DNA of 64,000 bases from Candidatus Micrarchaeota archaeon. Lineage in GTDB: Archaea; Micrarchaeota; Micrarchaeia; Norongarragalinales; Norongarragalinaceae. Shown in pieces: positions 1-64,000 of this stretch. The translations under genes and the position numbers were made by a program. Where the stretch lies: assembly GCA_964580705.1 (NCBI GenBank), contig CAZOKY010000001.1, positions 1,224 through 65,223 on the forward strand. Reading direction: 5' to 3'. A model generated the notes under the pieces. The model saw only the letters and a list, made by a program, of their open reading frames with translations. It ran no database searches and was not told where the DNA came from. Every line of letters starts with the position of its first letter. Within the stretch, counting starts at the first letter, position 1.

Positions 1-689
1 CCGCCTAATCCCATGACGCCGATTCCAAGCTTGTTTGCTTTCGAGAGAAGCGAGCGCTCCATTCCGGCAACGCGGGCATCACTGTTTTTTTCGTTGTCGC
101 GTAACAAAGCTTTCTTCGCCAAACCCAACGCCGTTTCGGCGTTTCCTCCGATTCCTACTCCGATGAATACGGGCGGGCACGCGTGGCCGGCGTGGTTTTT
201 CACGAACAAGATGATTGCTTCCTCGATTTTGGTGGCTGTTGGAGGCAACATGAACAACGCGGTGGCGTTCTCGCTGCCCGCGCCTTTAACGAAAACAGTC
301 AAACAATTCTTTTTCGATGGAATAAAGTGAAGAATTGGTTCGTTGCCGTTGAGGGGTTTTCTGGTTAAGGCGCCAACACTATTCGGGCGCAAAGGAATAA
401 ACTTGGTGGCTTTGGCAACGCCCGCCTTGATTCCTTTTTCTATCGCCAAAAAATCTTTCGGGTTAGCTTCAACGTAAAACTCGAGGAAACCCGTGTCTTG
501 GCACGCCGGCAAACCTTCTTTTTCCGCCAAAACCACGTTATCCAAAATCGTTTTCAATTGAAGGCGCGCGAGCTTGCTTTTTTCTTTCCTTAAAGCAGTC
601 CGCAAAGCTCGCTTTACATCAAGCGGCAAACGCGTTTCCGCTTCCAAAAGAAGTTTTTGAGTTAACTTCGAGACTTGACTGGACTTCAC
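1..689 (-). CDS. Fe-S hydro-lyase, class I fumarate hydratase / L(+)-tartrate dehydratase alpha subunit. N-terminal part only; the C-terminus runs off the window edge.
   Basis: My own translation of the minus strand is an open frame from 689 to 1 containing the CQDTG motif and GIGVMGLGG. It starts at GTG 689, which overlaps the malic-enzyme TGA (GTGA). It is absent from the ORF track because no stop lies within the window. Confidence 0.75.
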   Translation of the reverse strand, partial: MKSSQVSKLTQKLLLEAETRLPLDVKRALRTALRKEKSKLARLQLKTILDNVVLAEKEGLPACQDTGFLEFYVEANPKDFLAIEKGIKAGVAKATKFIPLRPNSVGALTRKPLNGNEPILHFIPSKKNCLTVFVKGAGSENATALFMLPPTATKIEEAIILFVKNHAGHACPPVFIGVGIGGNAETALGLAKKALLRDNEKNSDARVAGMERSLLSKANKLGIGVMGLG

Positions 690-1828
690 TTTCTCGCTAC
701 CCCCGTTTTTCGTGCGGCTTTCGCAACCGCCTTCGCTACAGCAGGCGCGACGCGCTTGTCGAACGGCTTCGGTAAAATGCAACGCCGAGAAAGTTTTCCG
801 TTCAATACTCCCGCGATTGCTTTCGCCGCCGCAAGCTTCATTTCGTCGTTCACGCGCCTCGCGCGGCAGTCAAGCATTCCCCTGAAGATTCCCGGAAAAC
901 CCAGCACGTTGTTGACCTGGTTCTCGTAATCACTGCGGCCCGTCGCGACAATGAATGCCCCTGCTTTCTTGGCTTCACGCGGGTCGATTTCAGGAACAGG
1001 ATTCGCCAACGCGAGCACAATCGAGCGCTTCGCCATGCTTTGAACCATCGCCTGCGTCAAAACGCGCGGAACGCTCACGCCCACGAAAACGTCCGCGCCC
1101 TTGATGACATCCGAAAGCGAACCCTTGATTTTTCGTTTGTTCGACAACCGCGCGATTTCCTTGTGATGCTTGGCCATGCCTTTCTTTCCAAGCCACAACG
1201 CCCCGTTTTTGTCGACTGCTACGACGTTTCGCGCGCCCGCCTTAACGAGAAGCTTGACTATCGCGCACCCGGCAGCGCCCACGCCGTTAACAACGATTTT
1301 CGCGGTCCGCAAGTTTTTGCGGGCGAGCTTCAACGCGTTGAACAACGCCGCAAGCGCTACCACCGCCGTCCCGTGCTGGTCATCGTGAAAAACCGGGATA
1401 TCGATTTCCCTGCGCAGCCGCTCCTCGACTTCAAAACACTTCGGCGACTCGATGTCCTCGAGGTTGATTCCGTCGAATGAAGGAGAAATGGCTTTCACCG
1501 CCGCAACGATTTCGTCCGCGGTTTTAGCTTTAATGCAAATCGCGTAAGCGTCCACGTTTGCGAACTCCTTGAAAAGCACGGCTTTACCTTCCATAACGGG
1601 AAGCGCCGCTTCAGGACCAATGTTTCCCAAGCCAAGCACTCGCGAACCGTCGCTGACGACTGCAACGCTGTTCCACTTATTCGTGAGGTCGAAAACTCTT
1701 TCAGGGTGCTTCGCGATAACGCGGCACGGCTCCGCAACGCCAGGCGTGTACGCCAACGCGAGGTCGCGCATCGTTTTCACTTTAACGCGCGACTTGAGTT
1801 CTAGCTTGCCCTTGAGCTTTGCATGCAT
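686..1828 (-). CDS. NAD(P)-dependent malic enzyme (malate dehydrogenase, decarboxylating)
   Basis: Track ORF 686..2107 contains DLALAYTPGVAEPC and a Rossmann GVGAAG motif. The upstream 94 codons are run-through; the start was trimmed to ATG 1828 (MHAKLKG...). Confidence 0.8.
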   Translation of the reverse strand: MHAKLKGKLELKSRVKVKTMRDLALAYTPGVAEPCRVIAKHPERVFDLTNKWNSVAVVSDGSRVLGLGNIGPEAALPVMEGKAVLFKEFANVDAYAICIKAKTADEIVAAVKAISPSFDGINLEDIESPKCFEVEERLRREIDIPVFHDDQHGTAVVALAALFNALKLARKNLRTAKIVVNGVGAAGCAIVKLLVKAGARNVVAVDKNGALWLGKKGMAKHHKEIARLSNKRKIKGSLSDVIKGADVFVGVSVPRVLTQAMVQSMAKRSIVLALANPVPEIDPREAKKAGAFIVATGRSDYENQVNNVLGFPGIFRGMLDCRARRVNDEMKLAAAKAIAGVLNGKLSRRCILPKPFDKRVAPAVAKAVAKAARKTGVARK

Positions 1829-1915
1829 TTTAAGTGAATCGGAATAAACGGATGCAGACAACTGAAACCACCTACGAATTGAGAAGGTAATAAGACGCGA
1901 AAGCGTAATAAAAAC

Positions 1916-2245
1916 GTGGCTGAAGCAACCGAATTCACGCGAAAAGTGTGGAAAGCGTGCCGTCGAATCCCCCGCGGACGCGTTTCGACTTACGCGGAAA
2001 TCGCGCGCGCAATCGGAAAACCGCGAGCAAGCCGCGCCGTAGGCAACGCGTTGAACGCGAGCCCGGGAATGCGCCCGCCACGCGGCGTTCCGAGCGTTCC
2101 TTGTCACCGAGTGGTCAAAGCCGACGGCGAAATGGGCGGTTTCGCGAAAGGAACGAAAACCAAAACCAAACTGCTAGGGAAAGAAGGTCTGACCGTAAAG
2201 AAAGGAAAAATCTTGGGTTTCGAGAAAAAACTTTTTTCTCTTTGA
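1916..2245 (+). CDS. ogt: methylated-DNA-protein-cysteine methyltransferase (MGMT/Ogt C-terminal domain only)
   Basis: PCHRVV active-site motif and an HTH region (YAEIARAIG); 109 aa. Confidence 0.8.
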   Translation: MAEATEFTRKVWKACRRIPRGRVSTYAEIARAIGKPRASRAVGNALNASPGMRPPRGVPSVPCHRVVKADGEMGGFAKGTKTKTKLLGKEGLTVKKGKILGFEKKLFSL

Positions 2246-2337
2246 TTCGCCAATCCGCGAGTTGAAGTAAAAACACGTTTTTTAAACGAGCGCGCGGAAA
2301 CACGTTAAGGGAAACTCGTTAAGGAGGGAGATGCGCT

Positions 2338-3414
2338 TTGAACGGAAACGAAAAAAAACGGGAAACGTTTTTCGCAATCGCTTTGCTGCTGCCTTTGCTG
2401 CTGGTAATGCCCGGTTTCGTCCTCGCTGACGGCGGACACGTCCCGCCCAGGCCTTCGCCCGGCGTGCAGCCTTACCGCGTTTTCGAGCCGAACCAGCAAG
2501 CCGTAGTAGCGTGGAACAACGACCGCGAAATACTCATTCTCGCGACGACGATTTACGCCAACGCGCCGACCCGCGTGCTCCGCTTGATTCCGTTTCCAAG
2601 CGAGCCTCAAGTCGAGCAAGGAGACTGGACTACCTTCGACTTCCTCAAACAATACCAAACGCGTTACCAAGAAGACTACGGCATAATGCCCGGAGCAATG
2701 GGAGCCGCCGCTGAAAGCAAAGCTCAAGTCGTCTTCCACAAGCGCGTCGGAACGCACACGCTCACCGCGGTGCGCGTTGAAGACGCCGGCGAACTCGAAG
2801 GATTCACGCAAGGCTACGAAGCCGCCTCCGGATTAAAGTTCGACTTCACGGAAATCAGGCCGATAGTCGCGAATTACGTTGCGCGAGGAGTCAAGTACTT
2901 CGTGTTCGACTTGATTGAAGTCGACGTGGAGCCGCGCGACACGAACCCCGTAATCTACTCTTTCGACTCGAAGTACGCGTTTTACCCGCTCGAAATTTCT
3001 TCGACGACTCAAGGCCGAGCCGACGTGGCGCTTTACTTGATTACTCCCGCAGGCGCCCAAGAAATTCACGACGCGAAAGACCCGATGACTCCGTCGCGGC
3101 TGCCTTTGTCGTTCGCGGGAAGCCACTCGCTCGCCGCGTACGAGTTGTTGAAAGTAGGCCGCAACGTAAGCGAACTGATGCGCGGCGGGACGGGAAGCGA
3201 AACCGTAGGCGAAGCCGACTTGCGAGTGTACACTTACTCGGGGCAGTTAAGGGATCTAACGCAAGACTTCGTAATCAAAATGAGTGGGAACGGCGAAAGC
3301 CGCGCCTTGCCCGGTTCGGAAGAAGATTACTCTTCGCTATTGTGGCTGACTGCGGGAGTGCTGCTCGTGTGCGCGGCGCTGGCGTTTTACGCGTTCAAAC
3401 GCTGGTACTTGTAA
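2338..3414 (+). CDS. secreted / C-terminally membrane-anchored hypothetical protein
   Basis: N-terminal signal peptide (KKRETFFAIALLLPLLLVMPGFVLA) and a C-terminal TM helix. AAGGAGG lies 10 nt upstream of the TTG start at 2338. Confidence 0.55.
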   Translation: MNGNEKKRETFFAIALLLPLLLVMPGFVLADGGHVPPRPSPGVQPYRVFEPNQQAVVAWNNDREILILATTIYANAPTRVLRLIPFPSEPQVEQGDWTTFDFLKQYQTRYQEDYGIMPGAMGAAAESKAQVVFHKRVGTHTLTAVRVEDAGELEGFTQGYEAASGLKFDFTEIRPIVANYVARGVKYFVFDLIEVDVEPRDTNPVIYSFDSKYAFYPLEISSTTQGRADVALYLITPAGAQEIHDAKDPMTPSRLPLSFAGSHSLAAYELLKVGRNVSELMRGGTGSETVGEADLRVYTYSGQLRDLTQDFVIKMSGNGESRALPGSEEDYSSLLWLTAGVLLVCAALAFYAFKRWYL

Positions 3415-3474
3415 AAAAGTTTTTTGCGGTGCGCGCGTCGCGGAATAGCAACGAAATTCAAGGAAAAACTGTTT

Positions 3475-4185
3475 TCAAGCGCGGCGTGAAAAACGAGGTT
3501 CTAGTTTCTTGTGAATTCCAGCCGTGATAGCGTCCGAAATTTCTTCAGACATGAAACCGTGCTTTTCAGACGCCGCCGCGTCAGCCACGTGCAAGTAGCT
3601 ATTCAAAAGGTAACGCGTTTCCTCGCGTTCGCGGCGGTTTGCACCGCGCGCTTCATCGATAGCGCGTTCAATCGATAGCCGGTGCCGTTCGAATTCAGTC
3701 ACTTTTTTAAAAATCGCTGGAACTTCGACGTCAAACTGCTTTTCGTCCTCGCTCGGTTTTACTAAAACCGGTTGCCGGAGATAAAAATTAAGCAGCGTCG
3801 GCAACGCCGTGCTGCGCAACTTGGTTGCGCGTCCAGTTAAAGAATGCAGAAAACCAAAAGCGCGAACTAGAAAACCCGGTTTCAACAGCGTGTTGTGATA
3901 GGAAATTATTAGAGCATCAGGATTTTTAGCGCGCAAACCGTCGAAAAACGCTTGGTTTTCAGGGAAAAACCGAGCGTTTAGTCGAAACGGAAACTGCACA
4001 AACGGTTTTTTAGTAGTCAAGCCAAGCAGCCTGTGGTGAACGCTTAACTCTCTTGGAAAAGTTACGAAAGATACTTTGTGCCCCAGCGCTTCAAGCTTCT
4101 CGCTAACGCGTTTAGCAATCGGCGCCGCAGTCAGTTCGTTCGGGTCTTCGTCAACAACAAAGATGGCTTCATCCAAGCTATTCAC
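3475..4185 (-). CDS. hypothetical protein, translationally coupled to argS
   Basis: Track ORF 3475..4308 overlaps argS by 127 nt. An in-frame GTG at 4185 overlaps the argS TGA (GTGA), giving VNSLDEAIFVVDED... No family recognised. Confidence 0.45.
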   Translation of the reverse strand: MNSLDEAIFVVDEDPNELTAAPIAKRVSEKLEALGHKVSFVTFPRELSVHHRLLGLTTKKPFVQFPFRLNARFFPENQAFFDGLRAKNPDALIISYHNTLLKPGFLVRAFGFLHSLTGRATKLRSTALPTLLNFYLRQPVLVKPSEDEKQFDVEVPAIFKKVTEFERHRLSIERAIDEARGANRREREETRYLLNSYLHVADAAASEKHGFMSEEISDAITAGIHKKLEPRFSRRA

Positions 4186-5954
4186 ATTTTCTCGGGCGCG
4201 CTGATTCCGAGCAACGCAAGCCCGTTCTCGATGACGCGAAGCGACGCGCCCACGATTTGCAAGCGACGCGCCTTGTCCTTTTCGTCGTCCGCCGCGAGAA
4301 CGGGACACGCAGCGTAAAAAGAATTGAACGCCGCACAGTAACGCAACAGGAAATCGCAGACTTGGTGAGGCTGCATCGCTCGCGCAGCGCTTTCGACGAC
4401 GAGCGGGAATTCCGCTGCGAGCGCGAGAAGCTGCTTCTCTTCCCTTCCAAAAACAGCGTTCTTGCCTGACTTGGCGGTTACGCCCGCATCCTCCGCTTTC
4501 GCGAGAATCCCCCTGCAGCGCACCAACGCGTACTGAACGTAAGCGCCAGTATCGCCTTCGAACGTCACCGCCGCAGCCGGATCGAAAACAATGTTTTTCT
4601 CAGGCGACACCCGCAGGAAAGCGAAACGCGCGCTTCCCACGCCGATTTGCTTCGCTATCGCATCGATTTCTTTCGCGTCGTAGTCGGAGCCGCGGCGCGC
4701 AAGCACTTGCTTCCTCGCCTCCGCAATTACTTCATTCAGAATGTCTTCGAGGAGAACGACGTTTCCTTGACGAGTCGACATTTTCCCGCTCGGCAACGAA
4801 ATCAACCCGAAAGCCACGTGCTTCAAGTGAGGCGCGTACTGCCTGCCCAAAAGGTCAAGGATTTTGAATACTTGCTGGAAATGGTTTTTTTGCTCGCTCC
4901 CGGTAACGTAAACGCATTCCGTGAAGCGATGCTTTTCGAAGCGGGTTTCCGCAAGCGCGAGATCGCGCGTCGAGTAAAGCGTCGTGCCGTTGCTGCGCAG
5001 CACTATGAGGTTCGGCAAAGCGAATTTCTCTAAATCGCCGACTATTTCCCCGCCCTTGTCGCGGAACGCCACTCTTTTTTCGAGGAGTTCAACGGCGATT
5101 TTCTTGGCAAGCGGAACCATATCGCTGTCGAAAATGGTTTCCTCGAAAGAAACGCCTAGAAGCGCGTAATTTCGCTGGAAGGCGTCAACGCTGATGCGCC
5201 GCACTTCCGCAAGCTCCTTCTTGAGTTTTATTTCCCCGCTCTCCATACCCTCGACGATTACCCGCGCCTTCTCGAGCAACTCAGGATTCTCCTCAATGCG
5301 CTTGTGAATCTTCACGTAATAATCCAGCAAATCCTTCTCGTCGTTCAGCTTCCGCTTTTCCAGCTCGTGCAACGCGAGCATGAGCTTCGCCGTCTGCGTT
5401 CCAGCCTCGCAGAGATAGTTCGAACCGACGACGCTCGCGCCAGAAGCGCGCAGCAAACGCATAATGCTGTCGCCGAGAATCGTGGAACGAATGTGCCCCA
5501 CGTGCATGGGCTTCCCGACGTTCGGAGAAGAGTAATCGATTACGACGCGCCGTTTTTTTCCTTCCGAGTTCGAACCGTAACCCGCACCGGCAGCGCCTAC
5601 TTCCTCGTTCAGCGCAGCGTAAAAAGCGTCGGAGTAAACGAAGTTAACGTAAGGCCCGAGCGCGCTCACCGACGAAAACGACGGCGGAAGATTCTTCTCC
5701 AACTCCGCAGCGAGCTTCTTCGCGATTTCAACCGGATTCTTTTTGGCTTGCTTCGCGATTTCGAACGACGCCGCACTGCTTAAATCCCCGAACTCGAACT
5801 TCGCCGGCCGCGCCACTGCAGGCGCGACTTTAACGGAAAAAAGTTTTTCCGCAGATGAAGCGATTGCCGCGGCTGCTTCGCCTTCGGCGCGCTTTTGAAG
5901 GCAAACCGCATTCTTCACGCCCGCAACGTTCTTCGCTTTCATCGGTTTAGCCAT
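4182..5954 (-). CDS. argS: arginyl-tRNA synthetase
   Basis: HVGH class I motif (PMHVGHIRSTILGD) and a DALR-type C-terminal region. The start was chosen at ATG 5954 (MAKPMK); the track start at 5972 is TTG. Confidence 0.85.
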   Translation of the reverse strand: MAKPMKAKNVAGVKNAVCLQKRAEGEAAAAIASSAEKLFSVKVAPAVARPAKFEFGDLSSAASFEIAKQAKKNPVEIAKKLAAELEKNLPPSFSSVSALGPYVNFVYSDAFYAALNEEVGAAGAGYGSNSEGKKRRVVIDYSSPNVGKPMHVGHIRSTILGDSIMRLLRASGASVVGSNYLCEAGTQTAKLMLALHELEKRKLNDEKDLLDYYVKIHKRIEENPELLEKARVIVEGMESGEIKLKKELAEVRRISVDAFQRNYALLGVSFEETIFDSDMVPLAKKIAVELLEKRVAFRDKGGEIVGDLEKFALPNLIVLRSNGTTLYSTRDLALAETRFEKHRFTECVYVTGSEQKNHFQQVFKILDLLGRQYAPHLKHVAFGLISLPSGKMSTRQGNVVLLEDILNEVIAEARKQVLARRGSDYDAKEIDAIAKQIGVGSARFAFLRVSPEKNIVFDPAAAVTFEGDTGAYVQYALVRCRGILAKAEDAGVTAKSGKNAVFGREEKQLLALAAEFPLVVESAARAMQPHQVCDFLLRYCAAFNSFYAACPVLAADDEKDKARRLQIVGASLRVIENGLALLGISAPEKM

Positions 5955-6081
5955 ACCTTTTATAGTATGCAAAGCGAATTATTAAATGCTCGAACCCGCC
6001 GAAACAAACGAGACGGACGAAACAGTCGAAGCAATCTAAACAATATTCTTTTAACAACAATCAACGGGAGTTGGTAATCTA

Positions 6082-6963
6082 GTGTTTACCGCAAGAAAAA
6101 AAGCTGGGAAAACAAAACCGGCCAAAACCGTAAAAAAAGTCAAACTCGCACCAAAGCAAGAAAAACAGAAAAAAACTCGCGAACCGCTGATACCGCGCTT
6201 TCGAGGCGTATCGCTCCAGCTAGTCGCCGTATTCGTAATGGCTCAATGCATTGCTTTGCTCGCGGGCGCGCAATTCCTCTCGCAACAAGTAAGCTTCGTG
6301 AAAGACTCCGCGAGCATGGGAAACGCGGCGTTCTTATTCGCGTACGTCATCGGAGCCACGCTGTTAATGCTCGTATTGATAAAATACTATAAAGGCAACA
6401 AGCTCTTCATCCTCGTCGAATACGCGCTCATATTCTGCACCGTTGAATTGTTCGCCTCTCTTTTCATCAACGAACTCGCGGCGTTGGCGGCCGCCGCAGT
6501 CGCCGTAAGCGTCCGCGTCGCGTTTCCGCGCCTGCGCAACATCATCCTCGTACTCGCCATAGCGATAGTCGGCGGATTGCTCGGCGCAAGCCTCGACTTG
6601 CTTCCCGCAGCCGCGTTCGCGATTGCCCTCGCCGTTTACGACGTAATCGCCGTCTTCTACAGCAAGCACATGGTTACGCTCGCGAAAGCGCTTGACAAAC
6701 GCGGAGCCGCGTTCGCAGTCCACCTGCAAGACGGAAAAGAAAGCATTCAGTTGGGAACGGGCGACGTCGTTATTCCCGCGATGCTCAGCGTCAGCGCCTT
6801 GCGCATAGCGCCGTTAGCCGGCGTATTCGGACTCGCTGGCTCGGTTCTCGGCTTGATCGTGATAATCGTGCTCCTCGAAAAATTCAAGGGGTACTGGCCC
6901 GCGCTGCCCCCGATTGTTTTCGGCACGCTCGCCGCAATCGGCGCATACGTCTTTCTGGCGTGA
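6082..6963 (+). CDS. presenilin / signal-peptide-peptidase family intramembrane aspartyl protease (A22-like)
   Basis: YD (LAVYDVIAVF), GxGD (LGTGDVV) and PAL (YWPALPP) motifs across multiple TM helices. A Lys-rich 40-aa N-terminal extension precedes TM1; GTG start. Confidence 0.75.
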   Translation: MFTARKKAGKTKPAKTVKKVKLAPKQEKQKKTREPLIPRFRGVSLQLVAVFVMAQCIALLAGAQFLSQQVSFVKDSASMGNAAFLFAYVIGATLLMLVLIKYYKGNKLFILVEYALIFCTVELFASLFINELAALAAAAVAVSVRVAFPRLRNIILVLAIAIVGGLLGASLDLLPAAAFAIALAVYDVIAVFYSKHMVTLAKALDKRGAAFAVHLQDGKESIQLGTGDVVIPAMLSVSALRIAPLAGVFGLAGSVLGLIVIIVLLEKFKGYWPALPPIVFGTLAAIGAYVFLA

Positions 6964-7153
6964 AGAGCGACGCGAGACGCGAGCTTTAAAAAGGGTTTTA
7001 GGCATAAGAATAACCTCGGCTCCTTTTACGATAATGGGGAGGAACCCGAGCCCGCCTTGCGGCGGGCGAACGGGTTGAGAACCATTGACTTACGAATGGT
7101 TTGAAGCACAAGAAATGCTAGTAGCAACAACAGCAAAGCGTGGTGTTAGAAAC

Positions 7154-7453
7154 ATGGATTTAGCTAAATCAATTCGGTTCGCAGTCGACACCGGAAAAGT
7201 CGAACTCGGCTTAAAACAAACGCTGAAAATCGCGTTAAACGGAAACGCGAAACTAGTCATAATCGCGAAAAACTGCCCGAACGACAGCTCAGCCGACGTA
7301 AAACGCTTTACGACGCTCTCGCAAACGCCGCTCGTCGTATTCGAAGGAACGAGCGTCGAACTCGGAAACGCGTGCGGAAAACCCTTCCCCGTCAGCGCGC
7401 TCTCGGTAATCGAGGAAGGAAACTCGGACGTGCTCAAAACGATAAAACACTGA
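7154..7453 (+). CDS. rpl30e: ribosomal protein L30e
   Basis: LVIIAKNCP ... VELGNACGKPF. Start set at ATG 7154 (MDLAKS...). The track ORF starts upstream at 7085. Confidence 0.85.
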   Translation: MDLAKSIRFAVDTGKVELGLKQTLKIALNGNAKLVIIAKNCPNDSSADVKRFTTLSQTPLVVFEGTSVELGNACGKPFPVSALSVIEEGNSDVLKTIKH

Positions 7454-7469
7454 AAAATGCGTTGAAAAA

Positions 7470-7922
7470 TTGATTGAAAGATTCAGGGGATTTATTTTGC
7501 CTACGATTTCAAACGACGAACTCGCGATGCTCAACACGCTCGAACGAGCGACGGGCGCCAAGGCGAACGACGTTTACGCGACCAACGAGTGCGTCACGTT
7601 CATCGTCCAACAAGGCGACCTCGGAAAAGCAATCGGCAAGCAAAGCGCGAACCTCGAACACTTGCGCAAGGCGTTCGGCAAAAACGTTGACCTCGTGGAA
7701 GACGCGGACACTCTTCGAACGTTTCTCGGCAACGTTTTCCGAGGAGTAGAGTTTCTCAGCGTCGAAGAAAAAGAAGACGCGGCGAACGGACGCAAAACAG
7801 TTTTATTGAAGGTAAGCGAAGCGCACCGAGGCAAGGCAATCGGCCGCGGCGGCGAGAAAATCAACCGCGCGCGAGCGCTCGTCAAACGCAGGTTCGGTTA
7901 CGACGACGTAAAAATATCGTGA
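7470..7922 (+). CDS. nusA: archaeal NusA-like transcription termination/antitermination factor (two KH domains)
   Basis: KH GxxG motifs (KAIGKQSAN; KAIGRGGEKI). Position is conserved between L30e and S12. TTG start at 7470; the true start is uncertain (7497/7527 are alternatives). Confidence 0.8.
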   Translation: MIERFRGFILPTISNDELAMLNTLERATGAKANDVYATNECVTFIVQQGDLGKAIGKQSANLEHLRKAFGKNVDLVEDADTLRTFLGNVFRGVEFLSVEEKEDAANGRKTVLLKVSEAHRGKAIGRGGEKINRARALVKRRFGYDDVKIS

Positions 7923-8007
7923 TAAAAAAACAGCGATTGAAAAAAAATTAAAGAAACAATTATCGAAAAAACGAAAAAAGTAAAAAGCATTTAAGGTGGT
8001 TTTGAAA

Positions 8008-8436
8008 ATGGCTCGAGGAGAATTCGCAGGACGCATACTCAAAAACCAGCGCAAGCAAGCGCGCTGGCTCAAGAAAACGTGGAAGCGCAAAGCCCTCGGA
8101 CTCAAGGAAAAATACGACCCGTTGGAAGGAGCGCCGCAAGCAAAAGGCATCGTACTGAAAAAAACGGGTAAAGAGCAAAAGCAGCCTCACTCGGGAATCG
8201 TCAAGTGCGTCACAGTGCAACTCGTCAAGAACGGCAAGAAAGTCAGCGCGCACTGCCCTCGCGACAAAGCAGTCGAGAAAATCGACGAACACGACGAAGT
8301 CTTAATCGAAGGCCTCGGCGGCTCGCAACGCGGGCAAATGGGTTCGATTCCCGGCGTGCGTTATAAAGTCATTCAAGTCAACGGGATATCGCTCGAAGAA
8401 TTGCGTTTGAACAGGAAGGAAAAACCGAAGCGTTGA
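8008..8436 (+). CDS. rps12: ribosomal protein S12
   Basis: Sequence typical of S12/S23e ([18 protein letters not shown] ... SIPGVRYKV). ATG 8008 (MARGEF); the track starts at GTG 7996. Confidence 0.9.
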
Positions 8437-8473
8437 GAACGCTGAAAGCAAAAAAGCAAAAGGTGTTATCGCA

Positions 8474-9259
8474 ATGGCTGAAGAAAAAAAGATTGAAGAA
8501 AAAGAAAAACCCGGCGCGCCCGCTGAAGAAAAAGCGGAAACGAAAGCCGAAGCCAAAGGAAGCGGAGCGGAAAACGTCGTCGCCGAAGAAAAAGCGAAGG
8601 CTGCGGCCGCAGCCGCAGCGGCTGCCGAAGCGGACGAAAGCAAGATTAGGATACCGAAGCAAAAACTCTTCGGAAAGTACGATTACGACTGCATAGTCGT
8701 CCGCGACCGCACGCTCGAACCGTACATTTCGCTTAAGCCAGTCGCGCTTCCGCACAGTTTCGCGCGCCACGCCAACAAATCCTTCGGGAAAGCGCGCATG
8801 AACGTAGTTGAGCGTCTCGCGAACAAGATGATGCGCGGCGGCACGGGCGAGAAACTCGGCGGAAAAGTCATTCGCACTCAAGGACGCCTGCAAGGCAAGA
8901 AAAGCCGCGTTCTCCGCATAATCGAGGAAGCGATGGACGTCGTAGCGGTGAAAACCAAGAAGAACCCGTTGCAGTTGCTTGTGAAAGCGGTCGAAAACGT
9001 CGCGCCGCGCGAAGACGTCACGCGCATCCGCATGGGCGGCGTCTCTTATCAGGTCGCTACGGACGTAAGCCCGTTGCGCAGGCTCGACATGGCGTTGCGC
9101 AACATCGCGCTCGCCGCGATCACGAGCGCGTTCAACAAGAAGACGAAGCTCGGGGAAGCGTTAGCGCACGAAATCGAGCTCGCCGCGGCGAATTCGCAGG
9201 ACAGTTACGCCGTCAAACGCAAGAACGAGACGGAACGCATCGCCAAGAGCGCGAGGTAA
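8474..9259 (+). CDS. rps7: ribosomal protein S7 with a ~60-aa E/K/A-rich N-terminal extension
   Basis: S7/S5e core (KLFGKYDYD ... RIRMGGVSYQVATDVSPLRR) preceded by a low-complexity stretch that includes poly-Ala. Confidence 0.85.
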   Translation: MAEEKKIEEKEKPGAPAEEKAETKAEAKGSGAENVVAEEKAKAAAAAAAAAEADESKIRIPKQKLFGKYDYDCIVVRDRTLEPYISLKPVALPHSFARHANKSFGKARMNVVERLANKMMRGGTGEKLGGKVIRTQGRLQGKKSRVLRIIEEAMDVVAVKTKKNPLQLLVKAVENVAPREDVTRIRMGGVSYQVATDVSPLRRLDMALRNIALAAITSAFNKKTKLGEALAHEIELAAANSQDSYAVKRKNETERIAKSAR

Positions 9260-9310
9260 GCAGTTAAAAATTAAAAAAAACTTCAATTCAAAGGAGTAGT
9301 GGTTTAGGAA

Positions 9311-11497
9311 ATGGCAACGAAAGAAGCAGTGGCGGCACACGTTTCGAAACTCATGCGCAACCCGAAAAACATCAGGAACATGGGAATCGTCGCGCACGTC
9401 GACCACGGCAAAACCACGTTGAGCGACACCCTCGTCGCCCGAGCGGGGTTGATTTCGCAAGAACTCGCCGGCGAGCAGCGCGTGCTCGACTATGATGAAC
9501 AAGAGCAAGCGCGCGGAATCACCATCAAAGCCGCGAACATCTCGATCGCGTTCAACCAAAACGGCGAAGACTACCTAATTAATTTGATCGATACGCCGGG
9601 GCACGTGGACTTCGGAGGACACGTGACTCGCGCCATGCGCGCGGTAGACGGCATAATCCTCGTAGTCGACTGCGTCGAAGGAGTAATGCCGCAGACGGAA
9701 ACCGTGCTTCGTCAAGCGATGAAGGAGAAAGTCAGGCCCGTGCTCTTCATAAACAAAATAGACCGGCTCATGAACGAACTCAAACTCGACTTCAACGGAA
9801 TGCAGGAACGCTTCAAAAAAATCATTAACGGAGTCAACAAGCTCGTCGACGATTACGGTCCGCCTGAATTCAAGGAACAATGGAAATTGAAAGTCGATTC
9901 GGGAAACGTCGCGTTCGGCAGCGCGTTCCACAAGTGGGCGATTAGTTACCCCATAATGAAAGAGAAAGGAATCACGTTCAAGGATATTTACGACAAGTGC
10001 GTGAGCGGCGACCACAAATCGCTTCAAGAGAAAGCGCCGCTCGGAGACGTCATTCTCGAGATGGCGGTAACGAAGCTGCCGAACCCGCTCGAAGCGCAAA
10101 AATACCGCATCCCGGTTATTTGGCACGGAGACCAGAATACGCCGCAAGGCAAAGCCATGATCAACTGCGACCCGAACGGTAAAGCGTGCTTCATGGTGAC
10201 CGCGATTCAAGTCGACCCGCACGCGGGAGACGTAGCCGTCGGCCGTTTGTACAGCGGAGTAATCAAGAAAGGAACCGAGTTATACCTCGCCGCGCAGTAC
10301 GCGCGCGAAAAGATTCAAGGCGTGGCAGTTTACATGGGAATCGACCGCGTTACGATCGATGAAGTGCCCGCAGGCAATATTGTTGCGCTCGTGGGGTTAA
10401 AGGAAGTTTACGCCGGCGAAACCGTTTCCGAAGAAGAAATGGAACCGTTCGAGAAAATCAAGCACCACTCCGAGCCAGTCGTCACGAAATCAATCGAAGC
10501 AAAGAACCCGCGCGACCTCATGCGCTTAATCGAAGCCCTCCGCAGAATAGCGAAGGAAGACCCGACGGTGCGCGTCACCCTCAATCAAGAGACGGGAGAA
10601 CACTTGCTCAGCGGAATGGGAGAACTCCACCTCGAAATTATAGAATATAAAATTCGTAACGAGCGGAAAGTAGAAATCGATACGGGACCGCCTATCGTCG
10701 TTTACCACGAGACGGTAGTCCACGAAAGCCCTGAATTGGAAGGAAAATCGCCGAACAAACACAACCGCTTTAAAGTCATAATCAAGCCGCTCGAAGAAAG
10801 CGTTTTGAAGGCGTTCAAGGAAGGCGAAATCGACGAGAAAGCTAAAGGCAAAGACTTGACGGAACGCCTCCTGAAAGCAGGGCTCGCGCGCGACGAAGCC
10901 AAAAACATCATTAAAGTCTTCGAAAACAATCTCTTAATCGACTCGACGAAAGGAGTGCAGTACCTCCAGGAAATCAAGGAGTCGCTGCTTGAAGGATTTG
11001 AGGAAGCAATGACTGCCGGCCCGCTTGCGAAAGAACGCGTAGTCGGAGTCAAAGTCATTCTAACTGACGCGACGATTCACGTGGACCCCGCACACCGAGG
11101 GCCAGCACAGATTATTCCCGCAATCCGCCGCCCCATCTTCGCGGGCATGCTGCTCGCAGGCGCCGTCCTTCAAGAGCCGAAACAGAACTTGTTCGTGACT
11201 GCGCCGGTGGATTACATGAGTTCGATAATCGCGCAAATCCAGTCCCGCCGAGGGCAAATCGGTGAAGTCAACCAGGAAGGCGAAGCCCTCGTCATCAAAG
11301 CGAAGGTGCCCGTCTCGGAAATGTTCGGTTTCGCGAACGAAATCCGCAGCGCATCTCAAGGCCGCGCGGTTTGGTATTACGAGTACGCCGGATACGAGAA
11401 ACTCCCGGCAGGACTCCAGCCGCAAACGATTTCATCAATCAGGAAGCGTAAGGGAGAGCCGGAGACTCCGCCCACGGCGCGCGACTTCATGGATTAA
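9311..11497 (+). CDS. fusA: translation elongation factor 2 (aEF-2)
   Basis: AHVDHGKTT and DTPGHVDF G-domain motifs. 728 aa, downstream of S7. Confidence 0.95.
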
Positions 11498-11536
11498 ACG
11501 GTATTTTGTTCAAAAGCCGCCTGCAACGACGGCTTT

Positions 11537-13060
11537 TTATTTTCTTTTTTTGTTTACTAGCGACAGCAGTTCGTCTTTTATTTTTGCGGCATTGTCACGA
11601 TTCAAGCCGTCCACGTGCATTTCAGCGGCGGAAGAAGCTCCAACCGTCGACAAGTGCACGTCCACCAAGTCGAACGCGTTGTCGAAAATATCTTGGTCGA
11701 CGAAAACGTTTTGCACGCGCGAATAAGGCGCGTAAGCCGTCGTCCTCCCGAAAACCCCCTTGGTTACTTTAAGCACGCCGTCCGTCGTGGCGTAAGCGAA
11801 ATTCTTGAAGTAAGCGCGCTCGTAAACGAATTTGATTAGAATCAGCGCCGCGAACGCGGCAAAACCGTACGGAAGCAAGTTAACGTAATTCGGGAACGGC
11901 GACAAAAAGAAAGGCGCGAAAACCATGGCGGCAATGACGAGAAGGAAAGCGTAAACCGCGAACTTTGTCGTCCTCTTCAAAGGCACCGCTTTCTCGAGAG
12001 GAAACGCTTCGCGCAAATTTCGGTAAACGCCTTTTCCCGCGGCGCCTCCTTTCTCGAACAACAAGTCCTTCAAGGCGTGCGCGTCTTTCGACTTCAAAGC
12101 CGGAATGGAAAAAGTCGAGTAAAGCTCGCCTTCCCTCTGCCCGTCCTGCGCGCCCGTCTCGATTTTCAATGAAGCGATTCCGAAAAAGCGGTAGAAAAAC
12201 GGTTCGTAAATCACGGCGTTTTGAATTCGGTCTAGCCTGCAGTTCGACGTCCTCAGCCGAAAAAGCGAGTACGTAACGTTAAGTTGGCTTCCGCTTACGC
12301 TATAGGAGTAAGGCAAAATCATTGAAACGCCTGCGACAACCCCGGCGACGGCGGAAACGATTAACACGACTAAAGCCGTTTGAGCGTTCGCCGTAACGGT
12401 TCCCGCGTTTGCCACGATGGCGCCTCCGACAAAAAATGACATGACCGCGAGAGCCATTGCGGCGCCTATCAGGAAATAAGCGAGAAACGCAGGCCCCGAA
12501 GCCATTTTGTAAGGCACAGACGCGGTCTCTGCGACGCCCAGCCTCGCTCGAGACGAAACAACTTTTTTTCCGACAACTGATTCCGTCTTCGGCTTGCTTA
12601 GCCTAGCCAATATTTCTTCCCGAAGCCGGCTCGCAACGCCAGCGTCCAAACCGACCAGCATGTTGCCGGAAGAAGCCGCGCTCATAGTGGATATCTTCAA
12701 ATTCTTCAATCCGAGAAGCAAGTCTAAGAATTCCGCATTTTCTTCAACGTTTTGAACCTGGTTGTACAGAAACAGGACTTGCTCCTTGTTGAAAACGCCG
12801 CTTTTCTTGAACACGCCCGCCTCGCGAACTTCGTATTCCGCGCTGCGCCACCATAAATACCCGTAAACGATTGAGCCGACGCATAAAACCAAAAGAAGAA
12901 GTGGCTGGCTCGAAAGCCACAGCGCGGACGAAATCCCTTTCCCAAGGGAGTTCATGAAAACAAAACCAAAAAGGAATAGTAGTGCAACAACAGCCCCAGC
13001 GTAACGGCGAATCAAGTAACGTACGGACGGCTTGTATACGCCGTAAACATCTTCAGTCAA
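11537..13060 (-). CDS. YdbT-like membrane protein with three bPH_2 (DUF304) repeats
   Basis: TM hairpins alternate with repeated modules (FNKEQVLFLYNQVQNVEEN; VFVDQDIFDNAFDLVDVHLST). 507 aa; overlaps the upstream ydbS-like gene by 8 nt. Confidence 0.6.
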   Translation of the reverse strand: MTEDVYGVYKPSVRYLIRRYAGAVVALLFLFGFVFMNSLGKGISSALWLSSQPLLLLVLCVGSIVYGYLWWRSAEYEVREAGVFKKSGVFNKEQVLFLYNQVQNVEENAEFLDLLLGLKNLKISTMSAASSGNMLVGLDAGVASRLREEILARLSKPKTESVVGKKVVSSRARLGVAETASVPYKMASGPAFLAYFLIGAAMALAVMSFFVGGAIVANAGTVTANAQTALVVLIVSAVAGVVAGVSMILPYSYSVSGSQLNVTYSLFRLRTSNCRLDRIQNAVIYEPFFYRFFGIASLKIETGAQDGQREGELYSTFSIPALKSKDAHALKDLLFEKGGAAGKGVYRNLREAFPLEKAVPLKRTTKFAVYAFLLVIAAMVFAPFFLSPFPNYVNLLPYGFAAFAALILIKFVYERAYFKNFAYATTDGVLKVTKGVFGRTTAYAPYSRVQNVFVDQDIFDNAFDLVDVHLSTVGASSAAEMHVDGLNRDNAAKIKDELLSLVNKKRK

Positions 13061-13562
13061 AACCAGTCACCTTGCTTCGCTTGCCCTTGATTTTCGCCAG
13101 CAGCAGCTTGCGAATCGCTTCGGCGTTCTCGGCGTTCACGCCGTCGACGTGGGCTTCAAAAGCCGACATCGACGTCGCAGTCGAAACGTGCACGTCGAAA
13201 AGCTTGAATAAACGGTCGAAGACGTCCTGGTCCATGTAAACGTCCTGCAGTTTCTCGTAAGGCAGATTCGTTTCGCGCGGCGTAATCCAGCCCTTGCGTA
13301 TTACGAGCACGTCTTCGGCAGCGTCGTAAAAGTAGGCTTTGAAATAATTGTTTTCGTAAACCCACTGCCAGACCGCCCACGCTAGCCAGAAAACTGGCAA
13401 GCACATGAAAAACGTCGGCGACAACAATTCAGGTTTCCAGGAAAACAAGGCGACCGTCAGAATCGCGAAAAAAACGAGCCAGCGAACCATGGTTGAAACG
13501 AAGCGCTTCACTATCTTCCTGCGCTCCAAAGGAAATTTTTGAATCAACGCCGCCATCGCCAA
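13053..13562 (-). CDS. YdbS-like membrane protein (single bPH_2 domain)
   Basis: TM hairpin plus a bPH_2-like module (YMDQDVFDRLFKLFDVHVSTATSMSAFEAHVDG). Confidence 0.55.
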   Translation of the reverse strand: MAMAALIQKFPLERRKIVKRFVSTMVRWLVFFAILTVALFSWKPELLSPTFFMCLPVFWLAWAVWQWVYENNYFKAYFYDAAEDVLVIRKGWITPRETNLPYEKLQDVYMDQDVFDRLFKLFDVHVSTATSMSAFEAHVDGVNAENAEAIRKLLLAKIKGKRSKVTGFD

Positions 13563-13603
13563 TCACCTGACAAAAACTGAAACGAGGTTCGAGTTCAATC
13601 GGT

Positions 13604-13774
13604 TCACTTGTTTTTTTTCAACGCGACTACCGCAGCTAACACCAGCAGGATTACGCCTACGGCGAGGAAAAGGTAGCCCAAGCCGATGTTGAAGTTCCAC
13701 ATTATCGGACCTAGGAACAACATCGACACCACGCCGAGAAACGCGATTATTAACGCGATTATTTTCTTGTCCAC
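13604..13774 (-). CDS. small two-TM membrane protein (56 codons), not in ORF track
   Basis: My own translation, in a different frame from track ORF 13563..13790: VDKKIIALIIAFLGVVSMLFLGPIMWNFNIGLGYLFLAVGVILLVLAAVVALKKNK. GTG start; directly upstream of the ydbS/ydbT-like pair. Confidence 0.4.
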   Translation of the reverse strand: MDKKIIALIIAFLGVVSMLFLGPIMWNFNIGLGYLFLAVGVILLVLAAVVALKKNK

Positions 13775-13786
13775 AAAAACACCTCT

Positions 13787-14413
13787 TCAAATCTCTTGTT
13801 CGATTATTTTCGCAATCACTTTAGAGTTAGCCAATATTTTTTCTTGAGTTTCCTTGCTTCCGACAGCGACGGAGTAATCAAAGAGCTTTACGCCTTCTTT
13901 CCAGTTTAGTATTCTGACCATGGATTTTCCTTTGTAGAAAACCAACTCGCTTAATATTCCCTCGTCATACAATTCGGCGGACGCCTCCCCGAACTCGCTG
14001 GTTCCCGTACGCGACTTGACGAAATCCAAATAACTCTGCTTAATCGAAACCGCGGGCTTATCGTAGTACGCTAAGAAAACAGTGTAATAAATTCCGTCGT
14101 CTTGAAGAACCTTGAACGGCGCGGCAGAACAATACCGTGAATTAGAAACGTCTTTTCTTTCTCTCGTTACGCTAGCGGCGCCGTTAAAGCCAGTCGCAAC
14201 CAGTTTTCCAACAGTCAATAAATCATCAGCATAACCGCAGTAAACACTTGATGCGGATGCTGTAGGCGCATAAGTAGCCGCGACTGTTTGTACAAAAGGA
14301 CTGGCGACAACCGCGGGAGACTGCGAGCCGTCGTCCATGCAGCCGAACAACAAAACGCTGAACGCTAAAACCAATGCTAATCCAAAACCTGATGCTCGCA
14401 TTAAAAACACCAA
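13787..14413 (-). CDS. putative secreted lipoprotein, hypothetical
   Basis: Signal peptide with a lipobox-like LLFGC. Confidence 0.5.
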   Translation of the reverse strand: MVFLMRASGFGLALVLAFSVLLFGCMDDGSQSPAVVASPFVQTVAATYAPTASASSVYCGYADDLLTVGKLVATGFNGAASVTRERKDVSNSRYCSAAPFKVLQDDGIYYTVFLAYYDKPAVSIKQSYLDFVKSRTGTSEFGEASAELYDEGILSELVFYKGKSMVRILNWKEGVKLFDYSVAVGSKETQEKILANSKVIAKIIEQEI

Positions 14414-14449
14414 TCAAATTCCAAGTCAAACTTGAATAAAAACATGCGT

Positions 14450-16063
14450 TCAACCAACGTTTTTTAGTCGCGCCGCAGCGAATCCTCGTTCCAACGCGTT
14501 CAGCAACGGCAAGAGCTTCGGCCCGCGCTCTCTGCCGATGAAGACGCCGTATGCGGCAGCAAAAAATTCCTGGATTTTAATGCCGTGCGCGGCGCACAAA
14601 CGCTTTATTTCCTCTGCTTGCGCGTCCGCGTCGTCGTGCAACGCGAAAAACTCGCCGAAATCAGCCAAAGCAGCCTTGGCGTTCAAATCAAGGGAATGAA
14701 AACGCTTGACCGCCTCTTCTCGCGTTAAAATCCTGAGCTTCGCTTCCTCGGGCGCCAGCTTCTCGAGCCAAACGCGCGCGTAACCAGCGCGTTCAGCCAA
14801 CAGTTTCTTCTCGTCGCTCGTCAACGCGCTTCCTTTCTGCTTCGCGAAAACCGTTTCCGCGTCCGCGCCGGGAATCTGGCTCACGGCAGCAACGAACGAG
14901 AATTGCGGGCGAAACATTTTCTTGGTTTCAATCAAATGCGAGAGCGCGTAAATGCGCGGCACGTCCGGGTCACGCGCCTCTTTTTCCTTGAAATAAACGG
15001 CTGCGGCTTCGTCGAATTGGTCGAATAAACGCGGAATCGTCTCGCCGCTAGGGTCAAAGTCAATCGCGCTCGCCGGCTTGTATTTAGTCATCAAAAAGCG
15101 GAGGAGTTCAGGCGGCAACAACGCGGCTACTTCGCTCGCGCTCACGCCGAGTCCTTTGCTTGAACTCATTTTCTTTCCGCCAATCAAAAAGAATTCGTAA
15201 GGCACGTTCACCGGTGGCTCGCGCTTGTAAACCTCGCGGTAAATAGCTTCAGCGACGTCCCGCGAACCGCCTGTCGTCGAATGGTCTTTCCCAGCGCCTT
15301 CAATGGTGACTCCCAGAATAAAGAATTTCGCGGGCCACTCGACTTTCCACGGAAGCTTCGCGCGCCCACCGAACGGAGAAACGCGCCCTTCGTACCCGCA
15401 GCCCTTCGCCCACGAAACGTAATTCGCGAGACATTTGTATTCAACTGTTTGGGTTTCGGGGTCGTAACTCGTGACTTTCGTCGTGCCTATGCGGCCGCAT
15501 TGCTCGCACACGACGCTCAACGGAAACCAATCCGCGTCTTTCGCTCCGCCGCTCACGCGCTCGTAAATCTCGCGTATTTTGGCGGCGTTCTCGAGCGTGA
15601 GCTTGATCGCTTCATCGTATTTCCCACGCTTGTAGTAGTCGCTTCCCCAGTAAATCTTCGGCTTCGCGCCCAAGCGCTCGAACACTTCCTGAAACTCGCG
15701 GAAATAATAGTCAGCATAGTTTTTGGCTCCGCTTGCGCCGTCGTCCGGCGCGGGCACAACGCACAACGGCTTGCCCATGAACTCCGCATACTTTTTCTTA
15801 TCGAGATAAATGGGAAGCGAATCCATTGGGTCGAAGTCGTCGACTCCGTAATAATAAACGCTTTTCACGCCCGCGTCGAGAAGGGCGCGGTGAATGATAT
15901 CGTGAATAATCACGCCGCGCAACGCGCCCACGTGCACGCGTCCGCTCGGCGTCTTCTCGTCTTCAACAACCTGCGGTTTTCCCGTTGCCGCGGCTGCGCG
16001 CGCGATTTGATCCGCCCAAAACATGTCGCGCTTCTCGTTTTTTTCTTTTTTAATTTCAGCCAT
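14450..16063 (-). CDS. lysK: lysyl-tRNA synthetase, class I
   Basis: Class I architecture (~530 aa), a GRVHVG HIGH-like motif and a KMSSSKG KMSKS-like motif. ATG start. Confidence 0.85.
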   Translation of the reverse strand: MAEIKKEKNEKRDMFWADQIARAAAATGKPQVVEDEKTPSGRVHVGALRGVIIHDIIHRALLDAGVKSVYYYGVDDFDPMDSLPIYLDKKKYAEFMGKPLCVVPAPDDGASGAKNYADYYFREFQEVFERLGAKPKIYWGSDYYKRGKYDEAIKLTLENAAKIREIYERVSGGAKDADWFPLSVVCEQCGRIGTTKVTSYDPETQTVEYKCLANYVSWAKGCGYEGRVSPFGGRAKLPWKVEWPAKFFILGVTIEGAGKDHSTTGGSRDVAEAIYREVYKREPPVNVPYEFFLIGGKKMSSSKGLGVSASEVAALLPPELLRFLMTKYKPASAIDFDPSGETIPRLFDQFDEAAAVYFKEKEARDPDVPRIYALSHLIETKKMFRPQFSFVAAVSQIPGADAETVFAKQKGSALTSDEKKLLAERAGYARVWLEKLAPEEAKLRILTREEAVKRFHSLDLNAKAALADFGEFFALHDDADAQAEEIKRLCAAHGIKIQEFFAAAYGVFIGRERGPKLLPLLNALERGFAAARLKNVG

Positions 16064-16110
16064 GAAAAACCACTTTAAACGTTACCGCTAGGAAAAATAA
16101 AACGCGTCGC

Positions 16111-17304
16111 TTACGGTTGAATCCACTCGATCTCGTAATACTCGTACTTGCTTCCAGGAAGCTCAATGCGCTTCACGCGATAATACGTGATGCTCGTCTC
16201 GCGGTCGCAAATCGCGAGCACGAGATCGAGCCCCAACTGCTTCGCCTGTTCGAGCCCGCGCGCCAGCTCCGCGCCGCCCAACTCTTCTTCCTCGCTGAGC
16301 GCCAGCATTACGAACTTCGGTTTCCCAGTCCGCGGGTTCTCAGGCACGCTGCCCGCGCTCTCGCGGTGGTAAAGCAGGAAGTCGAGTTCGCTCGCTTCGA
16401 CGCGCTTCGCGCCGGGAATCGCGAGAATAAACGTCTTGCGCACGCCGTGCGCCACGCGAATCGCCCGCGCCCACTCGCTGATGAGCATTCTTGCTTCGCG
16501 CGGGAAAACGTGGATGACGTGCTTCGAGTGCATCCACTCGCCTTCGCCGAGCCCCGGGCTCGCGCCCGGGAAGTACAAGCGAAAGTGAGTGCCGAACTTG
16601 AAACCCGTCTTGACGACGAACCCACGCAAGCGCCAGTCTTCGTAAACCGAGTAAAGCGCGGGAAAATCGCTGCGGCGCGCAGTCGCGTCCTTAACGAGTT
16701 TTTTCTCTTTAACGTTGAGCACGAAACAAGCGTGCTTCATGAGGAACAACGTCTCGTAAGCGTCGAGTTTGAGAAAGCGACCGTGCTTCTTCGCCTTGTA
16801 CGTCCCCCACTGGCCGAACCAATTCTTTTCATACAACGCCTGCCCCTCGACGTCGTCATCGATGATCGACATCAAATCGTCGCTGAAGAACAAGCCTTTA
16901 GCCTTCACTTCGGGAAAATCGCTCGGTTTGCACGGGTACTTCTGTAACGGGCTGCGTCCGTAATTCGCGTTCGCATCCGCTTCATCGATGGGGCGCGCGA
17001 TGAGCCCGCGGTCACGCCAATCCTTGAAGCAAAAATAACGGGCGAGGAATTTCGGGTTGTTTTGAAACTTCGCCGCGACGGCATTAAACGAAAGCTCCTT
17101 TTTTTTCGCGTGGCACTTCGCGTTCCGCACGTCGATTAAATAAAGCGCTTCCTCGGGCGTCAACTCGATTTGAGTTTTTTTCCCGTCAAATTCGGTGCCG
17201 AAAAACGAGCGGTCGAGAGCTTGAACGGTGATTAAGTCGGTTACGACGACGTGTTCATCGCCTTTCTTGCCGACGACGCTTAATTCAGTAGTCACGAACT
17301 TCAT
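16111..17304 (-). CDS. endA: tRNA-splicing endonuclease EndA, long single-chain multi-unit form
   Basis: Catalytic-domain signature (YEDWRLRGFVVKTGFKFGTHFRLY ... HSKHVIHV) and an N-terminal domain (EALYLID ... LARYFCFKDWRDRG). At 397 aa it is roughly twice the alpha4 size, as in three-unit epsilon2-type enzymes. Confidence 0.8.
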   Translation of the reverse strand: MKFVTTELSVVGKKGDEHVVVTDLITVQALDRSFFGTEFDGKKTQIELTPEEALYLIDVRNAKCHAKKKELSFNAVAAKFQNNPKFLARYFCFKDWRDRGLIARPIDEADANANYGRSPLQKYPCKPSDFPEVKAKGLFFSDDLMSIIDDDVEGQALYEKNWFGQWGTYKAKKHGRFLKLDAYETLFLMKHACFVLNVKEKKLVKDATARRSDFPALYSVYEDWRLRGFVVKTGFKFGTHFRLYFPGASPGLGEGEWMHSKHVIHVFPREARMLISEWARAIRVAHGVRKTFILAIPGAKRVEASELDFLLYHRESAGSVPENPRTGKPKFVMLALSEEEELGGAELARGLEQAKQLGLDLVLAICDRETSITYYRVKRIELPGSKYEYYEIEWIQP

Positions 17305-17488
17305 TCCTCCGAAAACCGCGCCGAACGAACGAAAAAAAACGTCGCGACTGCGGCCGATTGAGTGATTAACTGGTTTTTAGGCGCCGCAGTATTTAAAACC
17401 AGTCAACCCCTAAGAATAATGTGAGGGAAGCTTAAAGGAAAACGTCGAGGAAAACTTCGAACGTTTTCAAGGCTTTCACGGTGGGAAA

Positions 17489-18133
17489 ATGAAGTTTTTC
17501 AAGCACGGAGACGTTCTAGCGATTACGCTGCCGGAATCGTTGCGCGCGCAATCCCGCGTCACGGCGGGCGACGAGTACGAGTGGTTCGAAGTAGAACCCG
17601 GATTCTTCGCTCTCGTCGAAAAAAACAAGCTCGGAGGACAAGTCAGGCAATCGTTTACGGTCACGCTAGTCAAAAAAGCTTTCGAGGCAAGCGAAGCAGC
17701 CGCGCAAACAACTGGGGGGACGGTAACGCCGATTCGCGCGGAAGGAAGGCAAACGCCGCGAGGCGCCGGCGGCGCAGCCGGCGGCGGAAGCTGCGCGCCT
17801 GCCAAGACGGAGCTCGAAGACCGCGGTTTCCTGATAGTGCAAAACGAAGTAGAGGCGAAAGCGTTAAGCGTCGCGCTCGAAGGAGACATCAAGGCGGGCG
17901 CGGTGCGAGGCGTGCGCGGTTTCGACAAAAAATATTACATCGCCACGCAAGCCTACCTGAAGGATTTAACGCCGAAAATAAAGAAGATTTTGAGCGAGCG
18001 GCCGCTCGCGGGCGGAGCAATCGCGGCTGCGGCGAAGGAAGACGCGGAAGGAACGCTCGCAGTGCTTTACGTCCTCAAGGAGGAAGGCGAAGTAATCGAA
18101 AAGAAGCGAGGAATCTTCGCCCTCGTAAAGTAA
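17489..18133 (+). CDS. hypothetical protein with a possible N-terminal SpoVT/AbrB-like swapped-hairpin domain
   Basis: MKFFKHGDVLAITLPESLRAQSRVTAGDEYEW resembles AbrB/MazE-type DNA-binding modules. The middle is G/A-rich low complexity. Confidence 0.4.
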   Translation: MKFFKHGDVLAITLPESLRAQSRVTAGDEYEWFEVEPGFFALVEKNKLGGQVRQSFTVTLVKKAFEASEAAAQTTGGTVTPIRAEGRQTPRGAGGAAGGGSCAPAKTELEDRGFLIVQNEVEAKALSVALEGDIKAGAVRGVRGFDKKYYIATQAYLKDLTPKIKKILSERPLAGGAIAAAAKEDAEGTLAVLYVLKEEGEVIEKKRGIFALVK

Positions 18134-18161
18134 GGCGCTTTAAGCGTAAGCGTTTCGCGGT

Positions 18162-18911
18162 TTACTTCTTTTTTCGTCCCGAGGTTTTAGCCGCTAATTG
18201 CCGATAGCCGTTCCAAGAATCGTAGCCTTTGCTGTACTCCCAAAACCGTTTCAAATCGCGGTGAAAATCAGGGCGGACGTCGTCCAACTCTTTATTCAAA
18301 AACCCGTGCAGCAACGCCAGCAAAGTCCGGGGGCAAGTCTTGTCATTTGAGTGGTCCCGCGCCGCGTACCGGGCTTCGCGGTAGACGTGTTCGGCTTCAT
18401 CGCGAGTCAAACTCTTGCCTAAAAAACTGATTTTGTCGGCGGGCGTTCTCAAGTCTGCTTCCAACCGCAGCAACGCGTCGTGCAAAGGAATTACTTTAGA
18501 ATGGTAAGCGCCGACTACGCCCGCGACGTCGTCTCGAAAAAAACTCAAATCCCGGCTGTGATTGAGAAAAGCATCAGGACCAAACAACTCTTCGTTTTTT
18601 TCAAACCCCGTCTTTTTTCTCCAAAACAAAAACCCGCTTCTTGTTTTCCGAGTTAAAACGAAGCCGTATACCGCTACGGGTGCTGCGGTTGCCGCTTGAA
18701 CAGTAGGATCACGCCGGAAACAGTCTTTGTTAAAAGACAACTTGCCCCATTTGCGATCCAACTCCTTGTGACGCGCATCGAACGCATCCGCCGCTTCGCG
18801 CAAACGCTTGTTGAACTCGCCGAAAGCCTCGCGCTCGCGTTCATTAAACACTCGGCGCCTGACTTTGGGGATTGGAAGAAGAGCCGAACGGACGAACTTT
18901 GGCGCGCTCAT
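18162..18911 (-). CDS. hypothetical protein
   Basis: Track ORF 18162..18929 (TTG) trimmed to ATG 18911 (MSAPKF...) so that it abuts the Sec61beta stop. No family recognised. Confidence 0.45.
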   Translation of the reverse strand: MSAPKFVRSALLPIPKVRRRVFNEREREAFGEFNKRLREAADAFDARHKELDRKWGKLSFNKDCFRRDPTVQAATAAPVAVYGFVLTRKTRSGFLFWRKKTGFEKNEELFGPDAFLNHSRDLSFFRDDVAGVVGAYHSKVIPLHDALLRLEADLRTPADKISFLGKSLTRDEAEHVYREARYAARDHSNDKTCPRTLLALLHGFLNKELDDVRPDFHRDLKRFWEYSKGYDSWNGYRQLAAKTSGRKKK

Positions 18912-18925
18912 GAACGGGCACCGCG

Positions 18926-19084
18926 TCAAAACTTTACTGATTGCACGATTAATTCGAGAACGATGAAAACCAGCGTTGCTCCGACGACGACTTTAGGATC
19001 CAAAAGAATCTTGCTCGACGTGACGTCGTAGAAGCGAATCAAGCCCGTGCTGCTTGAAGGAGCGTTAATCTTGTCTTGAGCCAT
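18926..19084 (-). CDS. secG: preprotein translocase Sec61 beta subunit (SecG/Sbh1 homolog), 52 aa; not in ORF track
   Basis: My own translation: MAQDKINAPSSSTGLIRFYDVTSSKILLDPKVVVGATLVFIVLELIVQSVKF. Conserved GLIRY/F motif plus a C-terminal TM helix, typical of archaeal Sec-beta. Confidence 0.7.
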   Translation of the reverse strand: MAQDKINAPSSSTGLIRFYDVTSSKILLDPKVVVGATLVFIVLELIVQSVKF

Positions 19085-19201
19085 GCGAAACAAACACCCT
19101 TTTTTCTTTTTTCCTTTTCTCTTTTCCTTTTTCCAGTTGAGAAAATAACTTACGTTTAAACCATTATTTAATGGCTTTCAAAACGCCGCCGCGTCACTGC
19201 T

Positions 19202-19828
19202 TCAACGCTTCAACGCTTTCTCCCGCGCCCGCAACGCCTGCTCGCCCGCCTCACGCATGCTCGCGCCAACGCTCAAAAAACCGTGCGCCCGCAAAACGAT
19301 GAAATCGCGTTTTCCAAGCGTTTTCACTGCCTCACGCGCGAGTTCAAGCGTCCCGTACTCCTCGAACTTGCGCGTTTGAGGAAAACCAAGCGCTTCCGCA
19401 CGCTTCACTATCTCGTCACCGTGGCCGTGAAACACGGCGTTAACGTCCCGCCTCGCGGCGTAAACAGCGTGATGCATTATTGCTTCGCTGCTCGGAGCGA
19501 AAGCGCCGCGCGCGTAAACGACGCGGCGTTCTTCATCGACTCGGTCGACGAACGCGAGTTCGCCTGCGCTCAAGTCAACCGCAGGCATCCCCGTAGGCGT
19601 TATAACGAACTGGTTTTCGCCTGCGCCGACGCGCAAGCGGTAACTCAAGTTTCCCGCGCTAGCGACGCCTCCGTTTCCGTCAGCCTTTCGGTAATCCGGC
19701 CGCAATCCGAAGTCGTGAAACCGCAGGCTCCATCCGCAGAGCTCTCTCGCGCGGGCGTCGCCCGCCAAACGCGGCGCGGCTCCGCGCAAGACGCACGAAT
19801 ACTTTACGCCGACGTATTTTTCAGTCAT
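19202..19828 (-). CDS. class II aldolase/adducin-family protein (MtnB-like dehydratase or fuculose-phosphate aldolase family)
   Basis: HHAV and HGHG metal-binding motifs; 208 aa; adjacent to an mtnA-like gene. Confidence 0.7.
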   Translation of the reverse strand: MTEKYVGVKYSCVLRGAAPRLAGDARARELCGWSLRFHDFGLRPDYRKADGNGGVASAGNLSYRLRVGAGENQFVITPTGMPAVDLSAGELAFVDRVDEERRVVYARGAFAPSSEAIMHHAVYAARRDVNAVFHGHGDEIVKRAEALGFPQTRKFEEYGTLELAREAVKTLGKRDFIVLRAHGFLSVGASMREAGEQALRAREKALKR

Positions 19829-19885
19829 GAAACGTCACAGTCACAAACGATTTTTCAAAACTACAAGCGAAGTTTAACGCGGGGC

Positions 19886-20983
19886 TTAAATAAGTTTTTC
19901 GGAACAGTGCCTTGCAAAGAAAGTCCTGATTTTCGCGGCGTTCGGCCTGCGGATGATTCCGAATTCCGTAATGATTCCAGCGATGAGCTTCGCAGGCGTA
20001 ACGTCGAAACTCGGGTTTCGCGCCTTGCTGCCGGGATTCGCGACTCGCACCGTACGTAAAACACCGCGTTTGTCGGAGCCAGTTTTGTAAAGCACTTCTT
20101 CTTCGCTTCGTTCTTCAATAGGAATTTTCGCTCCAGACGAGCACTTCAAATCGAACGTAGCAGTAGGCGCCGCAACGTAAAACGGCACGCCGTACGCCGC
20201 GCAAGCAAGAGCGCGCTGCAACGTTCCAATCTTGTTCGCCGCGTCGCCGTTCGCGGCAATGCGGTCGGCGCCAACGATCATCAAATCGATTTCTCCCTTG
20301 CTCGCGTAGTAAGCGCCTGCGGTATCGGGAATAATCACGTGCGGAACGCGCTCGTTCGCGAGTTCCCACGCCGTGAGTCGCGCGCCTTGCCCGCGCGGAC
20401 CAGTTTCGTCAACGAACACGAAAACGCGCTTGCCGCGCTGCCGCGCGGCGTAAATCGGCGCGAGAGCAGTACCCCAATCCACGAAAGCAAGCCAACCCGC
20501 GTTGCAGTGCGTTCCGACGCGCGCACCGTTGCGAATCAACGGTTCGCCGTGAATGCCGATCGCGCGGCTAGTCGCGGCGTCCTCGTCAGCAACAGCCTGC
20601 GCCTCGCGCGACGCTAGGCGGCGCGCTTCAGCCGGCGTTTTGGCTTTCTTTGCCGCAGCCATTACCCTGTTCGTGGCGTAGAAAAGATTTTGAGCGGTAG
20701 GACGCGAAGCCTCGATTTCGCGTTTCGCGCAGCGAACGTAATTCCAAAACGCTTTAACGCTTTTTTTAGGGGCTTCAAGAAAAGCCTGCGCTAGCGCGTA
20801 ACCAGCGGCGCCGCCTATGGCGCCGGCTCCGCGGATAGTCATAATCTTTATTGCTTTCGTGGTTTCGCGGTGATTCCGCAGGACGGCGATTTTAAATTGG
20901 AAAGGGAGAAGGTTCTGGTTGATCATGAAAACGTTTTTTCCCTTAACCCAAACAGTCCGGTAATTCTTTCCACGAACTTTCAT
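19886..20983 (-). CDS. mtnA: eIF-2B alpha/beta/delta-family isomerase (methylthioribose-1-phosphate isomerase, or ribose-1,5-bisphosphate isomerase)
   Basis: Family sequence (GAGAIGGAAGYALA ... GADRIAANGD). N-terminus WVKG..V.INQ.LLP is typical of M1Pi. Confidence 0.7.
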   Translation of the reverse strand: MKVRGKNYRTVWVKGKNVFMINQNLLPFQFKIAVLRNHRETTKAIKIMTIRGAGAIGGAAGYALAQAFLEAPKKSVKAFWNYVRCAKREIEASRPTAQNLFYATNRVMAAAKKAKTPAEARRLASREAQAVADEDAATSRAIGIHGEPLIRNGARVGTHCNAGWLAFVDWGTALAPIYAARQRGKRVFVFVDETGPRGQGARLTAWELANERVPHVIIPDTAGAYYASKGEIDLMIVGADRIAANGDAANKIGTLQRALACAAYGVPFYVAAPTATFDLKCSSGAKIPIEERSEEEVLYKTGSDKRGVLRTVRVANPGSKARNPSFDVTPAKLIAGIITEFGIIRRPNAAKIRTFFARHCSEKLI

Positions 20984-21072
20984 TGGAAAACACCTTCAGC
21001 CGCTTCGGCCGCGCCGACTTGGTTTTGTTTTAGCAGAGCGAACGATTTAAATGCGCGGCAGCGTAAACTTTT

Positions 21073-22044
21073 TTGATAACAACCATGGCTCAAGACGCGA
21101 CGCAGGATTTGCTCAAGGAATTGCCGCACTTGATAGTGCTGATTGTGCTCGTTCTCGTGCTCCTCGTCGTCGTCACGAAATTCAACTGGGTTCACTGCTC
21201 GCAAATCCCCGGAAACTGGTGCGACATTTACTGCAACGTCGTAATGCGTTCGCACTCCCGCGTGGCGTTGCTTTACGGCGACGACGGAATCGGCGACCCA
21301 ACAACCCTCGAAAACATCATCCGACGCGTGCGGCCGTTCACGTACTTGGAACCCGTCCGCCTCAAAGACGCGAGCTACGGCATGCTGAAAGGATACGACT
21401 TGATCATACTCGAGCACGCGCGCAGCGTTTCCTACAAGGAATCGCGCGCACTACGCGAATACCTCAACACAGGCGGGATGATGATTTGGGTCGGAGATTC
21501 GGCGTCGCGCCACTACTACGACCAAATCGACGTCGCCGACGTCATCGCGCGCACGAGCGACGAAACGTTCAACGAAAGCGGTTTCAGCAAAGCCGAACTC
21601 CAGAAGGCGTTGGACCACGACATGACAATAGACGAAATCGACAACTTCACTCAAAAACTAGTTGAAAAAGGATTTTTCGGAGAGGACGCGCGCAAGCGGC
21701 CCAGCGGCTTCGGCCCGCTTCAAGACGTGTTGTTCGCGAAATACGTCGACGTCGTCAACGTCACGCCTGGAAAGAAAGTCACGATGAAGATAGTCAACCG
21801 CGATAACATGATGGGCCGCGGATTGTTCTACGAATTCGAAATAACGCCGATTCGCTTCGCCGACGTCAAGGAAAACGCGGCGTGGGTCGACAAAGTAACG
21901 CAGATTTCCTACGACGGGAAAGAGTATGCGGGGATTTATGAGACGCGTTACTCGGGGCGCGTGATTTACTCGTCAATTCCTTTGGAGGACTTGAATTCGA
22001 CGACGCTGTTGACGAACATTTTCGATTACCTGGTGCCGTGCTGA
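21073..22044 (+). CDS. membrane-anchored hypothetical protein, paralog A (possible class-I glutamine-amidotransferase-like / ThuA-type fold)
   Basis: N-terminal TM (LIVLIVLVLVLLVVV). Shares LKGYDLIILE ... NTGGMMIWVGD with paralog B. The fold assignment is only a guess. Confidence 0.5.
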   Translation: MITTMAQDATQDLLKELPHLIVLIVLVLVLLVVVTKFNWVHCSQIPGNWCDIYCNVVMRSHSRVALLYGDDGIGDPTTLENIIRRVRPFTYLEPVRLKDASYGMLKGYDLIILEHARSVSYKESRALREYLNTGGMMIWVGDSASRHYYDQIDVADVIARTSDETFNESGFSKAELQKALDHDMTIDEIDNFTQKLVEKGFFGEDARKRPSGFGPLQDVLFAKYVDVVNVTPGKKVTMKIVNRDNMMGRGLFYEFEITPIRFADVKENAAWVDKVTQISYDGKEYAGIYETRYSGRVIYSSIPLEDLNSTTLLTNIFDYLVPC

Positions 22045-22212
22045 AAAACGCGGTCGCAACGCGCGCGGCAAGGCGCGGAAGCCGTTCAAGCCCGTTCAAG
22101 CGAAAACTGAAGGAAAAACTCTCGCGACGCGCCGAGACTGCGCCGAGAATATGTTTATAAATACGGTTAGGGCAATAATGATAAGCACTTAATCTGGAAA
22201 GGGTGGTTCTCG

Positions 22213-23049
22213 ATGATGACGTTGAAGAGACGCGGACAATACGCGAGCGGCGGAAGCCACGCCGAAAGCTTGATTCCACTGGTTTTGATAGTGATTTTAG
22301 CCGTGTTCATAGCCGGCAAAATGGGCATGGTGGACTTGAGCTCGATTCCCGTTGCGGGATCGCTCTTCCCCAAATCCAACATTAAAGTTTTAGTCGTAGG
22401 GCACGCTTCACCCGCCATGGAAACGATGTTGAAAAGCGAAGACTACAGGATGGCGGGAATAATGTACGCGGGCTCGTTCCCGCAAGAGTACATCGTTCCA
22501 GGCGTACTCAAAAATTTTGATATCATCATTCTGCAAGGCACGCAAGTGTGCGACCGCCCCGCGAGAATGGAAATCGCCAACCGCGCGAAGAGCGGAGGCA
22601 AGCTCATCGTCGTAGGCGACGCTTGCACTCGCGTAACCGACGACCCGAACGCGGCAGGATGGGACGTTGGCATCGGAACGCTCGGTGACGTGATTCCAGT
22701 CGAGTACGCTGGCATATTGTTCCACGAGAGCACGGGACGCACTCAAGTGTTCGCTGACGGCAAATTCCGCATCGTGCAACCGTACCACCCGATGTTCAAC
22801 GGCATCATCAACTACGGGTTCTACGGAACGCTGACGAGCGTAAGACCGAGCGCGTCAAGCGATGTTCTAGCTTATGTGGACACGTACGGCGGAAAGATTA
22901 CGGCGCCCGCGACGTTCGCCATCGTGGAAAGCAAGGGCTTCTTGAGCGGCAAGACGCTTTACTTTGCGTTCGACCCAGCGAACATGGACATCAGCTCGCG
23001 CAACATGTTCTTGAACGCCTTGCTTTACGTGCGCGGCGCGAAAGGCTAA
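22213..23049 (+). CDS. membrane-anchored hypothetical protein, paralog B
   Basis: N-terminal RRGQ plus a hydrophobic stretch, then LKNFDIIILQG ... KSGGKLIVVGD and a C-terminus (LNALLYV) homologous to paralog A. A TATA-like tttataaata lies ~60 nt upstream. Confidence 0.5.
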   Translation: MMTLKRRGQYASGGSHAESLIPLVLIVILAVFIAGKMGMVDLSSIPVAGSLFPKSNIKVLVVGHASPAMETMLKSEDYRMAGIMYAGSFPQEYIVPGVLKNFDIIILQGTQVCDRPARMEIANRAKSGGKLIVVGDACTRVTDDPNAAGWDVGIGTLGDVIPVEYAGILFHESTGRTQVFADGKFRIVQPYHPMFNGIINYGFYGTLTSVRPSASSDVLAYVDTYGGKITAPATFAIVESKGFLSGKTLYFAFDPANMDISSRNMFLNALLYVRGAKG

Positions 23050-23201
23050 GCTCGGTTCAGAGCGCTTGAAAAAAGCGCTCGCCCCCTTTATTTTTTCCTT
23101 TTTCTTTTCTCTTTCTTTTTGTTTTTTCGGCTAGCCGCTGGTTTTTAAAAGACGACTGCGCCATATTAAATCGGAAACAACAAATATGAGAAGCGGAAAC
23201 T

Positions 23202-23828
23202 ATGACTGTAACAGAAATAAGTTTGGCGCGTTTTGTGCGAGAACCCGTAATCGGCGTCAGCGAAGCCGAAAAAACATTGGCTAAACAAAAGGCAGGGCGC
23301 AGGCAAATCACGCGCGCCAGAAAAGCTTTGGAAAGCAATATTGAATTGCTTGAACGATTTAGACGCCACTTGGAGTCAAATTCACGCCAAAGCGCAGTGA
23401 CAACCACCAGTTTAAAAGGAAAACTGGGTGGCGCAATCGCCGCTACGGGCGCAGGAATCGCGATAACATCAGTCATTCCGTTTACAGGCGGCGTTTATAG
23501 TGCGAGTCAAGGAACGCCGTGGGGAAAACTCGAATACGCGCGTCAGGCAAGCAGTGACTTCCGTTTGGCTGGTTTGATGTTCGGCGTAGGAACGCTTATT
23601 GCACTAGGACCGTACGCGAAATGGGCTGCTAACAGGGTTTCTCTGACTAGAAGGCTTCAAAGAGCCGGACTGCGGATGACCGGCAAAGGAAAATTCGTCG
23701 TGCGGGAATTTCAAAACGGTGGCGAACTAACGAAACGAGAACACGACAGAAATTATGTTTGGGTTATGACCGCACTTGAACGGAATAAGAAAGCGCTAAA
23801 ACAATTGAATGCGCCTAAACAACGCTAG
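23202..23828 (+). CDS. hypothetical protein with two predicted TM segments; lower GC than its surroundings
   Basis: ORF with Gly/Ala-rich hydrophobic segments (GGAIAATGAGIAITSVIPFTGGV; LAGLMFGVGTLIALGPY). Codon usage is AT-shifted. Confidence 0.4.
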   Translation: MTVTEISLARFVREPVIGVSEAEKTLAKQKAGRRQITRARKALESNIELLERFRRHLESNSRQSAVTTTSLKGKLGGAIAATGAGIAITSVIPFTGGVYSASQGTPWGKLEYARQASSDFRLAGLMFGVGTLIALGPYAKWAANRVSLTRRLQRAGLRMTGKGKFVVREFQNGGELTKREHDRNYVWVMTALERNKKALKQLNAPKQR

Positions 23829-23890
23829 CAAACAAGGCTACTGATTTTTTATTTCCGCGAAACGAACGGTGGTTTCGAACGATTGTAGGC

Positions 23891-24319
23891 GTGGATTTCG
23901 GGGTAACGAACGCTTTCGCCGCCGTGGATTACGACGGTTGCGTCCGCGCGGTGGAAAGCAAGCGCAACTGGGGGCAACGCGATTTCATCGCCCGCATAGC
24001 CGAATTCCGCCCGACGATAATCGCGGGAGACACGCGACCTCCGGCGAAAGCAGTCAAGAAGACGGCGGCGACTTTCCGCGCCATTTTATTTACGCCCAAG
24101 CATTCGTTGACTCTCGAGGAAAAAGCGTTTTTGGTTAGGGATTGCCAGCCGAAGAACGCGCACGAACGCGACGCGCTCGCCGCGGCGTTGAAGGCGTGGC
24201 ACTCGCGCGAAAACCAGTTGCGCAAACTAGACGCGCTCCTCAAGCGCAAAGGACGCGCGGCCGAGCGAGACGCTGCAAGCGAGAAAGTGTTGCACGGCGT
24301 TCGAATGAACGAAGTTTGA
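23891..24319 (+). CDS. putative RNase-H-fold (RuvC/YqgF-like) nuclease-domain protein
   Basis: GTG start. IVGVDFGVTNAFAAVDYDG ... PTIIAGDTRP ... HERDALAAALKAWH resembles RuvC-family motif order (N-terminal D, C-terminal H..DA..AA). Confidence 0.35.
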   Translation: MDFGVTNAFAAVDYDGCVRAVESKRNWGQRDFIARIAEFRPTIIAGDTRPPAKAVKKTAATFRAILFTPKHSLTLEEKAFLVRDCQPKNAHERDALAAALKAWHSRENQLRKLDALLKRKGRAAERDAASEKVLHGVRMNEV

Positions 24320-24431
24320 AAAACGTCGGAAAAAAGCTTGAAAAGCGCTTGAACGAAAGAGAGGGTTTTTTAAGGCGCCGCAACCACAATTTTCTTGTTA
24401 AACAAAGTCACGATACAAACGCAATATCGAG

Positions 24432-24944
24432 GTGGGCCGAAACATGGACGCTAACGAAGCAGTCACTCAAACTCAGGCAACCGAAACAACGAAAACAACC
24501 GAAACAACTAAAGCGGCTGAGACGCCGCGCGCAATCGAACCGCAAACTACGGCAACGCGCTCCGAATCCCGCAGCGAATCAACTCGCGAGCTAGGTTTCG
24601 ACGAAAACCAAGGCCGCAGCCGAATGCAAAGCGCGCCGCGGGAAGCGCGCGAAGCGCATGCGCCGCGCAGCGGCCGCGACGAAGGCATTATTTTCGTAGG
24701 CAAAAAACCTTTGATGACTTACGTGCTCGCCGTCGTTACGCAGTTCAACGCGGGACAAAACTCCGTAAAAATCAAGGCGCGCGGCAAAGCGATTTCCCGC
24801 GTAATCGACGTCACGCAAGTCGTTAAAAGCCGTTTCATGAACTCGCTGCGCATAACGAATTTCGATGCGGCGACGGAAGTGCTTCCGAACGAAGACGGCA
24901 CCACGAGCAAAGTGAGTTCGTTAACGCTCACGCTAACGAAGTAA
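24432..24944 (+). CDS. albA: chromatin protein Alba with a T/E-rich N-terminal extension
   Basis: The C-terminal ~90 aa (IFVGKKPLMTYVLAVVTQFNAGQNSVKIKARGKAISRVIDVTQVV ... SSLTLTLTK) match Alba. The start is ambiguous (24432, or a later M near 24621). Confidence 0.75.
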   Translation: MGRNMDANEAVTQTQATETTKTTETTKAAETPRAIEPQTTATRSESRSESTRELGFDENQGRSRMQSAPREAREAHAPRSGRDEGIIFVGKKPLMTYVLAVVTQFNAGQNSVKIKARGKAISRVIDVTQVVKSRFMNSLRITNFDAATEVLPNEDGTTSKVSSLTLTLTK

Positions 24945-25011
24945 AATTCTGTTTACACTCTTTTTTTCCGTGCTTCCGAAACGCCGAACAGAAAAACGAA
25001 ATTAAAATCTG

Positions 25012-25377
25012 TTAGCCGCGGCGGGTAGGCTTTATCGGCGGACGTATTTCTCCTTTAGCGATGCCGAGCAATTCCGCTTTCAAACGTTCTAAAGCCATTC
25101 CGTGTTCCAACAAATTTTTTGAATCCCGACGGTTTTCATCCACAGCCTTCAAAACAGCACTGTGAACCGCTGAAACGTCCCGAAAAAAATGATCGGCGCT
25201 GCGGCGCGCATCAGTCGTTCGATTTTTCACCGGATTGCAAACAGTAACCATCCGCCCTTCCGTCAGCTCGTCGAACGAAACGACTAAACCGTATTCTCTA
25301 GCCGCCTTCAACACTACCGAACGGGCGGTAAGAAAAGACTCACTCGGGGACAATCTGAAGTTTCGAGATATCGCCAA
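25012..25377 (-). CDS. hypothetical protein
   Basis: 121-aa ORF; no motif recognised. Confidence 0.35.
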   Translation of the reverse strand: MAISRNFRLSPSESFLTARSVVLKAAREYGLVVSFDELTEGRMVTVCNPVKNRTTDARRSADHFFRDVSAVHSAVLKAVDENRRDSKNLLEHGMALERLKAELLGIAKGEIRPPIKPTRRG

Positions 25378-25409
25378 AACAAACGCCTCCGTGCATTCAA
25401 AAACAGTTT

Positions 25410-25940
25410 TTGAACGCCCGACTTTTTAAACCTCAAGACTCACATATTAACGTCATGAAAACTCCGTTGTGCGAAGCGTGCCTGGCGACGAACTCGTTCT
25501 GCGCGTCGTGCCAGCGCAAGCTAGACGCAGGCGAAGTCACGCGCACCGAACTCGCCATCGCGCAAGCGCTGCGAAGCGAAAACCTTCCAGCTCAAGCGGG
25601 TTTCGAGCGCGCGCTCGAACTCAAGGACGCCGTCCTCGTATTCACGTTGACGCCTGCGGCGGTAATCGGCCGCGGCGGCAAAACCGTTAAAGCAATCGCG
25701 AAAGCCCTCGGCAAGAAAGTGAAGATAATCGATGAAGCCGCGGAGCCGCACGCGAAAATCAGTGAAGTGCTATTGCCAGCGCGAATGCTCGGCGTAAACA
25801 CCGTATTCAAAGCAGGCGGAAAAGAATTCCACGTGCGCGTTCCGCGCGCTGAAGCCCGCCTCCTGCCGGACGCGCCGCTCGCCCTGAAAACGCTGATGAG
25901 CGCGTTCCTCGGCGCGCCCACCGAAATCGTGCTCGAGTGA
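25410..25940 (+). CDS. zinc-ribbon plus KH-domain RNA-binding protein
   Basis: CEAC ... CASC zinc ribbon followed by KH GxxG (VIGRGGKTVKAIAKALGKKVKIID). The likely start is ATG 25455 (MKTPLCEAC). Confidence 0.6.
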   Translation: MNARLFKPQDSHINVMKTPLCEACLATNSFCASCQRKLDAGEVTRTELAIAQALRSENLPAQAGFERALELKDAVLVFTLTPAAVIGRGGKTVKAIAKALGKKVKIIDEAAEPHAKISEVLLPARMLGVNTVFKAGGKEFHVRVPRAEARLLPDAPLALKTLMSAFLGAPTEIVLE

Positions 25941-25979
25941 AAACTGGTTTTCTTTGAGCCGCATTCATAAAATTAGTAG

Positions 25980-26089
25980 TGGGCCCAAAGGGAATCGAAC
26001 CCTTGATCTTTTGCTGAACTAAGAACGAAAAACTCGTTCGAAGCCCTTTCGCACGTCAAGCGAACGTCTTACCACTCGACTATGGGCCC
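25980..26089 (-). tRNA. tRNA-Val (GAC) with a ~38-nt intron in the variable-loop region, a non-canonical position
   Basis: Hand-folded. Acceptor GGGCCCA/UGGGCCC, D-arm GUCG-AGUGGUAA, anticodon arm UUCGC-UUGACGU-GCGAA, T-arm AAGGG-UUCGAUU-CCCUU. 43 nt lie between position 43 and the T-stem instead of ~5. Confidence 0.7.
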
Positions 26090-26147
26090 ACGAAACTTAA
26101 GTCGTTTCCCGAAAAAACAAAGCGAGAAACCCATTTAAAACAACGAG

Positions 26148-26262
26148 TGGACCTGACGGGATTCGAACCCGTAACCTCATGCATGCCATGCATGCGATCT
26201 GTAACGCGCGGCGGACGATTGAAAAAATAATCGCTCGAGGCGTGCCGTTGATCTACAGGCCC
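26148..26262 (-). tRNA. tRNA-Ala (GGC) with a ~42-nt intron inside the D-loop, a non-canonical position
   Basis: Hand-folded. Acceptor GGGCCUG/CAGGUCC with a G3-U70 pair (Ala identity), anticodon arm CAUGC-AUGGCAU-GCAUG, T-arm ACGGG-UUCGAAU-CCCGU. The D-stem halves GAUC..GAUC are separated by 50 nt. Confidence 0.65.
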
Positions 26263-26289
26263 ACATGGCGCCGCACCGATTAAGGCGCG

Positions 26290-26352
26290 GCTACTTATTT
26301 TGCCCGCTAGGGCTTAAAAAACCTCTTTCTTTTCTCGCCTAAAGAAAGTTTT
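26290..26352 (-). terminator. hairpin followed by a T-tract downstream of the Sm gene (possible archaeal intrinsic terminator)
   Basis: Minus-strand transcript after the stop: cuuucuuu-aggcgaga-aaagaaag then agg-uuuuuu. Confidence 0.3.
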
Positions 26353-26658
<306 letters not shown>

Positions 26659-26681
26659 TCAAAACGCATAACGCAAAAAAA

Positions 26682-27473
26682 TTATTTTGCTCTGAAAAGC
26701 CTTTTGAAGAACGCGCCGATCTTGCCGAAAAACGAGCCTCCGCTTCCCCCGACGTTCTTGCCTTGAGGAACCGGCTCGTGCGTCAACGCCGCAGACAAAA
26801 AGCGGAGCCCGCGCGAGAAACCGCAGTCCGGAGCCCGCACCTCGACGGGCTGCTGCAAGGAAGCGCTGCGCCTGACTTCCACGTCCTCGGGAAGGACGGC
26901 TATAACGGGCAACCCCAGAACGCTCGCCAAATCCTGCGGCTTCAACTCAGACTTGTCCCCCGTACTCCGATTGAGGACTACGCCTAGAACCGTAACCCCG
27001 CTTTTCTCGGCGAACTTGCGAATCTTCAACGAGTCTATGAGCGCAGCAGGATCGGGCGTGGAAATAATGACGAGTTCCTGCGCGCTCGTAATCGCCGCCC
27101 GCGCTTCCGGACTCAACCCCGGAGGCGAATCAACCAAAACGTATTCGTAAGACAACTCGAGCTTGCTGACGGCTTCCCGCAAACGAGTCAAGTCGACTTC
27201 TTTACGCTCTTCATGAAGCGAAGACGGAACGTAAAAAACACCGTTCGGGCCGGCGTAAACCGCGTCCGTAACCGCGTTTTCTCCGGCGAGAACGTTTTGA
27301 AGCGTAATCGGATTGATTTCCACGCCGAGCATAATCGATACGGCGGCCATATCCAAGTCTGCGTCGACTACTACGACGCGCTTGCCCGTTTTGGCTAGTA
27401 GAATGCCGAGGTTCAAGGCTACGCTCGTCTTGCCTACGCCGCCTTTACCTGAAGCGAAAACAATGCTCGGCAT
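26682..27473 (-). CDS. minD: MinD/ParA-family P-loop ATPase
   Basis: Deviant Walker A (ASGKGGVGKT). ATG 27473 (MPSIVF...); the track start at 27488 is TTG. Confidence 0.8.
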   Translation of the reverse strand: MPSIVFASGKGGVGKTSVALNLGILLAKTGKRVVVVDADLDMAAVSIMLGVEINPITLQNVLAGENAVTDAVYAGPNGVFYVPSSLHEERKEVDLTRLREAVSKLELSYEYVLVDSPPGLSPEARAAITSAQELVIISTPDPAALIDSLKIRKFAEKSGVTVLGVVLNRSTGDKSELKPQDLASVLGLPVIAVLPEDVEVRRSASLQQPVEVRAPDCGFSRGLRFLSAALTHEPVPQGKNVGGSGGSFFGKIGAFFKRLFRAK

Positions 27474-27484
27474 AAAAAATTCCT

Positions 27485-28045
27485 TCAAATTCCTTTGAAA
27501 CCGATTCTCTTCAAAATCGATTGTTTTTGAGTCGCCGTCCCGCGCAACTCTTCCTCGAAAGCGAACGAACGCTTCAACGGCTTGACGAATTCCGCTTCGC
27601 GAGGCGAATACAACGCCTCGTGATTGTCAGCGAGAAACGAATGCACTTCGCCCGACGCGGCTTCGAAAACGTCTACCACGCCGTTCTGCGCCGCGCACGC
27701 GTTGGCGAAACGCGCGAAAGCTTCCTTGCCGAAAAACTTTCGCGAAAAAGCGTAGTACTCGAAAACGCACGCGACCGGCACGCCCGCGTCGATGAACAAC
27801 GCGCCTTCCTCGAAACCGTGGTTGCCGCGAACGGTCACGAAAATCGCGCCAACGAATTTTTTGAACTTGAATTCCTTGACCAAACGGAAGACGTCCGTCT
27901 CCGCGAGCGAAACGCCCGACTCGAGAGGCCTGCCGAAAACCGAAAACGACGAAACCAAGAAAACCAACGCTCCGAAAAACACCGCAAAACTAAAAACGGA
28001 AAACAAAAACGACAAATAAAAAACAAAAAAACTGCAAAACAACAA
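27485..28045 (-). CDS. hypothetical protein; the N-terminus is encoded by low-complexity DNA
   Basis: 186-aa ORF. The first ~35 codons (F/S/L-rich) derive from an A-rich repeat tract and may not be translated. No motif recognised. Confidence 0.35.
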   Translation of the reverse strand: MLFCSFFVFYLSFLFSVFSFAVFFGALVFLVSSFSVFGRPLESGVSLAETDVFRLVKEFKFKKFVGAIFVTVRGNHGFEEGALFIDAGVPVACVFEYYAFSRKFFGKEAFARFANACAAQNGVVDVFEAASGEVHSFLADNHEALYSPREAEFVKPLKRSFAFEEELRGTATQKQSILKRIGFKGI

Positions 28046-28068
28046 AAACTTCGTCCGTTATTACTGCC

Positions 28069-28527
28069 TCACGCTTTTAAATCGATTACGACGTCCGCGC
28101 TGTTGCGCAAAGCCGCGCTGAACTCCGGCTCGACGCCCACGACAATCGTTTCCTTTCCGTGCTCCTTCGCCTTCATTAAAAGCGGTTTGAAATCGGAATC
28201 GCGCGAAACGATCGCTATACAATCGATCTTCGTATCTCCATAAATGAATTGCGAGGCGTCGACGGCGAGCGCCACGTCCACGTCGCTCGGAACGACTACG
28301 GGGTCGAAGCCTTGGTTCGTGACGGCTTCAATCAGCTTGTCGCTCGCGTACTGGTCCAAGAAAACGCGCCCGACTTTGATGTTGCCGTGCTGCCGCAGCT
28401 TCTTCTTGACGGCGTCGAGATTGACGCCGAGCTCCTTGCGCAGCATGTTCGGGCCGTCGACGAAGCACGCGATGTTTTTTTCTTTCGCGCCTTTCACGGC
28501 AAGCATTCCCTTCAATTTGTCAAGCAA
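28069..28527 (-). CDS. NYN-domain (LabA-like) putative ribonuclease
   Basis: NIACFVDGPN ... SDVDVALAVDA ... TIVVG acidic-residue pattern of PIN-like NYN domains. Confidence 0.65.
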   Translation of the reverse strand: MLDKLKGMLAVKGAKEKNIACFVDGPNMLRKELGVNLDAVKKKLRQHGNIKVGRVFLDQYASDKLIEAVTNQGFDPVVVPSDVDVALAVDASQFIYGDTKIDCIAIVSRDSDFKPLLMKAKEHGKETIVVGVEPEFSAALRNSADVVIDLKA

Positions 28528-28600
28528 AAAGCAACACCAAAAACAAAATCAAAACAAATCCCGAAAAATCCAAAACAAAATCAAACCAAAACCAAAAACG

Positions 28601-29374
28601 TCAAAACCCAAAGACGTTCACTACGTTTTCCCGCACTCGCGCCGCGACTTCATCGAAAGGCGTTTCTTTGATTCTTGAAATTTCCTCGTAAACCCAGCGC
28701 GCCTCGCTCGGCTCGTTCCTCGCGCCTCTCCCGCGCAACGCTAGAAACGGGGAGTCCGTCTCGCAAAGCAAGCGCTCAATCGGCGCTTTCTTAATTATTT
28801 CGCTGGAGCTTTTAAGCGTTGGGAGCGACAGGAAGCAGCCCGCGCCCAACGCCTCATTCACGAGCGCTTGTTCGCCGAAGCAGTGCCACACTTTCGTCCC
28901 GCGAAACGCCTTCAACACGGCAATCGTTTCCGCCGCTGCCTCGCGCGAGTGCACGACGACGGGAAGCGAAGCGTCACGCGCCCAATTCAACTGCGCAGCG
29001 AAGGCGGCGCGCTGCGCGTCGCGCTCTTCCGCCCGCTTGAAGTAGTGGAATTCCAAGCCTATTTCGCCTACGCCCACGATTTTTTCCTTGTTGCGCTCGA
29101 GGAAAGATAACGCGGAACGCAAACCTTGTTCTCCTTCGCGATAAGCGTCGTGCGGGCTCAAACCGAGAACGGTTTTCAGGAACGGCGCGTGCTTTTCCAG
29201 CAACGCCAGAATTTGTTCGTTCGCGTTCGGACTGCTGCCAGCGTTTACCGCGTGCTCGAAACCCGCCGCACGGGCGCGCTCGACGACTCCAGACAAGTCT
29301 TTCCCAAAGCGCGGGTGCTCGAGATGGCAGTGCGCGTCGATTAAACGAAGTTTCTCTTCCATTATTTCAGTCAC
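28601..29374 (-). CDS. tatD: TatD-family metal-dependent hydrolase/DNase
   Basis: DAHCHL, GEIGLEFHY, VVVHSREA and CETDSP motifs. Confidence 0.85.
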   Translation of the reverse strand: MTEIMEEKLRLIDAHCHLEHPRFGKDLSGVVERARAAGFEHAVNAGSSPNANEQILALLEKHAPFLKTVLGLSPHDAYREGEQGLRSALSFLERNKEKIVGVGEIGLEFHYFKRAEERDAQRAAFAAQLNWARDASLPVVVHSREAAAETIAVLKAFRGTKVWHCFGEQALVNEALGAGCFLSLPTLKSSSEIIKKAPIERLLCETDSPFLALRGRGARNEPSEARWVYEEISRIKETPFDEVAARVRENVVNVFGF

Positions 29375-29478
29375 TAAACGCTTTACTTCGCGTTATTCCT
29401 GTGTTGCGAACGTTTTTAATAGCGTTCAGGCATAAAAAAGTGAGTTTCTTTCCGTTATCCTAGAGGTGTTTCGCTGAA

Positions 29479-29880
29479 ATGGTAGACAGGAGTTTCGGGC
29501 AAATGAACGACTTGAGAGTCGGAAAATACGTGATTGCGGACGAGCACCCGTGCCGCGTAATGAGCATAGACCACGCGAAAACCGGCAAGCACGGCGCCGG
29601 AAAAAACATGGTCGTCTGCATCTCGATAATCGACGGTTCGAAGCATTCAATCATGAAGCCGAGCGACGCCGACGTCGAAATCCCCATCGTCGAACGCAAG
29701 CGCGCGCAAGTCGTAACGATTTCAGGCGAAAACGCGCAATTAATGGATTTGACGTCTTACGAAACGTTCGACACGATTATTCCAGAGGAAATGCGGCAGG
29801 AAATCGAAGTCGGAAAGGAAATCCAGTACATGGAAGTCATGGGACGCAAACTGCTCATGCGCATGTACGAAGGCGAGTAA
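29479..29880 (+). CDS. eif5a: translation initiation factor 5A (aIF-5A)
   Basis: Hypusine-loop motif (AKTGKHGAGK) and an N-terminus conserved with aIF5A. Confidence 0.85.
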   Translation: MVDRSFGQMNDLRVGKYVIADEHPCRVMSIDHAKTGKHGAGKNMVVCISIIDGSKHSIMKPSDADVEIPIVERKRAQVVTISGENAQLMDLTSYETFDTIIPEEMRQEIEVGKEIQYMEVMGRKLLMRMYEGE

Positions 29881-29927
29881 GAAAAAGAAAACGCGCCGAC
29901 TTCCCCCCAAAAAAAACCGTTAAACCG

Positions 29928-30179
29928 TCAAAAATCCATTGCCTTCAGCAAGACGCCGAGAACTAGGAACAACAGCACCGCGCTGATTATCAAGTTCAAG
30001 TAAGCAACTGCCTTGATTTCGAAAACTTTGTCTTCCACGATTTTGTCCGTCTTTTCTTCCCAGTCCTTGAATTTCCGGAAATCCGCCTTGAAGCCGTCGA
30101 GTTTCGAATCAATCACTTCAAACGCGTCTGAAACGTCGCTTTTCATTAGCATAACCCCCCGTGCTTCCAGTAAAACCAA
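29928..30179 (-). CDS. small hypothetical protein with a C-terminal TM helix
   Basis: 83-aa ORF with a hydrophobic C-terminus (LNLIISAVLLFLVLGVLL). Confidence 0.35.
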   Translation of the reverse strand: MVLLEARGVMLMKSDVSDAFEVIDSKLDGFKADFRKFKDWEEKTDKIVEDKVFEIKAVAYLNLIISAVLLFLVLGVLLKAMDF

Positions 30180-30285
30180 TTGTTTTTAATCCGTTCGAAC
30201 GAAGTAATAACCCGCAAAGCGTTAAAAAACGCTTGCCTCTCATTAACTAACGACGACAAGCATCGACAAGTGGGTTGGGATTAAA

Positions 30286-32343
30286 TTGCCTGGAGAACTA
30301 GTCAGCGCATTCCAAGACTTTTTCAGCGAAAGCAAGCGCAAACAATCGTTGCTCGACGCGGCAGCCGCGTTCCCGAACGAGCGCTCACTCGCCATCGAAT
30401 TCGCGGAACTCGAACGCTTCGACCCCCGCGTGGCCGACGCCTTGCTCGAGCACCCCGACGACGTCGTGAAAGACGCGGAAACAGCAGTCTCGGATTTCGT
30501 TCTGCCTACGCCGAGCGGCAAAAAATTCGCTCCGCACGTACGCTTCCACTCGCTGCCGGACTCGAGCGAAGTCGAACCACGCGAACTCGGGGCAGCGAAC
30601 CTCAACCGCTTGTTCAAAATCGAAGGAGTCGTCTCGTACATCATGGAAATCAAGCCCATGATCAAAACCGCGTTGTGGGAATGCCTGCACTGCGGCGCGA
30701 CCACGAAAACGCTTACTCAAAAAAACTCCGTTTCGGAGCCAGGAAGCTGCAGGTGCGGACACGGAGGAAAAGAAAACTTCAAATTGCTGGAGCAGTCAAG
30801 CGATTTCATCAACATCCAGAAAGCCGGAATACAGGAAGCAGTCGAAAAAATCAGGGGCAGCACGCCGGCGTCGCGCATCGAGTTATGGATGGAAGACGAC
30901 CTCGTAAACAAAATCGCTCCGGGCGACAAAGTGTGGATTACCGGCGTCATGCGCTTGAAGCAACAAAAACCCGGCAAAGGGCAGTCCAGCGTTTACGAAA
31001 AGTTCGTCGACGTCACACACATCCAAAAAGTCGAGCGCGAGTTCGAGGAAATCAAGTACTCGAAAGAAGAAGAAAAAAAGATTCAAGAACTCGCGGCGGA
31101 CCCGCACATTTACGAAAAAATCCAGAAAAGCATCGCGCCCAGCATGTGGGGTTACGAAGAAATGAAGCAAGCCGTCGCGCTGCAACTCTTCGGCGGAAAC
31201 TCGCACAAAGAAATGCCTGACGGCAAAAAAGTCAGGAGCGACATTCACGTTCTTTTAATCGGCGACCCGGGCACCGGAAAATCAATGCTCCTCGAAAGCG
31301 TTCACCGCATCGCCCCGAAAAACGTTTACGTAAGCGGCGGCGGGGCAAGCGGCGTAGGAATGACTGCGAGCGCCGAACGCAACACCGACGGAGAATGGTT
31401 GTTGAAGGCGGGTGCAATGGTTCTCGCCAACGGTGGAATAGCGATAATCGACGAATTCGACAAGATGGATGAAAAAGACCGCGGCTTAATGCACGAGGCG
31501 ATGGAACAGCAGTTCGTAAGCATCGCGAAAGCAGGAATGATAACCCAGTTCAAGAGCGCGTCAAGCGTGCTCGCGGCCGCGAACCCTAAAATGGGCCGCT
31601 TTGATTCAATGAAACCGCCGGGAGAACAATTCGCGATGGGACCCGCTTTAATGTCGCGTTTTGACCTCATATTCGCCATCAGGGATTTTCCCGACGAAAC
31701 GCGCGACCGCGGGCTCGTGGAACACGTTCTAATGAGCCACAAGCTCGCAAGCGAAAACAAGGCGCCCGACAAAGGTTCTCCGATTAATCCCGAAATCGAT
31801 GCGGAACTACTGCAGAAATACATCGCGTACGCGAGGCAAAACGTTTTCCCGATTTTGACGGACGCGGCAATAAAAAAAATCGAGGAGTATTACATTCAGC
31901 TCCGTAAGCTGGGCGAAAAGCAAGGCAACGTTCCCGTCACGCCTCGCCAACTCGAGGGACTCGTGCGCTTGAGCGAAGCGAGCGCGAAAATACGCTTGAG
32001 CGACAAAGTCGAGGCAAGCGACGCCGAACGCGCAGTCAACATCGTAAACTTCGTGTTGGAAGAAATATTCGTCGACAAGGAAACGGGGCGCATCGATAGC
32101 GACGTCATCAACATCGGCCAGTCGAAAAGCAGAATCGACAAAATGCGTTCACTCCTCGGAATAATCAGCGAGCTCGAGAAGAAGACGGACCTCGTGGCAA
32201 TCGAAGACGTTTTCCGCGACGCGGCGCAGTACGGAATGGATGAAGTTTACGTGCGCCAACTAATTGAAACCCTCGAGCGTCAAGGCGACTTGTACCGCCC
32301 CAAAGCAGGGCACGTGAAGAGCGCGCGCAAGCGCGACTGGTAA
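30286..32343 (+). CDS. mcm: MCM replicative helicase
   Basis: Walker A (GDPGTGKS), Walker B (IDEFDKM), arginine finger region and a zinc-finger N-domain (CLHCG ... CRCG). 685 aa; TTG start. Confidence 0.9.
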   Translation: MPGELVSAFQDFFSESKRKQSLLDAAAAFPNERSLAIEFAELERFDPRVADALLEHPDDVVKDAETAVSDFVLPTPSGKKFAPHVRFHSLPDSSEVEPRELGAANLNRLFKIEGVVSYIMEIKPMIKTALWECLHCGATTKTLTQKNSVSEPGSCRCGHGGKENFKLLEQSSDFINIQKAGIQEAVEKIRGSTPASRIELWMEDDLVNKIAPGDKVWITGVMRLKQQKPGKGQSSVYEKFVDVTHIQKVEREFEEIKYSKEEEKKIQELAADPHIYEKIQKSIAPSMWGYEEMKQAVALQLFGGNSHKEMPDGKKVRSDIHVLLIGDPGTGKSMLLESVHRIAPKNVYVSGGGASGVGMTASAERNTDGEWLLKAGAMVLANGGIAIIDEFDKMDEKDRGLMHEAMEQQFVSIAKAGMITQFKSASSVLAAANPKMGRFDSMKPPGEQFAMGPALMSRFDLIFAIRDFPDETRDRGLVEHVLMSHKLASENKAPDKGSPINPEIDAELLQKYIAYARQNVFPILTDAAIKKIEEYYIQLRKLGEKQGNVPVTPRQLEGLVRLSEASAKIRLSDKVEASDAERAVNIVNFVLEEIFVDKETGRIDSDVINIGQSKSRIDKMRSLLGIISELEKKTDLVAIEDVFRDAAQYGMDEVYVRQLIETLERQGDLYRPKAGHVKSARKRDW

Positions 32344-32398
32344 AACGCAAGGCCGCCGCACCCCGCTGCACCCGCCGCACGCTCGCAACCCGCGCCTC

Positions 32399-32746
32399 CT
32401 AAAACCAGCGGATGGCTTCCAGCAACGGACGCGCCCAACCGATTAACGAAAACAAGACGTACAACAGCAGCGCTGCTCCGAACGCCAGAATGAGCGCGGG
32501 CAGAACGATGAACAACACGAGGAGCGTTCCGAGTAGGAACCAGAAAAAGAAAAAGAAGACGGCGAGGGAAAAAACGAAGAATTTCAAGCCAAGAGCGTAA
32601 CCGGCGTGCGCCGCGCGCGAAACGCGTTCGGTGCGTTCAGCGCTTTCGCTGCGAACGTGGACGAGCCTAGCGTAGTCGTGCGAGCGCTTCGCTGGCTTTA
32701 AGCCGCGCTTCCGCGCGCCTCGCGAACTCGTTCGCTCAGCCAACAA
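32399..32746 (-). CDS. hypothetical membrane protein
   Basis: Two long hydrophobic segments. The start is probably downstream of the track start. Confidence 0.35.
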   Translation of the reverse strand: MLAERTSSRGARKRGLKPAKRSHDYARLVHVRSESAERTERVSRAAHAGYALGLKFFVFSLAVFFFFFWFLLGTLLVLFIVLPALILAFGAALLLYVLFSLIGWARPLLEAIRWF

Positions 32747-32763
32747 AAGCGCTCACCTCGAAT

Positions 32764-33066
32764 TCAACCGAACAAAGCCGCGAGTCCTTCCGCTGCTTCG
32801 GCTTCCTTCTCGGCTTCGCTCTTCTCGTCCTTCTTTTCTTCCTTCTTAGCTTCCGCGCCTGCAGGCGCTGCGCCTGCCGCTACGGGGGCTACTGCCGCTT
32901 GCTTCACTGCTTCCGCAATGTCGACTCCTTCGAGCGCTGCGACTACTGCTTTCAGCTTCGTCGCGTCTTCCGTTGCGCCCGCGGCGGTCAACACTTTGCC
33001 GAGGCTTTCTTCCGTGACTTTCTGCCCTGCAGAGTGCAGGAGCAAAACGGCGTATACGTCTTTCAT
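32764..33066 (-). CDS. rpl12: ribosomal stalk protein L12 (aP1)
   Basis: MKDVYAVLLLH ... C-terminal EEAEAAEGLAALFG. ATG 33066. Confidence 0.9.
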   Translation of the reverse strand: MKDVYAVLLLHSAGQKVTEESLGKVLTAAGATEDATKLKAVVAALEGVDIAEAVKQAAVAPVAAGAAPAGAEAKKEEKKDEKSEAEKEAEAAEGLAALFG

Positions 33067-33114
33067 TTTTTCATTCACCTAACATGATTTTATTCGAACA
33101 AACAACGAACATGA

Positions 33115-34014
33115 TTACTGAGTCGGAGCTGCGGGAGCTGCAGGAACTGCAGGAGTCGCCGGAGCAGCCGGAGCCGCTTCAGGCGCGGGCGTCGCCGCCG
33201 CTTCCTCCTTCTTTTCTTCCGTTTTTTCTTCCTTCTTTTCACCAGCAGGAACTTTGGACTTCACCAATTTGTCAATCGCGTTCGCCTCACGCGCCGCCTT
33301 CGCTATGATGAGCGGCGTGCTTTCAGCGTTGTAAATCTCCGCGAAAACGCAGAGATTCAAAGCATGTTGAACCGCCTGCGTCAAGCTCGCCTTGAACGCT
33401 TCGTCGTCAATGTCAAGCACGGCGCCTTCGTAAAGCGTTCCGTGATCCCAAACCGCGCGCACTTGCATCATTAACTCCATGGGTTCGATTCCCAGCTTCG
33501 CGAGAATTCCCGCGACGGGCGCGCTAATGGGTTCGCCTTTCTTCGCGACGACAGTATCACGCGTAATCACGATTTTCGGTCCCTGGATTTTCGCGTCAAT
33601 CTTCGCCTGCTTGAGTTCCGTCAGCACGGGTCCGGGAGGAAGACTCGTTTCCCCGGCGGGAACGATTAAATCGCAAGGCGCGAGTTGCCCTGCTTTCGCG
33701 ATAGTCTTCGACTTTGCCTGCTTGAACAACTTGTATAAGCGGAAAGCATCGAGCTCCGTCGTGAGCAGCACGGCACCGTTGCACCAATACTTTTCGAGTT
33801 CCTTCGCTTCCGGCTTCGCGGATTCGAGCGCGCGAGCCATCAACGTTTGCCTGGCAAAAAAGAATTTGACTTTGTCGCTCGTCTTCTTCTTGATTGCGCC
33901 GTACTGCTTGCCTGGCAAGGAAGCGTTGCTTGCTATGGCGATTACTTGCGCGCCCGCTAGTTCTTTCACCATGTGCTTGACGAGCACTTGCTTTTCTTTC
34001 TTGGATAAAACCAT
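33115..34014 (-). CDS. rpl10: ribosomal stalk protein L10 (aP0)
   Basis: P0 core. The C-terminus is an Ala/Pro-rich tail ending AAPTQ, lacking the GLxALFG tail it normally shares with P1. Confidence 0.85.
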   Translation of the reverse strand: MVLSKKEKQVLVKHMVKELAGAQVIAIASNASLPGKQYGAIKKKTSDKVKFFFARQTLMARALESAKPEAKELEKYWCNGAVLLTTELDAFRLYKLFKQAKSKTIAKAGQLAPCDLIVPAGETSLPPGPVLTELKQAKIDAKIQGPKIVITRDTVVAKKGEPISAPVAGILAKLGIEPMELMMQVRAVWDHGTLYEGAVLDIDDEAFKASLTQAVQHALNLCVFAEIYNAESTPLIIAKAAREANAIDKLVKSKVPAGEKKEEKTEEKKEEAAATPAPEAAPAAPATPAVPAAPAAPTQ

Positions 34015-34017
34015 GGA

Positions 34018-34755
34018 TTAAGCACTCTGAGGATTCTGAGGATTTTGTGAATTCTGTGAATTCTGAGAAACGTCATTCGCTTGAACTGCATGCCCTTTAG
34101 TCTTCGCGATTTTCGCGCCGATCTTGGCGGGTTTGCCCATCGTCGTCTTCACGTAAATGCTCTTGATTTTGGATTCAACTACTTTCTTCAATATCGCTTC
34201 AACTACGGCGAAAGCGTTTTCCGTGATTTGCTCGACGGGCATTGATTCGTTGCCGACGGGGCAGTGAACGCAAGGCAAGTATTTTCCTTTGCTTTTAATG
34301 GAAATCGTGCGCCTCGAACGCTCGAACAAGTCTTTGAGGTTCGTTCCCGGGGGAATGGGGCGTGCGTTGCGGTTGTGCGCCGCGAGGAATTGTCCAAGCG
34401 CTTTTCCGACTTGCGCCATGAGCTTCGGCTCGCTTAAAACGAAGTAGTCGACGAGTTTCGCTTGCTTCGGCTTGTCGGACGCGTAAGAAGCGATTTCACT
34501 GCTTGGAATGACTAAATCCGCGCCTGCTTTCTGCATTTCGCTTGCGACGACTCCGTCGGCGAACACGGCAATCTTGACTTGCTTCGGCGGATAAGGAAGG
34601 ACGACGTCGAAGTTCGGGCGGTTCTCGGGTTTCTTTAAGTCCAAGTCGCGGAAATTGAATGCGAGGTCGACGCTTTGAGTGAACTTGCGTTTGCCTTTGC
34701 CGTCGGCGAGCGCTAAGGCTACTGCTTCTCCAACCGCTTTCTTGTCGAGAACCAT
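34018..34755 (-). CDS. rpl1: ribosomal protein L1 with a C-terminal NSQNSQNPQNPQ repeat tail
   Basis: L1 core; the repeat tail is encoded by gaattctgtgaattctg DNA repeats. Confidence 0.9.
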   Translation of the reverse strand: MVLDKKAVGEAVALALADGKGKRKFTQSVDLAFNFRDLDLKKPENRPNFDVVLPYPPKQVKIAVFADGVVASEMQKAGADLVIPSSEIASYASDKPKQAKLVDYFVLSEPKLMAQVGKALGQFLAAHNRNARPIPPGTNLKDLFERSRRTISIKSKGKYLPCVHCPVGNESMPVEQITENAFAVVEAILKKVVESKIKSIYVKTTMGKPAKIGAKIAKTKGHAVQANDVSQNSQNSQNPQNPQSA

Positions 34756-34945
34756 TTTTTCAAAACCTTAAAGCCAAAAGCCTTATTTCTAAAGAACAAG
34801 TTTTTCCGAAGCGCTCTTTTGACGAAAGGACTCTTTTGCAGAGTCAATCCCTCCTGCGCGAAAACCGCGAAGTGGTTTAGTGCAGTTCGAGCGGGAAAAA
34901 CAGTTAAACGACGAACACTAATTTTGCGAAAGGTGGTTTTTAAAC

Positions 34946-35983
34946 CTATTGAAAGCGAGTCAACGTATCCTGTTTTCCAAGCAATATGTTAAAAGCATTT
35001 TCGGCTTCTCGCGCAGTATTTCGCTCAATATTTTCTTTGATGTGATGAATAACCCCGGAAAATTTAGCATCCGGTTTGGTAACTATAATCAGATCGTAGT
35101 GAAAAGGAATTCCCGTTCTAACTGCAATTGTTTCAACAGTTTTTCCAGTTTCTCGTATTTTTTCGACATAATAATCGAGAGGCGTTTTCGTTCCAAAATC
35201 GGAAGAACCCAAAAATCGTTTGAGGGCGCCTAGGTTATGTGGATTTCGGGTAACGTTGGAGGTTGGAAAGTTTATTATCAAATCACAGTATCGGTGTTCT
35301 AAAAGTTTGTTTATTGTCGCCCAATCGGCGTCTAACCCCTGGTTATCAATAAAGACAAGAGCGTGATGTTTTCCTGATTGAGTAAGTTCGGCAAGTATGC
35401 CGTCAACGGCTAAATTACAATCGCCATGAATTAGCTTAAATTGACTTTTACTGAGACCGGCGTTAGTCAGTATGTCTAAACGGCCGCGCAAAGCATCTAA
35501 GTTAGTTTTGTTTTCGTCTACAAAAAACATTTTCTTAAAAGGCGGGATAGCGGTGGCAGCTATGAGCGGAGAGCCGACAATATAATGTTTTTTAGAACAT
35601 TTCGAGCATTTTTCAGGTTGTGGCTCGCAATCTCGATATTTACACACAAGATCAATGCCTGAATTCGAAAGTAAGTCAATGAAATAAAAATTATCACCTA
35701 TGTTTCGACTTATTATTGGAACATAGCAGCTATGGGCGTATGCGGCGAGGCAATAAAGTTTGAGCGGCGCCCAAAAGTTCGCTAGAAAAAAACTACTGGG
35801 GTCAACTTCGACTAAGGCAGGCATGACCGACGAGTATTTTTTAAGTATTGGATCAAGACGGTCGGTAAAAGATTTTTTTGGTTTATCTCGCATACATCGG
35901 CGCCAGTAATTTTTTATCAGATTTCGTGTTCTGCGTCCTAAACATTTTCTCGGTTCGAGGGTTATATTCTTTTCTCGTACCAA
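34946..35983 (-). CDS. hypothetical protein with a C-x6-C-x2-C cysteine cluster, in an AT-rich island (candidate partner of the adjacent radical-SAM-like enzyme)
   Basis: 345-aa ORF with markedly lower GC than its flanks. Cys cluster CEPQPEKCSKC. The true start is probably internal (M at 35893 or 35824), because the track start overlaps the upstream gene by 100 nt. Confidence 0.5.
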   Translation of the reverse strand: MVREKNITLEPRKCLGRRTRNLIKNYWRRCMRDKPKKSFTDRLDPILKKYSSVMPALVEVDPSSFFLANFWAPLKLYCLAAYAHSCYVPIISRNIGDNFYFIDLLSNSGIDLVCKYRDCEPQPEKCSKCSKKHYIVGSPLIAATAIPPFKKMFFVDENKTNLDALRGRLDILTNAGLSKSQFKLIHGDCNLAVDGILAELTQSGKHHALVFIDNQGLDADWATINKLLEHRYCDLIINFPTSNVTRNPHNLGALKRFLGSSDFGTKTPLDYYVEKIRETGKTVETIAVRTGIPFHYDLIIVTKPDAKFSGVIHHIKENIERNTAREAENAFNILLGKQDTLTRFQ

Positions 35984-36749
35984 ATTTTATGTGACATGAT
36001 ATTCCGTTTTCCTTACAAAAGTCAAGCACTTCGTTAGCATGAGACTCGTAAAAGAATTCATTGTCCTTGAAGGAACTGCTTTTCGTGTTGTAATTCAGCT
36101 TGCCGAAAATAATTTTGTCGACGAAAGAAACGCTTTCCAAAATATCGTTCAAATCCTGTTCTACGAGGTTCGGCGTCGGGTAAGGCTCCATGCTAACCCA
36201 AGTCCGCAAACCCTCGTCATGCAAACGCTTCAAGGCTTTTACTCGCTGGTTGTAAGGCGCGCTGAACGGCTCAAACTCCTTCTTGAAACTAGCATCGTTC
36301 GAAACCAGCGTGATTCCGTACTCGTTGTCGAAACCGTATTTCTCCGCGTCAGCCAGCATTGCCGGGTATAGCCCTTTCGTTAAGACAGTGCTTCTGATTC
36401 CGTACGAATTCAGTTTTTCGATGATTTTAGACGACATTTTCGCTACTTCAGGGTAGCCGTACATGAACGGGTCGGTCGTAAAACACAAGTGAACGAAATT
36501 GATTTTATCGGCGTGCTTGGGAATCTCTTCATCCAATAATTCGAGCGCGTTTTCAACTAGTTTCGGCTTGCACCAGTCAGAGTAAGACTTTACTTTGCCG
36601 AAGCGAATCGCCATCATCATGGCGTAGCAAGGAAAACGGCAGCCGTGAGCGCAGCCTTCAACGTGGTTAATGCAGTAGTCCGCGTATTCTACCTTGCTTC
36701 GGTACAATAGCGACTTTTTTCTGATAGTCTGCATTAACCAACCACCCAA
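35883..36749 (-). CDS. radical-SAM superfamily protein of the SplB / DNA-repair-photolyase-like type (COG1533-like) with a variant Cx3Cx3C cluster motif
   Basis: INHVEGCAHGCRFPCYAMM resembles the SplB-family N..GC.HGC.YCYA motif but carries one extra residue between the second and third Cys. AT-rich coding sequence. Confidence 0.55.
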   Translation of the reverse strand: MGGWLMQTIRKKSLLYRSKVEYADYCINHVEGCAHGCRFPCYAMMMAIRFGKVKSYSDWCKPKLVENALELLDEEIPKHADKINFVHLCFTTDPFMYGYPEVAKMSSKIIEKLNSYGIRSTVLTKGLYPAMLADAEKYGFDNEYGITLVSNDASFKKEFEPFSAPYNQRVKALKRLHDEGLRTWVSMEPYPTPNLVEQDLNDILESVSFVDKIIFGKLNYNTKSSSFKDNEFFYESHANEVLDFCKENGISCHIKFGTRKEYNPRTEKMFRTQNTKSDKKLLAPMYAR

Positions 36750-36803
36750 AGAAGCTAAGGAATTGGCTTTTTAATACGTCTCGCAGCCTTGCTTCCAGTA
36801 AAC

Positions 36804-37421
36804 TCAAAGCACTTTCTTCAACCGCTCGTTAACCGCGTTCCAGTCAACCACGTTCCAGAACGCGTCTACGAAGCGCGGCCGCTCGTTCTTGTAATCCAGG
36901 TAGTACGCGTGCTCCCAAACGTCGATAACGAGGAGAGGCTTCAAACCCGGCGCGAAATTAACGTTGTGCTTCTCGACCTGCATGATGACGGGGCGTTGCG
37001 TCATCTTACCGTACGCGAGAACAGCCCAACCGCTGCCCTCGACGCTGACGGCAATCTTCGAAAACTCGGTTTTGAAGCGCTCGAAACTCCCGAATTCGTT
37101 CTTGATTGCATCGCCGATTGCGCTTCCCGCTTCCGGAACTCCTCCGCCGCCCTTGCCTGCGGGCGCCATATTCTCCCAGAACAACGAGTGCAAAACGTGC
37201 CCGCCGCTGTTGAAAGCCAGTTCCTTCGCAATCGCCTTAAAGTCAAGGTCGGCACCGCTTGAGCGAGCCGCGTCGAGCTTGTCGTAAATCGCGTTCGCGC
37301 CGTTGACGTAAGCCGCGTGATGCTTGCCGTGGTGAATCGCCAACTGTTGTTCGCTCAAGAACGGCGCGAGTTCTCCGTAACCGTACTTGAGTTTCGGCAA
37401 AACGTATTTCCCGCCAGGCAT
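36804..37421 (-). CDS. sod: Fe/Mn superoxide dismutase
   Basis: Conserved Fe/Mn-SOD N-terminal region (HHGKHH) and C-terminal DVWEHAYY. Confidence 0.9.
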   Translation of the reverse strand: MPGGKYVLPKLKYGYGELAPFLSEQQLAIHHGKHHAAYVNGANAIYDKLDAARSSGADLDFKAIAKELAFNSGGHVLHSLFWENMAPAGKGGGGVPEAGSAIGDAIKNEFGSFERFKTEFSKIAVSVEGSGWAVLAYGKMTQRPVIMQVEKHNVNFAPGLKPLLVIDVWEHAYYLDYKNERPRFVDAFWNVVDWNAVNERLKKVL

Positions 37422-37451
37422 TACTTCCCACCTCGAAAAAATCGTTTTATT

Positions 37452-37568
37452 TCACTTCTGCAGAACCATGTCTTGCCCGCAGCAAACGAGCGTTCCCCCG
37501 CCCGCTTCCACCACGCTCACGACGTTCCCGCAAACCTCGCAACGATAAACTTCATTAACCGCCGTCAT
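37452..37568 (-). CDS. dsr: desulforedoxin (Dx, 38 aa; rubredoxin-like Cys4 iron centre), not in ORF track
   Basis: My own translation: [38 protein letters not shown]. Near-identical in pattern to Desulfovibrio gigas desulforedoxin (C-x2-C ... CC). Confidence 0.75.
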
Positions 37569-37592
37569 TTCTCTCACCTTTTCTTTTCGCTT

Positions 37593-38183
37593 TCAGTATT
37601 CCTCGCACTTCAACTGGTAAAACGCGGTCGGGTGATCGCAAGCAGGACACTTCTCCGGAGGCGTCGTGCCGAAGTGCATGTAACCGCACTCGCGGCAAAC
37701 CCACCAAACCGCCTGCGGCTTCTTGAACACCGTACCGTCCGTCACTTGCTTCAGCAGCTTAACGTAACGCTCCTCGTGATGCTTTTCCGCTACGGCAATC
37801 GAACGCATTCGCTTTGCAACGTCGTGAAAACCTTCCGCATCCGCGATTTTCGCGAACTCCGGATACATAGACTCGTGTTCGTGGTGTTCGCCCGCAATCG
37901 CCGCCGCCAAATTCTCTTTAGTCGAACCGAATACCGTCGGAACGCCGACTCCTTCAGCGATTACGATTTCCGCGGCAGTTTCACCCGTTTTCGCCTTTAT
38001 CGCTTGAATCGCTTCAAACAAGCGCTTCGCGTGAGTGCGCTCCTGCTCCGCAGTCTCGAGAAACACTCCCGCAATCTGCTCGAAACCCTCCTTCATTGCG
38101 GCTTTCGCGTAAATAGTGTAACGGTTGCGCGCCTGACTCTCGCCAACGAACGCTTTCGCGAGACACTCTAGCGTCTTATTCAT
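37593..38183 (-). CDS. rbr: rubrerythrin with a C-terminal rubredoxin-like domain
   Basis: Ferritin-like E..H motifs plus CRECG ... CPAC at the C-terminus. Confidence 0.9.
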   Translation of the reverse strand: MNKTLECLAKAFVGESQARNRYTIYAKAAMKEGFEQIAGVFLETAEQERTHAKRLFEAIQAIKAKTGETAAEIVIAEGVGVPTVFGSTKENLAAAIAGEHHEHESMYPEFAKIADAEGFHDVAKRMRSIAVAEKHHEERYVKLLKQVTDGTVFKKPQAVWWVCRECGYMHFGTTPPEKCPACDHPTAFYQLKCEEY

Positions 38184-38247
38184 CGATGCCCACCTCTCAA
38201 CGCAAACTCTTCCTTAAAAGAAGAAAACCGAGTTACGCAGCCGAAGT

Positions 38248-39075
38248 TTAAAAAAACACGGTTACGAGCAACGCGAGCAGAAGCATGTTGCCGAAATCCG
38301 CGATGCTCGTCGTGATTGGAATGAGAAAATTGCTTGGATCCTCGCCTTTACCGAAAAAGTAGAATCCCGCCGCGATGGCGACGAAGAAAAGAACGGTGAC
38401 GAGCAGAACGGCGTCTATCAACGCTATCGCGAAAACCTTGAACGCGACGAGCGCGCTTACGGCAAAACTCGCGCTCGAAATCACGAGAGCCGCGGCTGCG
38501 CCCAGCGTTGCGGTGAATACCGCGAGAAACAAGACTTGCATGAAGAGCTTGTGCAACTCAGCGTTCTTCCACCAACCGCGTTCGCAGCCCCTTACTTTTC
38601 CTTCGTGAAGCATAGTCGAAAAACGAGAGGAAATAATGGAAGCGTAATCCCCGATCATGTCGTTCAACGCGGGCAGGAGGACGACGAGCGGCACTATGGC
38701 AACGAACGCCGCCTTTATGTTTTCGAGCGCGAATCCTCCGAGCGAACTAACTATGGAAGCCAGCAACAGAATCTTGATGCTTTCCTTGATTATGGTTCCA
38801 GCGACGTTCGAGTGGGCGCCGTACTCTTTCACGTAAAAAAGCGTTTTGCGCGACAACTTGTGCTTCGCATGCAAGTCGTGCTGCAGCGGGTGAAAGTGCT
38901 TGCGCGGCAACGCGCGCAGGCGCTCGAGCTTGCGAGGCAAACGCGGCGTAACGACGACGCGCTTGTGCGCGTGCGCTTCGTGAAACACGCGCGCCAACGG
39001 GTTCCCGATTTCCTTCAAACCGGTTTTCCCGTCGTTTTTGTTTTCGGCTTCTTTTTTCCCGTTTTTGTTTTTCAT
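38248..39075 (-). CDS. MgtE-domain divalent-cation transporter, C-terminal half (COG1824/SLC41-like), separate gene
   Basis: PITTSIADFGNMLL-type D..G motif typical of MgtE TM domains. ATGA overlap with the upstream half. Confidence 0.55.
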   Translation of the reverse strand: MKNKNGKKEAENKNDGKTGLKEIGNPLARVFHEAHAHKRVVVTPRLPRKLERLRALPRKHFHPLQHDLHAKHKLSRKTLFYVKEYGAHSNVAGTIIKESIKILLLASIVSSLGGFALENIKAAFVAIVPLVVLLPALNDMIGDYASIISSRFSTMLHEGKVRGCERGWWKNAELHKLFMQVLFLAVFTATLGAAAALVISSASFAVSALVAFKVFAIALIDAVLLVTVLFFVAIAAGFYFFGKGEDPSNFLIPITTSIADFGNMLLLALLVTVFF

Positions 39076-39650
39076 AAAACCGCCAAAGCTATCAGCAACG
39101 CCGCAATGCTGGTGATGTCGCCCGTAGATGAAACGAACGGGCCCATGATGTTGTTCGGGTCATGGCCTTTCTTGAACAAGTAAAGCGTGGCGGCGAGAGT
39201 CAACGGAATCTCTATCGCGTTAGCGATTACGCCCGCCAGCAAGGGAAGGAAAACGATTTTCCAGAATACCTGTTGAAGGAAAAAGTAGTTGAAGGCGAAC
39301 GCAACGACGCCCAGCACGAGGGAAACGAATACGGCGAGAAAGAACGACGCGGCGAGGTTTCCGACGATTATTTTCGACTTGATTTTGTCGGGGTTGATGA
39401 CGCGCAGAAACAAGCCGGAACTCAAGCGCGAAGCGAACGACGAACTGATGTTCCCGCGCATTTCCAGAAAGCCGGGCAAAATAATGAGCATTCCCGGCAG
39501 CAGCAACAATTTATCCGTGTACGCGGCTAGCGCGGCTCCCGCAATGACTCCGCCGGTTAAGGAAACGAGTTGCGACGAAAACATTTCGCGGAAGTCGCGG
39601 TCGAAAAACCGTTTATCGCCCGTTTTGCCCGCATTAAAGCCTGCAGTCAT
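39072..39650 (-). CDS. MgtE-domain divalent-cation transporter, N-terminal half
   Basis: PFVSSTGDITSIAALLIAL motif. Homologous repeat of the downstream gene. Confidence 0.55.
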   Translation of the reverse strand: MTAGFNAGKTGDKRFFDRDFREMFSSQLVSLTGGVIAGAALAAYTDKLLLLPGMLIILPGFLEMRGNISSSFASRLSSGLFLRVINPDKIKSKIIVGNLAASFFLAVFVSLVLGVVAFAFNYFFLQQVFWKIVFLPLLAGVIANAIEIPLTLAATLYLFKKGHDPNNIMGPFVSSTGDITSIAALLIALAVL

Positions 39651-39698
39651 GCGTTCACTATGACGCGAAACGCGGTTTTATTGCTTTCCTCGCTTTCC

Positions 39699-40367
39699 TT
39701 ATTTCCGCTTTTTCTTAATCTCTTTCCGTTCTTTCTTGAACTCAACGTAAGAGAAAACCACGCTGAAAACCGCTACGGCGATTACTGGCGCGATTACGAA
39801 GACGAACATCAAGTCGGGAAAAACGAGTCCGAGCAAAGAAATTATTCCGCACGCCTTGAATAACTTCGCGCCGACGGCGTGAGTGCGGTTCCAAACGCGG
39901 TCGCTACTCATCGTCCACGGCGTTCTAATGCCGACGAACCAGTTGCGCTCCGCGTGTTCCATCAAAACGCCGACGAAGTAAAACAACGCGGCGAAAGCCG
40001 GAACTAAAGCCATATTCAAGCTGAACGAAACGCCGAGGTTCCACGCTAGCGTCAACGCGTAAACGTAAGACATGAAAGCGACGAACAACACGACGAACCA
40101 ATCGTAATATTTTTGGAACGCGGCGTAATTCTTGCGCAACGGGTCGAGCCTAGGCAGAATGAGGAACACGCCGAACAACGCCGTCGTTAAAATCGGAACG
40201 AAGAACACGCCCCAAAACTTGTCCATGTGACCGTCCACTGCGCCGTTCGCGTTCCAGTGGCTCGCCATTCGCTCGGGCATTGACGGGTAAAAGTAAGCCG
40301 CGAGAAGAAACGACGCGACGATTAACGCGAGGCAAACGATGTTGGCGAGCTTCATTTTAAAAATCAC
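39699..40367 (-). CDS. SdpI/YhfL-family (DUF1648) membrane protein
   Basis: PERMASHWNANGAVDGHM matches the P..HWN..G..DG signature. Multiple TM helices. Confidence 0.6.
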   Translation of the reverse strand: MIFKMKLANIVCLALIVASFLLAAYFYPSMPERMASHWNANGAVDGHMDKFWGVFFVPILTTALFGVFLILPRLDPLRKNYAAFQKYYDWFVVLFVAFMSYVYALTLAWNLGVSFSLNMALVPAFAALFYFVGVLMEHAERNWFVGIRTPWTMSSDRVWNRTHAVGAKLFKACGIISLLGLVFPDLMFVFVIAPVIAVAVFSVVFSYVEFKKERKEIKKKRK

Positions 40368-40512
40368 CGTTAGGCGTTACGCGGCGCGAGAATTAAAAAC
40401 CGCGTTCAAACGCTCACGCACCCAACGCCAAGGCGAACGCGCTTGCGCCTGCTCCCCGGCAACACGCGCTTGCGCCCCGCGATTGCGCTCGCTTGAATCG
40501 CTCGCTTGAAAA

Positions 40513-42693
40513 CTAATTCTTCCTGGAAGGCTTCCAGTTCTTCATCAAAGCGCTGTTGGCGGTTACCGCGACGCTCGAGAAAGCCATTGCCGCGCCCGCA
40601 ATCGCGGGGTTAAGCAGGGTTCCGGTGAACGGGTAGAGAACGCCGGCCGCAATCGGGATTCCGATCAAGTTGAACGCGAAAGCCCAAGCGAGGTTTTCCT
40701 TGATTTTCCTTAACACGAAGCTGCTCAACCTAATTGCAGTCACGGCGTCGCGCAAATCGCTTTTCACCAAGACGACGTCGCCCGCCTCGATTGCGACGTC
40801 GGTTCCCGAACCAATCGCTATTCCGACGTCCGCTTGAGCCAACGCGGGCGAATCGTTTATTCCGTCGCCGATCATCGCCACCCTAAAGCCTTTTTTCTTG
40901 AGTGCCTTCACGTGCTTTTCCTTGTCTTGAGGAAGCACGCGCGCGTAAACCAAGTCGATGCCCACTTTCTTCGCTATCGCTTTCGCGGTTTCCTCGTTAT
41001 CGCCCGTAATCATCGCGACCTTGAAACGCATTTTCTTGAATTCGCGAATGGCTTCAGCCGACGTTTCCTTGACCGCGTCCGCAATCGCTATCAAACCAAT
41101 CGCTTTCCCGTCGACTGCTACGAGCACGACCGTGTTCGCCTGCTTCTCCAACTCCAAAAGCGCGTGCGACAACGAAGCATGATTCACCTTGTTCGCTTTC
41201 AGCAACGCCGGGTTCCCCACTAAAACCGTCTTGCCTTTGACTTTCCCTGCAACGCCTTTGCCCGCGACCGATTTGAAGCCGATTGCCTTGCCGACGCCGA
41301 GCTTGCGGTTCCTGGACTCAAGGACCACCGCGTTGGCCAGCGGATGTTCCGAGTGTTTCTCCAACGCAGCGGCCCAAGCAAGCACTTCGTCTTCGCTGAA
41401 ACCGCTTGAAGGAACGATTTTGGTGACTACGGGCTTTCCGATTGTGATGGTGCCCGTCTTATCCAAAACGACGGCGTTCACCGACTCGATTTTCTGGAGC
41501 GCGGCCGAGTTCTTGAACAAAACGCCGTTTTCAGCGCCTAAACCCGAACCCACCATTATCGCGGTCGGCGTGGCGAGCCCAAGCGCGCACGGACAGGCGA
41601 TTATCAAAACCGAAACAAACGCGGTTAACGCGAAATCAAAGCCGCTTCCGGCAACCAGGAACCAGAAGGAAAACACGATTACGGCTATGACGAATACGGC
41701 AGGAACGAACACCGCCGAAACCTTGTCCGCCAACTCTTGAATCGGAGCCTTCGACGACTGCGCTTCCTCAACGAGCTTGATTATTTGCGATAGAAGCGTG
41801 TCTTTCCCGACTTTCGTCGCCTTGAATTTAAGCGAACCCGCTTGATTGATGGTGGCGCCGATTACTAGGTCGCCTTTCTTTTTCTTGACGGGAACGCTTT
41901 CGCCCGTGACCATGGACTCGTCGATGAAACTCTCTCCTTCCACGACTACGCCGTCAACCGGAACCTTGCCGCCGGGCTTCACCAACACGACGTCGCCGAC
42001 TACGACGTCGTCAACGGAAACCTCGATTTCCTTGTTTTTCCTGAACACTACCGCGGTCTTCGATTGCAAGCCCAGCAATTTCTTGATTGCCTGCGACGTC
42101 CTTCCTTTCGCGACCGACTCCAAGTACTTTCCAAGCGAAATGAAAGACAGGATTATCGCTCCCGCTTCGAAGTAAAGGTGCCCGTCGTAGCCGAGCACCA
42201 CCGCAACGGAGTAAAACATAGAGGAACCGACGCCGAGAGTCACGAGGGACTCCATCGTAGGCGAACCCGTTAAAACCGACTTGACTCCCTTGACGAAAAT
42301 CCGTTTGTTCACGAACAGAACGGGGATTACGAGCGCGAATTCAATCCACGCCGCGTTTTCCATGACAAACTCCGGCAACCGGAACAAGTTGAAATCCGCG
42401 AGCATGAACAAGAGCAGCGGAAAACTGAAGACCGCCGACAACAGGAAGCGCTTCCAGTACGCCGCCGACTCATCTTCCTCTTTTTTCGCGTTCGCTTCGC
42501 CCTCGAGCAGTTCCGCATCGAAACCCAAACTGATTATTTTGTCGCGCACCGAATCGAACGACGCATCGCCTTCGATTGAAAGCGTTTCCGAGTCTTCGAA
42601 GCTCGCGCTATGCACGCCTTTCGCTTTCTTCAAGGCGGCCTCGATTTTCCTGGAGTCGGCGCCTGGAGAAGCGCCGTATATCTTGAGCCTCAA
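40513..42693 (-). CDS. copA: copper-translocating P1B-type ATPase (CopA/CopB)
   Basis: CPC, DKTGTIT and GDGINDSPAL motifs. The start is inferred at TTG 42693, which overlaps the copZ TGA (TTGA); track ORF 40513..42861 overlaps copZ by 170 nt. The N-terminal HMA-like domain lacks CxxC (IYGASPGAD). Confidence 0.85.
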   Translation of the reverse strand: MRLKIYGASPGADSRKIEAALKKAKGVHSASFEDSETLSIEGDASFDSVRDKIISLGFDAELLEGEANAKKEEDESAAYWKRFLLSAVFSFPLLLFMLADFNLFRLPEFVMENAAWIEFALVIPVLFVNKRIFVKGVKSVLTGSPTMESLVTLGVGSSMFYSVAVVLGYDGHLYFEAGAIILSFISLGKYLESVAKGRTSQAIKKLLGLQSKTAVVFRKNKEIEVSVDDVVVGDVVLVKPGGKVPVDGVVVEGESFIDESMVTGESVPVKKKKGDLVIGATINQAGSLKFKATKVGKDTLLSQIIKLVEEAQSSKAPIQELADKVSAVFVPAVFVIAVIVFSFWFLVAGSGFDFALTAFVSVLIIACPCALGLATPTAIMVGSGLGAENGVLFKNSAALQKIESVNAVVLDKTGTITIGKPVVTKIVPSSGFSEDEVLAWAAALEKHSEHPLANAVVLESRNRKLGVGKAIGFKSVAGKGVAGKVKGKTVLVGNPALLKANKVNHASLSHALLELEKQANTVVLVAVDGKAIGLIAIADAVKETSAEAIREFKKMRFKVAMITGDNEETAKAIAKKVGIDLVYARVLPQDKEKHVKALKKKGFRVAMIGDGINDSPALAQADVGIAIGSGTDVAIEAGDVVLVKSDLRDAVTAIRLSSFVLRKIKENLAWAFAFNLIGIPIAAGVLYPFTGTLLNPAIAGAAMAFSSVAVTANSALMKNWKPSRKN

Positions 42694-42935
42694 AGTAACT
42701 CGTACCCCGCTTTGCCAACCGCTTGCTTGAGTTGCGGAACGCTCGCCTGCCTCGGGTCGTAATCCACGACGGCCGCGTTGTTCACGGCGTTGACTGAAGC
42801 CGAGGAAACCCCGTTCACTTTCTTCAACGCCTTCTCGACAGCCAAAGCGCACGAAGCGCAAGTCATTCCTTTAACCTTAAAAGACGCTTTCATTTCTTCA
42901 ACCACCTCTTTCTTCAACCGCCACTTTAAACCCAA
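42690..42935 (-). CDS. copZ: copper chaperone CopZ (HMA domain)
   Basis: GMTCASC metal-binding motif; 81 aa. Confidence 0.85.
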   Translation of the reverse strand: MGLKWRLKKEVVEEMKASFKVKGMTCASCALAVEKALKKVNGVSSASVNAVNNAAVVDYDPRQASVPQLKQAVGKAGYELL

Positions 42936-43026
42936 CTGAACCTAACCGCCGTTTGTTTTTCAATACGCTTTATTTTGATTTATTTTGACTTATTTTTCGT
43001 TACTCTTTCAGTCCGTTATTTTCGTT

Positions 43027-43272
43027 TTATTGCCGACTCACCTTATTGCCTCCAACGCGCTCCTTGCTTCCGACGCTTTCACTGCTTCTGGCGCGTTTAA
43101 TTTCCGGCGTTTTGCTCGTGTACTTGGAGTGCTTCGTCCTGCAACCCGCGCAACAATAATCCTTGCTCTCGTCAGCGAGCTCCATGCCGCACAACTTGCA
43201 TCCTTTCCCCGCTGCATCGCTGAAAACCTCTTTGTGGCAAATCGGGCAACTCAAACCGTTCACGCAAACCAC
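43027..43272 (-). CDS. YHS/TRASH-type small metal-binding protein
   Basis: CPIC ... CKLCGMEL (YHS-like CGM motif) ... CCAGC; 81 aa. Confidence 0.55.
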   Translation of the reverse strand: MVCVNGLSCPICHKEVFSDAAGKGCKLCGMELADESKDYCCAGCRTKHSKYTSKTPEIKRARSSESVGSKERVGGNKVSRQ

Positions 43273-43302
43273 CTCGAAATTGTTTCAATTCACTACCGCG
43301 TC

Positions 43303-44103
43303 TTAATTCACGACCGTCGCCTTGTACGTCTTGAAAACGTCGAGCCCAAGAATGTCCGCTTGCGTAGTCTTCGACGAATCGTATTCCACGTCGAAAAAGT
43401 TCGCGAAACGAAACGTGACGCTTCGCACGCCGGGAAGCTTCTTCAACTCCCCGCTGATGAGCGGCGCGTGCCCAGGACACGGAATATCCACTTGCAACGT
43501 CAATTTCGCCAAAACGGTTTGTGTTTGAAGCGCCGCGCCAGCGCCAGAAACGCCTGCGGCGCAAGCCGCGGAAAGCGTTGCTTGCGCGTCTTGCAAACCG
43601 CAAGCGCCCGACTCTGGAGGCTGGTACGCGTCAACTGCGTTGGCTGAAGGAGCGAAAGCGAAGTTCGCCGCCAACGGGAATATCACCATGAACAATAACA
43701 GGTTCACGGCAAGCGTGGAACCGTAAAGCACGCTCAAATACTTCCAACTCCGCTTCGCTCCAGCAGCGGAAAGATGACCGTTCTTGCGCAAGTACAACGC
43801 CGCCGAAAGCGTGGCGAAAACCAGCGACAACGCAATCAAGCCGTAAAAGAAGTACGGATTCAACAGCAAAGGCTTGAAGAACTCGGTTGCGACCGTAACG
43901 CCTAGAATAGACGCCGCAATGAACGCGATGCAACCCGCGTGCGGCACTAACCCGTAAACTATGCCGGAAAGCGCGCCGCTCTTCTTGCCTTCGCCGCCTT
44001 CGCGGCCTTTGCCGTCTTCGTTCTTCGACTTGCAACAGTCAGGCAACTCATCTTCACGCTTTTCAGAACCTTCTTTATTACTCTCTTTCACTTCAGCCAA
44101 CAT
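43303..44103 (-). CDS. Cys-motif membrane protein with a C-terminal HMA-like domain (putative metal-trafficking permease)
   Basis: DCC and HAGC motifs in or next to the TM region. The C-terminal beta-alpha-beta-like domain carries a CPGH motif. Confidence 0.45.
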   Translation of the reverse strand: MLAEVKESNKEGSEKREDELPDCCKSKNEDGKGREGGEGKKSGALSGIVYGLVPHAGCIAFIAASILGVTVATEFFKPLLLNPYFFYGLIALSLVFATLSAALYLRKNGHLSAAGAKRSWKYLSVLYGSTLAVNLLLFMVIFPLAANFAFAPSANAVDAYQPPESGACGLQDAQATLSAACAAGVSGAGAALQTQTVLAKLTLQVDIPCPGHAPLISGELKKLPGVRSVTFRFANFFDVEYDSSKTTQADILGLDVFKTYKATVVN

Positions 44104-44276
44104 TTCTTACCACCCGCGTCCAACGAGCAACCGCACGCAACGCGAAACCGCTTAACGCGGATTCCCGCACGCGCTAACGTCGAACGCGAGATTAACAACC
44201 AGGAAACGGCTTATTACCAATAGCGTGAAACTAGTTTCAGCTCGAAAACCGCTTTCAAACAGGCTTCAAACAGGCT

Positions 44277-44816
44277 TCAAACGGGTTTCAAGACGACGAC
44301 GTTCGTCATCCCGCGCCTGCGGCGCTCGATTAATCCTTTTACTTCAAGCGAGTCGAGAACGCGCGTAACCTTCACTTTACCCAAACTCGTTTTGTCAACG
44401 AGTTCAGACTGCAGCGCTGAACCGCCGCCGTCAATGATTAAGCCTAAAACCGTTTTCTGTTCGTCGTCAAGCTCGCGCATCACCGCCGCGTAATTCTCGC
44501 GCGACGGCTTTTTCGCCGCCGCCTGCGCCGCAGGCTGCTTTATCGTCTTCACGATTACCGACGGGGGTTTGTCGTCGCGCGCGAAGAAAACCAGGTAAAG
44601 CCCGGCAGCGATTACGAGCGCCATGACTGCGAGCCCAACATTCGTTTGGAAATTAAGCGTTCCCCACATGGGGCACGTAGTTCCGTGCGAACACGACGAG
44701 TTAACGATGTCCGTCAACGCGCGATTAAACAAGAAAACTATTAACCCGATGAGCGCGGCTATGGCGATTACGATTAATCCGACAGTCCGATTCCTCACGC
44801 CAACATCACCCGACAA
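44277..44816 (-). CDS. membrane-anchored winged-helix transcriptional regulator with a Cys/His motif (candidate metal sensor)
   Basis: Two TM helices flank CSHGTTCPMWG. The C-terminal wHTH (LVDKTSLGKVKVTRVLDSLEVKGLIERRR) is MarR/TrmB-like. Confidence 0.55.
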   Translation of the reverse strand: MSGDVGVRNRTVGLIVIAIAALIGLIVFLFNRALTDIVNSSCSHGTTCPMWGTLNFQTNVGLAVMALVIAAGLYLVFFARDDKPPSVIVKTIKQPAAQAAAKKPSRENYAAVMRELDDEQKTVLGLIIDGGGSALQSELVDKTSLGKVKVTRVLDSLEVKGLIERRRRGMTNVVVLKPV

Positions 44817-45477
44817 GTTTCAGCAAACCGCTGAAGCGCTTCAAGCGCGGTATTCCCCGCAACTCGCGCGCGCGTTCATTACGCTTCCAGTGAATTAAAA
44901 CAAGCGGCACGCCTACGCGGTGAGCCAAGCGCGCGTCCACGACTGTGTCGCCCACGTAAAGCACTTCGCGCGGCGAAACGCCGAGTTTCTTCAGTATTTT
45001 GCGGAACCCGACTGGCGAAGGTTTCGGAGGCGCGTCGCTCGCCGTAACGACTGCGTCGAACGCGTTGAAACCGATTATTTTTTGCGTGATGCGTACTTCG
45101 TTGCGCGACTGGTTCGTGACGACGGCGAGCTTGAACCCGCGCTTCTTCAACGCGCGAAGCGTTGCGTGCACGCCGGGCATCGGCTTGCCGTACTTCGGAA
45201 GGTAATGGCTGAAGTAAACGCCGTCGCCCCACTTGAACAGTTTAAATGCGAGGCTGCGAGCGTTCTTTTTGCCTGCGACGAACGGCGTAAACCACTCGAC
45301 GCCGTGCATTCCCGCGCGAGTTAAAATCCGTTTCTTCGAAACGCGCACGTTCGCGAAGCGCAGCAGCGCCGTCTGAACGACGCGCGGATAAGCGTCCTCC
45401 GTATCGATGAGGACTCCATCCACGTCGAACACGACTGCCTTTATTTTCTCGGTTTTCTTGATTTTGCCTGCGTTCAT
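44806..45477 (-). CDS. HAD-superfamily hydrolase (subfamily IA)
   Basis: FDVDGVLID motif I, VTNQS motif II and GDTVVD motif IV. Confidence 0.8.
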   Translation of the reverse strand: MNAGKIKKTEKIKAVVFDVDGVLIDTEDAYPRVVQTALLRFANVRVSKKRILTRAGMHGVEWFTPFVAGKKNARSLAFKLFKWGDGVYFSHYLPKYGKPMPGVHATLRALKKRGFKLAVVTNQSRNEVRITQKIIGFNAFDAVVTASDAPPKPSPVGFRKILKKLGVSPREVLYVGDTVVDARLAHRVGVPLVLIHWKRNERARELRGIPRLKRFSGLLKLVG

Positions 45478-45503
45478 GGAATCAACTAAGCGGAAAAAAA
45501 GAG

Positions 45504-45574
45504 TGCGGCCGCCGGGAATCGAACCCGGGTCTCAAGCTTGGAAAGCTCGAATCATACCATTGGACCACGGCCGC
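45504..45574 (-). tRNA. tRNA-Gly (UCC)
   Basis: Hand-folded: GCGGCCG acceptor, anticodon loop UUUCCAA, T-arm CCGGG-UUCGAUU-CCCGG. Confidence 0.8.
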
Positions 45575-45626
45575 GCGAAAACGAGAAACCGAATTAAGTT
45601 TATCGATTGCGGGAAATAAAAACGAG

Positions 45627-45700
45627 TGGGGGAACCGAGATTCGAACTCGGGTCACGACCACCCCAAGGTCGTAGCATTGCCAGGCTAGCCCATTCCCCC
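45627..45700 (-). tRNA. tRNA-Pro (GGG)
   Basis: Hand-folded: GGGGGAA acceptor, anticodon arm CGACC-UUGGGGU-GGUCG, T-arm CCGAG-UUCGAAU-CUCGG. Confidence 0.8.
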
Positions 45701-45728
45701 AAAAAAGCGAGAAACCACTTTTCAAGCG

Positions 45729-46817
45729 TCAAACGCTCGAGAAAGCATTATAGTAAGCTTCATTGTTTTTAACCCATTCGGGAACGCCGCAAGAACGCAA
45801 CGCGCGCTTTCCGAAAGGCAAACCCTGCGAAAGCAGCCAAGAAACAATCGCACGGCTGCAAACCAAGCAACGATAACTACGCGCGCCCGTCTTCGTCGCG
45901 TAAGGAACGCGCAAACCGAATTCTTCCTCAATCACGCCCGCAAAATCGCGCAGCAGTTTTTCCGAAGACGAAACCACGTAAAACTGTTTTCCGTTGCGGA
46001 TAACGTTTCCGTAACGCATGACGTAAGCCAGCAACTTCGCCAAATTCGCGTTCAGTTGAACGGGAATCTCAACGCGCCATTTTTCAGGTTGTTTTTCGGC
46101 GTCAAAACGAAAATCGTTAAACCACAAAGCGTTTTTGTAACCAAGAGGTGCTACAGAATGCGTTTCAGCGACCTTGCGCAACAAGCTGTTTTTCACTGCA
46201 TCACAACCGAAATCGACTTCTCGCTCGAAAGCAGGCAACGACTTGGTTCGAATAAGGAAACTCAACGCCGCCGTGGTTTTACCATCTTTCCTCAGGTTTC
46301 CAGGTTGAAGCCAAGTTCGAGAAGTCGCCACGCCGAATGTTCGTAGCATTTCCTTCAAGTCTTCAACGAAAGCGATTCCTCCGTCAAGCAATTCCTCGCT
46401 CTTGAAAACCTTGAAGCCGACGCTGAAAGAATAGGCATTGCTTTTCTTCGAAATCCAACCCTCGCATTGAAAAGCAGTCGCGAGGTAAGCACGGGAAAAC
46501 GCTCGATTTTCTTTGATCCAACGCGGGACTCGAAAAACGCAAAGCATTTTGTCTCCTTTCGGCGCCCCTGCTTCGAACAACAACCTGCTGACCCGCACGC
46601 TGTTAAAACGGCACTTGAAACTCGTTCCGAAACCAGTGCCTTTCGCGTAACTAGATTTCAAATCGAACTTATTTTTTACCAACGCCTCGAAGTCTTTCAA
46701 CGCTTGCCAGTCGGCAGAAGACAGGTAGAAGTGAGAAAGATTTTTACTTAAGTGGCCGTCGAACGTCACGTAACTAATTATTCGCGCCAAATCAGCGTCA
46801 AAAAAAGTAGAGTTCAC
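45729..46817 (-). CDS. LAGLIDADG-like (double-motif) homing-endonuclease-family protein, free-standing
   Basis: ARIISYVTFDGHLS and AYLATAFQCEGWIS resemble the two LAGLIDADG helices. A possible degenerate third repeat (LLAYVMRYGNVI). 362 aa; immediately 3' of two tRNA genes. Confidence 0.4.
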   Translation of the reverse strand: MNSTFFDADLARIISYVTFDGHLSKNLSHFYLSSADWQALKDFEALVKNKFDLKSSYAKGTGFGTSFKCRFNSVRVSRLLFEAGAPKGDKMLCVFRVPRWIKENRAFSRAYLATAFQCEGWISKKSNAYSFSVGFKVFKSEELLDGGIAFVEDLKEMLRTFGVATSRTWLQPGNLRKDGKTTAALSFLIRTKSLPAFEREVDFGCDAVKNSLLRKVAETHSVAPLGYKNALWFNDFRFDAEKQPEKWRVEIPVQLNANLAKLLAYVMRYGNVIRNGKQFYVVSSSEKLLRDFAGVIEEEFGLRVPYATKTGARSYRCLVCSRAIVSWLLSQGLPFGKRALRSCGVPEWVKNNEAYYNAFSSV

Positions 46818-46874
46818 GCTAAATAAAAACTAAACGCGAATTAAAAGCGCGACGGAGGTTCGCTTCCAGTGAAC

Positions 46875-47072
46875 TCAGTAGCGCTTGAACGGAATCAAGT
46901 CTTCCACGAAATCCACTTGCGCCACGAACATCCGGCGGCAACAGTAACGCTTGATTCCGAGGTCGTCGAGAATCTTTTCCGGTTTTTCCCCGGCTTTCAC
47001 GCGAGTCTGGTAATCGTCGTAAAACTCGGCTACGGGAAAACCGCAACTCCAACAACGAACCGGAATCAACAT
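46875..47072 (-). CDS. rpoN: DNA-directed RNA polymerase subunit N (Rpb10)
   Basis: MLIPVRCWSCG ... LGIKRYCCRRM. Confidence 0.9.
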   Translation of the reverse strand: MLIPVRCWSCGFPVAEFYDDYQTRVKAGEKPEKILDDLGIKRYCCRRMFVAQVDFVEDLIPFKRY

Positions 47073-47121
47073 TCAACGTCACCTGCACGCTTTTACCTGC
47101 TAACTTTAACCTGAAAAATGT

Positions 47122-47616
47122 TTACCTGTACGATTTCGTGAAACGCGCCCTAGCGCCCGGACCCTTGAACTTCTTCGGCTCAACGCGGCGAGGGTCTTCA
47201 ACGAGCAACGAACGATCGTATTCGATGAGACGCGTCTTCAAATCGTCGTCCCCGCTAGCCGCAACGAGCGCGCGAGCAATCGCGGTGCGCACGGCTTGAG
47301 CTTGCCCCATGCGTCCTCCGCCTCGCACTGCGACGTCTACGTCGTACTGCGCTGAAGATTCGATGAGTTGCAACGGCTCGCTTATGACGGCTCGCTCGAC
47401 GGGCGAGTGGATGGCGGCGAGCGCGAGGCCGTTGATGCGTACGACGCCTTTCCCGGGCTGCGCTGCGGGGCGGATGCTGGCGCGCGCGATCGCTTCCTTG
47501 CGTTTTCCGCGTTGCACGAGCAGTTTCTTCTTTTTTTGCCTCGCCGGTTTTTTCGCGGCGCTTGCAGCGCCTGCAGCGCCCGCGGCGCCGGCTTCAGTTT
47601 TTTTTCTTGCAGCCAT
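47122..47616 (-). CDS. rps9: ribosomal protein S9 with an A/K-rich N-terminal extension
   Basis: S9 C-terminal motifs (GGGRMGQAQA ... RFTKSYR). Confidence 0.9.
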   Translation of the reverse strand: MAARKKTEAGAAGAAGAASAAKKPARQKKKKLLVQRGKRKEAIARASIRPAAQPGKGVVRINGLALAAIHSPVERAVISEPLQLIESSAQYDVDVAVRGGGRMGQAQAVRTAIARALVAASGDDDLKTRLIEYDRSLLVEDPRRVEPKKFKGPGARARFTKSYR

Positions 47617-47670
47617 TAAAAATCAACTCTCAAAACCAACAAACCAAACAAACGAACAGTTTACATTTCC

Positions 47671-48162
47671 TTAATTTTTCGGAGTCCAACCGAGCCTCTC
47701 ACAAATGTCGATCACGCTGACTTTGCTTCGCCCCAGCGCTTCCTGCGTCTTCGGCGGCTTCTCGCGCTTCGCGCCGTGCAATTCGCTCGGCCCCGCGCCG
47801 TAAAAAACGATTATGCGTTTGAACGCGGCGGCGCCGCGCGCGGTGTGCCACGGAAGCATGCCGCGAATCGAGCGCTTGAAAAACAAGTCGGGCCGCCTAG
47901 GCCAGTGAGCACTGTGCTCGGGATTCGCCTTGTCCTGCTGCAAGCGCCTGCGGAAGTATTTGCGAGCGATTTCTTCCGCGTTACCGGAAAAAACCGCTTT
48001 CTCGGCGTTCACGATTCGCACTTCGTTTCCCTGCAAAGCCTCGTGCGCGACGACGGCTGCAAGCCGTCCGACGATCGCGCCTTCAGCATCGTAAACGATT
48101 ATTTTCTTCACTTTGCTTTTGAGTTTGGCGTTACCGAGTTTTTGTCTTCCTTTTTCAGCCAT
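47671..48162 (-). CDS. rpl13: ribosomal protein L13
   Basis: IVYDAEGAIVGRLAAVVA ... VNAEKAV. Confidence 0.9.
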   Translation of the reverse strand: MAEKGRQKLGNAKLKSKVKKIIVYDAEGAIVGRLAAVVAHEALQGNEVRIVNAEKAVFSGNAEEIARKYFRRRLQQDKANPEHSAHWPRRPDLFFKRSIRGMLPWHTARGAAAFKRIIVFYGAGPSELHGAKREKPPKTQEALGRSKVSVIDICERLGWTPKN

Positions 48163-48175
48163 AAAAAACCACGAT

Positions 48176-48538
48176 TTACAAAATTAACCTGACTTTCTTG
48201 CCTTGCGGATTGCGTTCCGCGAGCCGAGCGAGCGGAACCGCGTCGCACTTCGCCTTCTTGAGCTTGATAAGCGCCGTCTTCGACGCCTTGAAGTAACCGA
48301 TTGCGAGCGAGTGCGTAACGTCGCCTTGCGCGAGCAGCTTGCCTGGAAACGCGACGGTTTCGCCTTCCTTCGTGATGACGTTGAGGCGCGACAAATTCAA
48401 TTCGCTTCTCGCCCTCGCGGGAGCGCGCAAACGCTCGGCGCACGCAGTCCAAACCGGAGCGCTGTTCTTGCGCCCAGTTTTCTCGAGCAACGCCACCAGC
48501 TTCACCGTCGATAATGCTTCAGGACCAATACTGCTCAT
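48176..48538 (-). CDS. rpl18e: ribosomal protein L18e
   Basis: L18e sequence; conserved position upstream of L13. Confidence 0.85.
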   Translation of the reverse strand: MSSIGPEALSTVKLVALLEKTGRKNSAPVWTACAERLRAPARARSELNLSRLNVITKEGETVAFPGKLLAQGDVTHSLAIGYFKASKTALIKLKKAKCDAVPLARLAERNPQGKKVRLIL

Positions 48539-48609
48539 TTCTTACCAACTTTCTTTTTCTTTTTTTGTTTTTCTTTTTTTATTTTTTATTTCCGTTTTTT
48601 AATCGTTAA

Positions 48610-48694
48610 TGCAGGGGGAGGGATTCGAACCCCCGAACCCCTAAGGGACAGGCACCTCAAGCCTGCACGTTTGACCAGGCTTCGCTACCCCTGC
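48610..48694 (-). tRNA. tRNA-Leu (GAG), class II with a long variable arm
   Basis: Hand-folded: GCAGGGG acceptor, 3-bp D-stem, anticodon arm CAGGC-UUGAGGU-GCCUG, variable arm UCCCUUAGGGGUUC, T-arm GGGGG-UUCGAAU-CCCUC. Confidence 0.8.
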
Positions 48695-48703
48695 CCATAA
48701 CCG

Positions 48704-49771
48704 CTATTCTTCCTTGTCCTTCCTCGCCTTTGACTCCTTATCCTTCTTCGCCCTGCGCTTGCTCTCCTTCTTTTCCTTCGCCGTCTGTTCGACGAGCTCC
48801 ACTTGATCGAATTGCTCCGCCGGAGCTTCGGCAGCCAACGCCTTCGCCGCCTCTTCTTGCGCGACCACAGCCGCTTCCGCGACCTTAACTTCCTGCGCAG
48901 CGCTCGCCGCCGCAACCGCTTCAGCCGCTGCAACGCGCGCGTCCTCCTCGAGCTTCTCGAGCTTCTTCGGATTCTTCACTCCTTCCTCGACGAACTCGAG
49001 TTTTTCTCCGATCAAACGCAAGCCGCGCTCCAACTGCTCGCTCGCGGAAAGGTTGTTGAACGATTCAACGAAAAAAACGAATTCACCCGGCTTCGGGCGA
49101 ACGGTAATCGCAGCCTTCGGGCACGACTCGACGCAGGATTCGCACAACAAGCATTGTTCCGGCGAAGTCAATTTGATGTGCGGCGAAATTATTTTCACTG
49201 GACAGGCTTTAACGCACTCCCCGCACTTGTCGCACTTGCTTGAAACGTGAAAGTCAGGCATCGCCGAATACGACGCGAGCGCGCTCTGAAATTTAGCGTG
49301 GTTGCGTGCGGCGCCTTGAACCGCAGTCGCCTCAAGCCTTAGTTTCTGGCCTTTGCCTAGGCGCATCAACGGAACGCGTTCGCAAAAAACGCGTATCACG
49401 GGGTCGGAACTCTGCAGTTCCCGCGAGTAAACCGTGCGCGCGGCGTCCTGTGCTTCCGCCTCGAGACTGAACGAGATTTGCGTGCCAGGCGCGACGCCTT
49501 CCTCGAAAGTCAATGGCACGAGCGCCAAACGGCTCGCCACGTATTCGTTGAACAACGGCGACGTGTTCTCGTAAAACGAAATCTCGTCTATCGCGAACGT
49601 CGGAACCTCCGCGTTCAACGTTCTTCGCAAAGCGTTCAAAAAGTGTTCGTCCGCTCCGCTGACTAAAACGCGCAGCTTGTTCGGCTGCGATTCACTTAAA
49701 GCTTCAAACTTCATTTCAACCATCCGCCTTTTTTCCACGCCTTTTTTCAACGCTTTTTCCACGCCGTTCAA
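48704..49771 (-). CDS. rpoD: DNA-directed RNA polymerase subunit D (Rpb3) with a 4Fe-4S domain and a ~100-aa E/A/K-rich C-terminal tail
   Basis: CDKCGECVKACP ... CLLCESCVESCP Fe-S domain and an Rpb3 dimerisation domain. The start may be an internal M (49714/49723). Confidence 0.85.
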   Translation of the reverse strand: MNGVEKALKKGVEKRRMVEMKFEALSESQPNKLRVLVSGADEHFLNALRRTLNAEVPTFAIDEISFYENTSPLFNEYVASRLALVPLTFEEGVAPGTQISFSLEAEAQDAARTVYSRELQSSDPVIRVFCERVPLMRLGKGQKLRLEATAVQGAARNHAKFQSALASYSAMPDFHVSSKCDKCGECVKACPVKIISPHIKLTSPEQCLLCESCVESCPKAAITVRPKPGEFVFFVESFNNLSASEQLERGLRLIGEKLEFVEEGVKNPKKLEKLEEDARVAAAEAVAAASAAQEVKVAEAAVVAQEEAAKALAAEAPAEQFDQVELVEQTAKEKKESKRRAKKDKESKARKDKEE

Positions 49772-49806
49772 AAAACGGTTTTCGGTTTCAGCAAACGCTT
49801 TAAATC

Positions 49807-50376
49807 TTAAACTCTCCTTCCGCGTTTACCGCCCGGACGGCGAGTAGTGTCAGTAGGAATCGGAGTCGCGTCCTCGATTTTACCTATGCGCAAACCCGAA
49901 CGCGCCAACGCGCGAATAGACGCTTGCGCTCCCGAGCCGGGAGTTTTCGAACCGTGTCCGCCGGGCGCGCGCACGCGCACGTGAACGCCCGTAATGCCGC
50001 GTTCCTTCGCTTTTTCGGCGGCTTTGAAAGTCGCCTGCATCGAGGCGTACGGCCCGCCTTCCTCGCGATCCGCTTTCACGATCATTCCGCCGCTGGCAGC
50101 CGAAATCGTTTCAGCGCCGCTCAAATCCGTAATCGTGATAATAGTGTCGTTCTTGCTGGAGTAAATGTGCGCTACGCCCCACAACTCGTGGCGCGAAACA
50201 GGCGCGTAATCGCGGCGAGGCTGAGCCGACGCTTGTTGCGTCGAAGACGCCTGCTGCGCTGACGCTTGCTGCGTTGAAGCCGGAGCTGCTTGCGCTGAAA
50301 GCGCTGCGGGCGCGGCTTTCGTTGCAGCGGGTTGCGCGGCAACCGCTTCCTCAACTTTCTTTTCTTCTTCAGCCAT
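49807..50376 (-). CDS. rps11: ribosomal protein S11 with an A/Q-rich N-terminal extension
   Basis: S11 core ([18 protein letters not shown] ... [13 protein letters not shown]). ATG 50376. Confidence 0.9.
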
Positions 50377-50420
50377 TGAAAACAATCCACTCAACAAACG
50401 GTTAATGAAAACTTAAAAAC

Positions 50421-51050
50421 TCACTTGTTCTCTTCTTTCGTTTCCTCTTTCGCTTCCGAAGGCTTCACTTCCGGCTCTGCTTCGGTTTTCGCTTCGGCCT
50501 TAGGCGTCTCCGGCTTCGCTTCTCCGACTGCGCGGGCGTCACGGGAAGCGGAAGGCGCGGGCGCGTTGCCCGAAACGGGTTTCCCGAACCAGTCAACAAT
50601 GCTTTCCTCGCTGAACTTCACTAAGTACGAAGGAGCGCCGACGCGTTTCGCGTCCACACCCACGTGACCGTGAACGATTAACTGCCTCGCCTGCCTCGTC
50701 GTCTGCGCCAAGCGCTTCTTGAAAACGATTGACTGCAATCGGCGGGCCAAAATGTCGCGAACGTCGAGCGCGAGAATGTCGTCGAGCGTGCAAGCCGGAT
50801 TATTCAACAAAAACGAGCGAACACGCTTCAGCAAGCGTTCCGTCCTCTCTTCGATGTTCTTACCTTTCTTGGAAAGCAGGCGGCGGGCTTCGCGGCGAGT
50901 CTTGCGCAACATCGTGCGCATACGCCAAAGCTCGCGCGAGTTCTTCAACCCGAATTCCTCACGCAACGAAGAATCTTCATCGATGCGCTTGTGCTCCCAC
51001 AATTTTTTCGGGGTTTCGTACTGCTTGCGAGCTTTCTTCGGGTCTCCCAT
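50421..51050 (-). CDS. rps4: ribosomal protein S4 with a C-terminal K/E/A/P-rich tail
   Basis: S4 N-terminal motifs and S4 RNA-binding domain. Confidence 0.9.
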   Translation of the reverse strand: MGDPKKARKQYETPKKLWEHKRIDEDSSLREEFGLKNSRELWRMRTMLRKTRREARRLLSKKGKNIEERTERLLKRVRSFLLNNPACTLDDILALDVRDILARRLQSIVFKKRLAQTTRQARQLIVHGHVGVDAKRVGAPSYLVKFSEESIVDWFGKPVSGNAPAPSASRDARAVGEAKPETPKAEAKTEAEPEVKPSEAKEETKEENK

Positions 51051-51099
51051 TAAAACACAACCTTGAAATCAAAACACTAAAAACTAATTTTTCTTACTT

Positions 51100-51822
51100 T
51101 CATTGCTTCTTTTCTTTTTCCCCGCCTTTCTCCTGAGCGCCGGTTGCCGCAGCGGCTTTCTGCGCCTTCAACGCCTTCTTGAGCACTCCCACCGTCAAAC
51201 CGCTTCGCCCCGTAGTGCGCGAGTGCTGCCCGCGGACGCGTTGCCCGAGTCCGAAACGGTAGCCTTTCCACGAGCGCGTGTTGCGTTCGCCTTCAATGTC
51301 CTGGCGCAACGAAAACTGCAAATCACTCATCGTAAGATGCTTGTCCGTCCCAGCCGCCTTGTCGCGCACGCGATTGAGCTGGAACGAACGAACGCCGTGT
51401 TTTTCCGGGAAGCGGACGATTTCCTCGATTGCGGCGAGTTGCTCGTCCTTCATTTCGCCAACCCACTCGCTTTCCTTCAACCCCAATTCTTTGCGGGCTG
51501 CACGCGCGACGTTCGACGCGATAGCGTGCCCGACTCCCTTGATTTTGCGGAGCGCGCTGCGCAGGGGAGTATGTCCTTCGATGTCTTTCCCGAGAATGCG
51601 GACGATTCCTTTAAAGTCCTTGCTTTCCTTCCCCGTCATCTTGACGGTAATTCCTTTGTAAGCCTGCGGACCGCGCGTTGCGCCGGCGGCAGCTGCCGCT
51701 TGCGCGGCTTTCGCTTCCTGTTTCGAACCCGGCTTCGTGATGACGGCGCGCGATTGCTCGGCGGCTTTCGCTGGCGCTGCAGGTTTTTGCGATTGATTCT
51801 TCGTTTTGTCGTCAGCCAACAC
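51100..51822 (-). CDS. rps13: ribosomal protein S13, with possible N- and C-terminal extensions
   Basis: S13 core begins near FKGIVRILGKDIEG. The track start is GTG 51822; an alternative ATG at 51639 would remove the N-terminal extension. Confidence 0.85.
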   Translation of the reverse strand: MLADDKTKNQSQKPAAPAKAAEQSRAVITKPGSKQEAKAAQAAAAAGATRGPQAYKGITVKMTGKESKDFKGIVRILGKDIEGHTPLRSALRKIKGVGHAIASNVARAARKELGLKESEWVGEMKDEQLAAIEEIVRFPEKHGVRSFQLNRVRDKAAGTDKHLTMSDLQFSLRQDIEGERNTRSWKGYRFGLGQRVRGQHSRTTGRSGLTVGVLKKALKAQKAAAATGAQEKGGEKEKKQ

Positions 51823-51860
51823 GAATCACTCTGAACGCTGAATAACGAATAAAAGCAAGC

Positions 51861-52047
51861 GCCGGGACTGAGAAATCCGCGACTCTCGCGATCGTTCTGT
51901 TTTTCGATCTTTTTTCGAGAGAAGTTTCGAACTCAGGAGGCCCTTACGGGCCACAAGCTCCCCGGAAATCAAGACGGATACGCCTGTTTTTCAGGCAGTC
52001 CGAAAAAAGTTTTCCAGGCCTGCGCATTACCGCTCTGCCATCCCGGC
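51861..52047 (-). tRNA. putative tRNA-Ser (GGA) interrupted by up to three introns (anticodon loop, variable region, T-loop)
   Basis: Hand-folded. 5' GCCGGGA-UG-GCAG-AGCGGUA-AUGC-G-CAGGC-CUGGAA[14 nt]U-GCCUG. Variable-arm hairpin GGCCC-GUAA-GGGCC. T-stem halves CUGAG..CUCAG separated by ~50 nt. 3' acceptor UCCCGGC. A palindromic TATA-like gcgctttaaaaaagcg is centred ~29 nt upstream of the 5' end. Confidence 0.35.
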
Positions 52048-52068
52048 GCAAACAATGTTTTGCGCCCA

Positions 52069-52084
52069 GCGCTTTAAAAAAGCG
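52069..52084 (-). promoter_or_regulatory. TATA-box-like element upstream of the putative tRNA-Ser
   Basis: gcgctttaaaaaagcg, centred ~29 nt from the proposed tRNA 5' end. Confidence 0.3.
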
Positions 52085-52230
52085 TTGGCGAAAAGCAGAA
52101 CGCAATGCTTCCTTTGAGCCGCGCGGCACGCACGAAGCGGGCTCGCGTTCCCTCGAAAGAGTAATTATTTCCCGCGCGGAGCTTTAAAAAGCCTTCGAAA
52201 GAGAGGAAAACCAAAAACTAAAGTAAACAA

Positions 52231-53166
52231 CTAGAACGCGTGAATCACGCGGGAAACGTCGAACGCGAGGCCGTTCCTCCGCCCCTTGATTTCATCGCTC
52301 GAAAGCAGCGCGTCCGCGAAACAGACGAGTTCGCCTTTCAAACTCAAAATCTGCACCGCCTCACCCTTCGCGATTCCTTCGTCAAGCGAGCAAATACCGG
52401 GAATCGCGAGGTGCGCTCCCGTAGTAATCGGGCGCAACGCGTCGTCGTCCGCGACTACTCGCTTCAAGTGAATCGCTTCCTCTAAAGGCAAAACGCATTC
52501 GCGCAACGGCGCCTCGTTCTTTTTCTTTCCGTTCTCCTTCGCGAGCCAAACGCGGTCGCTCAACTCTTGAAGAGTAACGCACTGTTCTTCCGTAAAGGTA
52601 GCCGCTTCCGTCCTGCGCAGCTCAGCCATTACCGCCGCGTCGTTCACGACTTCCCCTAAATCGCGGACTAGAGCGCGAACGTAAAACCCCGCTTCCACGT
52701 CGCATTGAAACAACGCGAATCTTTCATTCACTTCAAGCAAGTCGAGGGAAAAAACCTCTCTTATCCTGAGGCGTTTCGCTACCGCGCTCGCTAGCGGCGG
52801 CGTCTGATAAATTTTTCCTCGGAAGCGCGAAAACGTTTTCTCCAGCGTGGCGGCCTTGATTGGTTTTTCAAACCGCGTGATGCAAACGTACTTCTTGCGT
52901 TGCTTCGACAGGAAGCCGCTGGCTTTGCACGCGTCGTTCAGCATCACGGGCAATACGCCGCTGACGTCGGGATCCAGCGTCCCGCTGTGCCCGGTTTTCT
53001 GCACGCCGAAACCGCTCAGGATTTTGCGTACGAAAGCGCTCGTCTCGTGCGAAGACGGACCGCAAGGCTTGTCGATTAACGCGACGCCGAAACGCAGGTA
53101 ATCGTTAAGCGGGCGCTCGCGCGGCGCAACGCCTAAAACGCCTTCCTGCTTGCGGAGAGTAATCAT
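52231..53166 (-). CDS. cbf5: tRNA/rRNA pseudouridine synthase Cbf5 (TruB family, with PUA domain)
   Basis: TruB catalytic motif (HSGTLDPDVSGVLPV) and a C-terminal PUA domain. Confidence 0.9.
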   Translation of the reverse strand: MITLRKQEGVLGVAPRERPLNDYLRFGVALIDKPCGPSSHETSAFVRKILSGFGVQKTGHSGTLDPDVSGVLPVMLNDACKASGFLSKQRKKYVCITRFEKPIKAATLEKTFSRFRGKIYQTPPLASAVAKRLRIREVFSLDLLEVNERFALFQCDVEAGFYVRALVRDLGEVVNDAAVMAELRRTEAATFTEEQCVTLQELSDRVWLAKENGKKKNEAPLRECVLPLEEAIHLKRVVADDDALRPITTGAHLAIPGICSLDEGIAKGEAVQILSLKGELVCFADALLSSDEIKGRRNGLAFDVSRVIHAF

Positions 53167-53202
53167 TTCGAATCGTTTTTAATTCAAGCAACGGCTTAAT
53201 TA

Positions 53203-53676
53203 ATGCTTATGCAACCGAAAAGAGTTGAACCTCTCGGACCAATCGAACAGCTCGTCGAAGGCCACCGTTTCTTGGGAACTGAGTTTTTTCATTATTCAGT
53301 CGTTCCTCCTCGCCCCGACACCAACGATTTGACGAGAATACGGCTGGCAATCGCAGCAAGAGGTGACTGGGACCACGCGAAGTTGATGGAACAAACGTAC
53401 TACAAGCGAATCGGAATTGAAGTCAAAGATTCGGATACGGAAAAACAGACGAACCACAAACGAAACGGAGCCGAAGTTGAAGAGCCGTCTGCGGAAATAG
53501 TTCTCCAGACGAAGCTAAGCCAAAAAGAAATAGACGAGATAATGACACAATTAAAAATAAAGAAACGCGAAATAGGCGAAGCAATGAAACCGGAAACAAA
53601 AAACCCACAAAAAGACGAAACAGCAATACAATTAGAAATAAGGAAACAGTTAGAACTAAGGAGCCGCCGAAACTAG
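53203..53676 (+). CDS. hypothetical protein with a K/E-rich C-terminal half
   Basis: ORF on the opposite strand within an r-protein region; AT-shifted composition; no motif recognised. It may not be a real gene. Confidence 0.25.
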   Translation: MLMQPKRVEPLGPIEQLVEGHRFLGTEFFHYSVVPPRPDTNDLTRIRLAIAARGDWDHAKLMEQTYYKRIGIEVKDSDTEKQTNHKRNGAEVEEPSAEIVLQTKLSQKEIDEIMTQLKIKKREIGEAMKPETKNPQKDETAIQLEIRKQLELRSRRN

Positions 53677-53840
53677 TCGAGGAGTTCCAAGTGCAGTACG
53701 TTGCAGCGCTTCTCCTTGCCTTTCTTGTCCTTAACCATCACGAAATTACGGTCGACGAGCTTCGTGATTTCCATCGTCTCGCCCGCTTTTCGTCCCGTGA
53801 GCTTGACTGCCTTTCTACCGACTTTCAACGCGCTAGCCAT
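53673..53840 (-). CDS. rpl14e: ribosomal protein L14e (minimal 55-aa form), not in ORF track
   Basis: My own translation: MASALKVGRKAVKLTGRKAGETMEITKLVDRNFVMVKDKKGKEKRCNVLHLELLD. KOW-like GR..G and KR.N..HLE are typical of L14e. Conserved neighbourhood with cmk and L34e. Confidence 0.7.
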   Translation of the reverse strand: MASALKVGRKAVKLTGRKAGETMEITKLVDRNFVMVKDKKGKEKRCNVLHLELLD

Positions 53841-53873
53841 AAAACAAAATCACCTTAAACGCTTCAAACGCTT

Positions 53874-54572
53874 TCAACGTTTTTTCTTTTTCCCAGCTTG
53901 TTTCTTAATCTTTTGCTTCTTCAACCGCTTAACGAGTTTGCGTTTGAGAGTAATTTTCTTTCCGCGCTTCCTTTTAATTCTTGTCTTAGAGACAAAACCA
54001 GCTTTTTCCCGTGCCAGCTTCACAATCGCTTCAACAACTTGCTTCGCGTTATTACGCTCGCCGTCGATTACGACGCACCCGCGCGGCAAACGCTTGACGT
54101 CCACGCCGTACAACCGACGGTAACGCAACGCGTTCTCCACGTCGCGACGCCGCGTGAAAGCCAGCGAATCGCGAAACGCGACGCCGTCCTCCTTCGCGCG
54201 CCTCTTCGCGCGCACCCGCAGCGGCACGTCCAGCCACACTTTCAAGTCGAACGCGGGCGGACGCAACGCGCCGCACCTGCGCCACACGCGCGAATCGTCG
54301 AGCCACACCGCAAGGCGCGAGGCGATGACGCAGGCGCGCGAGCGCGCAGCCAAATCGCATTGCTTGCGTTCGATGCGCAAATCGTGCTTCGGGAAATCGC
54401 GGAGCGCCAGTTCCTGCATTCGACCGAGCGATACGCCTCGCTCGCGGGCGAGAGTGCGGAGAGTGTAATTCAATTGCTTGAGCTTGAGCTTGCGGCTTGA
54501 GAGGCGCGCAGCAGTCGTCGCTCCGCAACCGCTGAAACCCGAAATGGCTATTCGCACGACAACCCCCACCAA
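53874..54572 (-). CDS. cmk: archaeal-type cytidylate kinase with a Lys-rich C-terminal tail
   Basis: P-loop ISGFSGCGATT and archaeal Cmk sequence. Confidence 0.8.
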   Translation of the reverse strand: MVGVVVRIAISGFSGCGATTAARLSSRKLKLKQLNYTLRTLARERGVSLGRMQELALRDFPKHDLRIERKQCDLAARSRACVIASRLAVWLDDSRVWRRCGALRPPAFDLKVWLDVPLRVRAKRRAKEDGVAFRDSLAFTRRRDVENALRYRRLYGVDVKRLPRGCVVIDGERNNAKQVVEAIVKLAREKAGFVSKTRIKRKRGKKITLKRKLVKRLKKQKIKKQAGKKKKR

Positions 54573-54598
54573 CTAACCGACGATTTAAATTTAGCGCT

Positions 54599-54916
54599 TC
54601 AACGCTTGAGGGCTTCAACCCACTTCAAACGCGCTACGGGCACTTCTTCCTTGGCAACGACGCCAGCCTTCAAACGCGTCCTGTCGCGCACGACTAGCGA
54701 AACGCATTTACCGCAAAGAACGCCGCCGAAAACTCGTTCCGGACGCTTTTCCGTCTTCGCGAGGCGCGCTTTCACGCGCGGAACGCCTTGCATCTTGCAG
54801 CTGCACAACGCGCAGTGCGCGATACCCGGAATGCGCTTCTTGTAAATCACCACGCGGTGCCCTGCCGGCGACCTGCGTTTGAGTACGCGCTTGCGACGAA
54901 AAGCTTTCGAAACCAT
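54599..54916 (-). CDS. rpl34e: ribosomal protein L34e
   Basis: Zinc-ribbon Cys (CALCSC ... CGKC) and an L34e N-terminus. Confidence 0.85.
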   Translation of the reverse strand: MVSKAFRRKRVLKRRSPAGHRVVIYKKRIPGIAHCALCSCKMQGVPRVKARLAKTEKRPERVFGGVLCGKCVSLVVRDRTRLKAGVVAKEEVPVARLKWVEALKR

Positions 54917-54994
54917 TTTGTTTATCCACCACCGTTTTTATGCTGCGATTGAAACGCAAAGAAACGCAAATCGTTTTGCAAATCGTTTTTGTGT

Positions 54995-55504
54995 TTAGCC
55001 CCGCTTAAATAGTTTTGCGATTCCGCCCAACGCGCGCGCTTCAACCTTAGTCCACAACAACTCCACTACCAGCATTCCAGCGACAACCGTGCTCCAAATG
55101 AAGAAACCGCGCGCGCCGAAAGTAGGCCGCCAAGCGGACGCGTTCCAGAAATCTATTCCTCCGGGAAGCGAAAACGGAAGCGTAATCGAGTAATTCGGGA
55201 ACAACGCCGGCAAAACGTAATTCCAAATAATGTAGTACAACGGGATTATGACGATGAACGCGCGAAACGGCAGAAACATCGTCTGCATCATCGCATCGTT
55301 CATCTCCTTCTCGCGCGACTGCAGTTCCTTCAACTTCGCTTCATCGTTGCGCTTCATCGCGTCCTGCATTTCCTTCATGTGGTCGTTGAAGCGCTTCTGC
55401 TTCGCGCGCACTTCGTCGCGCTTGCCGAGCGTCTTGTTCACGGCGTAGCTGACGAAAGCGAAGACAACCGAGAAAACAATAATCCAAAAAGTCGCTTCAC
55501 GCAT
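54995..55504 (-). CDS. DUF106-family membrane protein (archaeal Oxa1/EMC3/TMCO1-like insertase homolog)
   Basis: TM1, a coiled-coil KR-rich loop and TM2-3. Conserved position between secY and cmk. ATG 55504. Confidence 0.65.
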   Translation of the reverse strand: MREATFWIIVFSVVFAFVSYAVNKTLGKRDEVRAKQKRFNDHMKEMQDAMKRNDEAKLKELQSREKEMNDAMMQTMFLPFRAFIVIIPLYYIIWNYVLPALFPNYSITLPFSLPGGIDFWNASAWRPTFGARGFFIWSTVVAGMLVVELLWTKVEARALGGIAKLFKRG

Positions 55505-55570
55505 GAAAACCAGCCCCCCCAAAAAACCTGAAACCAAAGCCAAAAACGCAAAAAAAACTCAAAAAAATAA

Positions 55571-56998
55571 TCAACGCATGATCTTGTTGAGAACGGGATA
55601 CATTTCAAACAACTGCTGCTTCGCGAGATCCTCGTAAAAACGGTAAATGATTCCGACGGTGAGCAGAATTCCCGTGCCCGTCCCCAGCGCACCCGTGATG
55701 TCCGCGAACCACGCCAGAACACCCACGAAAATACTGCCTAAAATCGTGATTATGGGAATATACCGCTCGAGAATCTTTTCCGTCACGCGCGGGTCCTGCC
55801 TGAAGCCGGGAATCTGCAACCCCGCCCGATTCAACTGCCCGGCAACCTCCTTCGCGCCCATACCCGTACTCTCAATCCAAAACCAACCGAAAACAACGCA
55901 CAAAAGCACCAAGACGACTCCGTAAACCAACGCGTGCAAAATCTCGTTCGGCTGGGAAATGAATTGCAAATACGTTTGGTAACCCCCCATCAGCAACGGA
56001 GACGGAAGCGAGTTAACGTAGTAAGCGAACCCGCTGATCGGACGATTATCCTGGTACTCCCCGAGAAAACCAGCGCGGTGAGTCATGCTCCCATCTATGG
56101 GCGCGGAAGTAAACATGCCGACTAGCTGGATGTTGAGGATGACTGCGCTCGCGAGAATAACGGGAATGTTCGAGACGTACAGGAACTTTATCGGGTAACG
56201 CGCCCCCAAACCGCGCGCTCTTCCGTAAGCGAGCGGCAGCTCTATCTTCATTCCTTCCACGTAAACGACGACTAGAAAGACGACGATCGTGAAAACTATC
56301 GGGACTACGCTCCAAATCGCGTTCAACACGTCGCCGCTCGCGAGAGCGTACAACGCGCCGGGAATGAGTCCAGCGGGAATACCCGTCGCGCCCGGCACGA
56401 GGCTCAACGAACCGATGAAAACGGATTGGCAGACGCCCGCCGCGATGAACAACGATATACCCGAACCGATTCCGTACTTCTGCACGACTTCATCGAGGTA
56501 AAGCAGTATCACGGAAGCGAGAGCGAGTTGTAATACGACGATGATTTGCGTCAATAAAAACGAGCCGAAAAGCATTCCCGATTGCGACGCGGGCAAATAA
56601 CCGCTGAAAACGTATATTCCCGCCTCGAAAAAACTGAGCAGAACCGCGAGAAGCTTTTGGAGGCCTTGAAAACGCTTTTTGCCTTCAGGATCGCTCAAGT
56701 CCACGTTGATGAGTTTCGCGCCGACCGCGAGTTGAAGGAAAATGCTGGCGAGCACGATGGGGCCGATTCCCGCGGTAATGAGCGTGCCCATGCGGCTGCC
56801 GAGCAGAATGTCGAGGCGCTCGAAACTCGTTATGCGCGAGTAATCCGCTCCGATCGGGTAAATCTGCCCGAGAATGAAGAAGACGAGCAGCACGGCTGCG
56901 GTCCACAAAAGTTTTTGCTTTAGCGGCGCGGCGCGTTCGGCGCGCTTTACTTCAGGCAGAATGCTCAGCAGCGGATCTAAAGCGCTCCAAAAGCCCAT
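55571..56998 (-). CDS. secY: preprotein translocase SecY
   Basis: 10-TM SecY sequence; conserved position after L15. Confidence 0.95.
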   Translation of the reverse strand: MGFWSALDPLLSILPEVKRAERAAPLKQKLLWTAAVLLVFFILGQIYPIGADYSRITSFERLDILLGSRMGTLITAGIGPIVLASIFLQLAVGAKLINVDLSDPEGKKRFQGLQKLLAVLLSFFEAGIYVFSGYLPASQSGMLFGSFLLTQIIVVLQLALASVILLYLDEVVQKYGIGSGISLFIAAGVCQSVFIGSLSLVPGATGIPAGLIPGALYALASGDVLNAIWSVVPIVFTIVVFLVVVYVEGMKIELPLAYGRARGLGARYPIKFLYVSNIPVILASAVILNIQLVGMFTSAPIDGSMTHRAGFLGEYQDNRPISGFAYYVNSLPSPLLMGGYQTYLQFISQPNEILHALVYGVVLVLLCVVFGWFWIESTGMGAKEVAGQLNRAGLQIPGFRQDPRVTEKILERYIPIITILGSIFVGVLAWFADITGALGTGTGILLTVGIIYRFYEDLAKQQLFEMYPVLNKIMR

Positions 56999-57115
56999 GA
57001 TTCAAAACCCACTTCGAAAAATTTAAGCTCGCAACGGAATAAAAAAACAAAAAAAACTGAAAACGCGGACGAAAATAAACGCAGACTGATTTAAAAAACC
57101 GCGTTGAAACGCTTT

Positions 57116-57206
57116 GAAACGGAAAGAAACGGAAAGAAACGAAAAGAAAAGGAATTAAAAGGAAAAAAGAAAAAAGGAAAAAAGAAAAAAGGAAAAAAGA
57201 AAAAAG
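57116..57206. repeat. purine-rich tandem repeats in the secY upstream region
   Basis: gaaacggaaa x3, then ggaaaaaagaaaaaa x3. Confidence 0.5.
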
Positions 57207-57213
57207 CAAAACG

Positions 57214-57645
57214 TCACTCGGTTGAAACCGTTCCGCCAGCCGCAATTATCTTCTGTTTCGCCTTCTCGGAAACGCCGCCCGCGCGCAACGCTATTTTCGA
57301 GCGCAAAACACCGCCCGACAATACCTTGCAGTCGCGCAACGACAACGCGTAAACCCCGTCGGCGCCGGCAGCGTGCTTGCCCGCGTCGATCGCGCTTTGA
57401 ATCTCGCGAAGGCTCGTCTCGAGCAGTCTCGCGCGCTTTCGCGACGCCGCAGTCGGGTTCACGAAACCTTTTTCGCCGTGAATCTCGCCGCGCTTTATCG
57501 TTTGAAGCCACTTGTGCTTGTGGAATCCCGCGCGCCCGACGCCTCCACGCGAGCCTTTGCCGCGGCGGTTCTTCGTGTTTCCACCGCCGTGCGTGCGGTT
57601 GCCTAAAAACTTTTTCTTTCCGCGCGAACGAATTCTTCGAGCCAT
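57214..57645 (-). CDS. rpl15: ribosomal protein L15
   Basis: uL15 G/R/K-rich N-terminus and core. Confidence 0.9.
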   Translation of the reverse strand: MARRIRSRGKKKFLGNRTHGGGNTKNRRGKGSRGGVGRAGFHKHKWLQTIKRGEIHGEKGFVNPTAASRKRARLLETSLREIQSAIDAGKHAAGADGVYALSLRDCKVLSGGVLRSKIALRAGGVSEKAKQKIIAAGGTVSTE

Positions 57646-57690
57646 AAAACAAAAACCCCTTTAAACGTCAAAACGCCAAATTCAACAACG

Positions 57691-58038
57691 TCAAATCATC
57701 GCTTTAATCAAGTCGTTTATTTTCTCGCCGCGGTAGCCGAGCGCGCCTTTCGGGTAGTGCTGGCGAATCCCGCCTTTGAAGCCGCCGCGAGGAGGCTGCA
57801 AACGGTAAACGACTTTTTCTTCTCCAAACTTCTTCTTCAACAACGCAATCGTCTCGTCGCTCGCCTCACCCCAAGAAGCGTAATCGCGAATCTTCACGAG
57901 CATTCCGGTAGTCGAAACGTTTTGAGGAACGAGCACGCAATGATTCTTGCGAGTCAAACGAAACGCCCGAAAAATGCTTTCAACTCGCTCGCGCGTCCTC
58001 ATGACGCCTCGAATCCTTACGACGGCAAACAAAACCAC
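57691..58038 (-). CDS. rpl30: ribosomal protein L30
   Basis: FAVVRIRG ... uL30 sequence. GTG start. Confidence 0.9.
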   Translation of the reverse strand: MVLFAVVRIRGVMRTRERVESIFRAFRLTRKNHCVLVPQNVSTTGMLVKIRDYASWGEASDETIALLKKKFGEEKVVYRLQPPRGGFKGGIRQHYPKGALGYRGEKINDLIKAMI

Positions 58039-58070
58039 GAAAACTCAACTCCCTCATTAAAACCAAAAAA

Positions 58071-58955
58071 TCATTTTTCAACTGCAGAATCCGATTCGGG
58101 TTTTTGAACCGCGTCGGAAACGCTCGACTGCCCAGCAACGCCTTCCGCGCCGGCCGCGGCGGCTCCGCCAGCTGCTTCGCCAACTGCTTCGCCAACGGCG
58201 CCGGCTTGCTCTTCGCCTGCTTCGTCAGCCTCGCTTTCGCTGGAACCGTCGGTTCCCTTCTTCAAGCTGTTAAGCGAATTCAAAGCGTTGATCGTCGCCA
58301 AAATCATGTTGAGCACGTTTCGGGTGCGCCCCTTCGCGAAACTCCAAGCGTCGTGAACTCCCGCCAGCTCCAAAACTTTTTTCGCCGTACCGCCAGCCAC
58401 GAGTCCGACTCCTCGCGGCGCCGGCTTGATCCAAATGTGAGTGCTGCCGCTGTTTCCATGTACTTCGCGAAGAACGGTGTGAGGTTGTCCGCAACCGCAC
58501 TCCCACGAGCCGCAACCGAGGCTCACTCGCACTAGGTTTTTCTTGGCGTCCAACACGGCTTCGCTGATCGCGTCCCTGCTTTCAGGCGCCTTGCCCATGC
58601 CGACGCCTACGTAACCGCTTCTGTTGCCGACGAGCACGACGGCGCGCATCTGCATTTTGCGGCCGCAACCCGTCATTCTTTGCGTGCTTGAAACTTCCAT
58701 GACTTCTTCCGCGAGCTGTCCTTTAAGCAAGAAATCGATTATTTGCGGTTCGAGAATCTTGCGCCCGCTGTTGAAAACCGCTTCAAGCGACGAATACTCG
58801 CCCGCAACTACTTTTTTCCCTAACTCGGTCCGCGGAACCCACTCGGCTTGAGCCGGTTCCTCGCGGCGCCTGCGGAAACCGCCTTCTCGGCCGCCCGGCC
58901 TTCCGCCCCTGCCGCGTTCATCGCTTTTTCCGCGACCGCGTTTTGTAAAAGCCAA
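58071..58955 (-). CDS. rps5: ribosomal protein S5 with an RGG-rich N-terminus and a ~60-aa acidic G/A/E-rich C-terminal tail
   Basis: S5 dsRBD plus C-terminal domain (VVLVGNRSGYVGVGMGKA). TTG start. Confidence 0.85.
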   Translation of the reverse strand: MAFTKRGRGKSDERGRGGRPGGREGGFRRRREEPAQAEWVPRTELGKKVVAGEYSSLEAVFNSGRKILEPQIIDFLLKGQLAEEVMEVSSTQRMTGCGRKMQMRAVVLVGNRSGYVGVGMGKAPESRDAISEAVLDAKKNLVRVSLGCGSWECGCGQPHTVLREVHGNSGSTHIWIKPAPRGVGLVAGGTAKKVLELAGVHDAWSFAKGRTRNVLNMILATINALNSLNSLKKGTDGSSESEADEAGEEQAGAVGEAVGEAAGGAAAAGAEGVAGQSSVSDAVQKPESDSAVEK

Positions 58956-58982
58956 TCAACAACACGCTCCCTTTAACTTTTT

Positions 58983-59045
58983 TTAAACTTTTTTAAGTTT
59001 TTTTAACTTTTTTTAACTTTTTTTCTGTTTTTGGTAAACGCTTAT
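58983..59045. repeat. phased 9-10-nt A/T-tract tandem repeat between L18 and S5
   Basis: (ttttttaac / ttttttaag)n, about 6 copies. Confidence 0.5.
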
Positions 59046-59534
59046 CTTGTTCTTCGCTTCCGCGAACTGTTTCTGCGCGGCTTCGTTCAAGTGTTTTCCT
59101 TCAATTCGCTCCGCGCTCGGAATCTTGTCCGGGGAAAACGGCGCCTTGAGTCCCGCGTCAACCGCGCCCTTCAACGCCGCGAAAACGACTGCGCCTTTCG
59201 AAGCAGTCTGCAAACCCAAGTCGAGCACGAACTCGCGCACCCCGCTCGCCGCGGCGCGTTTCGCCGCAAGCATGCCCGTGAGGTAAGCGCTCGGCGTGTT
59301 GCACTTGCCGTCGAAACCGAATTCCTTCAATTCGGAAGAACAAGCGCTTGCAACTACCGCGTCGCCCGCTTCGCGGAAATCGCAGAATTGGGCGTAAACG
59401 AACTGGTTCGTCTTGCGAACTACGAGGCGCGTCTTGCCGCTCTTCAGCAACGCGAGGCGCTTCTCGTAATCCGTCTTGTTCTCGCGCCTGCGGCGGAAGT
59501 GAACCGAATACAAAGGACCGAAAGCTTTAGCCAT
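59013..59534 (-). CDS. rpl18: ribosomal protein L18
   Basis: uL18 sequence. Confidence 0.9.
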   Translation of the reverse strand: MAKAFGPLYSVHFRRRRENKTDYEKRLALLKSGKTRLVVRKTNQFVYAQFCDFREAGDAVVASACSSELKEFGFDGKCNTPSAYLTGMLAAKRAAASGVREFVLDLGLQTASKGAVVFAALKGAVDAGLKAPFSPDKIPSAERIEGKHLNEAAQKQFAEAKNKISVYQKQKKS

Positions 59535-59589
59535 AATTCATCAACATTTTCCGATTTCCGTTTTTTTTCAATTTTTTCAATCTTTAAAT

Positions 59590-60015
59590 TCAACGCTTCT
59601 CCAAGCCGCGGACAAACTCCGCCAACTGCCTCTTGTTCTTGAAGAAACCTCCTTTAATCATTCTGTAAGCGCGCCGGTAATCCTTGCGTTCAACCTTTCC
59701 TTTCCGCAACGCCAACGCGCGCCTCAAACAGCGGACGAGCGCGATCCATTCGCTTTTCCCGCGCGACGCAACGCTTCCCTTCACGCTTCCCGCGCCCCGC
59801 CTGCGCCCCGAGTGCGTGCGTTGTTGCTTGAAACGGGCTTTCGCGCGCCCCGAACCCTTCGCTTTCACGACTGCCACCGCGCCTTCCGAGAAAAGCGTGC
59901 GCACGTCGTCGCGAGTCAACGCCTCGTTCGCGCGCTTCGCGTCGACGACGCGTATGCGCGATTCGCCTACGCCGGCTACGGCGGCGGCGAGCCTTCGAAC
60001 GGTTTTAAGCGTCAT
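59590..60015 (-). CDS. rpl19e: ribosomal protein L19e
   Basis: L19e sequence. Confidence 0.9.
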   Translation of the reverse strand: MTLKTVRRLAAAVAGVGESRIRVVDAKRANEALTRDDVRTLFSEGAVAVVKAKGSGRAKARFKQQRTHSGRRRGAGSVKGSVASRGKSEWIALVRCLRRALALRKGKVERKDYRRAYRMIKGGFFKNKRQLAEFVRGLEKR

Positions 60016-60094
60016 GAATCATTTTCACTTCCTCGTTTCAACACGCAATGCTTTTGCGTTTTCTCTTCAATAAATTTCTTTTTACAAAATCTTT

Positions 60095-60439
60095 TTACAA
60101 AACCTTGACGTCGAGCTGTACGGCGCGGGCGCGAATCGCTGCGCGCTTGCGTTTGCCCACGCACGCCGCAATGCGCGCGGCATCCGTAACGCAGTCGAGT
60201 TTTTCCAAATCCGCTTCGTTGAAAACGCGTATCTCGCGCAAACCGCACGGGTGCAAGCCGCGAGTCGCGCGCGCGTTCCTGTAACCGATGCTCGGCGAAG
60301 CTCCAAAACCCCACTTGTAAATGCGTTGCTTGTTGTCGATTCCGCGCGGCTTGCGCCACCCCGTGACGGTCACGCGCCTTTTCAAGTGCACGTTCTGCCT
60401 CTGGAATTTCGGATGCTTTTTCTTGACTATCTTGTTCAT
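60095..60439 (-). CDS. rpl32e: ribosomal protein L32e
   Basis: KKKHPKFQRQ ... ATG 60439. Confidence 0.85.
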   Translation of the reverse strand: MNKIVKKKHPKFQRQNVHLKRRVTVTGWRKPRGIDNKQRIYKWGFGASPSIGYRNARATRGLHPCGLREIRVFNEADLEKLDCVTDAARIAACVGKRKRAAIRARAVQLDVKVL

Positions 60440-60464
60440 GAAAACCACTTAAAAACCACTTTTT

Positions 60465-60968
60465 TTACTCCGAGTAATAAACGCCGTCCTGGAAGACGCG
60501 AACGTCGCGCGCCTTGATTTTCGTGGCGCGGACGATGTTGTTCGCCGTTTGCCCGACGTCTTCCTTGTCCTTGCCTTTAACCGTGACAATGTTTCCCGCC
60601 ACGCTCACGGACGCGTCGCCGCAAACTCTTGCTTTTCGCGAGAGTTTCTCGCCCAAAAAATTCTTTATCGCGACGTCTTTGCCTTTGACTTCTATTGAAA
60701 TCGGGAAGTGCGCGAAAACTACTTCCAAACGCTTCTCGAAACCTTTAGTCAAACCGGCAGCCATATTGCGCGCGTGCGCTTCGACCGAGTGCGCGGCAGC
60801 CCTCAACGCGCGCGTTTCCTTGCGCCTGGGCTTGACTACGAGCTCGCCGTTTTCGACTTTCACGTCCAGCAAACGCGAATTGAATTTCTTTTCGAGTGCG
60901 CCGCCGCTCGCTTTAACTCGCAAGACGTCGCCGGCGACTTCGATTGAAACCCCTTCAGGAACCTTCAT
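60465..60968 (-). CDS. rpl6: ribosomal protein L6
   Basis: Two uL6 repeats. ATG 60968 (MKVPEGV). Confidence 0.9.
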   Translation of the reverse strand: MKVPEGVSIEVAGDVLRVKASGGALEKKFNSRLLDVKVENGELVVKPRRKETRALRAAAHSVEAHARNMAAGLTKGFEKRLEVVFAHFPISIEVKGKDVAIKNFLGEKLSRKARVCGDASVSVAGNIVTVKGKDKEDVGQTANNIVRATKIKARDVRVFQDGVYYSE

Positions 60969-61018
60969 TTTACAAAAAACCTTTTTCAAAACCGTTAAAC
61001 AAAAACCGTTTCAGCAAA

Positions 61019-61402
61019 TCAATAAACGAACGCTATCAAACGGCCGCCCGTCTTCGCCTGCTTCGCCGCGCGGTGCGTAAGCAAACCCTTCGGCGTCGAA
61101 ACGACGAGCAACCCGACGTCCCTCGACGGGAGAAAACGCTGTTCGTACTTCTCGAAGTCCACGAACTTGACGGCGAAACGCGGCTTCACCACGCCGCACT
61201 CGTTGATTTTGCCGAGCAGCTTCACGATGAATTCCCCGCTTTTTCCGTCGTCCACGAACTCGAACTCGCCGAGATAACCGTTCTGCTGCAAAAGCAACAA
61301 CGTCTCGCGCACGAGCTTCGACGCGGGCCTAATCCGCGTTTCGTTCGCTCCCTTCGCTTCCGCTACCTTGATCGAGTTCAACGCGTGAGCCAAAACATCC
61401 AT
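61019..61402 (-). CDS. rps8: ribosomal protein S8
   Basis: uS8 sequence. Confidence 0.9.
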   Translation of the reverse strand: MDVLAHALNSIKVAEAKGANETRIRPASKLVRETLLLLQQNGYLGEFEFVDDGKSGEFIVKLLGKINECGVVKPRFAVKFVDFEKYEQRFLPSRDVGLLVVSTPKGLLTHRAAKQAKTGGRLIAFVY

Positions 61403-61453
61403 TTCAAACCAAATCCTTCCAAATATTTCATTAACCGTTTTTTGTTCCTTCGT

Positions 61454-61615
61454 TTAATAGTATTTCTTGAAGCCGATGCTGTTGGCGTGCTCTCGGAAGC
61501 AACGCCTGCACAAGTACAAATCGTACTTGCGGATCAAGCCGTGCACGTTGCCGCAAATGCGGCACTTCCTGACGCCGCGATGCTTTCTCTTCGACTCCAG
61601 TTTTTGAACCAACAA
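61454..61615 (-). CDS. rps14: ribosomal protein S14 (zinc-binding type Z, ~53 aa)
   Basis: My own translation, in a different frame from track ORF 61431..61697: [53 protein letters not shown], with the C..C ... C..C zinc motif. TTG start; there is no in-frame ATG. Confidence 0.75.
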
Positions 61616-61641
61616 ACCACCTGAAAAACATTAAAGGAAAA

Positions 61642-62169
61642 TCATTCTTCTTCTTTTGAAACGACTGAAACGCCGAACGCCTTCGTAACGAAATCAATTG
61701 CCTCGCGCTTGGAAACGCGTTGCTTCCTGCTGAGCCTGCGCTTCGCGATGCGCCTGCGGCCGACTCGCGCGCCCGCCTTGCTGAGCGTCAAGCAAACGTC
61801 GAAGCCTATCATTCCCAGCGAAGGGTCGTACTTCATCCCCGGCAAGTCGATGTACTCCTTCACGCCGAACGCCACGTTTCCATAGTCGTCGAACGAGCGC
61901 TCGCTGATTTTTCCGTCGACTACTTCAAGCGCCTTCTTGAGGAACGCCGCCGCCTCCGTTCCGCGCAGCGTGACTTTCACCCCGATTTCGTCGCCCTTGC
62001 GGACGTTGAACGCGGGATTGCGGGCGCGCGCTTTAGTCGCAACGGCTTTTCGCCCCGTAATGCGTTCGAGAAGCGAGCGCGAATTCTCCAGCTTCTGCCC
62101 CGCTTCGCCCGAACCAATGTTGAGCGTGACTTTCTCGAGAAACGCCTCGCTCATCGTTTTTCCAGCCAT
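61642..62169 (-). CDS. rpl5: ribosomal protein L5
   Basis: uL5 sequence. ATG 62169; the track N-terminus comes from an A-rich tract. Confidence 0.9.
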   Translation of the reverse strand: MAGKTMSEAFLEKVTLNIGSGEAGQKLENSRSLLERITGRKAVATKARARNPAFNVRKGDEIGVKVTLRGTEAAAFLKKALEVVDGKISERSFDDYGNVAFGVKEYIDLPGMKYDPSLGMIGFDVCLTLSKAGARVGRRRIAKRRLSRKQRVSKREAIDFVTKAFGVSVVSKEEE

Positions 62170-62222
62170 GAAAACCAAAACCAAAAACAAAATCAAAAAC
62201 AAAAACTTTTTCGAAAAACCGT

Positions 62223-62933
62223 TTACGCGGCTTGCATCGACTTCACGAATTCTTCATCCACGACGAAAACGTAATCCTTCAGCGTCACGAGTTCCGACCC
62301 GCCTTCGACGACGAGCTTCGCGTTCCTGCCTTCAGCGGACACGAGCCGTCCCATGGCGCCCGAGTGTTTTCCGTGCGAGACGTAACACCACGCGTTCTTC
62401 TCGAGTTTGAGGAAACCCTTGAGTTCCTGCTTGGGAACCCCGATTTTAACGGTGTCGCCAGTCTTGAAGCGGTCCTCTTCTTTCTCAATCAAGATGCTGC
62501 GGCCGTCGTGCAAAACGAGTTGCACGCGTCCTTTCTTCACCGTGTTCTTGCCGTTCACGCGGCAGTACTTCACGTTCGCCGCATCGCCGGAAATCGCCTT
62601 CAAGTCGAGCTTGTTCTTTCGAAGCAAAACGCGGTAAAACACGTTCACGAGAGGAATTGACACGACGCTCATCAAACCGACGGGAAAACCGGCGTCGCGC
62701 ACCACTCTGCCATCCACGAGAACGCTTTTCTCGTTGAAGACTTTCTTCGCTTCGCGCGCGTCGCCCGCCAAGCGCAACGCATCGCGCAAAACCATGAGCA
62801 ACGGCATTGATTCTGCAAGCGCGCCCGGTCCCGCGACCGCTTTCTTCACGAATTTGGTTTCCTTTCGGGAAACGCGCAACGCGATTGGCGCCGCGAGAGC
62901 CTTCAAGTGCCTTGCACAACCGTGTCCAGCCAT
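62223..62933 (-). CDS. rps4e: ribosomal protein S4e
   Basis: S4e sequence with a KOW region. Confidence 0.9.
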   Translation of the reverse strand: MAGHGCARHLKALAAPIALRVSRKETKFVKKAVAGPGALAESMPLLMVLRDALRLAGDAREAKKVFNEKSVLVDGRVVRDAGFPVGLMSVVSIPLVNVFYRVLLRKNKLDLKAISGDAANVKYCRVNGKNTVKKGRVQLVLHDGRSILIEKEEDRFKTGDTVKIGVPKQELKGFLKLEKNAWCYVSHGKHSGAMGRLVSAEGRNAKLVVEGGSELVTLKDYVFVVDEEFVKSMQAA

Positions 62934-62942
62934 AAAAACAAA

Positions 62943-63425
62943 TCACTTCTTCAATTCTTCAATCTTCGCTACATTCGACGCCGCATTCGTTGCCGCGTTC
63001 GCCACCGCATTCGTCGCCGCGTTCGACGCCGCGGGTTTAACCGCTTCGAACGCCTTCTTTGCTTCTTGCTTTTTTTCCTTGCGCTTCGGAGTGCGGGCAG
63101 CCAACTCGATTATCAAGAGCTTGCTCGCGTGAATCGGAACCGGAACTTCCTTGCCGCTTTGCTTCTTGCGCACGATTCCTTCGATGACCGCGCTGGAATC
63201 CTTCAAGTAAACGCTGAAAACTTTGCCTTCCTTTTTCTTGAAGGAACCGCGCAACACGCGCACTTTGTCTCCTTTCTTGAGTTGCACGCTGCGCTTCTTC
63301 ATCTTCGCCCTCAACTCTTTCGACAAGTGCGCAGCCGCGAGCTTTTGCCTAGCGTGAAGCGGAGCCTCGTAAAGCGCCAAACGCTTTTTGCGCGGCTTCG
63401 CGGAAAACGGATTCAAAAACCTCAT
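62943..63425 (-). CDS. rpl24: ribosomal protein L24 with an A/N/T-rich C-terminal tail
   Basis: KOW motif (KKGDKVRVLRGSFKKKEGKV). ATG 63425. Confidence 0.9.
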   Translation of the reverse strand: MRFLNPFSAKPRKKRLALYEAPLHARQKLAAAHLSKELRAKMKKRSVQLKKGDKVRVLRGSFKKKEGKVFSVYLKDSSAVIEGIVRKKQSGKEVPVPIHASKLLIIELAARTPKRKEKKQEAKKAFEAVKPAASNAATNAVANAATNAASNVAKIEELKK

Positions 63426-63468
63426 GATTTTTTTCAACTTCGCTTCATTTTTTTCTTTTTTTATTCGC

Positions 63469-63864
63469 TTAAACGACTGCCGTAGCTATCGCCACGACTT
63501 TAGGGTAACGTTCCGCGATTTCGCGAGCCACGCAACCCTTGATTTCCGTCGCACGAGGCAAACCGGCATCGTCGATGAGAACGCAAGCATTGTCTTCGAA
63601 ACGCACCCTCTCCTTTCCGCGCCTGTACTCGCGGCGTTGGCGGATTATGACCGCGCGTTCCTTCTTCTTCACCATGTCGGGCTTGCCTTTCTTTACCGCG
63701 ACGATTACCAGGCTGCCGACGCCCGCTGAGGGAACTCGGCGCAAACGCGAGCGCGAACCCAAAATGCCGATTATCTGGACTACTTTAGCGCCCGAGTTGT
63801 CGTCGCAAACGAGCCTCGTGCCTATAGTGAGTCCGGCTGTTATCCGCGCAGTCAAACCAAGCAT
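63469..63864 (-). CDS. rpl14: ribosomal protein L14
   Basis: uL14 sequence (VCDDNSGAK ...). Confidence 0.9.
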   Translation of the reverse strand: MLGLTARITAGLTIGTRLVCDDNSGAKVVQIIGILGSRSRLRRVPSAGVGSLVIVAVKKGKPDMVKKKERAVIIRQRREYRRGKERVRFEDNACVLIDDAGLPRATEIKGCVAREIAERYPKVVAIATAVV

Positions 63865-63918
63865 TTCAAAAACACCGAAAAATAATTTCCTTAAAACGTT
63901 TCAAATAAAATTTAAAAG

Positions 63919-64000
63919 TTATTCTTTTATTACGACGTGCGACTTCGTTTTGCTGAGCTTCCTGCATTCGGCGATTTTCACGGTTTCGCCTTCCTTGACT
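63919..64000 (-). CDS. rps17: ribosomal protein S17, C-terminal fragment at the window edge
   Basis: My own translation: ...KEGETVKIAECRKLSKTKSHVVIKE*. Confidence 0.6.
   Translation of the reverse strand, partial: VKEGETVKIAECRKLSKTKSHVVIKE

Follow-up and report, generated by a model that had tools for sequence, protein, structure and literature searches.

A Micrarchaeota tRNA-Ala(GGC) gene with a probable bulge-helix-bulge intron in its D-loop

Background

Within the 64,000-nucleotide stretch of Micrarchaeota DNA analysed here (the window), one interval reads as a tRNA-Ala(GGC) whose two D-stem strands (GAUC/GAUC) lie exactly 50 nt apart. This raises the question of whether the gene gives rise to a tRNA from which an intron is removed at an unusual place, whether it has been inactivated by an insertion, or whether it has been misread and encodes a different tRNA. 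An initial annotation had reported the same spacing and had postulated a D-loop intron of about 42 nt at a non-canonical position, next to a tRNA-Val gene. [quoted passage not shown]

In a BHB motif, each strand is composed, from 5' to 3', of an outer helix, a 4-nt central helix, a 3-nt bulge, and a second outer helix, and in archaea cleavage occurs after the second nucleotide of the bulge. Such folds usually differ from the computed thermodynamic minimum; often they are not that minimum because 3-nt bulges are penalised in folding. Catalogues of archaeal non-canonical BHB tRNA introns are reportedly found in Marck and Grosjean (2003) and in Sugahara et al. (2008, 2009), and the epsilon2 EndA of ARMAN-2 was studied by Hirata et al. 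(2012, PMC3488258). The 3-4-3 form of the motif, hBHBh', has been described (PMC3239211). BHB tRNA introns at non-canonical positions have been catalogued in Crenarchaeota/Thermoproteales, Nanoarchaeota, and others (review, PMC4090602), D-arm introns have been mentioned as a general feature (PMC12397907), and tRNAscan-SE 2.0 contains dedicated BHB models for non-canonical introns (PMC8450103). ARMAN-2 (Candidatus Micrarchaeum acidiphilum) has disruptions in 56% of its tRNA genes, and these have been connected with the epsilon2 EndA of that organism (Fujishima et al. 2011, PMC3239211).

The tRNA-Ala(GGC) gene

The gene and its parts are as follows, the exon boundaries being set by the BHB cleavage rule.

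26148..26262, minus strand: pre-tRNA-Ala(GGC) gene, 115 nt from the mature 5' end to A73; its spliced form is called by ARAGORN
26244..26262, minus strand: predicted 5' exon, RNA nt 1-19, corresponding to tRNA positions 1-20 with position 17 absent
26201..26243, minus strand: predicted intron, 43 nt, RNA nt 20-62, at tRNA position 20/21, ACGCCUCGAGCGAUUAUUUUUUCAAUCGUCCGCCGCGCGUUAC, with an internal hairpin
26148..26200, minus strand: predicted 3' exon, RNA nt 63-115

Read on the minus strand from 26262 to 26148, the sequence is GGGCCUG UA GAUC AACGGCACGCCUCGAGCGAUUAUUUUUUCAAUCGUCCGCCGCGCGUUACA GAUC G CAUGC AUGGCAU GCAUG AGGUU ACGGG UUCGAAU CCCGU CAGGUCC A. The features by which the initial annotation had recognised an alanine tRNA are all present: a 7-bp acceptor stem with G3:U70, the anticodon arm with GGC at window positions 26187..26185, and a canonical T-arm. 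The discriminator is A73, and CCA is absent from the gene sequence. The 5' exon is made up of the acceptor 5' strand, U8 A9, the D-stem 5' strand GAUC, and the D-loop segment AACGGC, and the 3' exon of A21, the D-stem 3' strand GAUC, G26, the anticodon arm, the variable loop AGGUU, the T-arm, the acceptor 3' strand, and A73.

As it stands in the DNA, the locus is called neither by ARAGORN in standard mode nor by Rfam at the gathering threshold. In E-value mode, Rfam recovers only the acceptor and T-arm, as a spurious 'tmRNA' match of 21.8 bits. When RNA nt 20-62 are removed in silico, ARAGORN calls a 72-nt tRNA-Ala(GGC), and the coordinates and strand of the initial annotation stand. The spliced sequence has a complete cloverleaf, with a 7-bp acceptor stem, a 4-bp D stem, and 5-bp anticodon and T stems. 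Its D-loop, AACGGCA, is a canonical 7-nt loop (A14 A15 C16 G18 G19 C20 A21), and the sequence also shows the usual tertiary partners (U8:A14, A15:U48, and G26:A44, with G18 G19 facing the UUCGAAU T-loop). Such a tRNA would be expected to be charged with alanine and used in translation.

The splicing motif

A strict 3-4-3 motif is found at the exon-intron junctions, composed of the following elements.

26196..26253, minus strand: hBHBh' splicing motif, strict 3-4-3, at both exon-intron junctions
26253..26250 with 26199..26196, minus strand: h, the D stem, GAUC:GAUC, RNA nt 10-13 with 64-67
26249..26246 with 26206..26203, minus strand: H, the central helix, AACG:CGUU, RNA nt 14-17 with 57-60
26245..26243, minus strand: 5' bulge GCA, RNA nt 18-20
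26202..26200, minus strand: 3' bulge ACA, RNA nt 61-63
26242..26240 with 26209..26207, minus strand: h', CGC:GCG, RNA nt 21-23 with 54-56

An exhaustive search of the precursor for strict 3-4-3 BHBs whose outer helices have 3 bp or more returned this motif and no other. Together with the cleavage rule, the strict motif therefore defines the intron as RNA nt 20-62, that is, 43 nt where about 42 had been proposed. The insertion site also bears out the claim of a non-canonical position, as 20/21 is explicitly listed among the known archaeal non-canonical intron sites (PMC4090602). Excision at both bulges leaves the canonical mature tRNA-Ala expected of an archaeal BHB intron, and it is at these bonds that the precursor would be cleaved and religated. 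When the intron was shuffled 20,000 times, a strict BHB arose by chance in the same register in 0.16% of cases, and in any register that restores a D-loop of 7-11 nt in 1.2%. The intron begins with ACGCC and ends with GUUAC; no C/D-box motif or C/D-box-like guide was seen in it on inspection by eye.

Because plain MFE folding does not yield the BHB, the motif was assessed by constrained folding and by comparison among relatives. A fold constrained to contain both the BHB and the cloverleaf has an energy of -41.2 kcal/mol, versus -44.2 kcal/mol for the unconstrained MFE. In the latter fold, GGC pairs with GUU, and AACG is not paired with CGUU.

Relatives of the gene

Relatives were sought by two pattern scans, one of metagenome contigs and one of GTDB species genomes, in which the insert was left free. 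The patterns specified sequence only for the D stem, the 5' D-loop, and the beginning of the anticodon arm, and consequently the invariance of the D stem and of that part of the D-loop carries no weight. Of the 15 metagenome matches, seven were chance occurrences in permease-like coding sequence from bacteria and were left out. Including the window, 12 distinct tRNA-Ala precursors were obtained (10 GGC and 2 UGC). The named sources of the relatives are one Ca. Norongarragalinales MAG, three Ca. Micrarchaeota MAGs, and one MAG labelled Aenigmatarchaeota; a further sequence, L017 (metagenome Ga0268276), is identical to the window. ARMAN-2 was unmatched in the GTDB scan, a result of little weight, as the scan demanded the D-arm sequence of the window's own clade.

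An insert of 34-50 nt is present at 20/21 in 12/12 precursors, in a set that is biased toward insert-bearing tRNA-Ala genes because the patterns sought such forms. The interiors of the inserts are mostly unrelated in sequence. A second intron is found in seven of the genes, at the canonical site in six and in the T-loop in one; the remaining five, the window among them, have none. When spliced in silico, every one of the 12 gives a 72-nt tRNA-Ala according to ARAGORN. Across the 11 distinct spliced sequences, all 231 of 231 cells of the cloverleaf (21 pairs) are standard pairs (100%, versus 28-46% in slid controls), compensatory changes occur at 6 cloverleaf pairs, and G3:U70 is invariant (11/11).

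A second alignment, of the junctions of the 12 precursors, comprised the D stem, H, the bulge, and three h' pairs on each side. Here 93.9% of the cells are paired, versus 12-43% in slid controls, and there are 4 compensatory pairs, including an H pair that changes from C16:G to U16:A in L028. The H' and h' segments lay outside the search patterns, and thus the evidence from the junction helices is independent of the way in which the genes were found. The strict motif is kept in 8/12 precursors and is relaxed in the other four (L010, L020, L022, and L027): H pairs at 3/4 positions in L010 and L027 and at 2/4 in L022, and h' is reduced to 1 bp in L020 and L027. Relaxation of this degree falls inside the known tolerance of the epsilon2 enzyme. 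In the relatives, the BHB motif is thus conserved as structure and not as sequence.

One relative, L002, lies on a syntenic contig, with an MCM that is 81% identical and the same Alba/tRNA/LSM/MinD/NYN/TatD/MCM order. Its tRNA-Ala(GGC) has an insert of 50 nt at this D-loop site, unrelated to that of the window, together with a second, canonical 37/38 intron.

Two further kinds of relative may be recorded here in their own right. In L009/L011 (Ga0194125_10111647 and Ga0194111_10163607), tRNA-Ala(UGC) has two non-canonical introns, one at 20/21 in the D-loop and the other a 38-nt T-loop insert (at about 58/59 or 59/60); the latter site has been reported for tRNA-Cys and tRNA-Pro of ARMAN-2 (PMC3239211). 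In L027 (JACQNW010000022.1, 6771..6969), from the MAG labelled Candidatus Aenigmatarchaeota, the tRNA-Ala(GGC) has exons identical to those of L020 and carries, besides the 20/21 intron, a canonical intron that, at about 83 nt, is unusually long.

The splicing endonuclease and a proposed pathway

A motif scan of the six-frame translation of the window revealed an open reading frame for a splicing endonuclease.

16111..17304, minus strand: predicted epsilon2-type EndA, 397 aa; Pfam tRNA_int_endo, 1.2e-27, and tRNA_int_endo_N, 1.2e-11

Residues 17-397 of this protein align, over the full length, to residues 12-387 of the ARMAN-2 EndA (PDB 4FZ2) with an E-value of 3.6e-122. The catalytic triad of ARMAN-2, Y236/H251/K282, is matched at the aligned positions by Y244/H259/K290, and the ASL specificity lysine of ARMAN-2, K161, by K170, which lies in a GTYK loop. 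Judging from this alignment, the protein is of the epsilon2 type, with three predicted units, alphaN-alpha-betaC, in one polypeptide. In vitro, the ARMAN-2 enzyme has been found to cleave BHBs at non-canonical positions whether the motif is strict or relaxed (PMC3239211, PMC3488258), and the EndA of the window would likewise be the enzyme that excises the tRNA-Ala intron. Its gene lies about 9 kb from tRNA-Ala on the same contig; since it is encoded in the window, the cutting machinery for the mechanism outlined below is present.

In this mechanism, the tRNA-Ala(GGC) gene would be transcribed into a precursor of about 115 nt plus leader, in which A14-A15-C16-G18 of the D-loop would pair with CGUU near the 3' end of the intron to form the central 4-bp helix of the BHB. 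This helix would be stacked between the D stem and the intron helix CGC:GCG. The epsilon2-type EndA would then cut both 3-nt bulges behind their second nucleotide, which places the cuts after C20 and before A21, and a putative RtcB-type RNA ligase would join the halves. The product, a tRNA of 72 nt, would have AACGGCA as its D-loop, of the canonical 7-nt length. Of this pathway, the analysis has demonstrated the tRNA gene, the motif along with its conservation and covariation, and the presence of a gene for the enzyme.

Alternative explanations

Even if an intron is removed from this tRNA-Ala, its junctions could be placed differently, by one or a few nucleotides (for example, at 21/22 or 19/20), or processing could proceed through a relaxed motif. 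An A stands at both junctions in the window (as the first base of the intron and the first base of the 3' exon), and excision at 20/21 and at 21/22 consequently yields the identical product. In addition, the MFE fold has GGC:GUU in place of AACG:CGUU, and relaxed motifs are tolerated by the epsilon2 enzyme (PMC3239211). However, the first base of the intron is U in L002, L021, L024, and L025 and G in L010 and L027, and in these six orthologs only 20/21 keeps both A21 and the 7-nt D-loop, which settles the ambiguity of the window. Furthermore, the H helix AACG:CGUU is conserved and covaries, and the registers 18/60, 17/59, and 22/64 were rejected, as each destroys either G18 G19 or the D stem. 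A displaced junction or a relaxed mode of processing is thus quite improbable, and the choice of 20/21 over 21/22 follows from the BHB rule and the orthologs taken together, the window's own letters being insufficient for it. The predicted spliced junction reads ...GAUCAACGGC|AGAUCGCAUGC..., i.e. ...AACGGC|AGAUC..., and the intronless form contains GTAGATCAACGGCAGATCGC.

It could instead be argued that the 43-nt insertion in the D-loop is never removed and that the locus is a pseudogene. The silence of the standard finders, ARAGORN and Rfam, would fit with this, and as 64 kb of the genome are in view, a second, uninterrupted copy of tRNA-Ala(GGC) could lie elsewhere. Yet a decaying gene would be expected to have no BHB, no covariation, no intact cloverleaf, and no enzyme to go with it. 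Here, the strict BHB that flanks the insert is unlikely to be due to chance; 12 distinct genes share the site, with inserts that differ and junction helices that are conserved and covary; the changes in the exons are only compensatory or neutral, with cloverleaf pairing at 100%; and a matching endonuclease gene is present. An inactivated gene is therefore a highly improbable explanation. The remaining proposal, that the locus encodes another tRNA with a canonical intron, derives from ARAGORN run with -i on the precursor, which returns a 'tRNA-Val(UAC)' with a 24-nt intron at 37/38 and a long variable arm. In this fold, the D stem has only 2 bp and the true anticodon arm is misused as the long variable arm, a feature that is absent from tRNA-Val. 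Moreover, the same option applied to the 12 orthologous precursors gives Glu, Val, Asn, Ala, Leu, or nothing, whereas reading the insert as a D-loop intron yields tRNA-Ala in 12/12. No alternative fold is conserved, and the comparative data already refute a canonical intron, leaving a different tRNA identity hardly tenable. Both results that the initial annotation had named as adverse thus turned out otherwise: a strict hBHBh' is present at the junctions, and the sole canonical-intron fold, the 'tRNA-Val(UAC)', is not shared by the relatives. Taken together, these findings indicate that 26148..26262 is very probably a functional tRNA-Ala(GGC) gene with a BHB-type intron in its D-loop, belonging to a Micrarchaeota (DPANN) archaeon.

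Neighbouring features

The tRNA-Val neighbour that the initial annotation had mentioned is real, and several other features of the surrounding DNA were noted.

25980..26089, minus strand: tRNA-Val(GAC), Rfam tRNA 60.6 bits, 58 nt downstream of tRNA-Ala on the same strand
26270..26291, minus strand: 8-bp hairpin in the 5' leader of tRNA-Ala, GCCGCGCC-UUAAUC-GGUGCGGC, -17 kcal/mol
30286..32343, plus strand: MCM helicase, 685 aa, closest to Candidatus Micrarchaeota proteins
45503..45700 and 48610..48694, minus strand: uninterrupted tRNA genes Gly-UCC, Pro-GGG, and Leu-GAG, on which ARAGORN and Rfam agree

The tRNA-Val(GAC) gene is itself interrupted, by an insert of 38-39 nt in the variable region. 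The corresponding gene of L002 (2505..2434) is intronless and defines the mature tRNA-Val sequence. The repetition of AAAG at both junctions leaves the cut register ambiguous over five positions (41/42 to 45/46), and a search for a strict 3-4-3 BHB found none in a usable cut register of this gene; if spliced, the motif must therefore be relaxed. At roughly this site, the orthologs in L024 and L025 carry inserts of 43 and 56 nt that are unrelated in sequence. Thus, with tRNA-Val inserts absent or unrelated in relatives, both the presence and the sequence of introns turn over quickly here.

The leader hairpin sits between a conserved promoter-like block (TTTTTAAG ... GGCAAAATAAGTAGCCGCGC, extending upstream to 26321) and the 5' end of tRNA-Ala. 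L025 and L026 retain it with compensatory changes; L002 and L024 lack it and have the conserved block directly next to the tRNA. The best named match of the MCM helicase is a protein of a Candidatus Norongarragalinales archaeon (78% identity). The window protein has no intein; many of its Micrarchaeota homologs are about 1,030-1,190 aa long and contain LAGLIDADG/intein Pfam domains. A T-arm motif scan, which is blind to genes with a T-loop intron, detected no further tRNA-like T-arms in the window.

Discussion

The main value of this locus lies in annotation. ARAGORN and the Rfam tRNA model miss tRNA-Ala(GGC), and consequently, unless BHB-aware tools are used, the tRNA sets of Micrarchaeota MAGs, and the inferences about completeness and decoding that are drawn from them, will be under-estimated. 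The tRNA inventories of DPANN MAGs therefore need BHB-aware annotation. The gene also adds a clean, comparatively supported D-loop (20/21) intron beyond Crenarchaeota.

The occupation of the same site in GGC and UGC isoacceptors and in several MAG lineages hints that the intron may be old, stable, and lineage-wide rather than the result of a recent transposition. The one MAG labelled Aenigmatarchaeota raises the prospect that the 20/21 tRNA-Ala intron may reach another DPANN phylum. A bolder version of this idea, in which the 20/21 intron would be an old, lineage-wide, and possibly obligatory trait of Micrarchaeota alanine tRNAs and not a sporadic insertion, is speculative and, on present evidence, rather doubtful. 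If it were true, the intron would be maintained by selection, possible reasons being the ordering of D-loop modification or folding or the shielding of the gene from integrating elements, and standard pipelines would systematically under-count tRNA-Ala in DPANN genomes.

In relation to known systems, the tRNA-Ala 20/21 intron is a fresh instance of a known phenomenon, of the ordinary archaeal type that is cut by an enzyme. It resembles other archaeal non-canonical BHB introns in being short (43 nt), in its 3-4-3 hBHBh' motif, in its 20/21 D-loop site, and in the co-occurrence, among the window's relatives, of a second intron (canonical or T-loop). Unlike the Crenarchaeota cases, the host here is a Micrarchaeota (DPANN) MAG, and GGC and UGC tRNA-Ala share the site across several MAG lineages. 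What is mildly new is this sharing of one site by the two alanine isoacceptors in several lineages of Micrarchaeota.

ARMAN-2 belongs to the same phylum-level lineage and has the same EndA architecture, with the triad and the ASL lysine conserved, and in both cases interruptions at non-canonical sites affect many tRNA genes. However, the examples shown for ARMAN-2 are introns at 37/38, 53/54, and 59/60 in tRNA-Ile, -Cys, and -Pro (PMC3239211, PMC3488258, PMC12397907). The presence of a broad-specificity epsilon2 EndA about 9 kb away from the gene fits with a published proposal of co-evolution between the diversity of introns and the architecture of the endonuclease. Ectopic D-arm introns with a BHB-like motif are also found in tRNAs of Cyanidioschyzon merolae and of cryptophyte and chlorarachniophyte nucleomorphs (PMC3728597, PMC9602550, PMC4090602). 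Those cases, however, are eukaryotic, depend on the heterotetrameric Sen enzyme, and are unrelated by descent, and the likeness to the tRNA-Ala intron of the window is one of functional analogy only.

Follow-up and report, generated by a model that had tools for sequence, protein, structure and literature searches.

A low-GC radical-SAM/TcmP gene pair inserted between SOD and L1 in a Micrarchaeota archaeon: a candidate mobile module for DNA modification or defence

Why two overlapping genes of low GC content should separate a ribosomal protein cluster from its neighbours in a Candidatus Micrarchaeota archaeon, and what their products might do together, are the questions raised by this locus. 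The window (the whole stretch of 64,000 nucleotides that was analysed) carries both open reading frames co-directionally on its minus strand with an overlap of 11 nt, in agreement with the initial annotation, and both genes lie, as also described there, between L1-L10-L12 and SOD/Rbr. The protein lengths of 288 and 345 amino acids given at that stage had been counted from upstream TTG codons. The real starts are probably internal ATGs in both genes (36734->35883 for the radical-SAM, or rSAM, gene and 35893->34946 for its partner), since these agree with the public gene calls on identical contigs and with the N-termini of the homologues, and the corrected lengths are 283 and 315 amino acids. 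The main features of the locus are the following:

34946-35893, minus strand: TcmP gene (P0121), 315 amino acids, TIGR04474 match, three-Cys-motif partner protein
35883-35893, minus strand: 11-nt overlap of the rSAM stop and the TcmP start, ATGCGAGATAA, from the sequence and from public calls (3842, 3852 in L157)
35883-36734, minus strand: rSAM gene (P0001), 283 amino acids, PF04055 match, public gene call also of 283 amino acids
36768-36776, minus strand: putative archaeal TATA box, TATTAAAAA, 34-42 nt upstream of the rSAM ATG, proposed from the sequence

The sharp drop in GC content claimed for the two genes is borne out by windowed values, as no other 1.8-kb segment of the window is as poor in GC as the cassette region (0.416; window mean 0.533, sd 0.023). 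Of the 74 ORFs of the window, that of the partner has the lowest GC (0.40, z = -4.1), with a GC3 of 0.35 (z = -3.4 in the same set), and the rSAM gene has a GC of 0.449 (z = -2.7) and a GC3 of 0.58, which is not deviant. L161 and L162, two metagenome contigs of close relatives that share the synteny of the window and 84-93% of amino acid identity with it, have L1 right after SOD. Aligning the window with both contigs delimits the insertion:

34944-36803, no strand assigned: inserted segment of ~1.86 kb, missing in L161 and L162

Its left edge lies immediately past the SOD stop codon and its right edge corresponds to the common GTTTAAAAACC. The empty SOD-L1 site in close relatives indicates that the cassette is a genuine insertion and, together with the deviations in GC and codon usage, sustains the horizontal insertion that had been proposed for it. 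GTTTA is present at both junctions, a possible 5-bp repeat which is weak evidence; the flanks of the island contain no convincing terminal or inverted repeats and nothing longer than these 5 bp. Of 80 genome loci, a single one has L1 in the vicinity of the cassette, 3 kb away. This count and the empty site rule out that the homologues are housekeeping genes syntenic with L1, an expectation against which the insertion had been set from the beginning. That the cassette is an inserted rSAM-TcmP pair is practically certain, and the best explanation of its presence is that it is a self-contained, horizontally mobile two-gene unit that represents foreign low-GC DNA in this archaeon.

The rSAM protein matches PF04055 above the gathering score (42.7 bits, cutoff 29.5, residues 27-206; Pfam). 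Its match to DUF5131 (PF07505; Gp37/Gp68 three-Cys-motif protein) is below the gathering score (19.6 bits, cutoff 28.9) and limited to residues 18-95, and a weak PF07505 flag is also borne by many of its homologues. The NCBIfam models PA0069, Rv2578c and rSAM mobile-pair B are matched with 39.1, 38.1 and 33.1 bits, far from their cutoffs of 430, 360 and 410. The cysteines expected to hold the cluster lie near the N-terminus:

36627-36653, minus strand: codons of the rSAM cluster motif, C28-x3-C32-x3-C36, GCAHGCRFPCYA, read from the sequence

The canonical CxxxCxxC is absent from the window enzyme, which nevertheless retains three Cys in one loop. The additional residue reported between the second and the third Cys is real, as Cx3Cx3C is kept in 120 of the 120 closest homologues and the canonical Cx3Cx2C is found in a sister clade (44-52% identity) that carries GCxHGCxYC[YF]A. 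Of 150 representatives, 81 carry Cx3Cx3C and 21 the canonical spacing without the proline. The spacing in the sister clade indicates that the variant results from the insertion of a single proline, which bears on the variability of the rSAM cluster loop, and a [4Fe-4S] cluster is predicted at the variant motif. Two other cysteines outside of the motif, C84 and C240, are invariant in the family, whose homologues form >6400 clusters at 63-74% identity. The clade, which passes PF04055 and has Cx3Cx3C, is, judged by sequence, distinct from DUF5131.

The AF2 model of the enzyme (pLDDT 83, pTM 0.84) displays the partial or full TIM barrel of rSAM enzymes, and the 33 PDB fold matches at E<=1e-3 are all rSAM enzymes. 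The top six correspond to spore photoproduct lyase (SPL; E 3.6e-7 to 3.9e-6, TM 0.53-0.58), with 13% identity in the fold alignment, and viperins appear among the weaker matches (E ~1e-3). The sequence searches of the PDB with both proteins returned nothing meaningful, and the fold search of BFVD recovered generic phage rSAM proteins only. The description of the enzyme as an SPL-like rSAM protein can accordingly be maintained, with a fold closest to SPL and a cluster motif that has one extra residue. Its membership in SplB itself is ruled out by the low identity and by the absence of the SplB model among the NCBIfam matches at E<=0.1. The best explanation is that this protein is an exceptionally conserved enzyme of the SPL/DUF5131/COG1533 neighbourhood. 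Since SPL is the closest solved structure, and JGI labels several homologues as "DNA repair photolyase", one could imagine that the pair is devoted to DNA repair: an SPL-like lyase would reverse a UV or radical lesion, in line with the COG1533 label, and TcmP would be the lesion-recognition factor. This seems very improbable, because SPL and the SplB model are so distant, because the distribution of the cassette is patchy and insertional, and because a repair factor would not need the hypervariable partner, tandem partners and restriction linkage described below.

The partner had been left without a recognisable family, but it is a TcmP that exceeds the curated cutoff of TIGR04474 (82.9 bits, cutoff 53; NCBIfam), as do divergent partners from other loci (99.9, 82.1 and 59.5 bits). 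It matches no methyltransferase family in Pfam; its AF2 model (pLDDT 91, pTM 0.90) has a class-I methyltransferase fold that is closest to RlmJ. The top 11 Foldseek matches in the PDB are RlmJ or DUF519 (E 1.4e-6 to 1.7e-5, TM 0.45-0.50), followed by Hen1, Trm1 and Trm5a. The profile alignment with E. coli RlmJ has a probability of only 58% (hhalign, E 9.7e-5, 138 columns) and pairs motif I, the GSPLIA segment and motif IV (DPPY in RlmJ). Three segments of the window TcmP stand out:

35657-35677, minus strand: motif-I-like loop D73-G79 (DLLSNSG), from alignments; D73 and G79 invariant in the family
35597-35644, minus strand: 4-Cys insert C84-x4-C89-x6-C96-x2-C99, zinc-knuckle-like and lineage-specific, after motif I
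35336-35353, minus strand: motif-IV-like segment F181-G186 (FIDNQG), from alignments; D183 invariant

The D73-G79 loop aligns to YLDTHAGAG of E. coli RlmJ and the FIDNQG segment to LIDPPYE, a position where most TcmPs have DP[FY]x. Compared to the family consensus, DxFAGxG (also given as DxFxGxG) and DP[FY]x, the window protein has DLLSNSG and DNQG; it lacks both the catalytic DPPY and a glycine-rich motif I, and these degenerate motifs suggest that it may lack the SAM binding or base stacking of other members. The C-x6-C-x2-C cluster initially seen in the partner exists, although that description was one Cys short of the actual C84-x4-C89-x6-C96-x2-C99. The insert has a pLDDT of 74-80, is present in the P0121-P0133 subfamily and in L006, and is found in only 8 of 118 TcmPs, a count that rules it out as an Fe-S or family-defining feature; the "three Cys" of the family name are those of the enzyme partner and not of TcmP. 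This knuckle, which may bind a metal, is one of the variable add-ons of TcmP, together with a C-terminal GMT-like wHTH domain.

The association of both genes extends well beyond the window. Among the genome loci, 74 extend far enough upstream (72 distinct ones, since L001/L004 and L002/L009 each represent a single place), and in 62 of them TcmP directly precedes the rSAM gene with the same orientation; in the viral loci, the two genes adjoin each other in 64 of 68. The order is reversed in the TcmP subfamily of the window, where rSAM precedes TcmP in 6 of 6 loci; the 11-nt overlap places this TcmP right beside its three-Cys-motif enzyme. No third conserved gene surrounds the pair. TcmP-rSAM fusion proteins exist (P0243, in four contigs including an NCBI MAG, and P0249), and ~12 viral loci have two tandem TcmPs ahead of one rSAM. 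Ten of the 74 loci from genomes (9 distinct) have the rSAM gene but no TcmP; in L030 a CcrM-like DNA adenine methyltransferase takes the place of TcmP, the genes upstream in L098 and L076 are not hidden divergent TcmPs, and the remaining loci have unrelated genes. The canonical-motif sister clade is standalone in a phage-like contig, within an early-gene-like region. The pair has spread widely among tiny-celled organisms, both DPANN archaea and CPR bacteria, and in prophages, and its two members evolve very differently, with a median identity over 117 pairs of 0.59 for rSAM and 0.28 for TcmP (~188 columns).

Several scenarios may explain these observations. One possibility is a housekeeping modification of rRNA or tRNA in organisms with reduced genomes, carried out by an RlmJ-like methyltransferase and an RlmN/Cfr-like rSAM enzyme, in which case the position beside the ribosomal stalk genes would be meaningful. 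The top structural matches of TcmP are indeed rRNA and tRNA methyltransferases, the rSAM protein is very conserved and the cassette adjoins L1-L10-L12 here. Yet, close relatives of identical synteny lack the cassette, proximity to L1 is unique to one locus, the partner is hypervariable, the pair occurs in prophages beside restriction-modification (R-M) systems, one MAG has two copies with different TcmPs (L021 and L032) and no Rfam or tRNA feature is found within or beside the island, all of which makes this scenario very unlikely.

The genomic context rather evokes conflicts between genomes. The neighbours of the window subfamily include MmeI-type, Type III and NgoPII R-M systems, Vsr, a DDE transposase and ParE/Fic. 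In the viral loci, whose neighbours were clustered before their representatives were analysed, a Type III Mod-Res pair is located 1-87 nt after rSAM (most often 9 nt) in 13 diverged loci, and GmrSD follows rSAM in 4, with a serine recombinase also nearby. The partner matches PDC-M41A of PADLOC (2.8e-16 over 177 residues) and the rSAM protein matches PDC-M41B (4e-5, covering only 77 of 241 profile positions). These matches, TIGR04474 and the neighbours agree with the kinship to three-Cys-motif partner cassettes of mobile or defence contexts that had been perceived in the pair. Nevertheless, the flanking genes of the 80 genome loci are mostly ordinary housekeeping genes, no nuclease or other effector is present near the window cassette, and the adjacency to R-M systems may reflect defence-island clustering alone. 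The literature search recovered no experimental work for TcmPs or for this clade of rSAM enzymes, and DUF5131, TcmP, PDC-M41/M30, GMT-wHTH, PF22560 and CX3CX3C returned passing annotations or unrelated uses only.

This context could correspond to a defence effector that does not mark DNA: TcmP would sense infection or bind a nucleotide, and the rSAM protein would produce an antiviral small molecule, as viperin does, or deplete SAM, so that phage replication is stopped or abortive infection ensues. The defence-island and prophage accessory context, the PADLOC candidate matches and the viperins among the weaker fold matches are compatible with such an effector, and rSAM-containing defence systems are known, e.g. 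Ophion (bioRxiv 10.1101/2025.09.30.679545), although the different architecture of the latter rules it out as the same system. The scenario remains unlikely, as the top fold match is the DNA-acting SPL instead of viperin, the fold of the partner is that of a nucleic-acid methyltransferase, with motifs of the base-flipping type and in many cases a wHTH, TcmP can be replaced by a DNA adenine methyltransferase, and a nucleotide-kinase or NTP-binding partner is absent. Alternatively, the pair could be a selfish addiction system or an orphan protective modification, which would modify the carrier DNA mainly to secure its own persistence, or to protect a mobile element or prophage from host restriction, with no defence benefit for the cell. 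A compact cassette of overlapping genes that inserts among housekeeping genes would fit this idea, as would its frequency in viral and prophage contigs, the transposase that adjoins it in L083-L086 and the standalone sister in a phage. This scenario implies the same biochemistry as a conflict module that marks DNA and differs only in the beneficiary; it seems rather improbable, since there is no toxin-like partner and the operon-like association with Type III Mod-Res suggests that the pair has been integrated into restriction systems of the host type.

The reading that we favour as a whole is that of a mobile two-subunit module for DNA-directed modification or defence in genome conflicts, to which we give about an even chance. 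The contrast between a conserved rSAM and a fast-evolving TcmP with add-ons suggests a division between catalysis and specificity that counts in its favour. The direction towards nucleic acids is supported by the fold matches to SPL, a DNA-acting rSAM enzyme, and to RlmJ, by the CcrM-like replacement in L030 and by the precedent of gp53 (see below). Against it, RlmJ, Trm1 and Trm5a are RNA enzymes, the window TcmP has degenerate motifs, rSAM is also found without TcmP and the window cassette has no effector in its vicinity. Under this reading, rSAM and TcmP would act on DNA as a single complex. TcmP would bind DNA, pick the target site and flip out a base, most plausibly one that bears an exocyclic amine, such as adenine, which TcmP itself may methylate in most family members. 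The rSAM subunit would then reductively cleave SAM, and the resulting 5'-deoxyadenosyl radical would perform C-H chemistry on that nucleotide, with C84 and C240 potentially donating H atoms or carrying methyl groups. The outcome, a mark on DNA or a lesion inflicted on foreign DNA, would serve conflicts between genomes, either as a protective or epigenetic modification of the carrier DNA or as a defence function. Such a role would explain the spread of the pair among DPANN, CPR and prophages and its location beside restriction systems. The insertion, the family assignments, the folds, the pairing, the fusions, the genomic context and the unequal conservation of the two proteins are established, whereas a complex in this organism, a DNA substrate and the chemistry are deduced from them. 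The specific chemistry is much less certain than the identity of the cassette.

A more precise proposal, a sequence-specific system of radical-based DNA base modification, is tentative and has a modest chance of being right in all of its parts. In that case, TcmP would be an interchangeable subunit for target recognition and base flipping (or m6A writing), and the Cx3Cx3C rSAM enzyme would turn the presented base into a previously undescribed DNA modification. It would be the first rSAM-dependent DNA modification system of cellular organisms, common in DPANN, CPR and prophages, and could work as the "M" arm, or as a restriction-evading shield, in R-M-like conflicts. If true, this would provide a new DNA modification and a new architecture of specificity and catalysis, which would matter to enzyme engineering and to epigenomic studies of uncultivated microbes. 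The metagenomes that contain near-isogenic populations with and without the cassette offer a natural experiment in this regard.

Among the known systems, the TcmP/three-Cys-motif pairs (TIGR04474 with DUF5131, PF07505; PDC-M41 and PDC-M30) share with the window a partner that passes the TcmP model, a two-gene cassette, an Fe-S-type three-Cys enzyme and mobile or defence contexts. They differ from it because the window enzyme belongs to a non-DUF5131 clade, with PF04055 and Cx3Cx3C, and because the gene order is reversed in the window subfamily. PDC-M41 and PDC-M30 are PADLOC candidates for which the literature searched holds no published function. RlmJ/DUF519 (23S rRNA m6A2030 methyltransferase; PDB 6qe5, 2oo3) is the best fold match of TcmP and has paired motifs, but its DPPY contrasts with DP[FY]x in the TcmP family and DNQG in the window, and TcmP is hypervariable, mobile and coupled to an rSAM enzyme. 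The class-A rSAM methylases RlmN and Cfr modify adenine carbons in nucleic acids by means of two extra catalytic Cys, and they act alone on RNA. The two invariant non-cluster Cys of the present family, whose roles are a matter of speculation, resemble this arrangement, but the window rSAM has no specific match to RlmN/Cfr in sequence or fold above the generic rSAM level. SplB (PDB 4fhc and related), the top solved-structure match, also has an rSAM partial TIM barrel and acts on DNA; it has Cx3Cx2C instead of Cx3Cx3C and is found in spore formers, while the window clade is paired with TcmP and found in DPANN, CPR and prophages. Phage M6 gp53 is an SPL-like rSAM isomerase involved in thymidine hypermodification, acting post-replicatively on a DNA base (PMC8989533). 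Likened here by its description, it sets a precedent for an rSAM-installed DNA modification in a setting of genome conflict, but it differs from the window rSAM in its canonical CxxxCxxC and in belonging to a multi-enzyme 5-hmdU pathway with a PLP enzyme and no methyltransferase-fold partner. TcmP-type pairs were thus already catalogued in NCBIfam and as PADLOC candidates, and what is new is this PDC-M41-like variant clade. It adds a bona fide rSAM enzyme with a conserved one-residue expansion of its motif, a very strong conservation of that enzyme (~59% identity between archaeal, bacterial and viral members), a hypervariable methyltransferase-fold partner, natural fusions and an operon-like linkage to Type III restriction, features that together turn radical chemistry on DNA in genome conflicts into a concrete and testable proposal.

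Next to the ribosomal L1 gene, two overlapping genes form a low-GC island, one encoding a radical-SAM protein (rSAM) and the other its three-Cys-motif partner (TcmP).

Genes of the island (window coordinates)
34946-36749, minus strand: two-ORF region, both ORFs co-directional
36734->35883, minus strand: rSAM gene, 283 aa, internal ATG as the most likely start
35893->34946, minus strand: partner (TcmP) gene, 315 aa, internal ATG as the most likely start

The ATG start agrees with the aligned N-termini of homologues, and the 283- and 315-aa products also appear in public gene calls for identical contigs. The genes share 11 nt (ATGCGAGATAA), the partner ATG lying within the final rSAM codons. The GC drop described in the initial annotation is real: GC is 0.40-0.46 in the island vs ~0.53 around it, and no other 1.8-kb segment of the window has a lower value (0.416 vs 0.533 +/- 0.023). 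Among the window's 74 long ORFs, GC is lowest in the partner gene (0.40, z = -4.1), whose GC3 is 0.35 (z = -3.4); the rSAM gene ranks third lowest in GC (0.449, z = -2.7) and its GC3 is ordinary (0.58, near the host mean of 0.63). No Rfam families or tRNAs were found within or adjoining the island. Elsewhere in the window, Rfam detects a 110-nt tRNA missed by ARAGORN (25980-26089, minus strand, 60.6 bits), probably an intron-containing archaeal tRNA, and tRNA-Gly and tRNA-Pro (45503-45700) are adjoined by a 362-aa ORF (45729-46817, minus strand; GC lowered to 0.479) that contains a LAGLIDADG-like domain and is a possible homing-endonuclease-like gene of the free-standing type.

The cassette is a self-contained, horizontally inserted unit. 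The window's L1 protein, searched against metagenome contigs, returned two from close relatives (L161 and L162), in which MgtE, MgtE, Rbr, SOD, L1 and L10 are 84-93% identical in amino acids to those of the window and keep their order. In both, the SOD stop and the L1 start are separated by 209 bp devoid of the cassette. Junction alignment bounds the insert by the base that follows the SOD stop (36803) and by a shared GTTTAAAAACC (~34943); both junctions carry GTTTA, a possible 5-bp repeat judging from the alignment, and a search of the insert ends found no longer terminal repeats. Moreover, of 80 genome loci just one has L1/L10/L12 near an rSAM homologue, 3 kb away, so the genes are not housekeeping neighbours syntenic with L1 and the horizontal insertion initially proposed is supported. 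In the same region, two adjoining MgtE-domain genes overlapping by 4 nt (38248-39650, minus strand) form a split MgtE-like transporter, and the public annotation of an identical contig lists, between SOD and rubrerythrin (~37450-37570), a 38-aa ORF with a desulfoferrodoxin N-terminal domain.

The rSAM protein exceeds the PF04055 cutoff (42.7 bits vs 29.5), is sub-threshold for DUF5131, the PA0069 and Rv2578c families and rSAM mobile-pair B, and matches one unannotated PHROG (2e-19) and, weakly, PADLOC PDC-M41B. A word-indexed search retrieved more than 6400 homologous clusters (63-74% identity) from DPANN archaea and CPR/Patescibacteria; the 80 genome loci extend this range to Omnitrophota, Nitrospirae, Methanomicrobia and Firmicutes-type MAGs, and IMG/VR contributes 68 viral contigs (52-58% identity). 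The extra residue noticed in the cysteine motif is genuine, since C28-x3-C32-x3-C36 (GC[AS]HGCx[FY]PCYA) is found in 120/120 close homologues. Among the best 150 of the 50%-identity representatives from an exhaustive search, 81 have Cx3Cx3C and 21, which are 44-52% identical, the canonical GCxHGCxYC[YF]A. The canonical sisters show the variant to be one proline inserted ahead of the third cysteine in a single clade, the family being otherwise canonical. The literature on 'CX3CX3C' yielded only unrelated or incidental uses. C84 and C240, outside the motif, are also invariant among homologues. The confident AF2 model (pLDDT 83, pTM 0.84) best matches six solved structures of spore photoproduct lyase (SPL; E 3.6e-7 to 3.9e-6, TM 0.53-0.58, 13% identity), followed by other radical-SAM enzymes. 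One sister protein with the canonical Cx3Cx2C (P0253, 51% identical; L243 4001-4768) stands alone without TcmP on a phage-like contig with many tiny same-strand ORFs and ParB_N and R2K_3 genes.

The partner, initially thought to lack a recognisable family, is no orphan: it exceeds the curated cutoff of the TcmP model TIGR04474 (82.9 bits vs 53) and matches PADLOC PDC-M41A (2.8e-16), and its very confident AF2 model (pLDDT 91, pTM 0.90) is closest to the 23S rRNA m6A2030 methyltransferase RlmJ and a DUF519 protein (E ~1e-6), then to Hen1, Trm1 and Trm5a. Profile alignment with E. coli RlmJ (from NC_000913) gives modest support (probability 58%, E 9.7e-5), pairing motif I (YLDTHAGAG with YFIDLFAGSG), the GSPLIA segment and motif IV (LIDPPYE with FxDPxG). 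K45, D73, G79, S108 and D183 are invariant in the TcmP alignments; the window's protein has DLLSNSG as motif I and, at motif IV, DNQG where most TcmPs have DP[FY]x. The cysteine cluster reported for the partner does exist, but comprises four residues (C84-x4-C89-x6-C96-x2-C99) in a short insert following motif I and is present in only 8/118 TcmPs, many others having a C-terminal GMT-like wHTH domain instead. It is a lineage-specific, zinc-knuckle-like addition and does not characterise the family.

The two genes are regularly paired, as counted with an iterated TcmP HMM at the genome loci for which sufficient upstream sequence was available (72 distinct, L001/L004 and L002/L009 being the same places) and at the viral loci.

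Position of TcmP relative to rSAM
Genome loci (n = 74): directly upstream on the same strand, 62; convergent, 2; no TcmP, 10
Viral loci (n = 68): directly upstream on the same strand, 64; other arrangement, 1; no TcmP, 3

Two TcmPs stand in tandem at about 12 viral loci. For the window's TcmP subfamily, the word-indexed search gave only 14 members, and the order is reversed, rSAM -> TcmP, in 6/6 loci examined. There is no conserved third gene around the pair. Two representatives are TcmP-rSAM fusions, P0249 (592 aa) and P0243 (634 aa; L241/L242 4001-5905), the latter on four contigs, one of them from an NCBI MAG; the P0243 gene is flanked by ABC-transporter genes. Across 117 pairs, median identity is 59% for rSAM (5-95%: 53-75%) and 28% for TcmP over ~188 alignable columns, and their distances are only weakly correlated (rho 0.22), consistent with a catalytic subunit that is conserved and a partner that diversifies and can be exchanged. 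Together with the GC3 contrast within the island (34946-36734; TcmP 0.35 vs rSAM 0.58), this weak correlation hints at partner swapping or unequal residence times of the two genes. One archaeal MAG (JAZDEO, isolate MEGAHIT-group-0.155) has two cassettes (L021 and L032) with unlike TcmPs of 366 and 298 aa. Among the loci lacking TcmP, L001/L004 have a divergent Dam gene, and in L030 a CcrM-like DNA adenine methyltransferase occupies the TcmP position. There (149-3100), a 419-aa ORF and the methyltransferase (272 aa, DPPY) lie directly upstream of rSAM; this could be partner displacement, or a restriction-modification (R-M) pair adjoining rSAM by chance.

At the genome loci the directly adjacent genes are mixed (171 Pfam families among 135 proteins), the most recurrent being R-M methylases and helicase-nucleases (N6_Mtase 5, MmeI 4, Eco57I 3, ResIII 4). 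The window's TcmP subfamily adjoins MmeI-type, Type III and NgoPII R-M systems as well as Vsr, DDE transposase, ParE and Fic. In four loci of this subfamily (L083-L086), a 69-77 aa ORF precedes rSAM, and a 66-71 aa opposite-strand ORF and a DDE_Tnp_1 transposase follow TcmP; the window's insert has neither these small ORFs nor the transposase. The neighbours that recur on viral contigs are an M78/IrrE-like protein, DUF2800, a large serine recombinase and GmrSD. In 13 diverged viral loci, Type III Mod starts 1-87 nt past the rSAM stop (most commonly 9 nt) and Res 2-3 nt past Mod, with identities of 46-58% for Mod and 66-100% for rSAM. Six prophage-like contigs (L109, L114, L117, L120, L121 and L133; ~3950-12100 each) carry operon-like TcmP-TcmP-rSAM-Mod-Res arrays that keep this layout, with the 9-nt spacing, despite a Mod identity of 46-58%. 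One possibility is that the pair performs housekeeping RNA modification, another that it repairs DNA; both are disfavoured because of the insertion polymorphism, the hypervariable partner and the prophage and R-M context.

Set beside the observed family assignments, folds, variant cluster motif, pairing, fusions and mobile, restriction-rich context, the favoured scenario is that rSAM and TcmP would form a complex on DNA. TcmP may recognise a site, flip a base and possibly methylate it, and rSAM would direct 5'-deoxyadenosyl-radical chemistry at the presented nucleotide, so that DNA would be modified, or foreign DNA damaged, in genome conflict. Alternatively, the pair might provide small-molecule or abortive-infection defence, or an orphan modification that is purely selfish or protective. 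The literature searched holds no experimental work on TcmP or this rSAM clade. For an SPL-like radical-SAM enzyme installing a DNA modification, gp53 of phage M6 is a precedent (PMC8989533).

The rSAM-TcmP cassette makes radical-SAM chemistry on DNA directly testable in the conflicts of DPANN, CPR and prophages. Cassettes of this type are already catalogued, as uncharacterised (TIGR04474; PADLOC candidates PDC-M41 and PDC-M30); the window's rSAM clade, which has no dedicated family model, is distinct from DUF5131 and is marked by its conserved, non-canonical cluster spacing.

Follow-up and report, generated by a model that had tools for sequence, protein, structure and literature searches.

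A 38-codon open reading frame (ORF) on the minus strand of a 64-kb stretch of DNA (64,000 nucleotides, all of which we call the window) from a DPANN archaeon is almost certainly a real gene, dx, encoding a free-standing desulforedoxin (Dx), and it is located between the genes for a rubrerythrin (Rbr) and an Fe/Mn superoxide dismutase (SOD). The kind of protein is already known, and the rbr-dx-sod context is uncommon yet recurs in other loci. We found no description of a Dx-SOD pair or of an rbr-dx-sod operon in the open-access papers searched. The recurrent linkage between Dx and Rbr suggests that Dx probably stands in for rubredoxin, supplying rubrerythrin with single electrons.

The minus-strand ORF encodes a desulforedoxin

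Translation of the ORF gave 38 amino acids followed by TGA, exactly the protein reported in an earlier note made from the DNA sequence, and the identification of that protein as a desulforedoxin was borne out by profile, PDB and fold searches. The Pfam profile PF06397 (Desulfoferrodoxin N-terminal domain) matched residues 3-36 with 69.4 bits (E=1.9e-19; cutoff 23), and the NCBIfam profile TIGR00319 (desulfoferrodoxin FeS4 iron-binding domain) matched with 67.9 bits (cutoff 36.05). The best match in a search of PDB sequences was desulforedoxin from D. gigas (1cfw/1dxg, E=5e-13), to which Dx is ~70% identical (23 of 33 aligned residues, counted from the PDB-search alignment), and desulfoferrodoxin N-terminal domains were the next matches. 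With 32 homologues as input, AlphaFold2 gave a model with a mean pLDDT of 92.5, and the top Foldseek match of this model in the PDB was 1dxg_A (TM 0.92/0.97, rmsd 0.5 Å); the predicted model therefore has, in silico, the 1DXG-type fold of three short strands plus metal knuckles. The C-x2-C-x15-C-C ligands (C10, C13, C29 and C30) do not vary across an alignment of 31 sequences, D. gigas Dx among them. The protein is a single domain that is not fused to superoxide reductase (SOR), and the next gene, 30 bp on, encodes SOD. In ligand spacing, profile matches, single-domain architecture and predicted fold, the deduced protein agrees with desulforedoxin on every family criterion that we checked. It would be expected to bind iron as a rubredoxin-type Fe(Cys)4 centre and, by homology to D. 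gigas Dx, to form a homodimer; members of the family are redox-active and bind one Fe per chain in distorted tetrahedral geometry.

The D. gigas protein is likewise free-standing, is 36-38 residues long with the same cysteine spacing, and ends at the same domain boundary, but its host is a sulfate-reducing bacterium, whereas the host of the window Dx is an archaeon in which the gene is positioned between rbr and sod. The alternative that the ORF arose by chance and is no gene could draw on its length of just 38 codons and on its not being called in the NCBI record. It is refuted by the profile matches (E-values about 1e-19), the extent of identity to a protein of solved structure, the high-confidence model and the conservation of the ORF in relatives (see below), and we give it practically no credence.

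Desulfoferrodoxin (2Fe-SOR, the Dx-SOR class of SORGOdb; TIGR00320; 1DFX, 1VZG and 2JI1) contains a centre I domain that is homologous to Dx (48-57% identity in structure alignments), and an upstream rubrerythrin is common to many Dx-SOR loci and to the window dx. Desulfoferrodoxin also has a centre II (neelaredoxin) domain, whereas the window Dx stops after residue 38 and has a SOD gene downstream. We rejected the assignment of Dx as a desulfoferrodoxin, as it has no Fe(His)4Cys centre II (EKHVP...H...H...C-x2-H), has no PF01880 match, and scores 49 bits with the full-length desulfoferrodoxin equivalog TIGR00320 (cutoff 146.9), the low score resulting from a match to only the first 36 positions.

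An alternative GTG start codon in the ORF list, at 37577 and three codons upstream of the ATG, would yield a 41-aa protein. We assigned the start to the ATG at 37568 because the GTG is inside the Shine-Dalgarno-like AGGTGA and because the closest homologues begin at the position of the ATG; the likely product is the 38-aa form rather than the GTG-extended one. The earlier note described dx as unannotated, which is true for the source record: the 38-aa protein is missing among the NCBI proteins of the contig, whereas the exact Rbr, SOD and EF-2 sequences of the contig are present. The exact Dx sequence occurs only in JGI, Logan and ENA data, where assemblies (L001 and L002) include dx as a predicted gene, with a PF06397 match and the same gene context. 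The gap in the source annotation results from the small size of the gene. Across rbr, dx and sod, the opposite-strand ORFs matched no Pfam family and were rejected as genes. In one short ENA assembly with an identical dx (L003, 1-647), the upstream rubrerythrin is split into ORFs of 114 and 50 aa, probably by a frameshift or an assembly error.

dx is part of an operon-like unit with rbr and sod

Pfam and equivalog matches confirmed that dx is flanked by genes for rubrerythrin and Fe/Mn SOD, as the first reading of the sequence had stated (Table 1). The rbr product is composed of a diiron four-helix bundle and a C-terminal CxxC-x12-CxxC rubredoxin-like domain; it matched the NF045767 equivalog with 237.7 bits (cutoff 200), and its best PDB match was D. 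vulgaris rubrerythrin (1ryt/1b71, E=4e-51). The best PDB matches of the SOD were 1ma1, 1p7g and 3ak1 (E=1e-73 to 3e-65), and the metal-ligand residues H78, D167 and H171 are conserved in the alignment. The three genes are all on the minus strand, separated by spacers of 24 bp (rbr-dx) and 30 bp (dx-sod), and each has a GGTG-type Shine-Dalgarno motif 5-7 nt before its start codon. A scan for promoters and terminators of the bacterial type, applied here to an archaeal host, returned nothing relevant near rbr. This layout suggests that rbr, dx and sod form an operon-like oxidative-stress unit that would be co-transcribed.

Table 1. Features of the rbr-dx-sod region and of nearby genes in the window, listed in the direction of transcription
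Feature	Position	Strand	Basis or remarks
ORF of 362 aa near ribosomal-protein cluster (S9, L13)	45729-46817	-	LAGLIDADG_3 match
Heavy-metal P-type ATPase (782 aa) and HMA-domain chaperone (81 aa)	40513-42935	-	~2.3 kb upstream of rbr
T7 run ending the preceding mgtE gene	38250-38256	-	Read from sequence; putative archaeal terminator
AT-rich TTTTAAGG upstream of rbr	38212-38219	-	Read from sequence; putative promoter element
Shine-Dalgarno-like GAGGTG, 7 nt upstream of rbr ATG	38191..38196	-	Read from sequence
rbr, canonical rubrerythrin, 196 aa	37593..38183	-	PF02915 (117 bits) + PF21349 (42 bits)
Shine-Dalgarno-like AGGTGA, 5 nt upstream of dx ATG, in the rbr-dx spacer	37574..37579	-	Read from sequence; putative function
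dx, free-standing desulforedoxin, 38 aa	37452..37568	-	ATG 37568, TGA 37452-37454; translation + PF06397/TIGR00319
dx codons for Fe(Cys)4 ligands	C10 37539-37541, C13 37530-37532, C29 37482-37484, C30 37479-37481	-	Translation
T6 run in dx-sod spacer	37436-37441	-	Read from sequence; possible partial archaeal termination signal
Shine-Dalgarno-like GAGGTG, 7 nt before sod ATG	37429-37434	-	Read from sequence
sod, archaeal-type Fe/Mn SOD, 205 aa	36804..37421	-	PF00081 + PF02777
Radical SAM gene	35883-36749	-	With TcmP, "radical SAM mobile pair" (34946-36749)
TcmP, three-Cys-motif partner	34946-35983	-	TIGR04474, 82.9 bits (cutoff 53)

The rest of the window encodes archaeal core machinery, including L7Ae, NusA, S12, S7, EF-2, class I LysRS, tRNA-intron endonuclease, Alba and MCM, together with L1/L10/L12, SecY, RpoD and many other ribosomal proteins. 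The radical SAM/TcmP pair is located between sod and rpl1 and looks like an insertion because it is missing from a relative (L005, described below), in which rpl1 directly follows sod. Upstream, an SdpI/DUF1648 gene and two MgtE-domain genes separate the heavy-metal ATPase and HMA-domain genes from rbr; in a Dehalococcoidia locus (L035), a Cu-type ATPase is likewise just upstream of an Rbr-like-dx-sod unit. All named top matches of the window EF-2 belong to Candidatus Micrarchaeota or Micrarchaeia, which makes the host a DPANN archaeon. The EF-2 of the window has no intein/LAGLIDADG insertions, whereas several related Micrarchaeota have EF-2 homologues of ~1250 aa that contain them.

The window contains no SOR or free rubredoxin

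A Pfam scan of about 68 ORFs detected no SOR (PF01880) and no free rubredoxin in the 64 kb. We also searched all six frames with phmmer; the queries were P. furiosus SOR (identical to PDB 1do6) and C. pasteurianum rubredoxin (identical to PDB 1bfy). The SOR query found nothing in the window (best E 0.86), and the rubredoxin query found no rubredoxin, its match to the dx ORF having E=1.9. With that value and no Pfam rubredoxin match (PF00301), the assignment of Dx as a rubredoxin, a family with two C-x2-C-G knuckles about 30 residues apart, was rejected. No flavodiiron protein (FDP) or FTR-like gene was found in the 64 kb, and no NAD(P)H:rubredoxin oxidoreductase (NROR) or other reductase to charge Dx is present in the window. 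The 30-bp dx-sod spacer contains no remnant of an SOR. A genome-wide check for superoxide reductase had been recommended in the earlier note, and within the 64 kb its outcome favors the interpretation given there.

dx is conserved in relatives and appears to be under purifying selection

In one relative (L005/L006, P0002), Dx is 82% identical to that of the window and the gene order SdpI-MgtE-MgtE-Rbr-Dx-SOD-L1 is kept. A 109-aa ORF on the opposite strand, with no Pfam match, is present between dx and sod (L005 3405-3806; L006 1148-1477). This ORF breaks the adjacency of dx and sod in L005, where it occupies a gap of ~400 bp that holds no SOR remnant, while rbr and dx stay adjacent. In a more distant relative (L118), Dx is about 66% and SOD 61% identical to those of the window, and the gene order (2143-4750) is Prx, a reverse rubrerythrin with an N-terminal rubredoxin-like domain, an FTR-B-like protein of 97 aa (PF02943), Dx and SOD. 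The dx-sod gap in L118 is 12 bp, and the reverse rubrerythrin gene is ~320 bp upstream of dx with the FTR-like gene between them.

The dN/dS of dx (Nei-Gojobori) was 0.26 in comparison with L005 and 0.25 in comparison with L118; for the neighboring genes, the values in comparison with L005 were 0.10 (rbr) and 0.07 (sod). These values indicate that dx is a genuine gene under purifying selection. That the small ORF is conserved in both relatives and that all four cysteines are invariant is the opposite of the two outcomes that the earlier note had listed as evidence against its proposal.

Rubrerythrin is the more widespread partner of the Dx module

To place the window locus among others, we drew on scans that returned more than 550 Dx-module loci in species-representative genomes and more than 550 in metagenomes. 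We classified the best 80 from each of these two scans together with loci fetched earlier, 162 modules altogether, and the set comprised 111 Dx-SOR fusions, 49 free-standing modules and 2 others. A protein search yielded 60 clusters of small Dx proteins (37-67 aa), and the hosts of free-standing Dx include DPANN archaea, methanogens, Dehalococcoidia and CPR bacteria, among others. The earlier note had called a free-standing Dx next to an SOD uncommon. Its statement holds for the adjacency: SOD is encoded 3' of Dx in 5 of the 49 free-standing loci (three lineages) but not in any of the 111 fusions of the classified set. It does not extend to free-standing Dx itself, which is common, given that it accounts for 49 of the 162 classified modules and for the 60 clusters of small proteins. 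The five Dx-then-SOD loci are the window (same sequence as L001), L005, L118 and the Dehalococcoidia loci L035 and L086; sod is 12-60 bp downstream of dx in all of them except L005, where the distance is ~400 bp.

A rubrerythrin gene on the same strand and within 200 bp accompanies 30 of the 111 Dx-SOR fusions (upstream, as in the window, in 21) and 7 of the 49 free-standing dx genes; the 24-bp gap in the window is within this limit. In a Pfam census of the 88 immediate neighbors of free-standing Dx, rubrerythrin was the commonest family (8/88), followed by pyridine-nucleotide disulphide oxidoreductases (Pyr_redox_2, 7/88), CMD (AhpD-like, 6/88), SOD (5/88) and SOR (3/88). FeThRed_B was found twice (2/88). 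The Dx module is thus more widely partnered by rubrerythrin than by SOD, and the linkage between Rbr and Dx is recurrent.

Other neighbors differ from locus to locus. An FDP gene is beside some of the closest free-standing homologues (L093, L130, L170 and L171; Dx 76-81% identical), an NADPH-FMN reductase gene (FMN_red) is 26 bp upstream of dx in L095, a Fur-Prx cluster is beside dx in L172, and DJ-1 is a neighbor in L017. Split pairs of Dx and 1Fe-SOR genes are present in L044, L064 and L121, and the genes around many free-standing dx genes are unrelated (e.g., L007). In L171 the gene order is Rbr-Dx-FDP, and in L110 (736-1063) two free-standing dx genes are in tandem, 41 bp apart. In three Dehalococcoidia loci (L035 4061-5723, L086 567-1959 and L017 1957-2940), a gene for an Rbr/ferritin-like protein is directly upstream of a free-standing dx, and none of these three upstream proteins has a rubredoxin-domain match.

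One further locus bears on the origin of dx. In L129 (995-1773), a desulfoferrodoxin (Dfx) stub of 62 aa begins immediately after rubrerythrin (0 bp). The stub has kept the Dx domain and, of the SOR domain, the initial EKHVP; the rest of that domain was not found in any frame. It looks like an intermediate stage in the decay from Dfx to Dx. Such a truncation in progress, and the fact that Rbr followed by Dx-SOR is a common arrangement, would be in keeping with the view that the window dx is a functionless, decaying relic of a Dx-SOR gene that has lost its catalytic domain. A relic would not be expected to show a dN/dS of ~0.25 in comparison with two relatives and four invariant cysteines, to have its own Shine-Dalgarno site, to stop precisely where the domain ends, like D. 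gigas Dx, or to be followed by a spacer that is free of SOR remnants. Moreover, free-standing modules are closer to the window Dx than fused ones (mean core identity 0.72 versus 0.67, in a biased sample and by identity ranks, the 36-residue module having too few columns for phylogeny). We consider decay to a relic very improbable for the window gene.

Dx as a candidate electron donor to rubrerythrin

Rubrerythrins, SORs and FDPs are normally fed by rubredoxin and NROR, and in the NROR-Rd-Rbr/SOR/FDP systems of D. vulgaris, C. acetobutylicum and P. furiosus the carrier is encoded beside the enzyme it serves, an arrangement that is mirrored in the window (PMC11980386; PMC3116461 and its references). 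These systems have rubredoxin as the carrier, a reductase for the superoxide step and an NROR, whereas the window has Dx as the carrier, a dismutase for the superoxide step, and no NROR. Free-standing Dx holds the genomic position of rubredoxin beside all three enzyme types (Rbr, SOR and FDP). Our proposal that Dx is the donor to rubrerythrin is based on this carrier position, on Rbr being the commonest partner of Dx, and on the existence of a natural fusion in C. jejuni. According to the proposal, SOD would convert superoxide to H2O2 and O2, rubrerythrin would reduce the H2O2 to water, and Dx would serve as the one-electron shuttle in place of the free rubredoxin that is absent from the window, with electrons passing from a reductase or ferredoxin encoded outside the window to Dx and then to both centres of rubrerythrin, Fe(Cys)4 and diiron. 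We infer both the direction of this transfer and the partner of Dx from the gene context.

The C. jejuni protein, desulforubrerythrin, is described in PMC7482061 (citing Pinto 2011) and PMC6006211 as a natural fusion of a Dx-like centre with rubrerythrin. Its single chain combines a Dx-like domain, a rubredoxin-like domain and a diiron four-helix bundle, and these three metal-centre modules are all encoded in the window, by dx (PF06397) and rbr (PF02915 and PF21349). By analogy, the fusion provides Rosetta-stone evidence for a partnership between Dx and Rbr. The systems differ in that desulforubrerythrin is one polypeptide with Dx at its N terminus, whereas the window encodes two polypeptides in the order rbr then dx. 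An identification of the window genes as desulforubrerythrin was rejected, because they are separate ORFs: dx has a Shine-Dalgarno site and is set apart from rbr by a stop codon and 24 bp.

The diversity of loci suggests further ways in which a free-standing Dx could operate. In L035, L086 and L017, Dx could supply the Fe(Cys)4 centre in trans to an Rbr that has no rubredoxin domain, and the NAD(P)H flavoproteins encoded beside some dx genes (Pyr_redox_2 in 7/88 neighbors; FMN_red in L095) could reduce Dx.

Several observations go against Dx as the donor to rubrerythrin. The window Rbr has its own rubredoxin-like domain, and Dx is therefore structurally dispensable for it; no reductase to charge Dx is encoded in the window; the tight pair in L118 is dx-sod and not rbr-dx; and many free-standing dx genes have unrelated neighbors. 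In stress islands, genes may be adjacent simply because they are co-regulated. To our knowledge, no physiological role has been settled for free-standing desulforedoxin in the decades since it was discovered, nor for D. gigas Dx itself. A broader reading of the same loci is that Dx is a general Fe(Cys)4 carrier with its main clients elsewhere (FDP, 1Fe-SOR and FTR-like proteins), its proximity to rbr and sod being a matter of stress co-regulation alone. The varied neighbors of the closest free-standing Dx (FDP, SOR, Prx with Fur in L172, FTR-B-like in L118 and DJ-1 in L017) speak for such a carrier, and we also count in its favor that other DPANN and Micrarchaeota metagenome-assembled genomes are reported to have SOR or rubrerythrin in differing combinations (PMC8561730). 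There is, however, no FDP, SOR or FTR-like gene in the 64 kb, and Rbr is the single most frequent neighbor of Dx; furthermore, this reading overlaps with the one in which Dx donates to Rbr, as a general carrier could serve Rbr too. We therefore regard a general carrier with other main clients as rather unlikely, though it is the strongest competitor of donation to rubrerythrin among those considered here.

The position of sod raises the question of whether Dx could work with SOD instead. In Dx-SOR fusions and in split Dx and SOR pairs, the SOR domain or gene stands where sod is found in the window, SOD never adjoins the 111 fusions, and the SODs of two lineages (the window SOD and those of L035/L086 in Dehalococcoidia) are only ~26% identical, indicating that the association arose at least twice; in their alignment the first ligand His is shifted by one position in the Dehalococcoidia SODs. 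Dx might then re-reduce Fe(III)-SOD, or help to metallate or repair the enzyme. SOD requires no external reductant, however, and dx is split from sod by the opposite-strand ORF in L005. Just three independent lineages are involved, and the downstream partner varies among close homologues (SOD, SOR, FDP or none), for which co-regulation is the better fit. We think it improbable that Dx works with SOD in this way. It is no less doubtful that an Rbr-type diiron protein, Dx and a superoxide scavenger form a conserved functional layout in which Dx directly contacts SOD, and we would likewise give little weight to the corollary that, within such a layout, SOD took the place of SOR on at least two occasions (in Micrarchaeota and in Dehalococcoidia) by way of unrelated SOD subfamilies. 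If true, re-reduction of Fe(III)-SOD by Dx would give a reductase-like cycle in which no O2 is released, which would be a previously undescribed use of a dismutase by oxygen-sensitive cells with tiny genomes.

Implications for oxidative-stress defence in DPANN archaea

Papers on the defence of Micrarchaeota against reactive oxygen species (ROS) list rubrerythrin, SOD or SOR (PMC8561730, PMC8773360), and term searches of these two papers did not find "desulfoferrodoxin". The missing mention fits with short genes being overlooked. As the window dx illustrates, gene-length cut-offs can cause small redox carriers to drop out of inventories of ROS defence in DPANN and CPR genomes. The recurrent adjacency of Dx and SOD, which is absent beside Dx-SOR fusions, is a small, testable hint that SOR may have been replaced non-orthologously by SOD. 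Finally, the window presents a streamlined three-gene unit from a DPANN archaeon, with no rubredoxin or SOR in 64 kb, in which the proposal that Dx donates electrons to rubrerythrin would be testable with three proteins.
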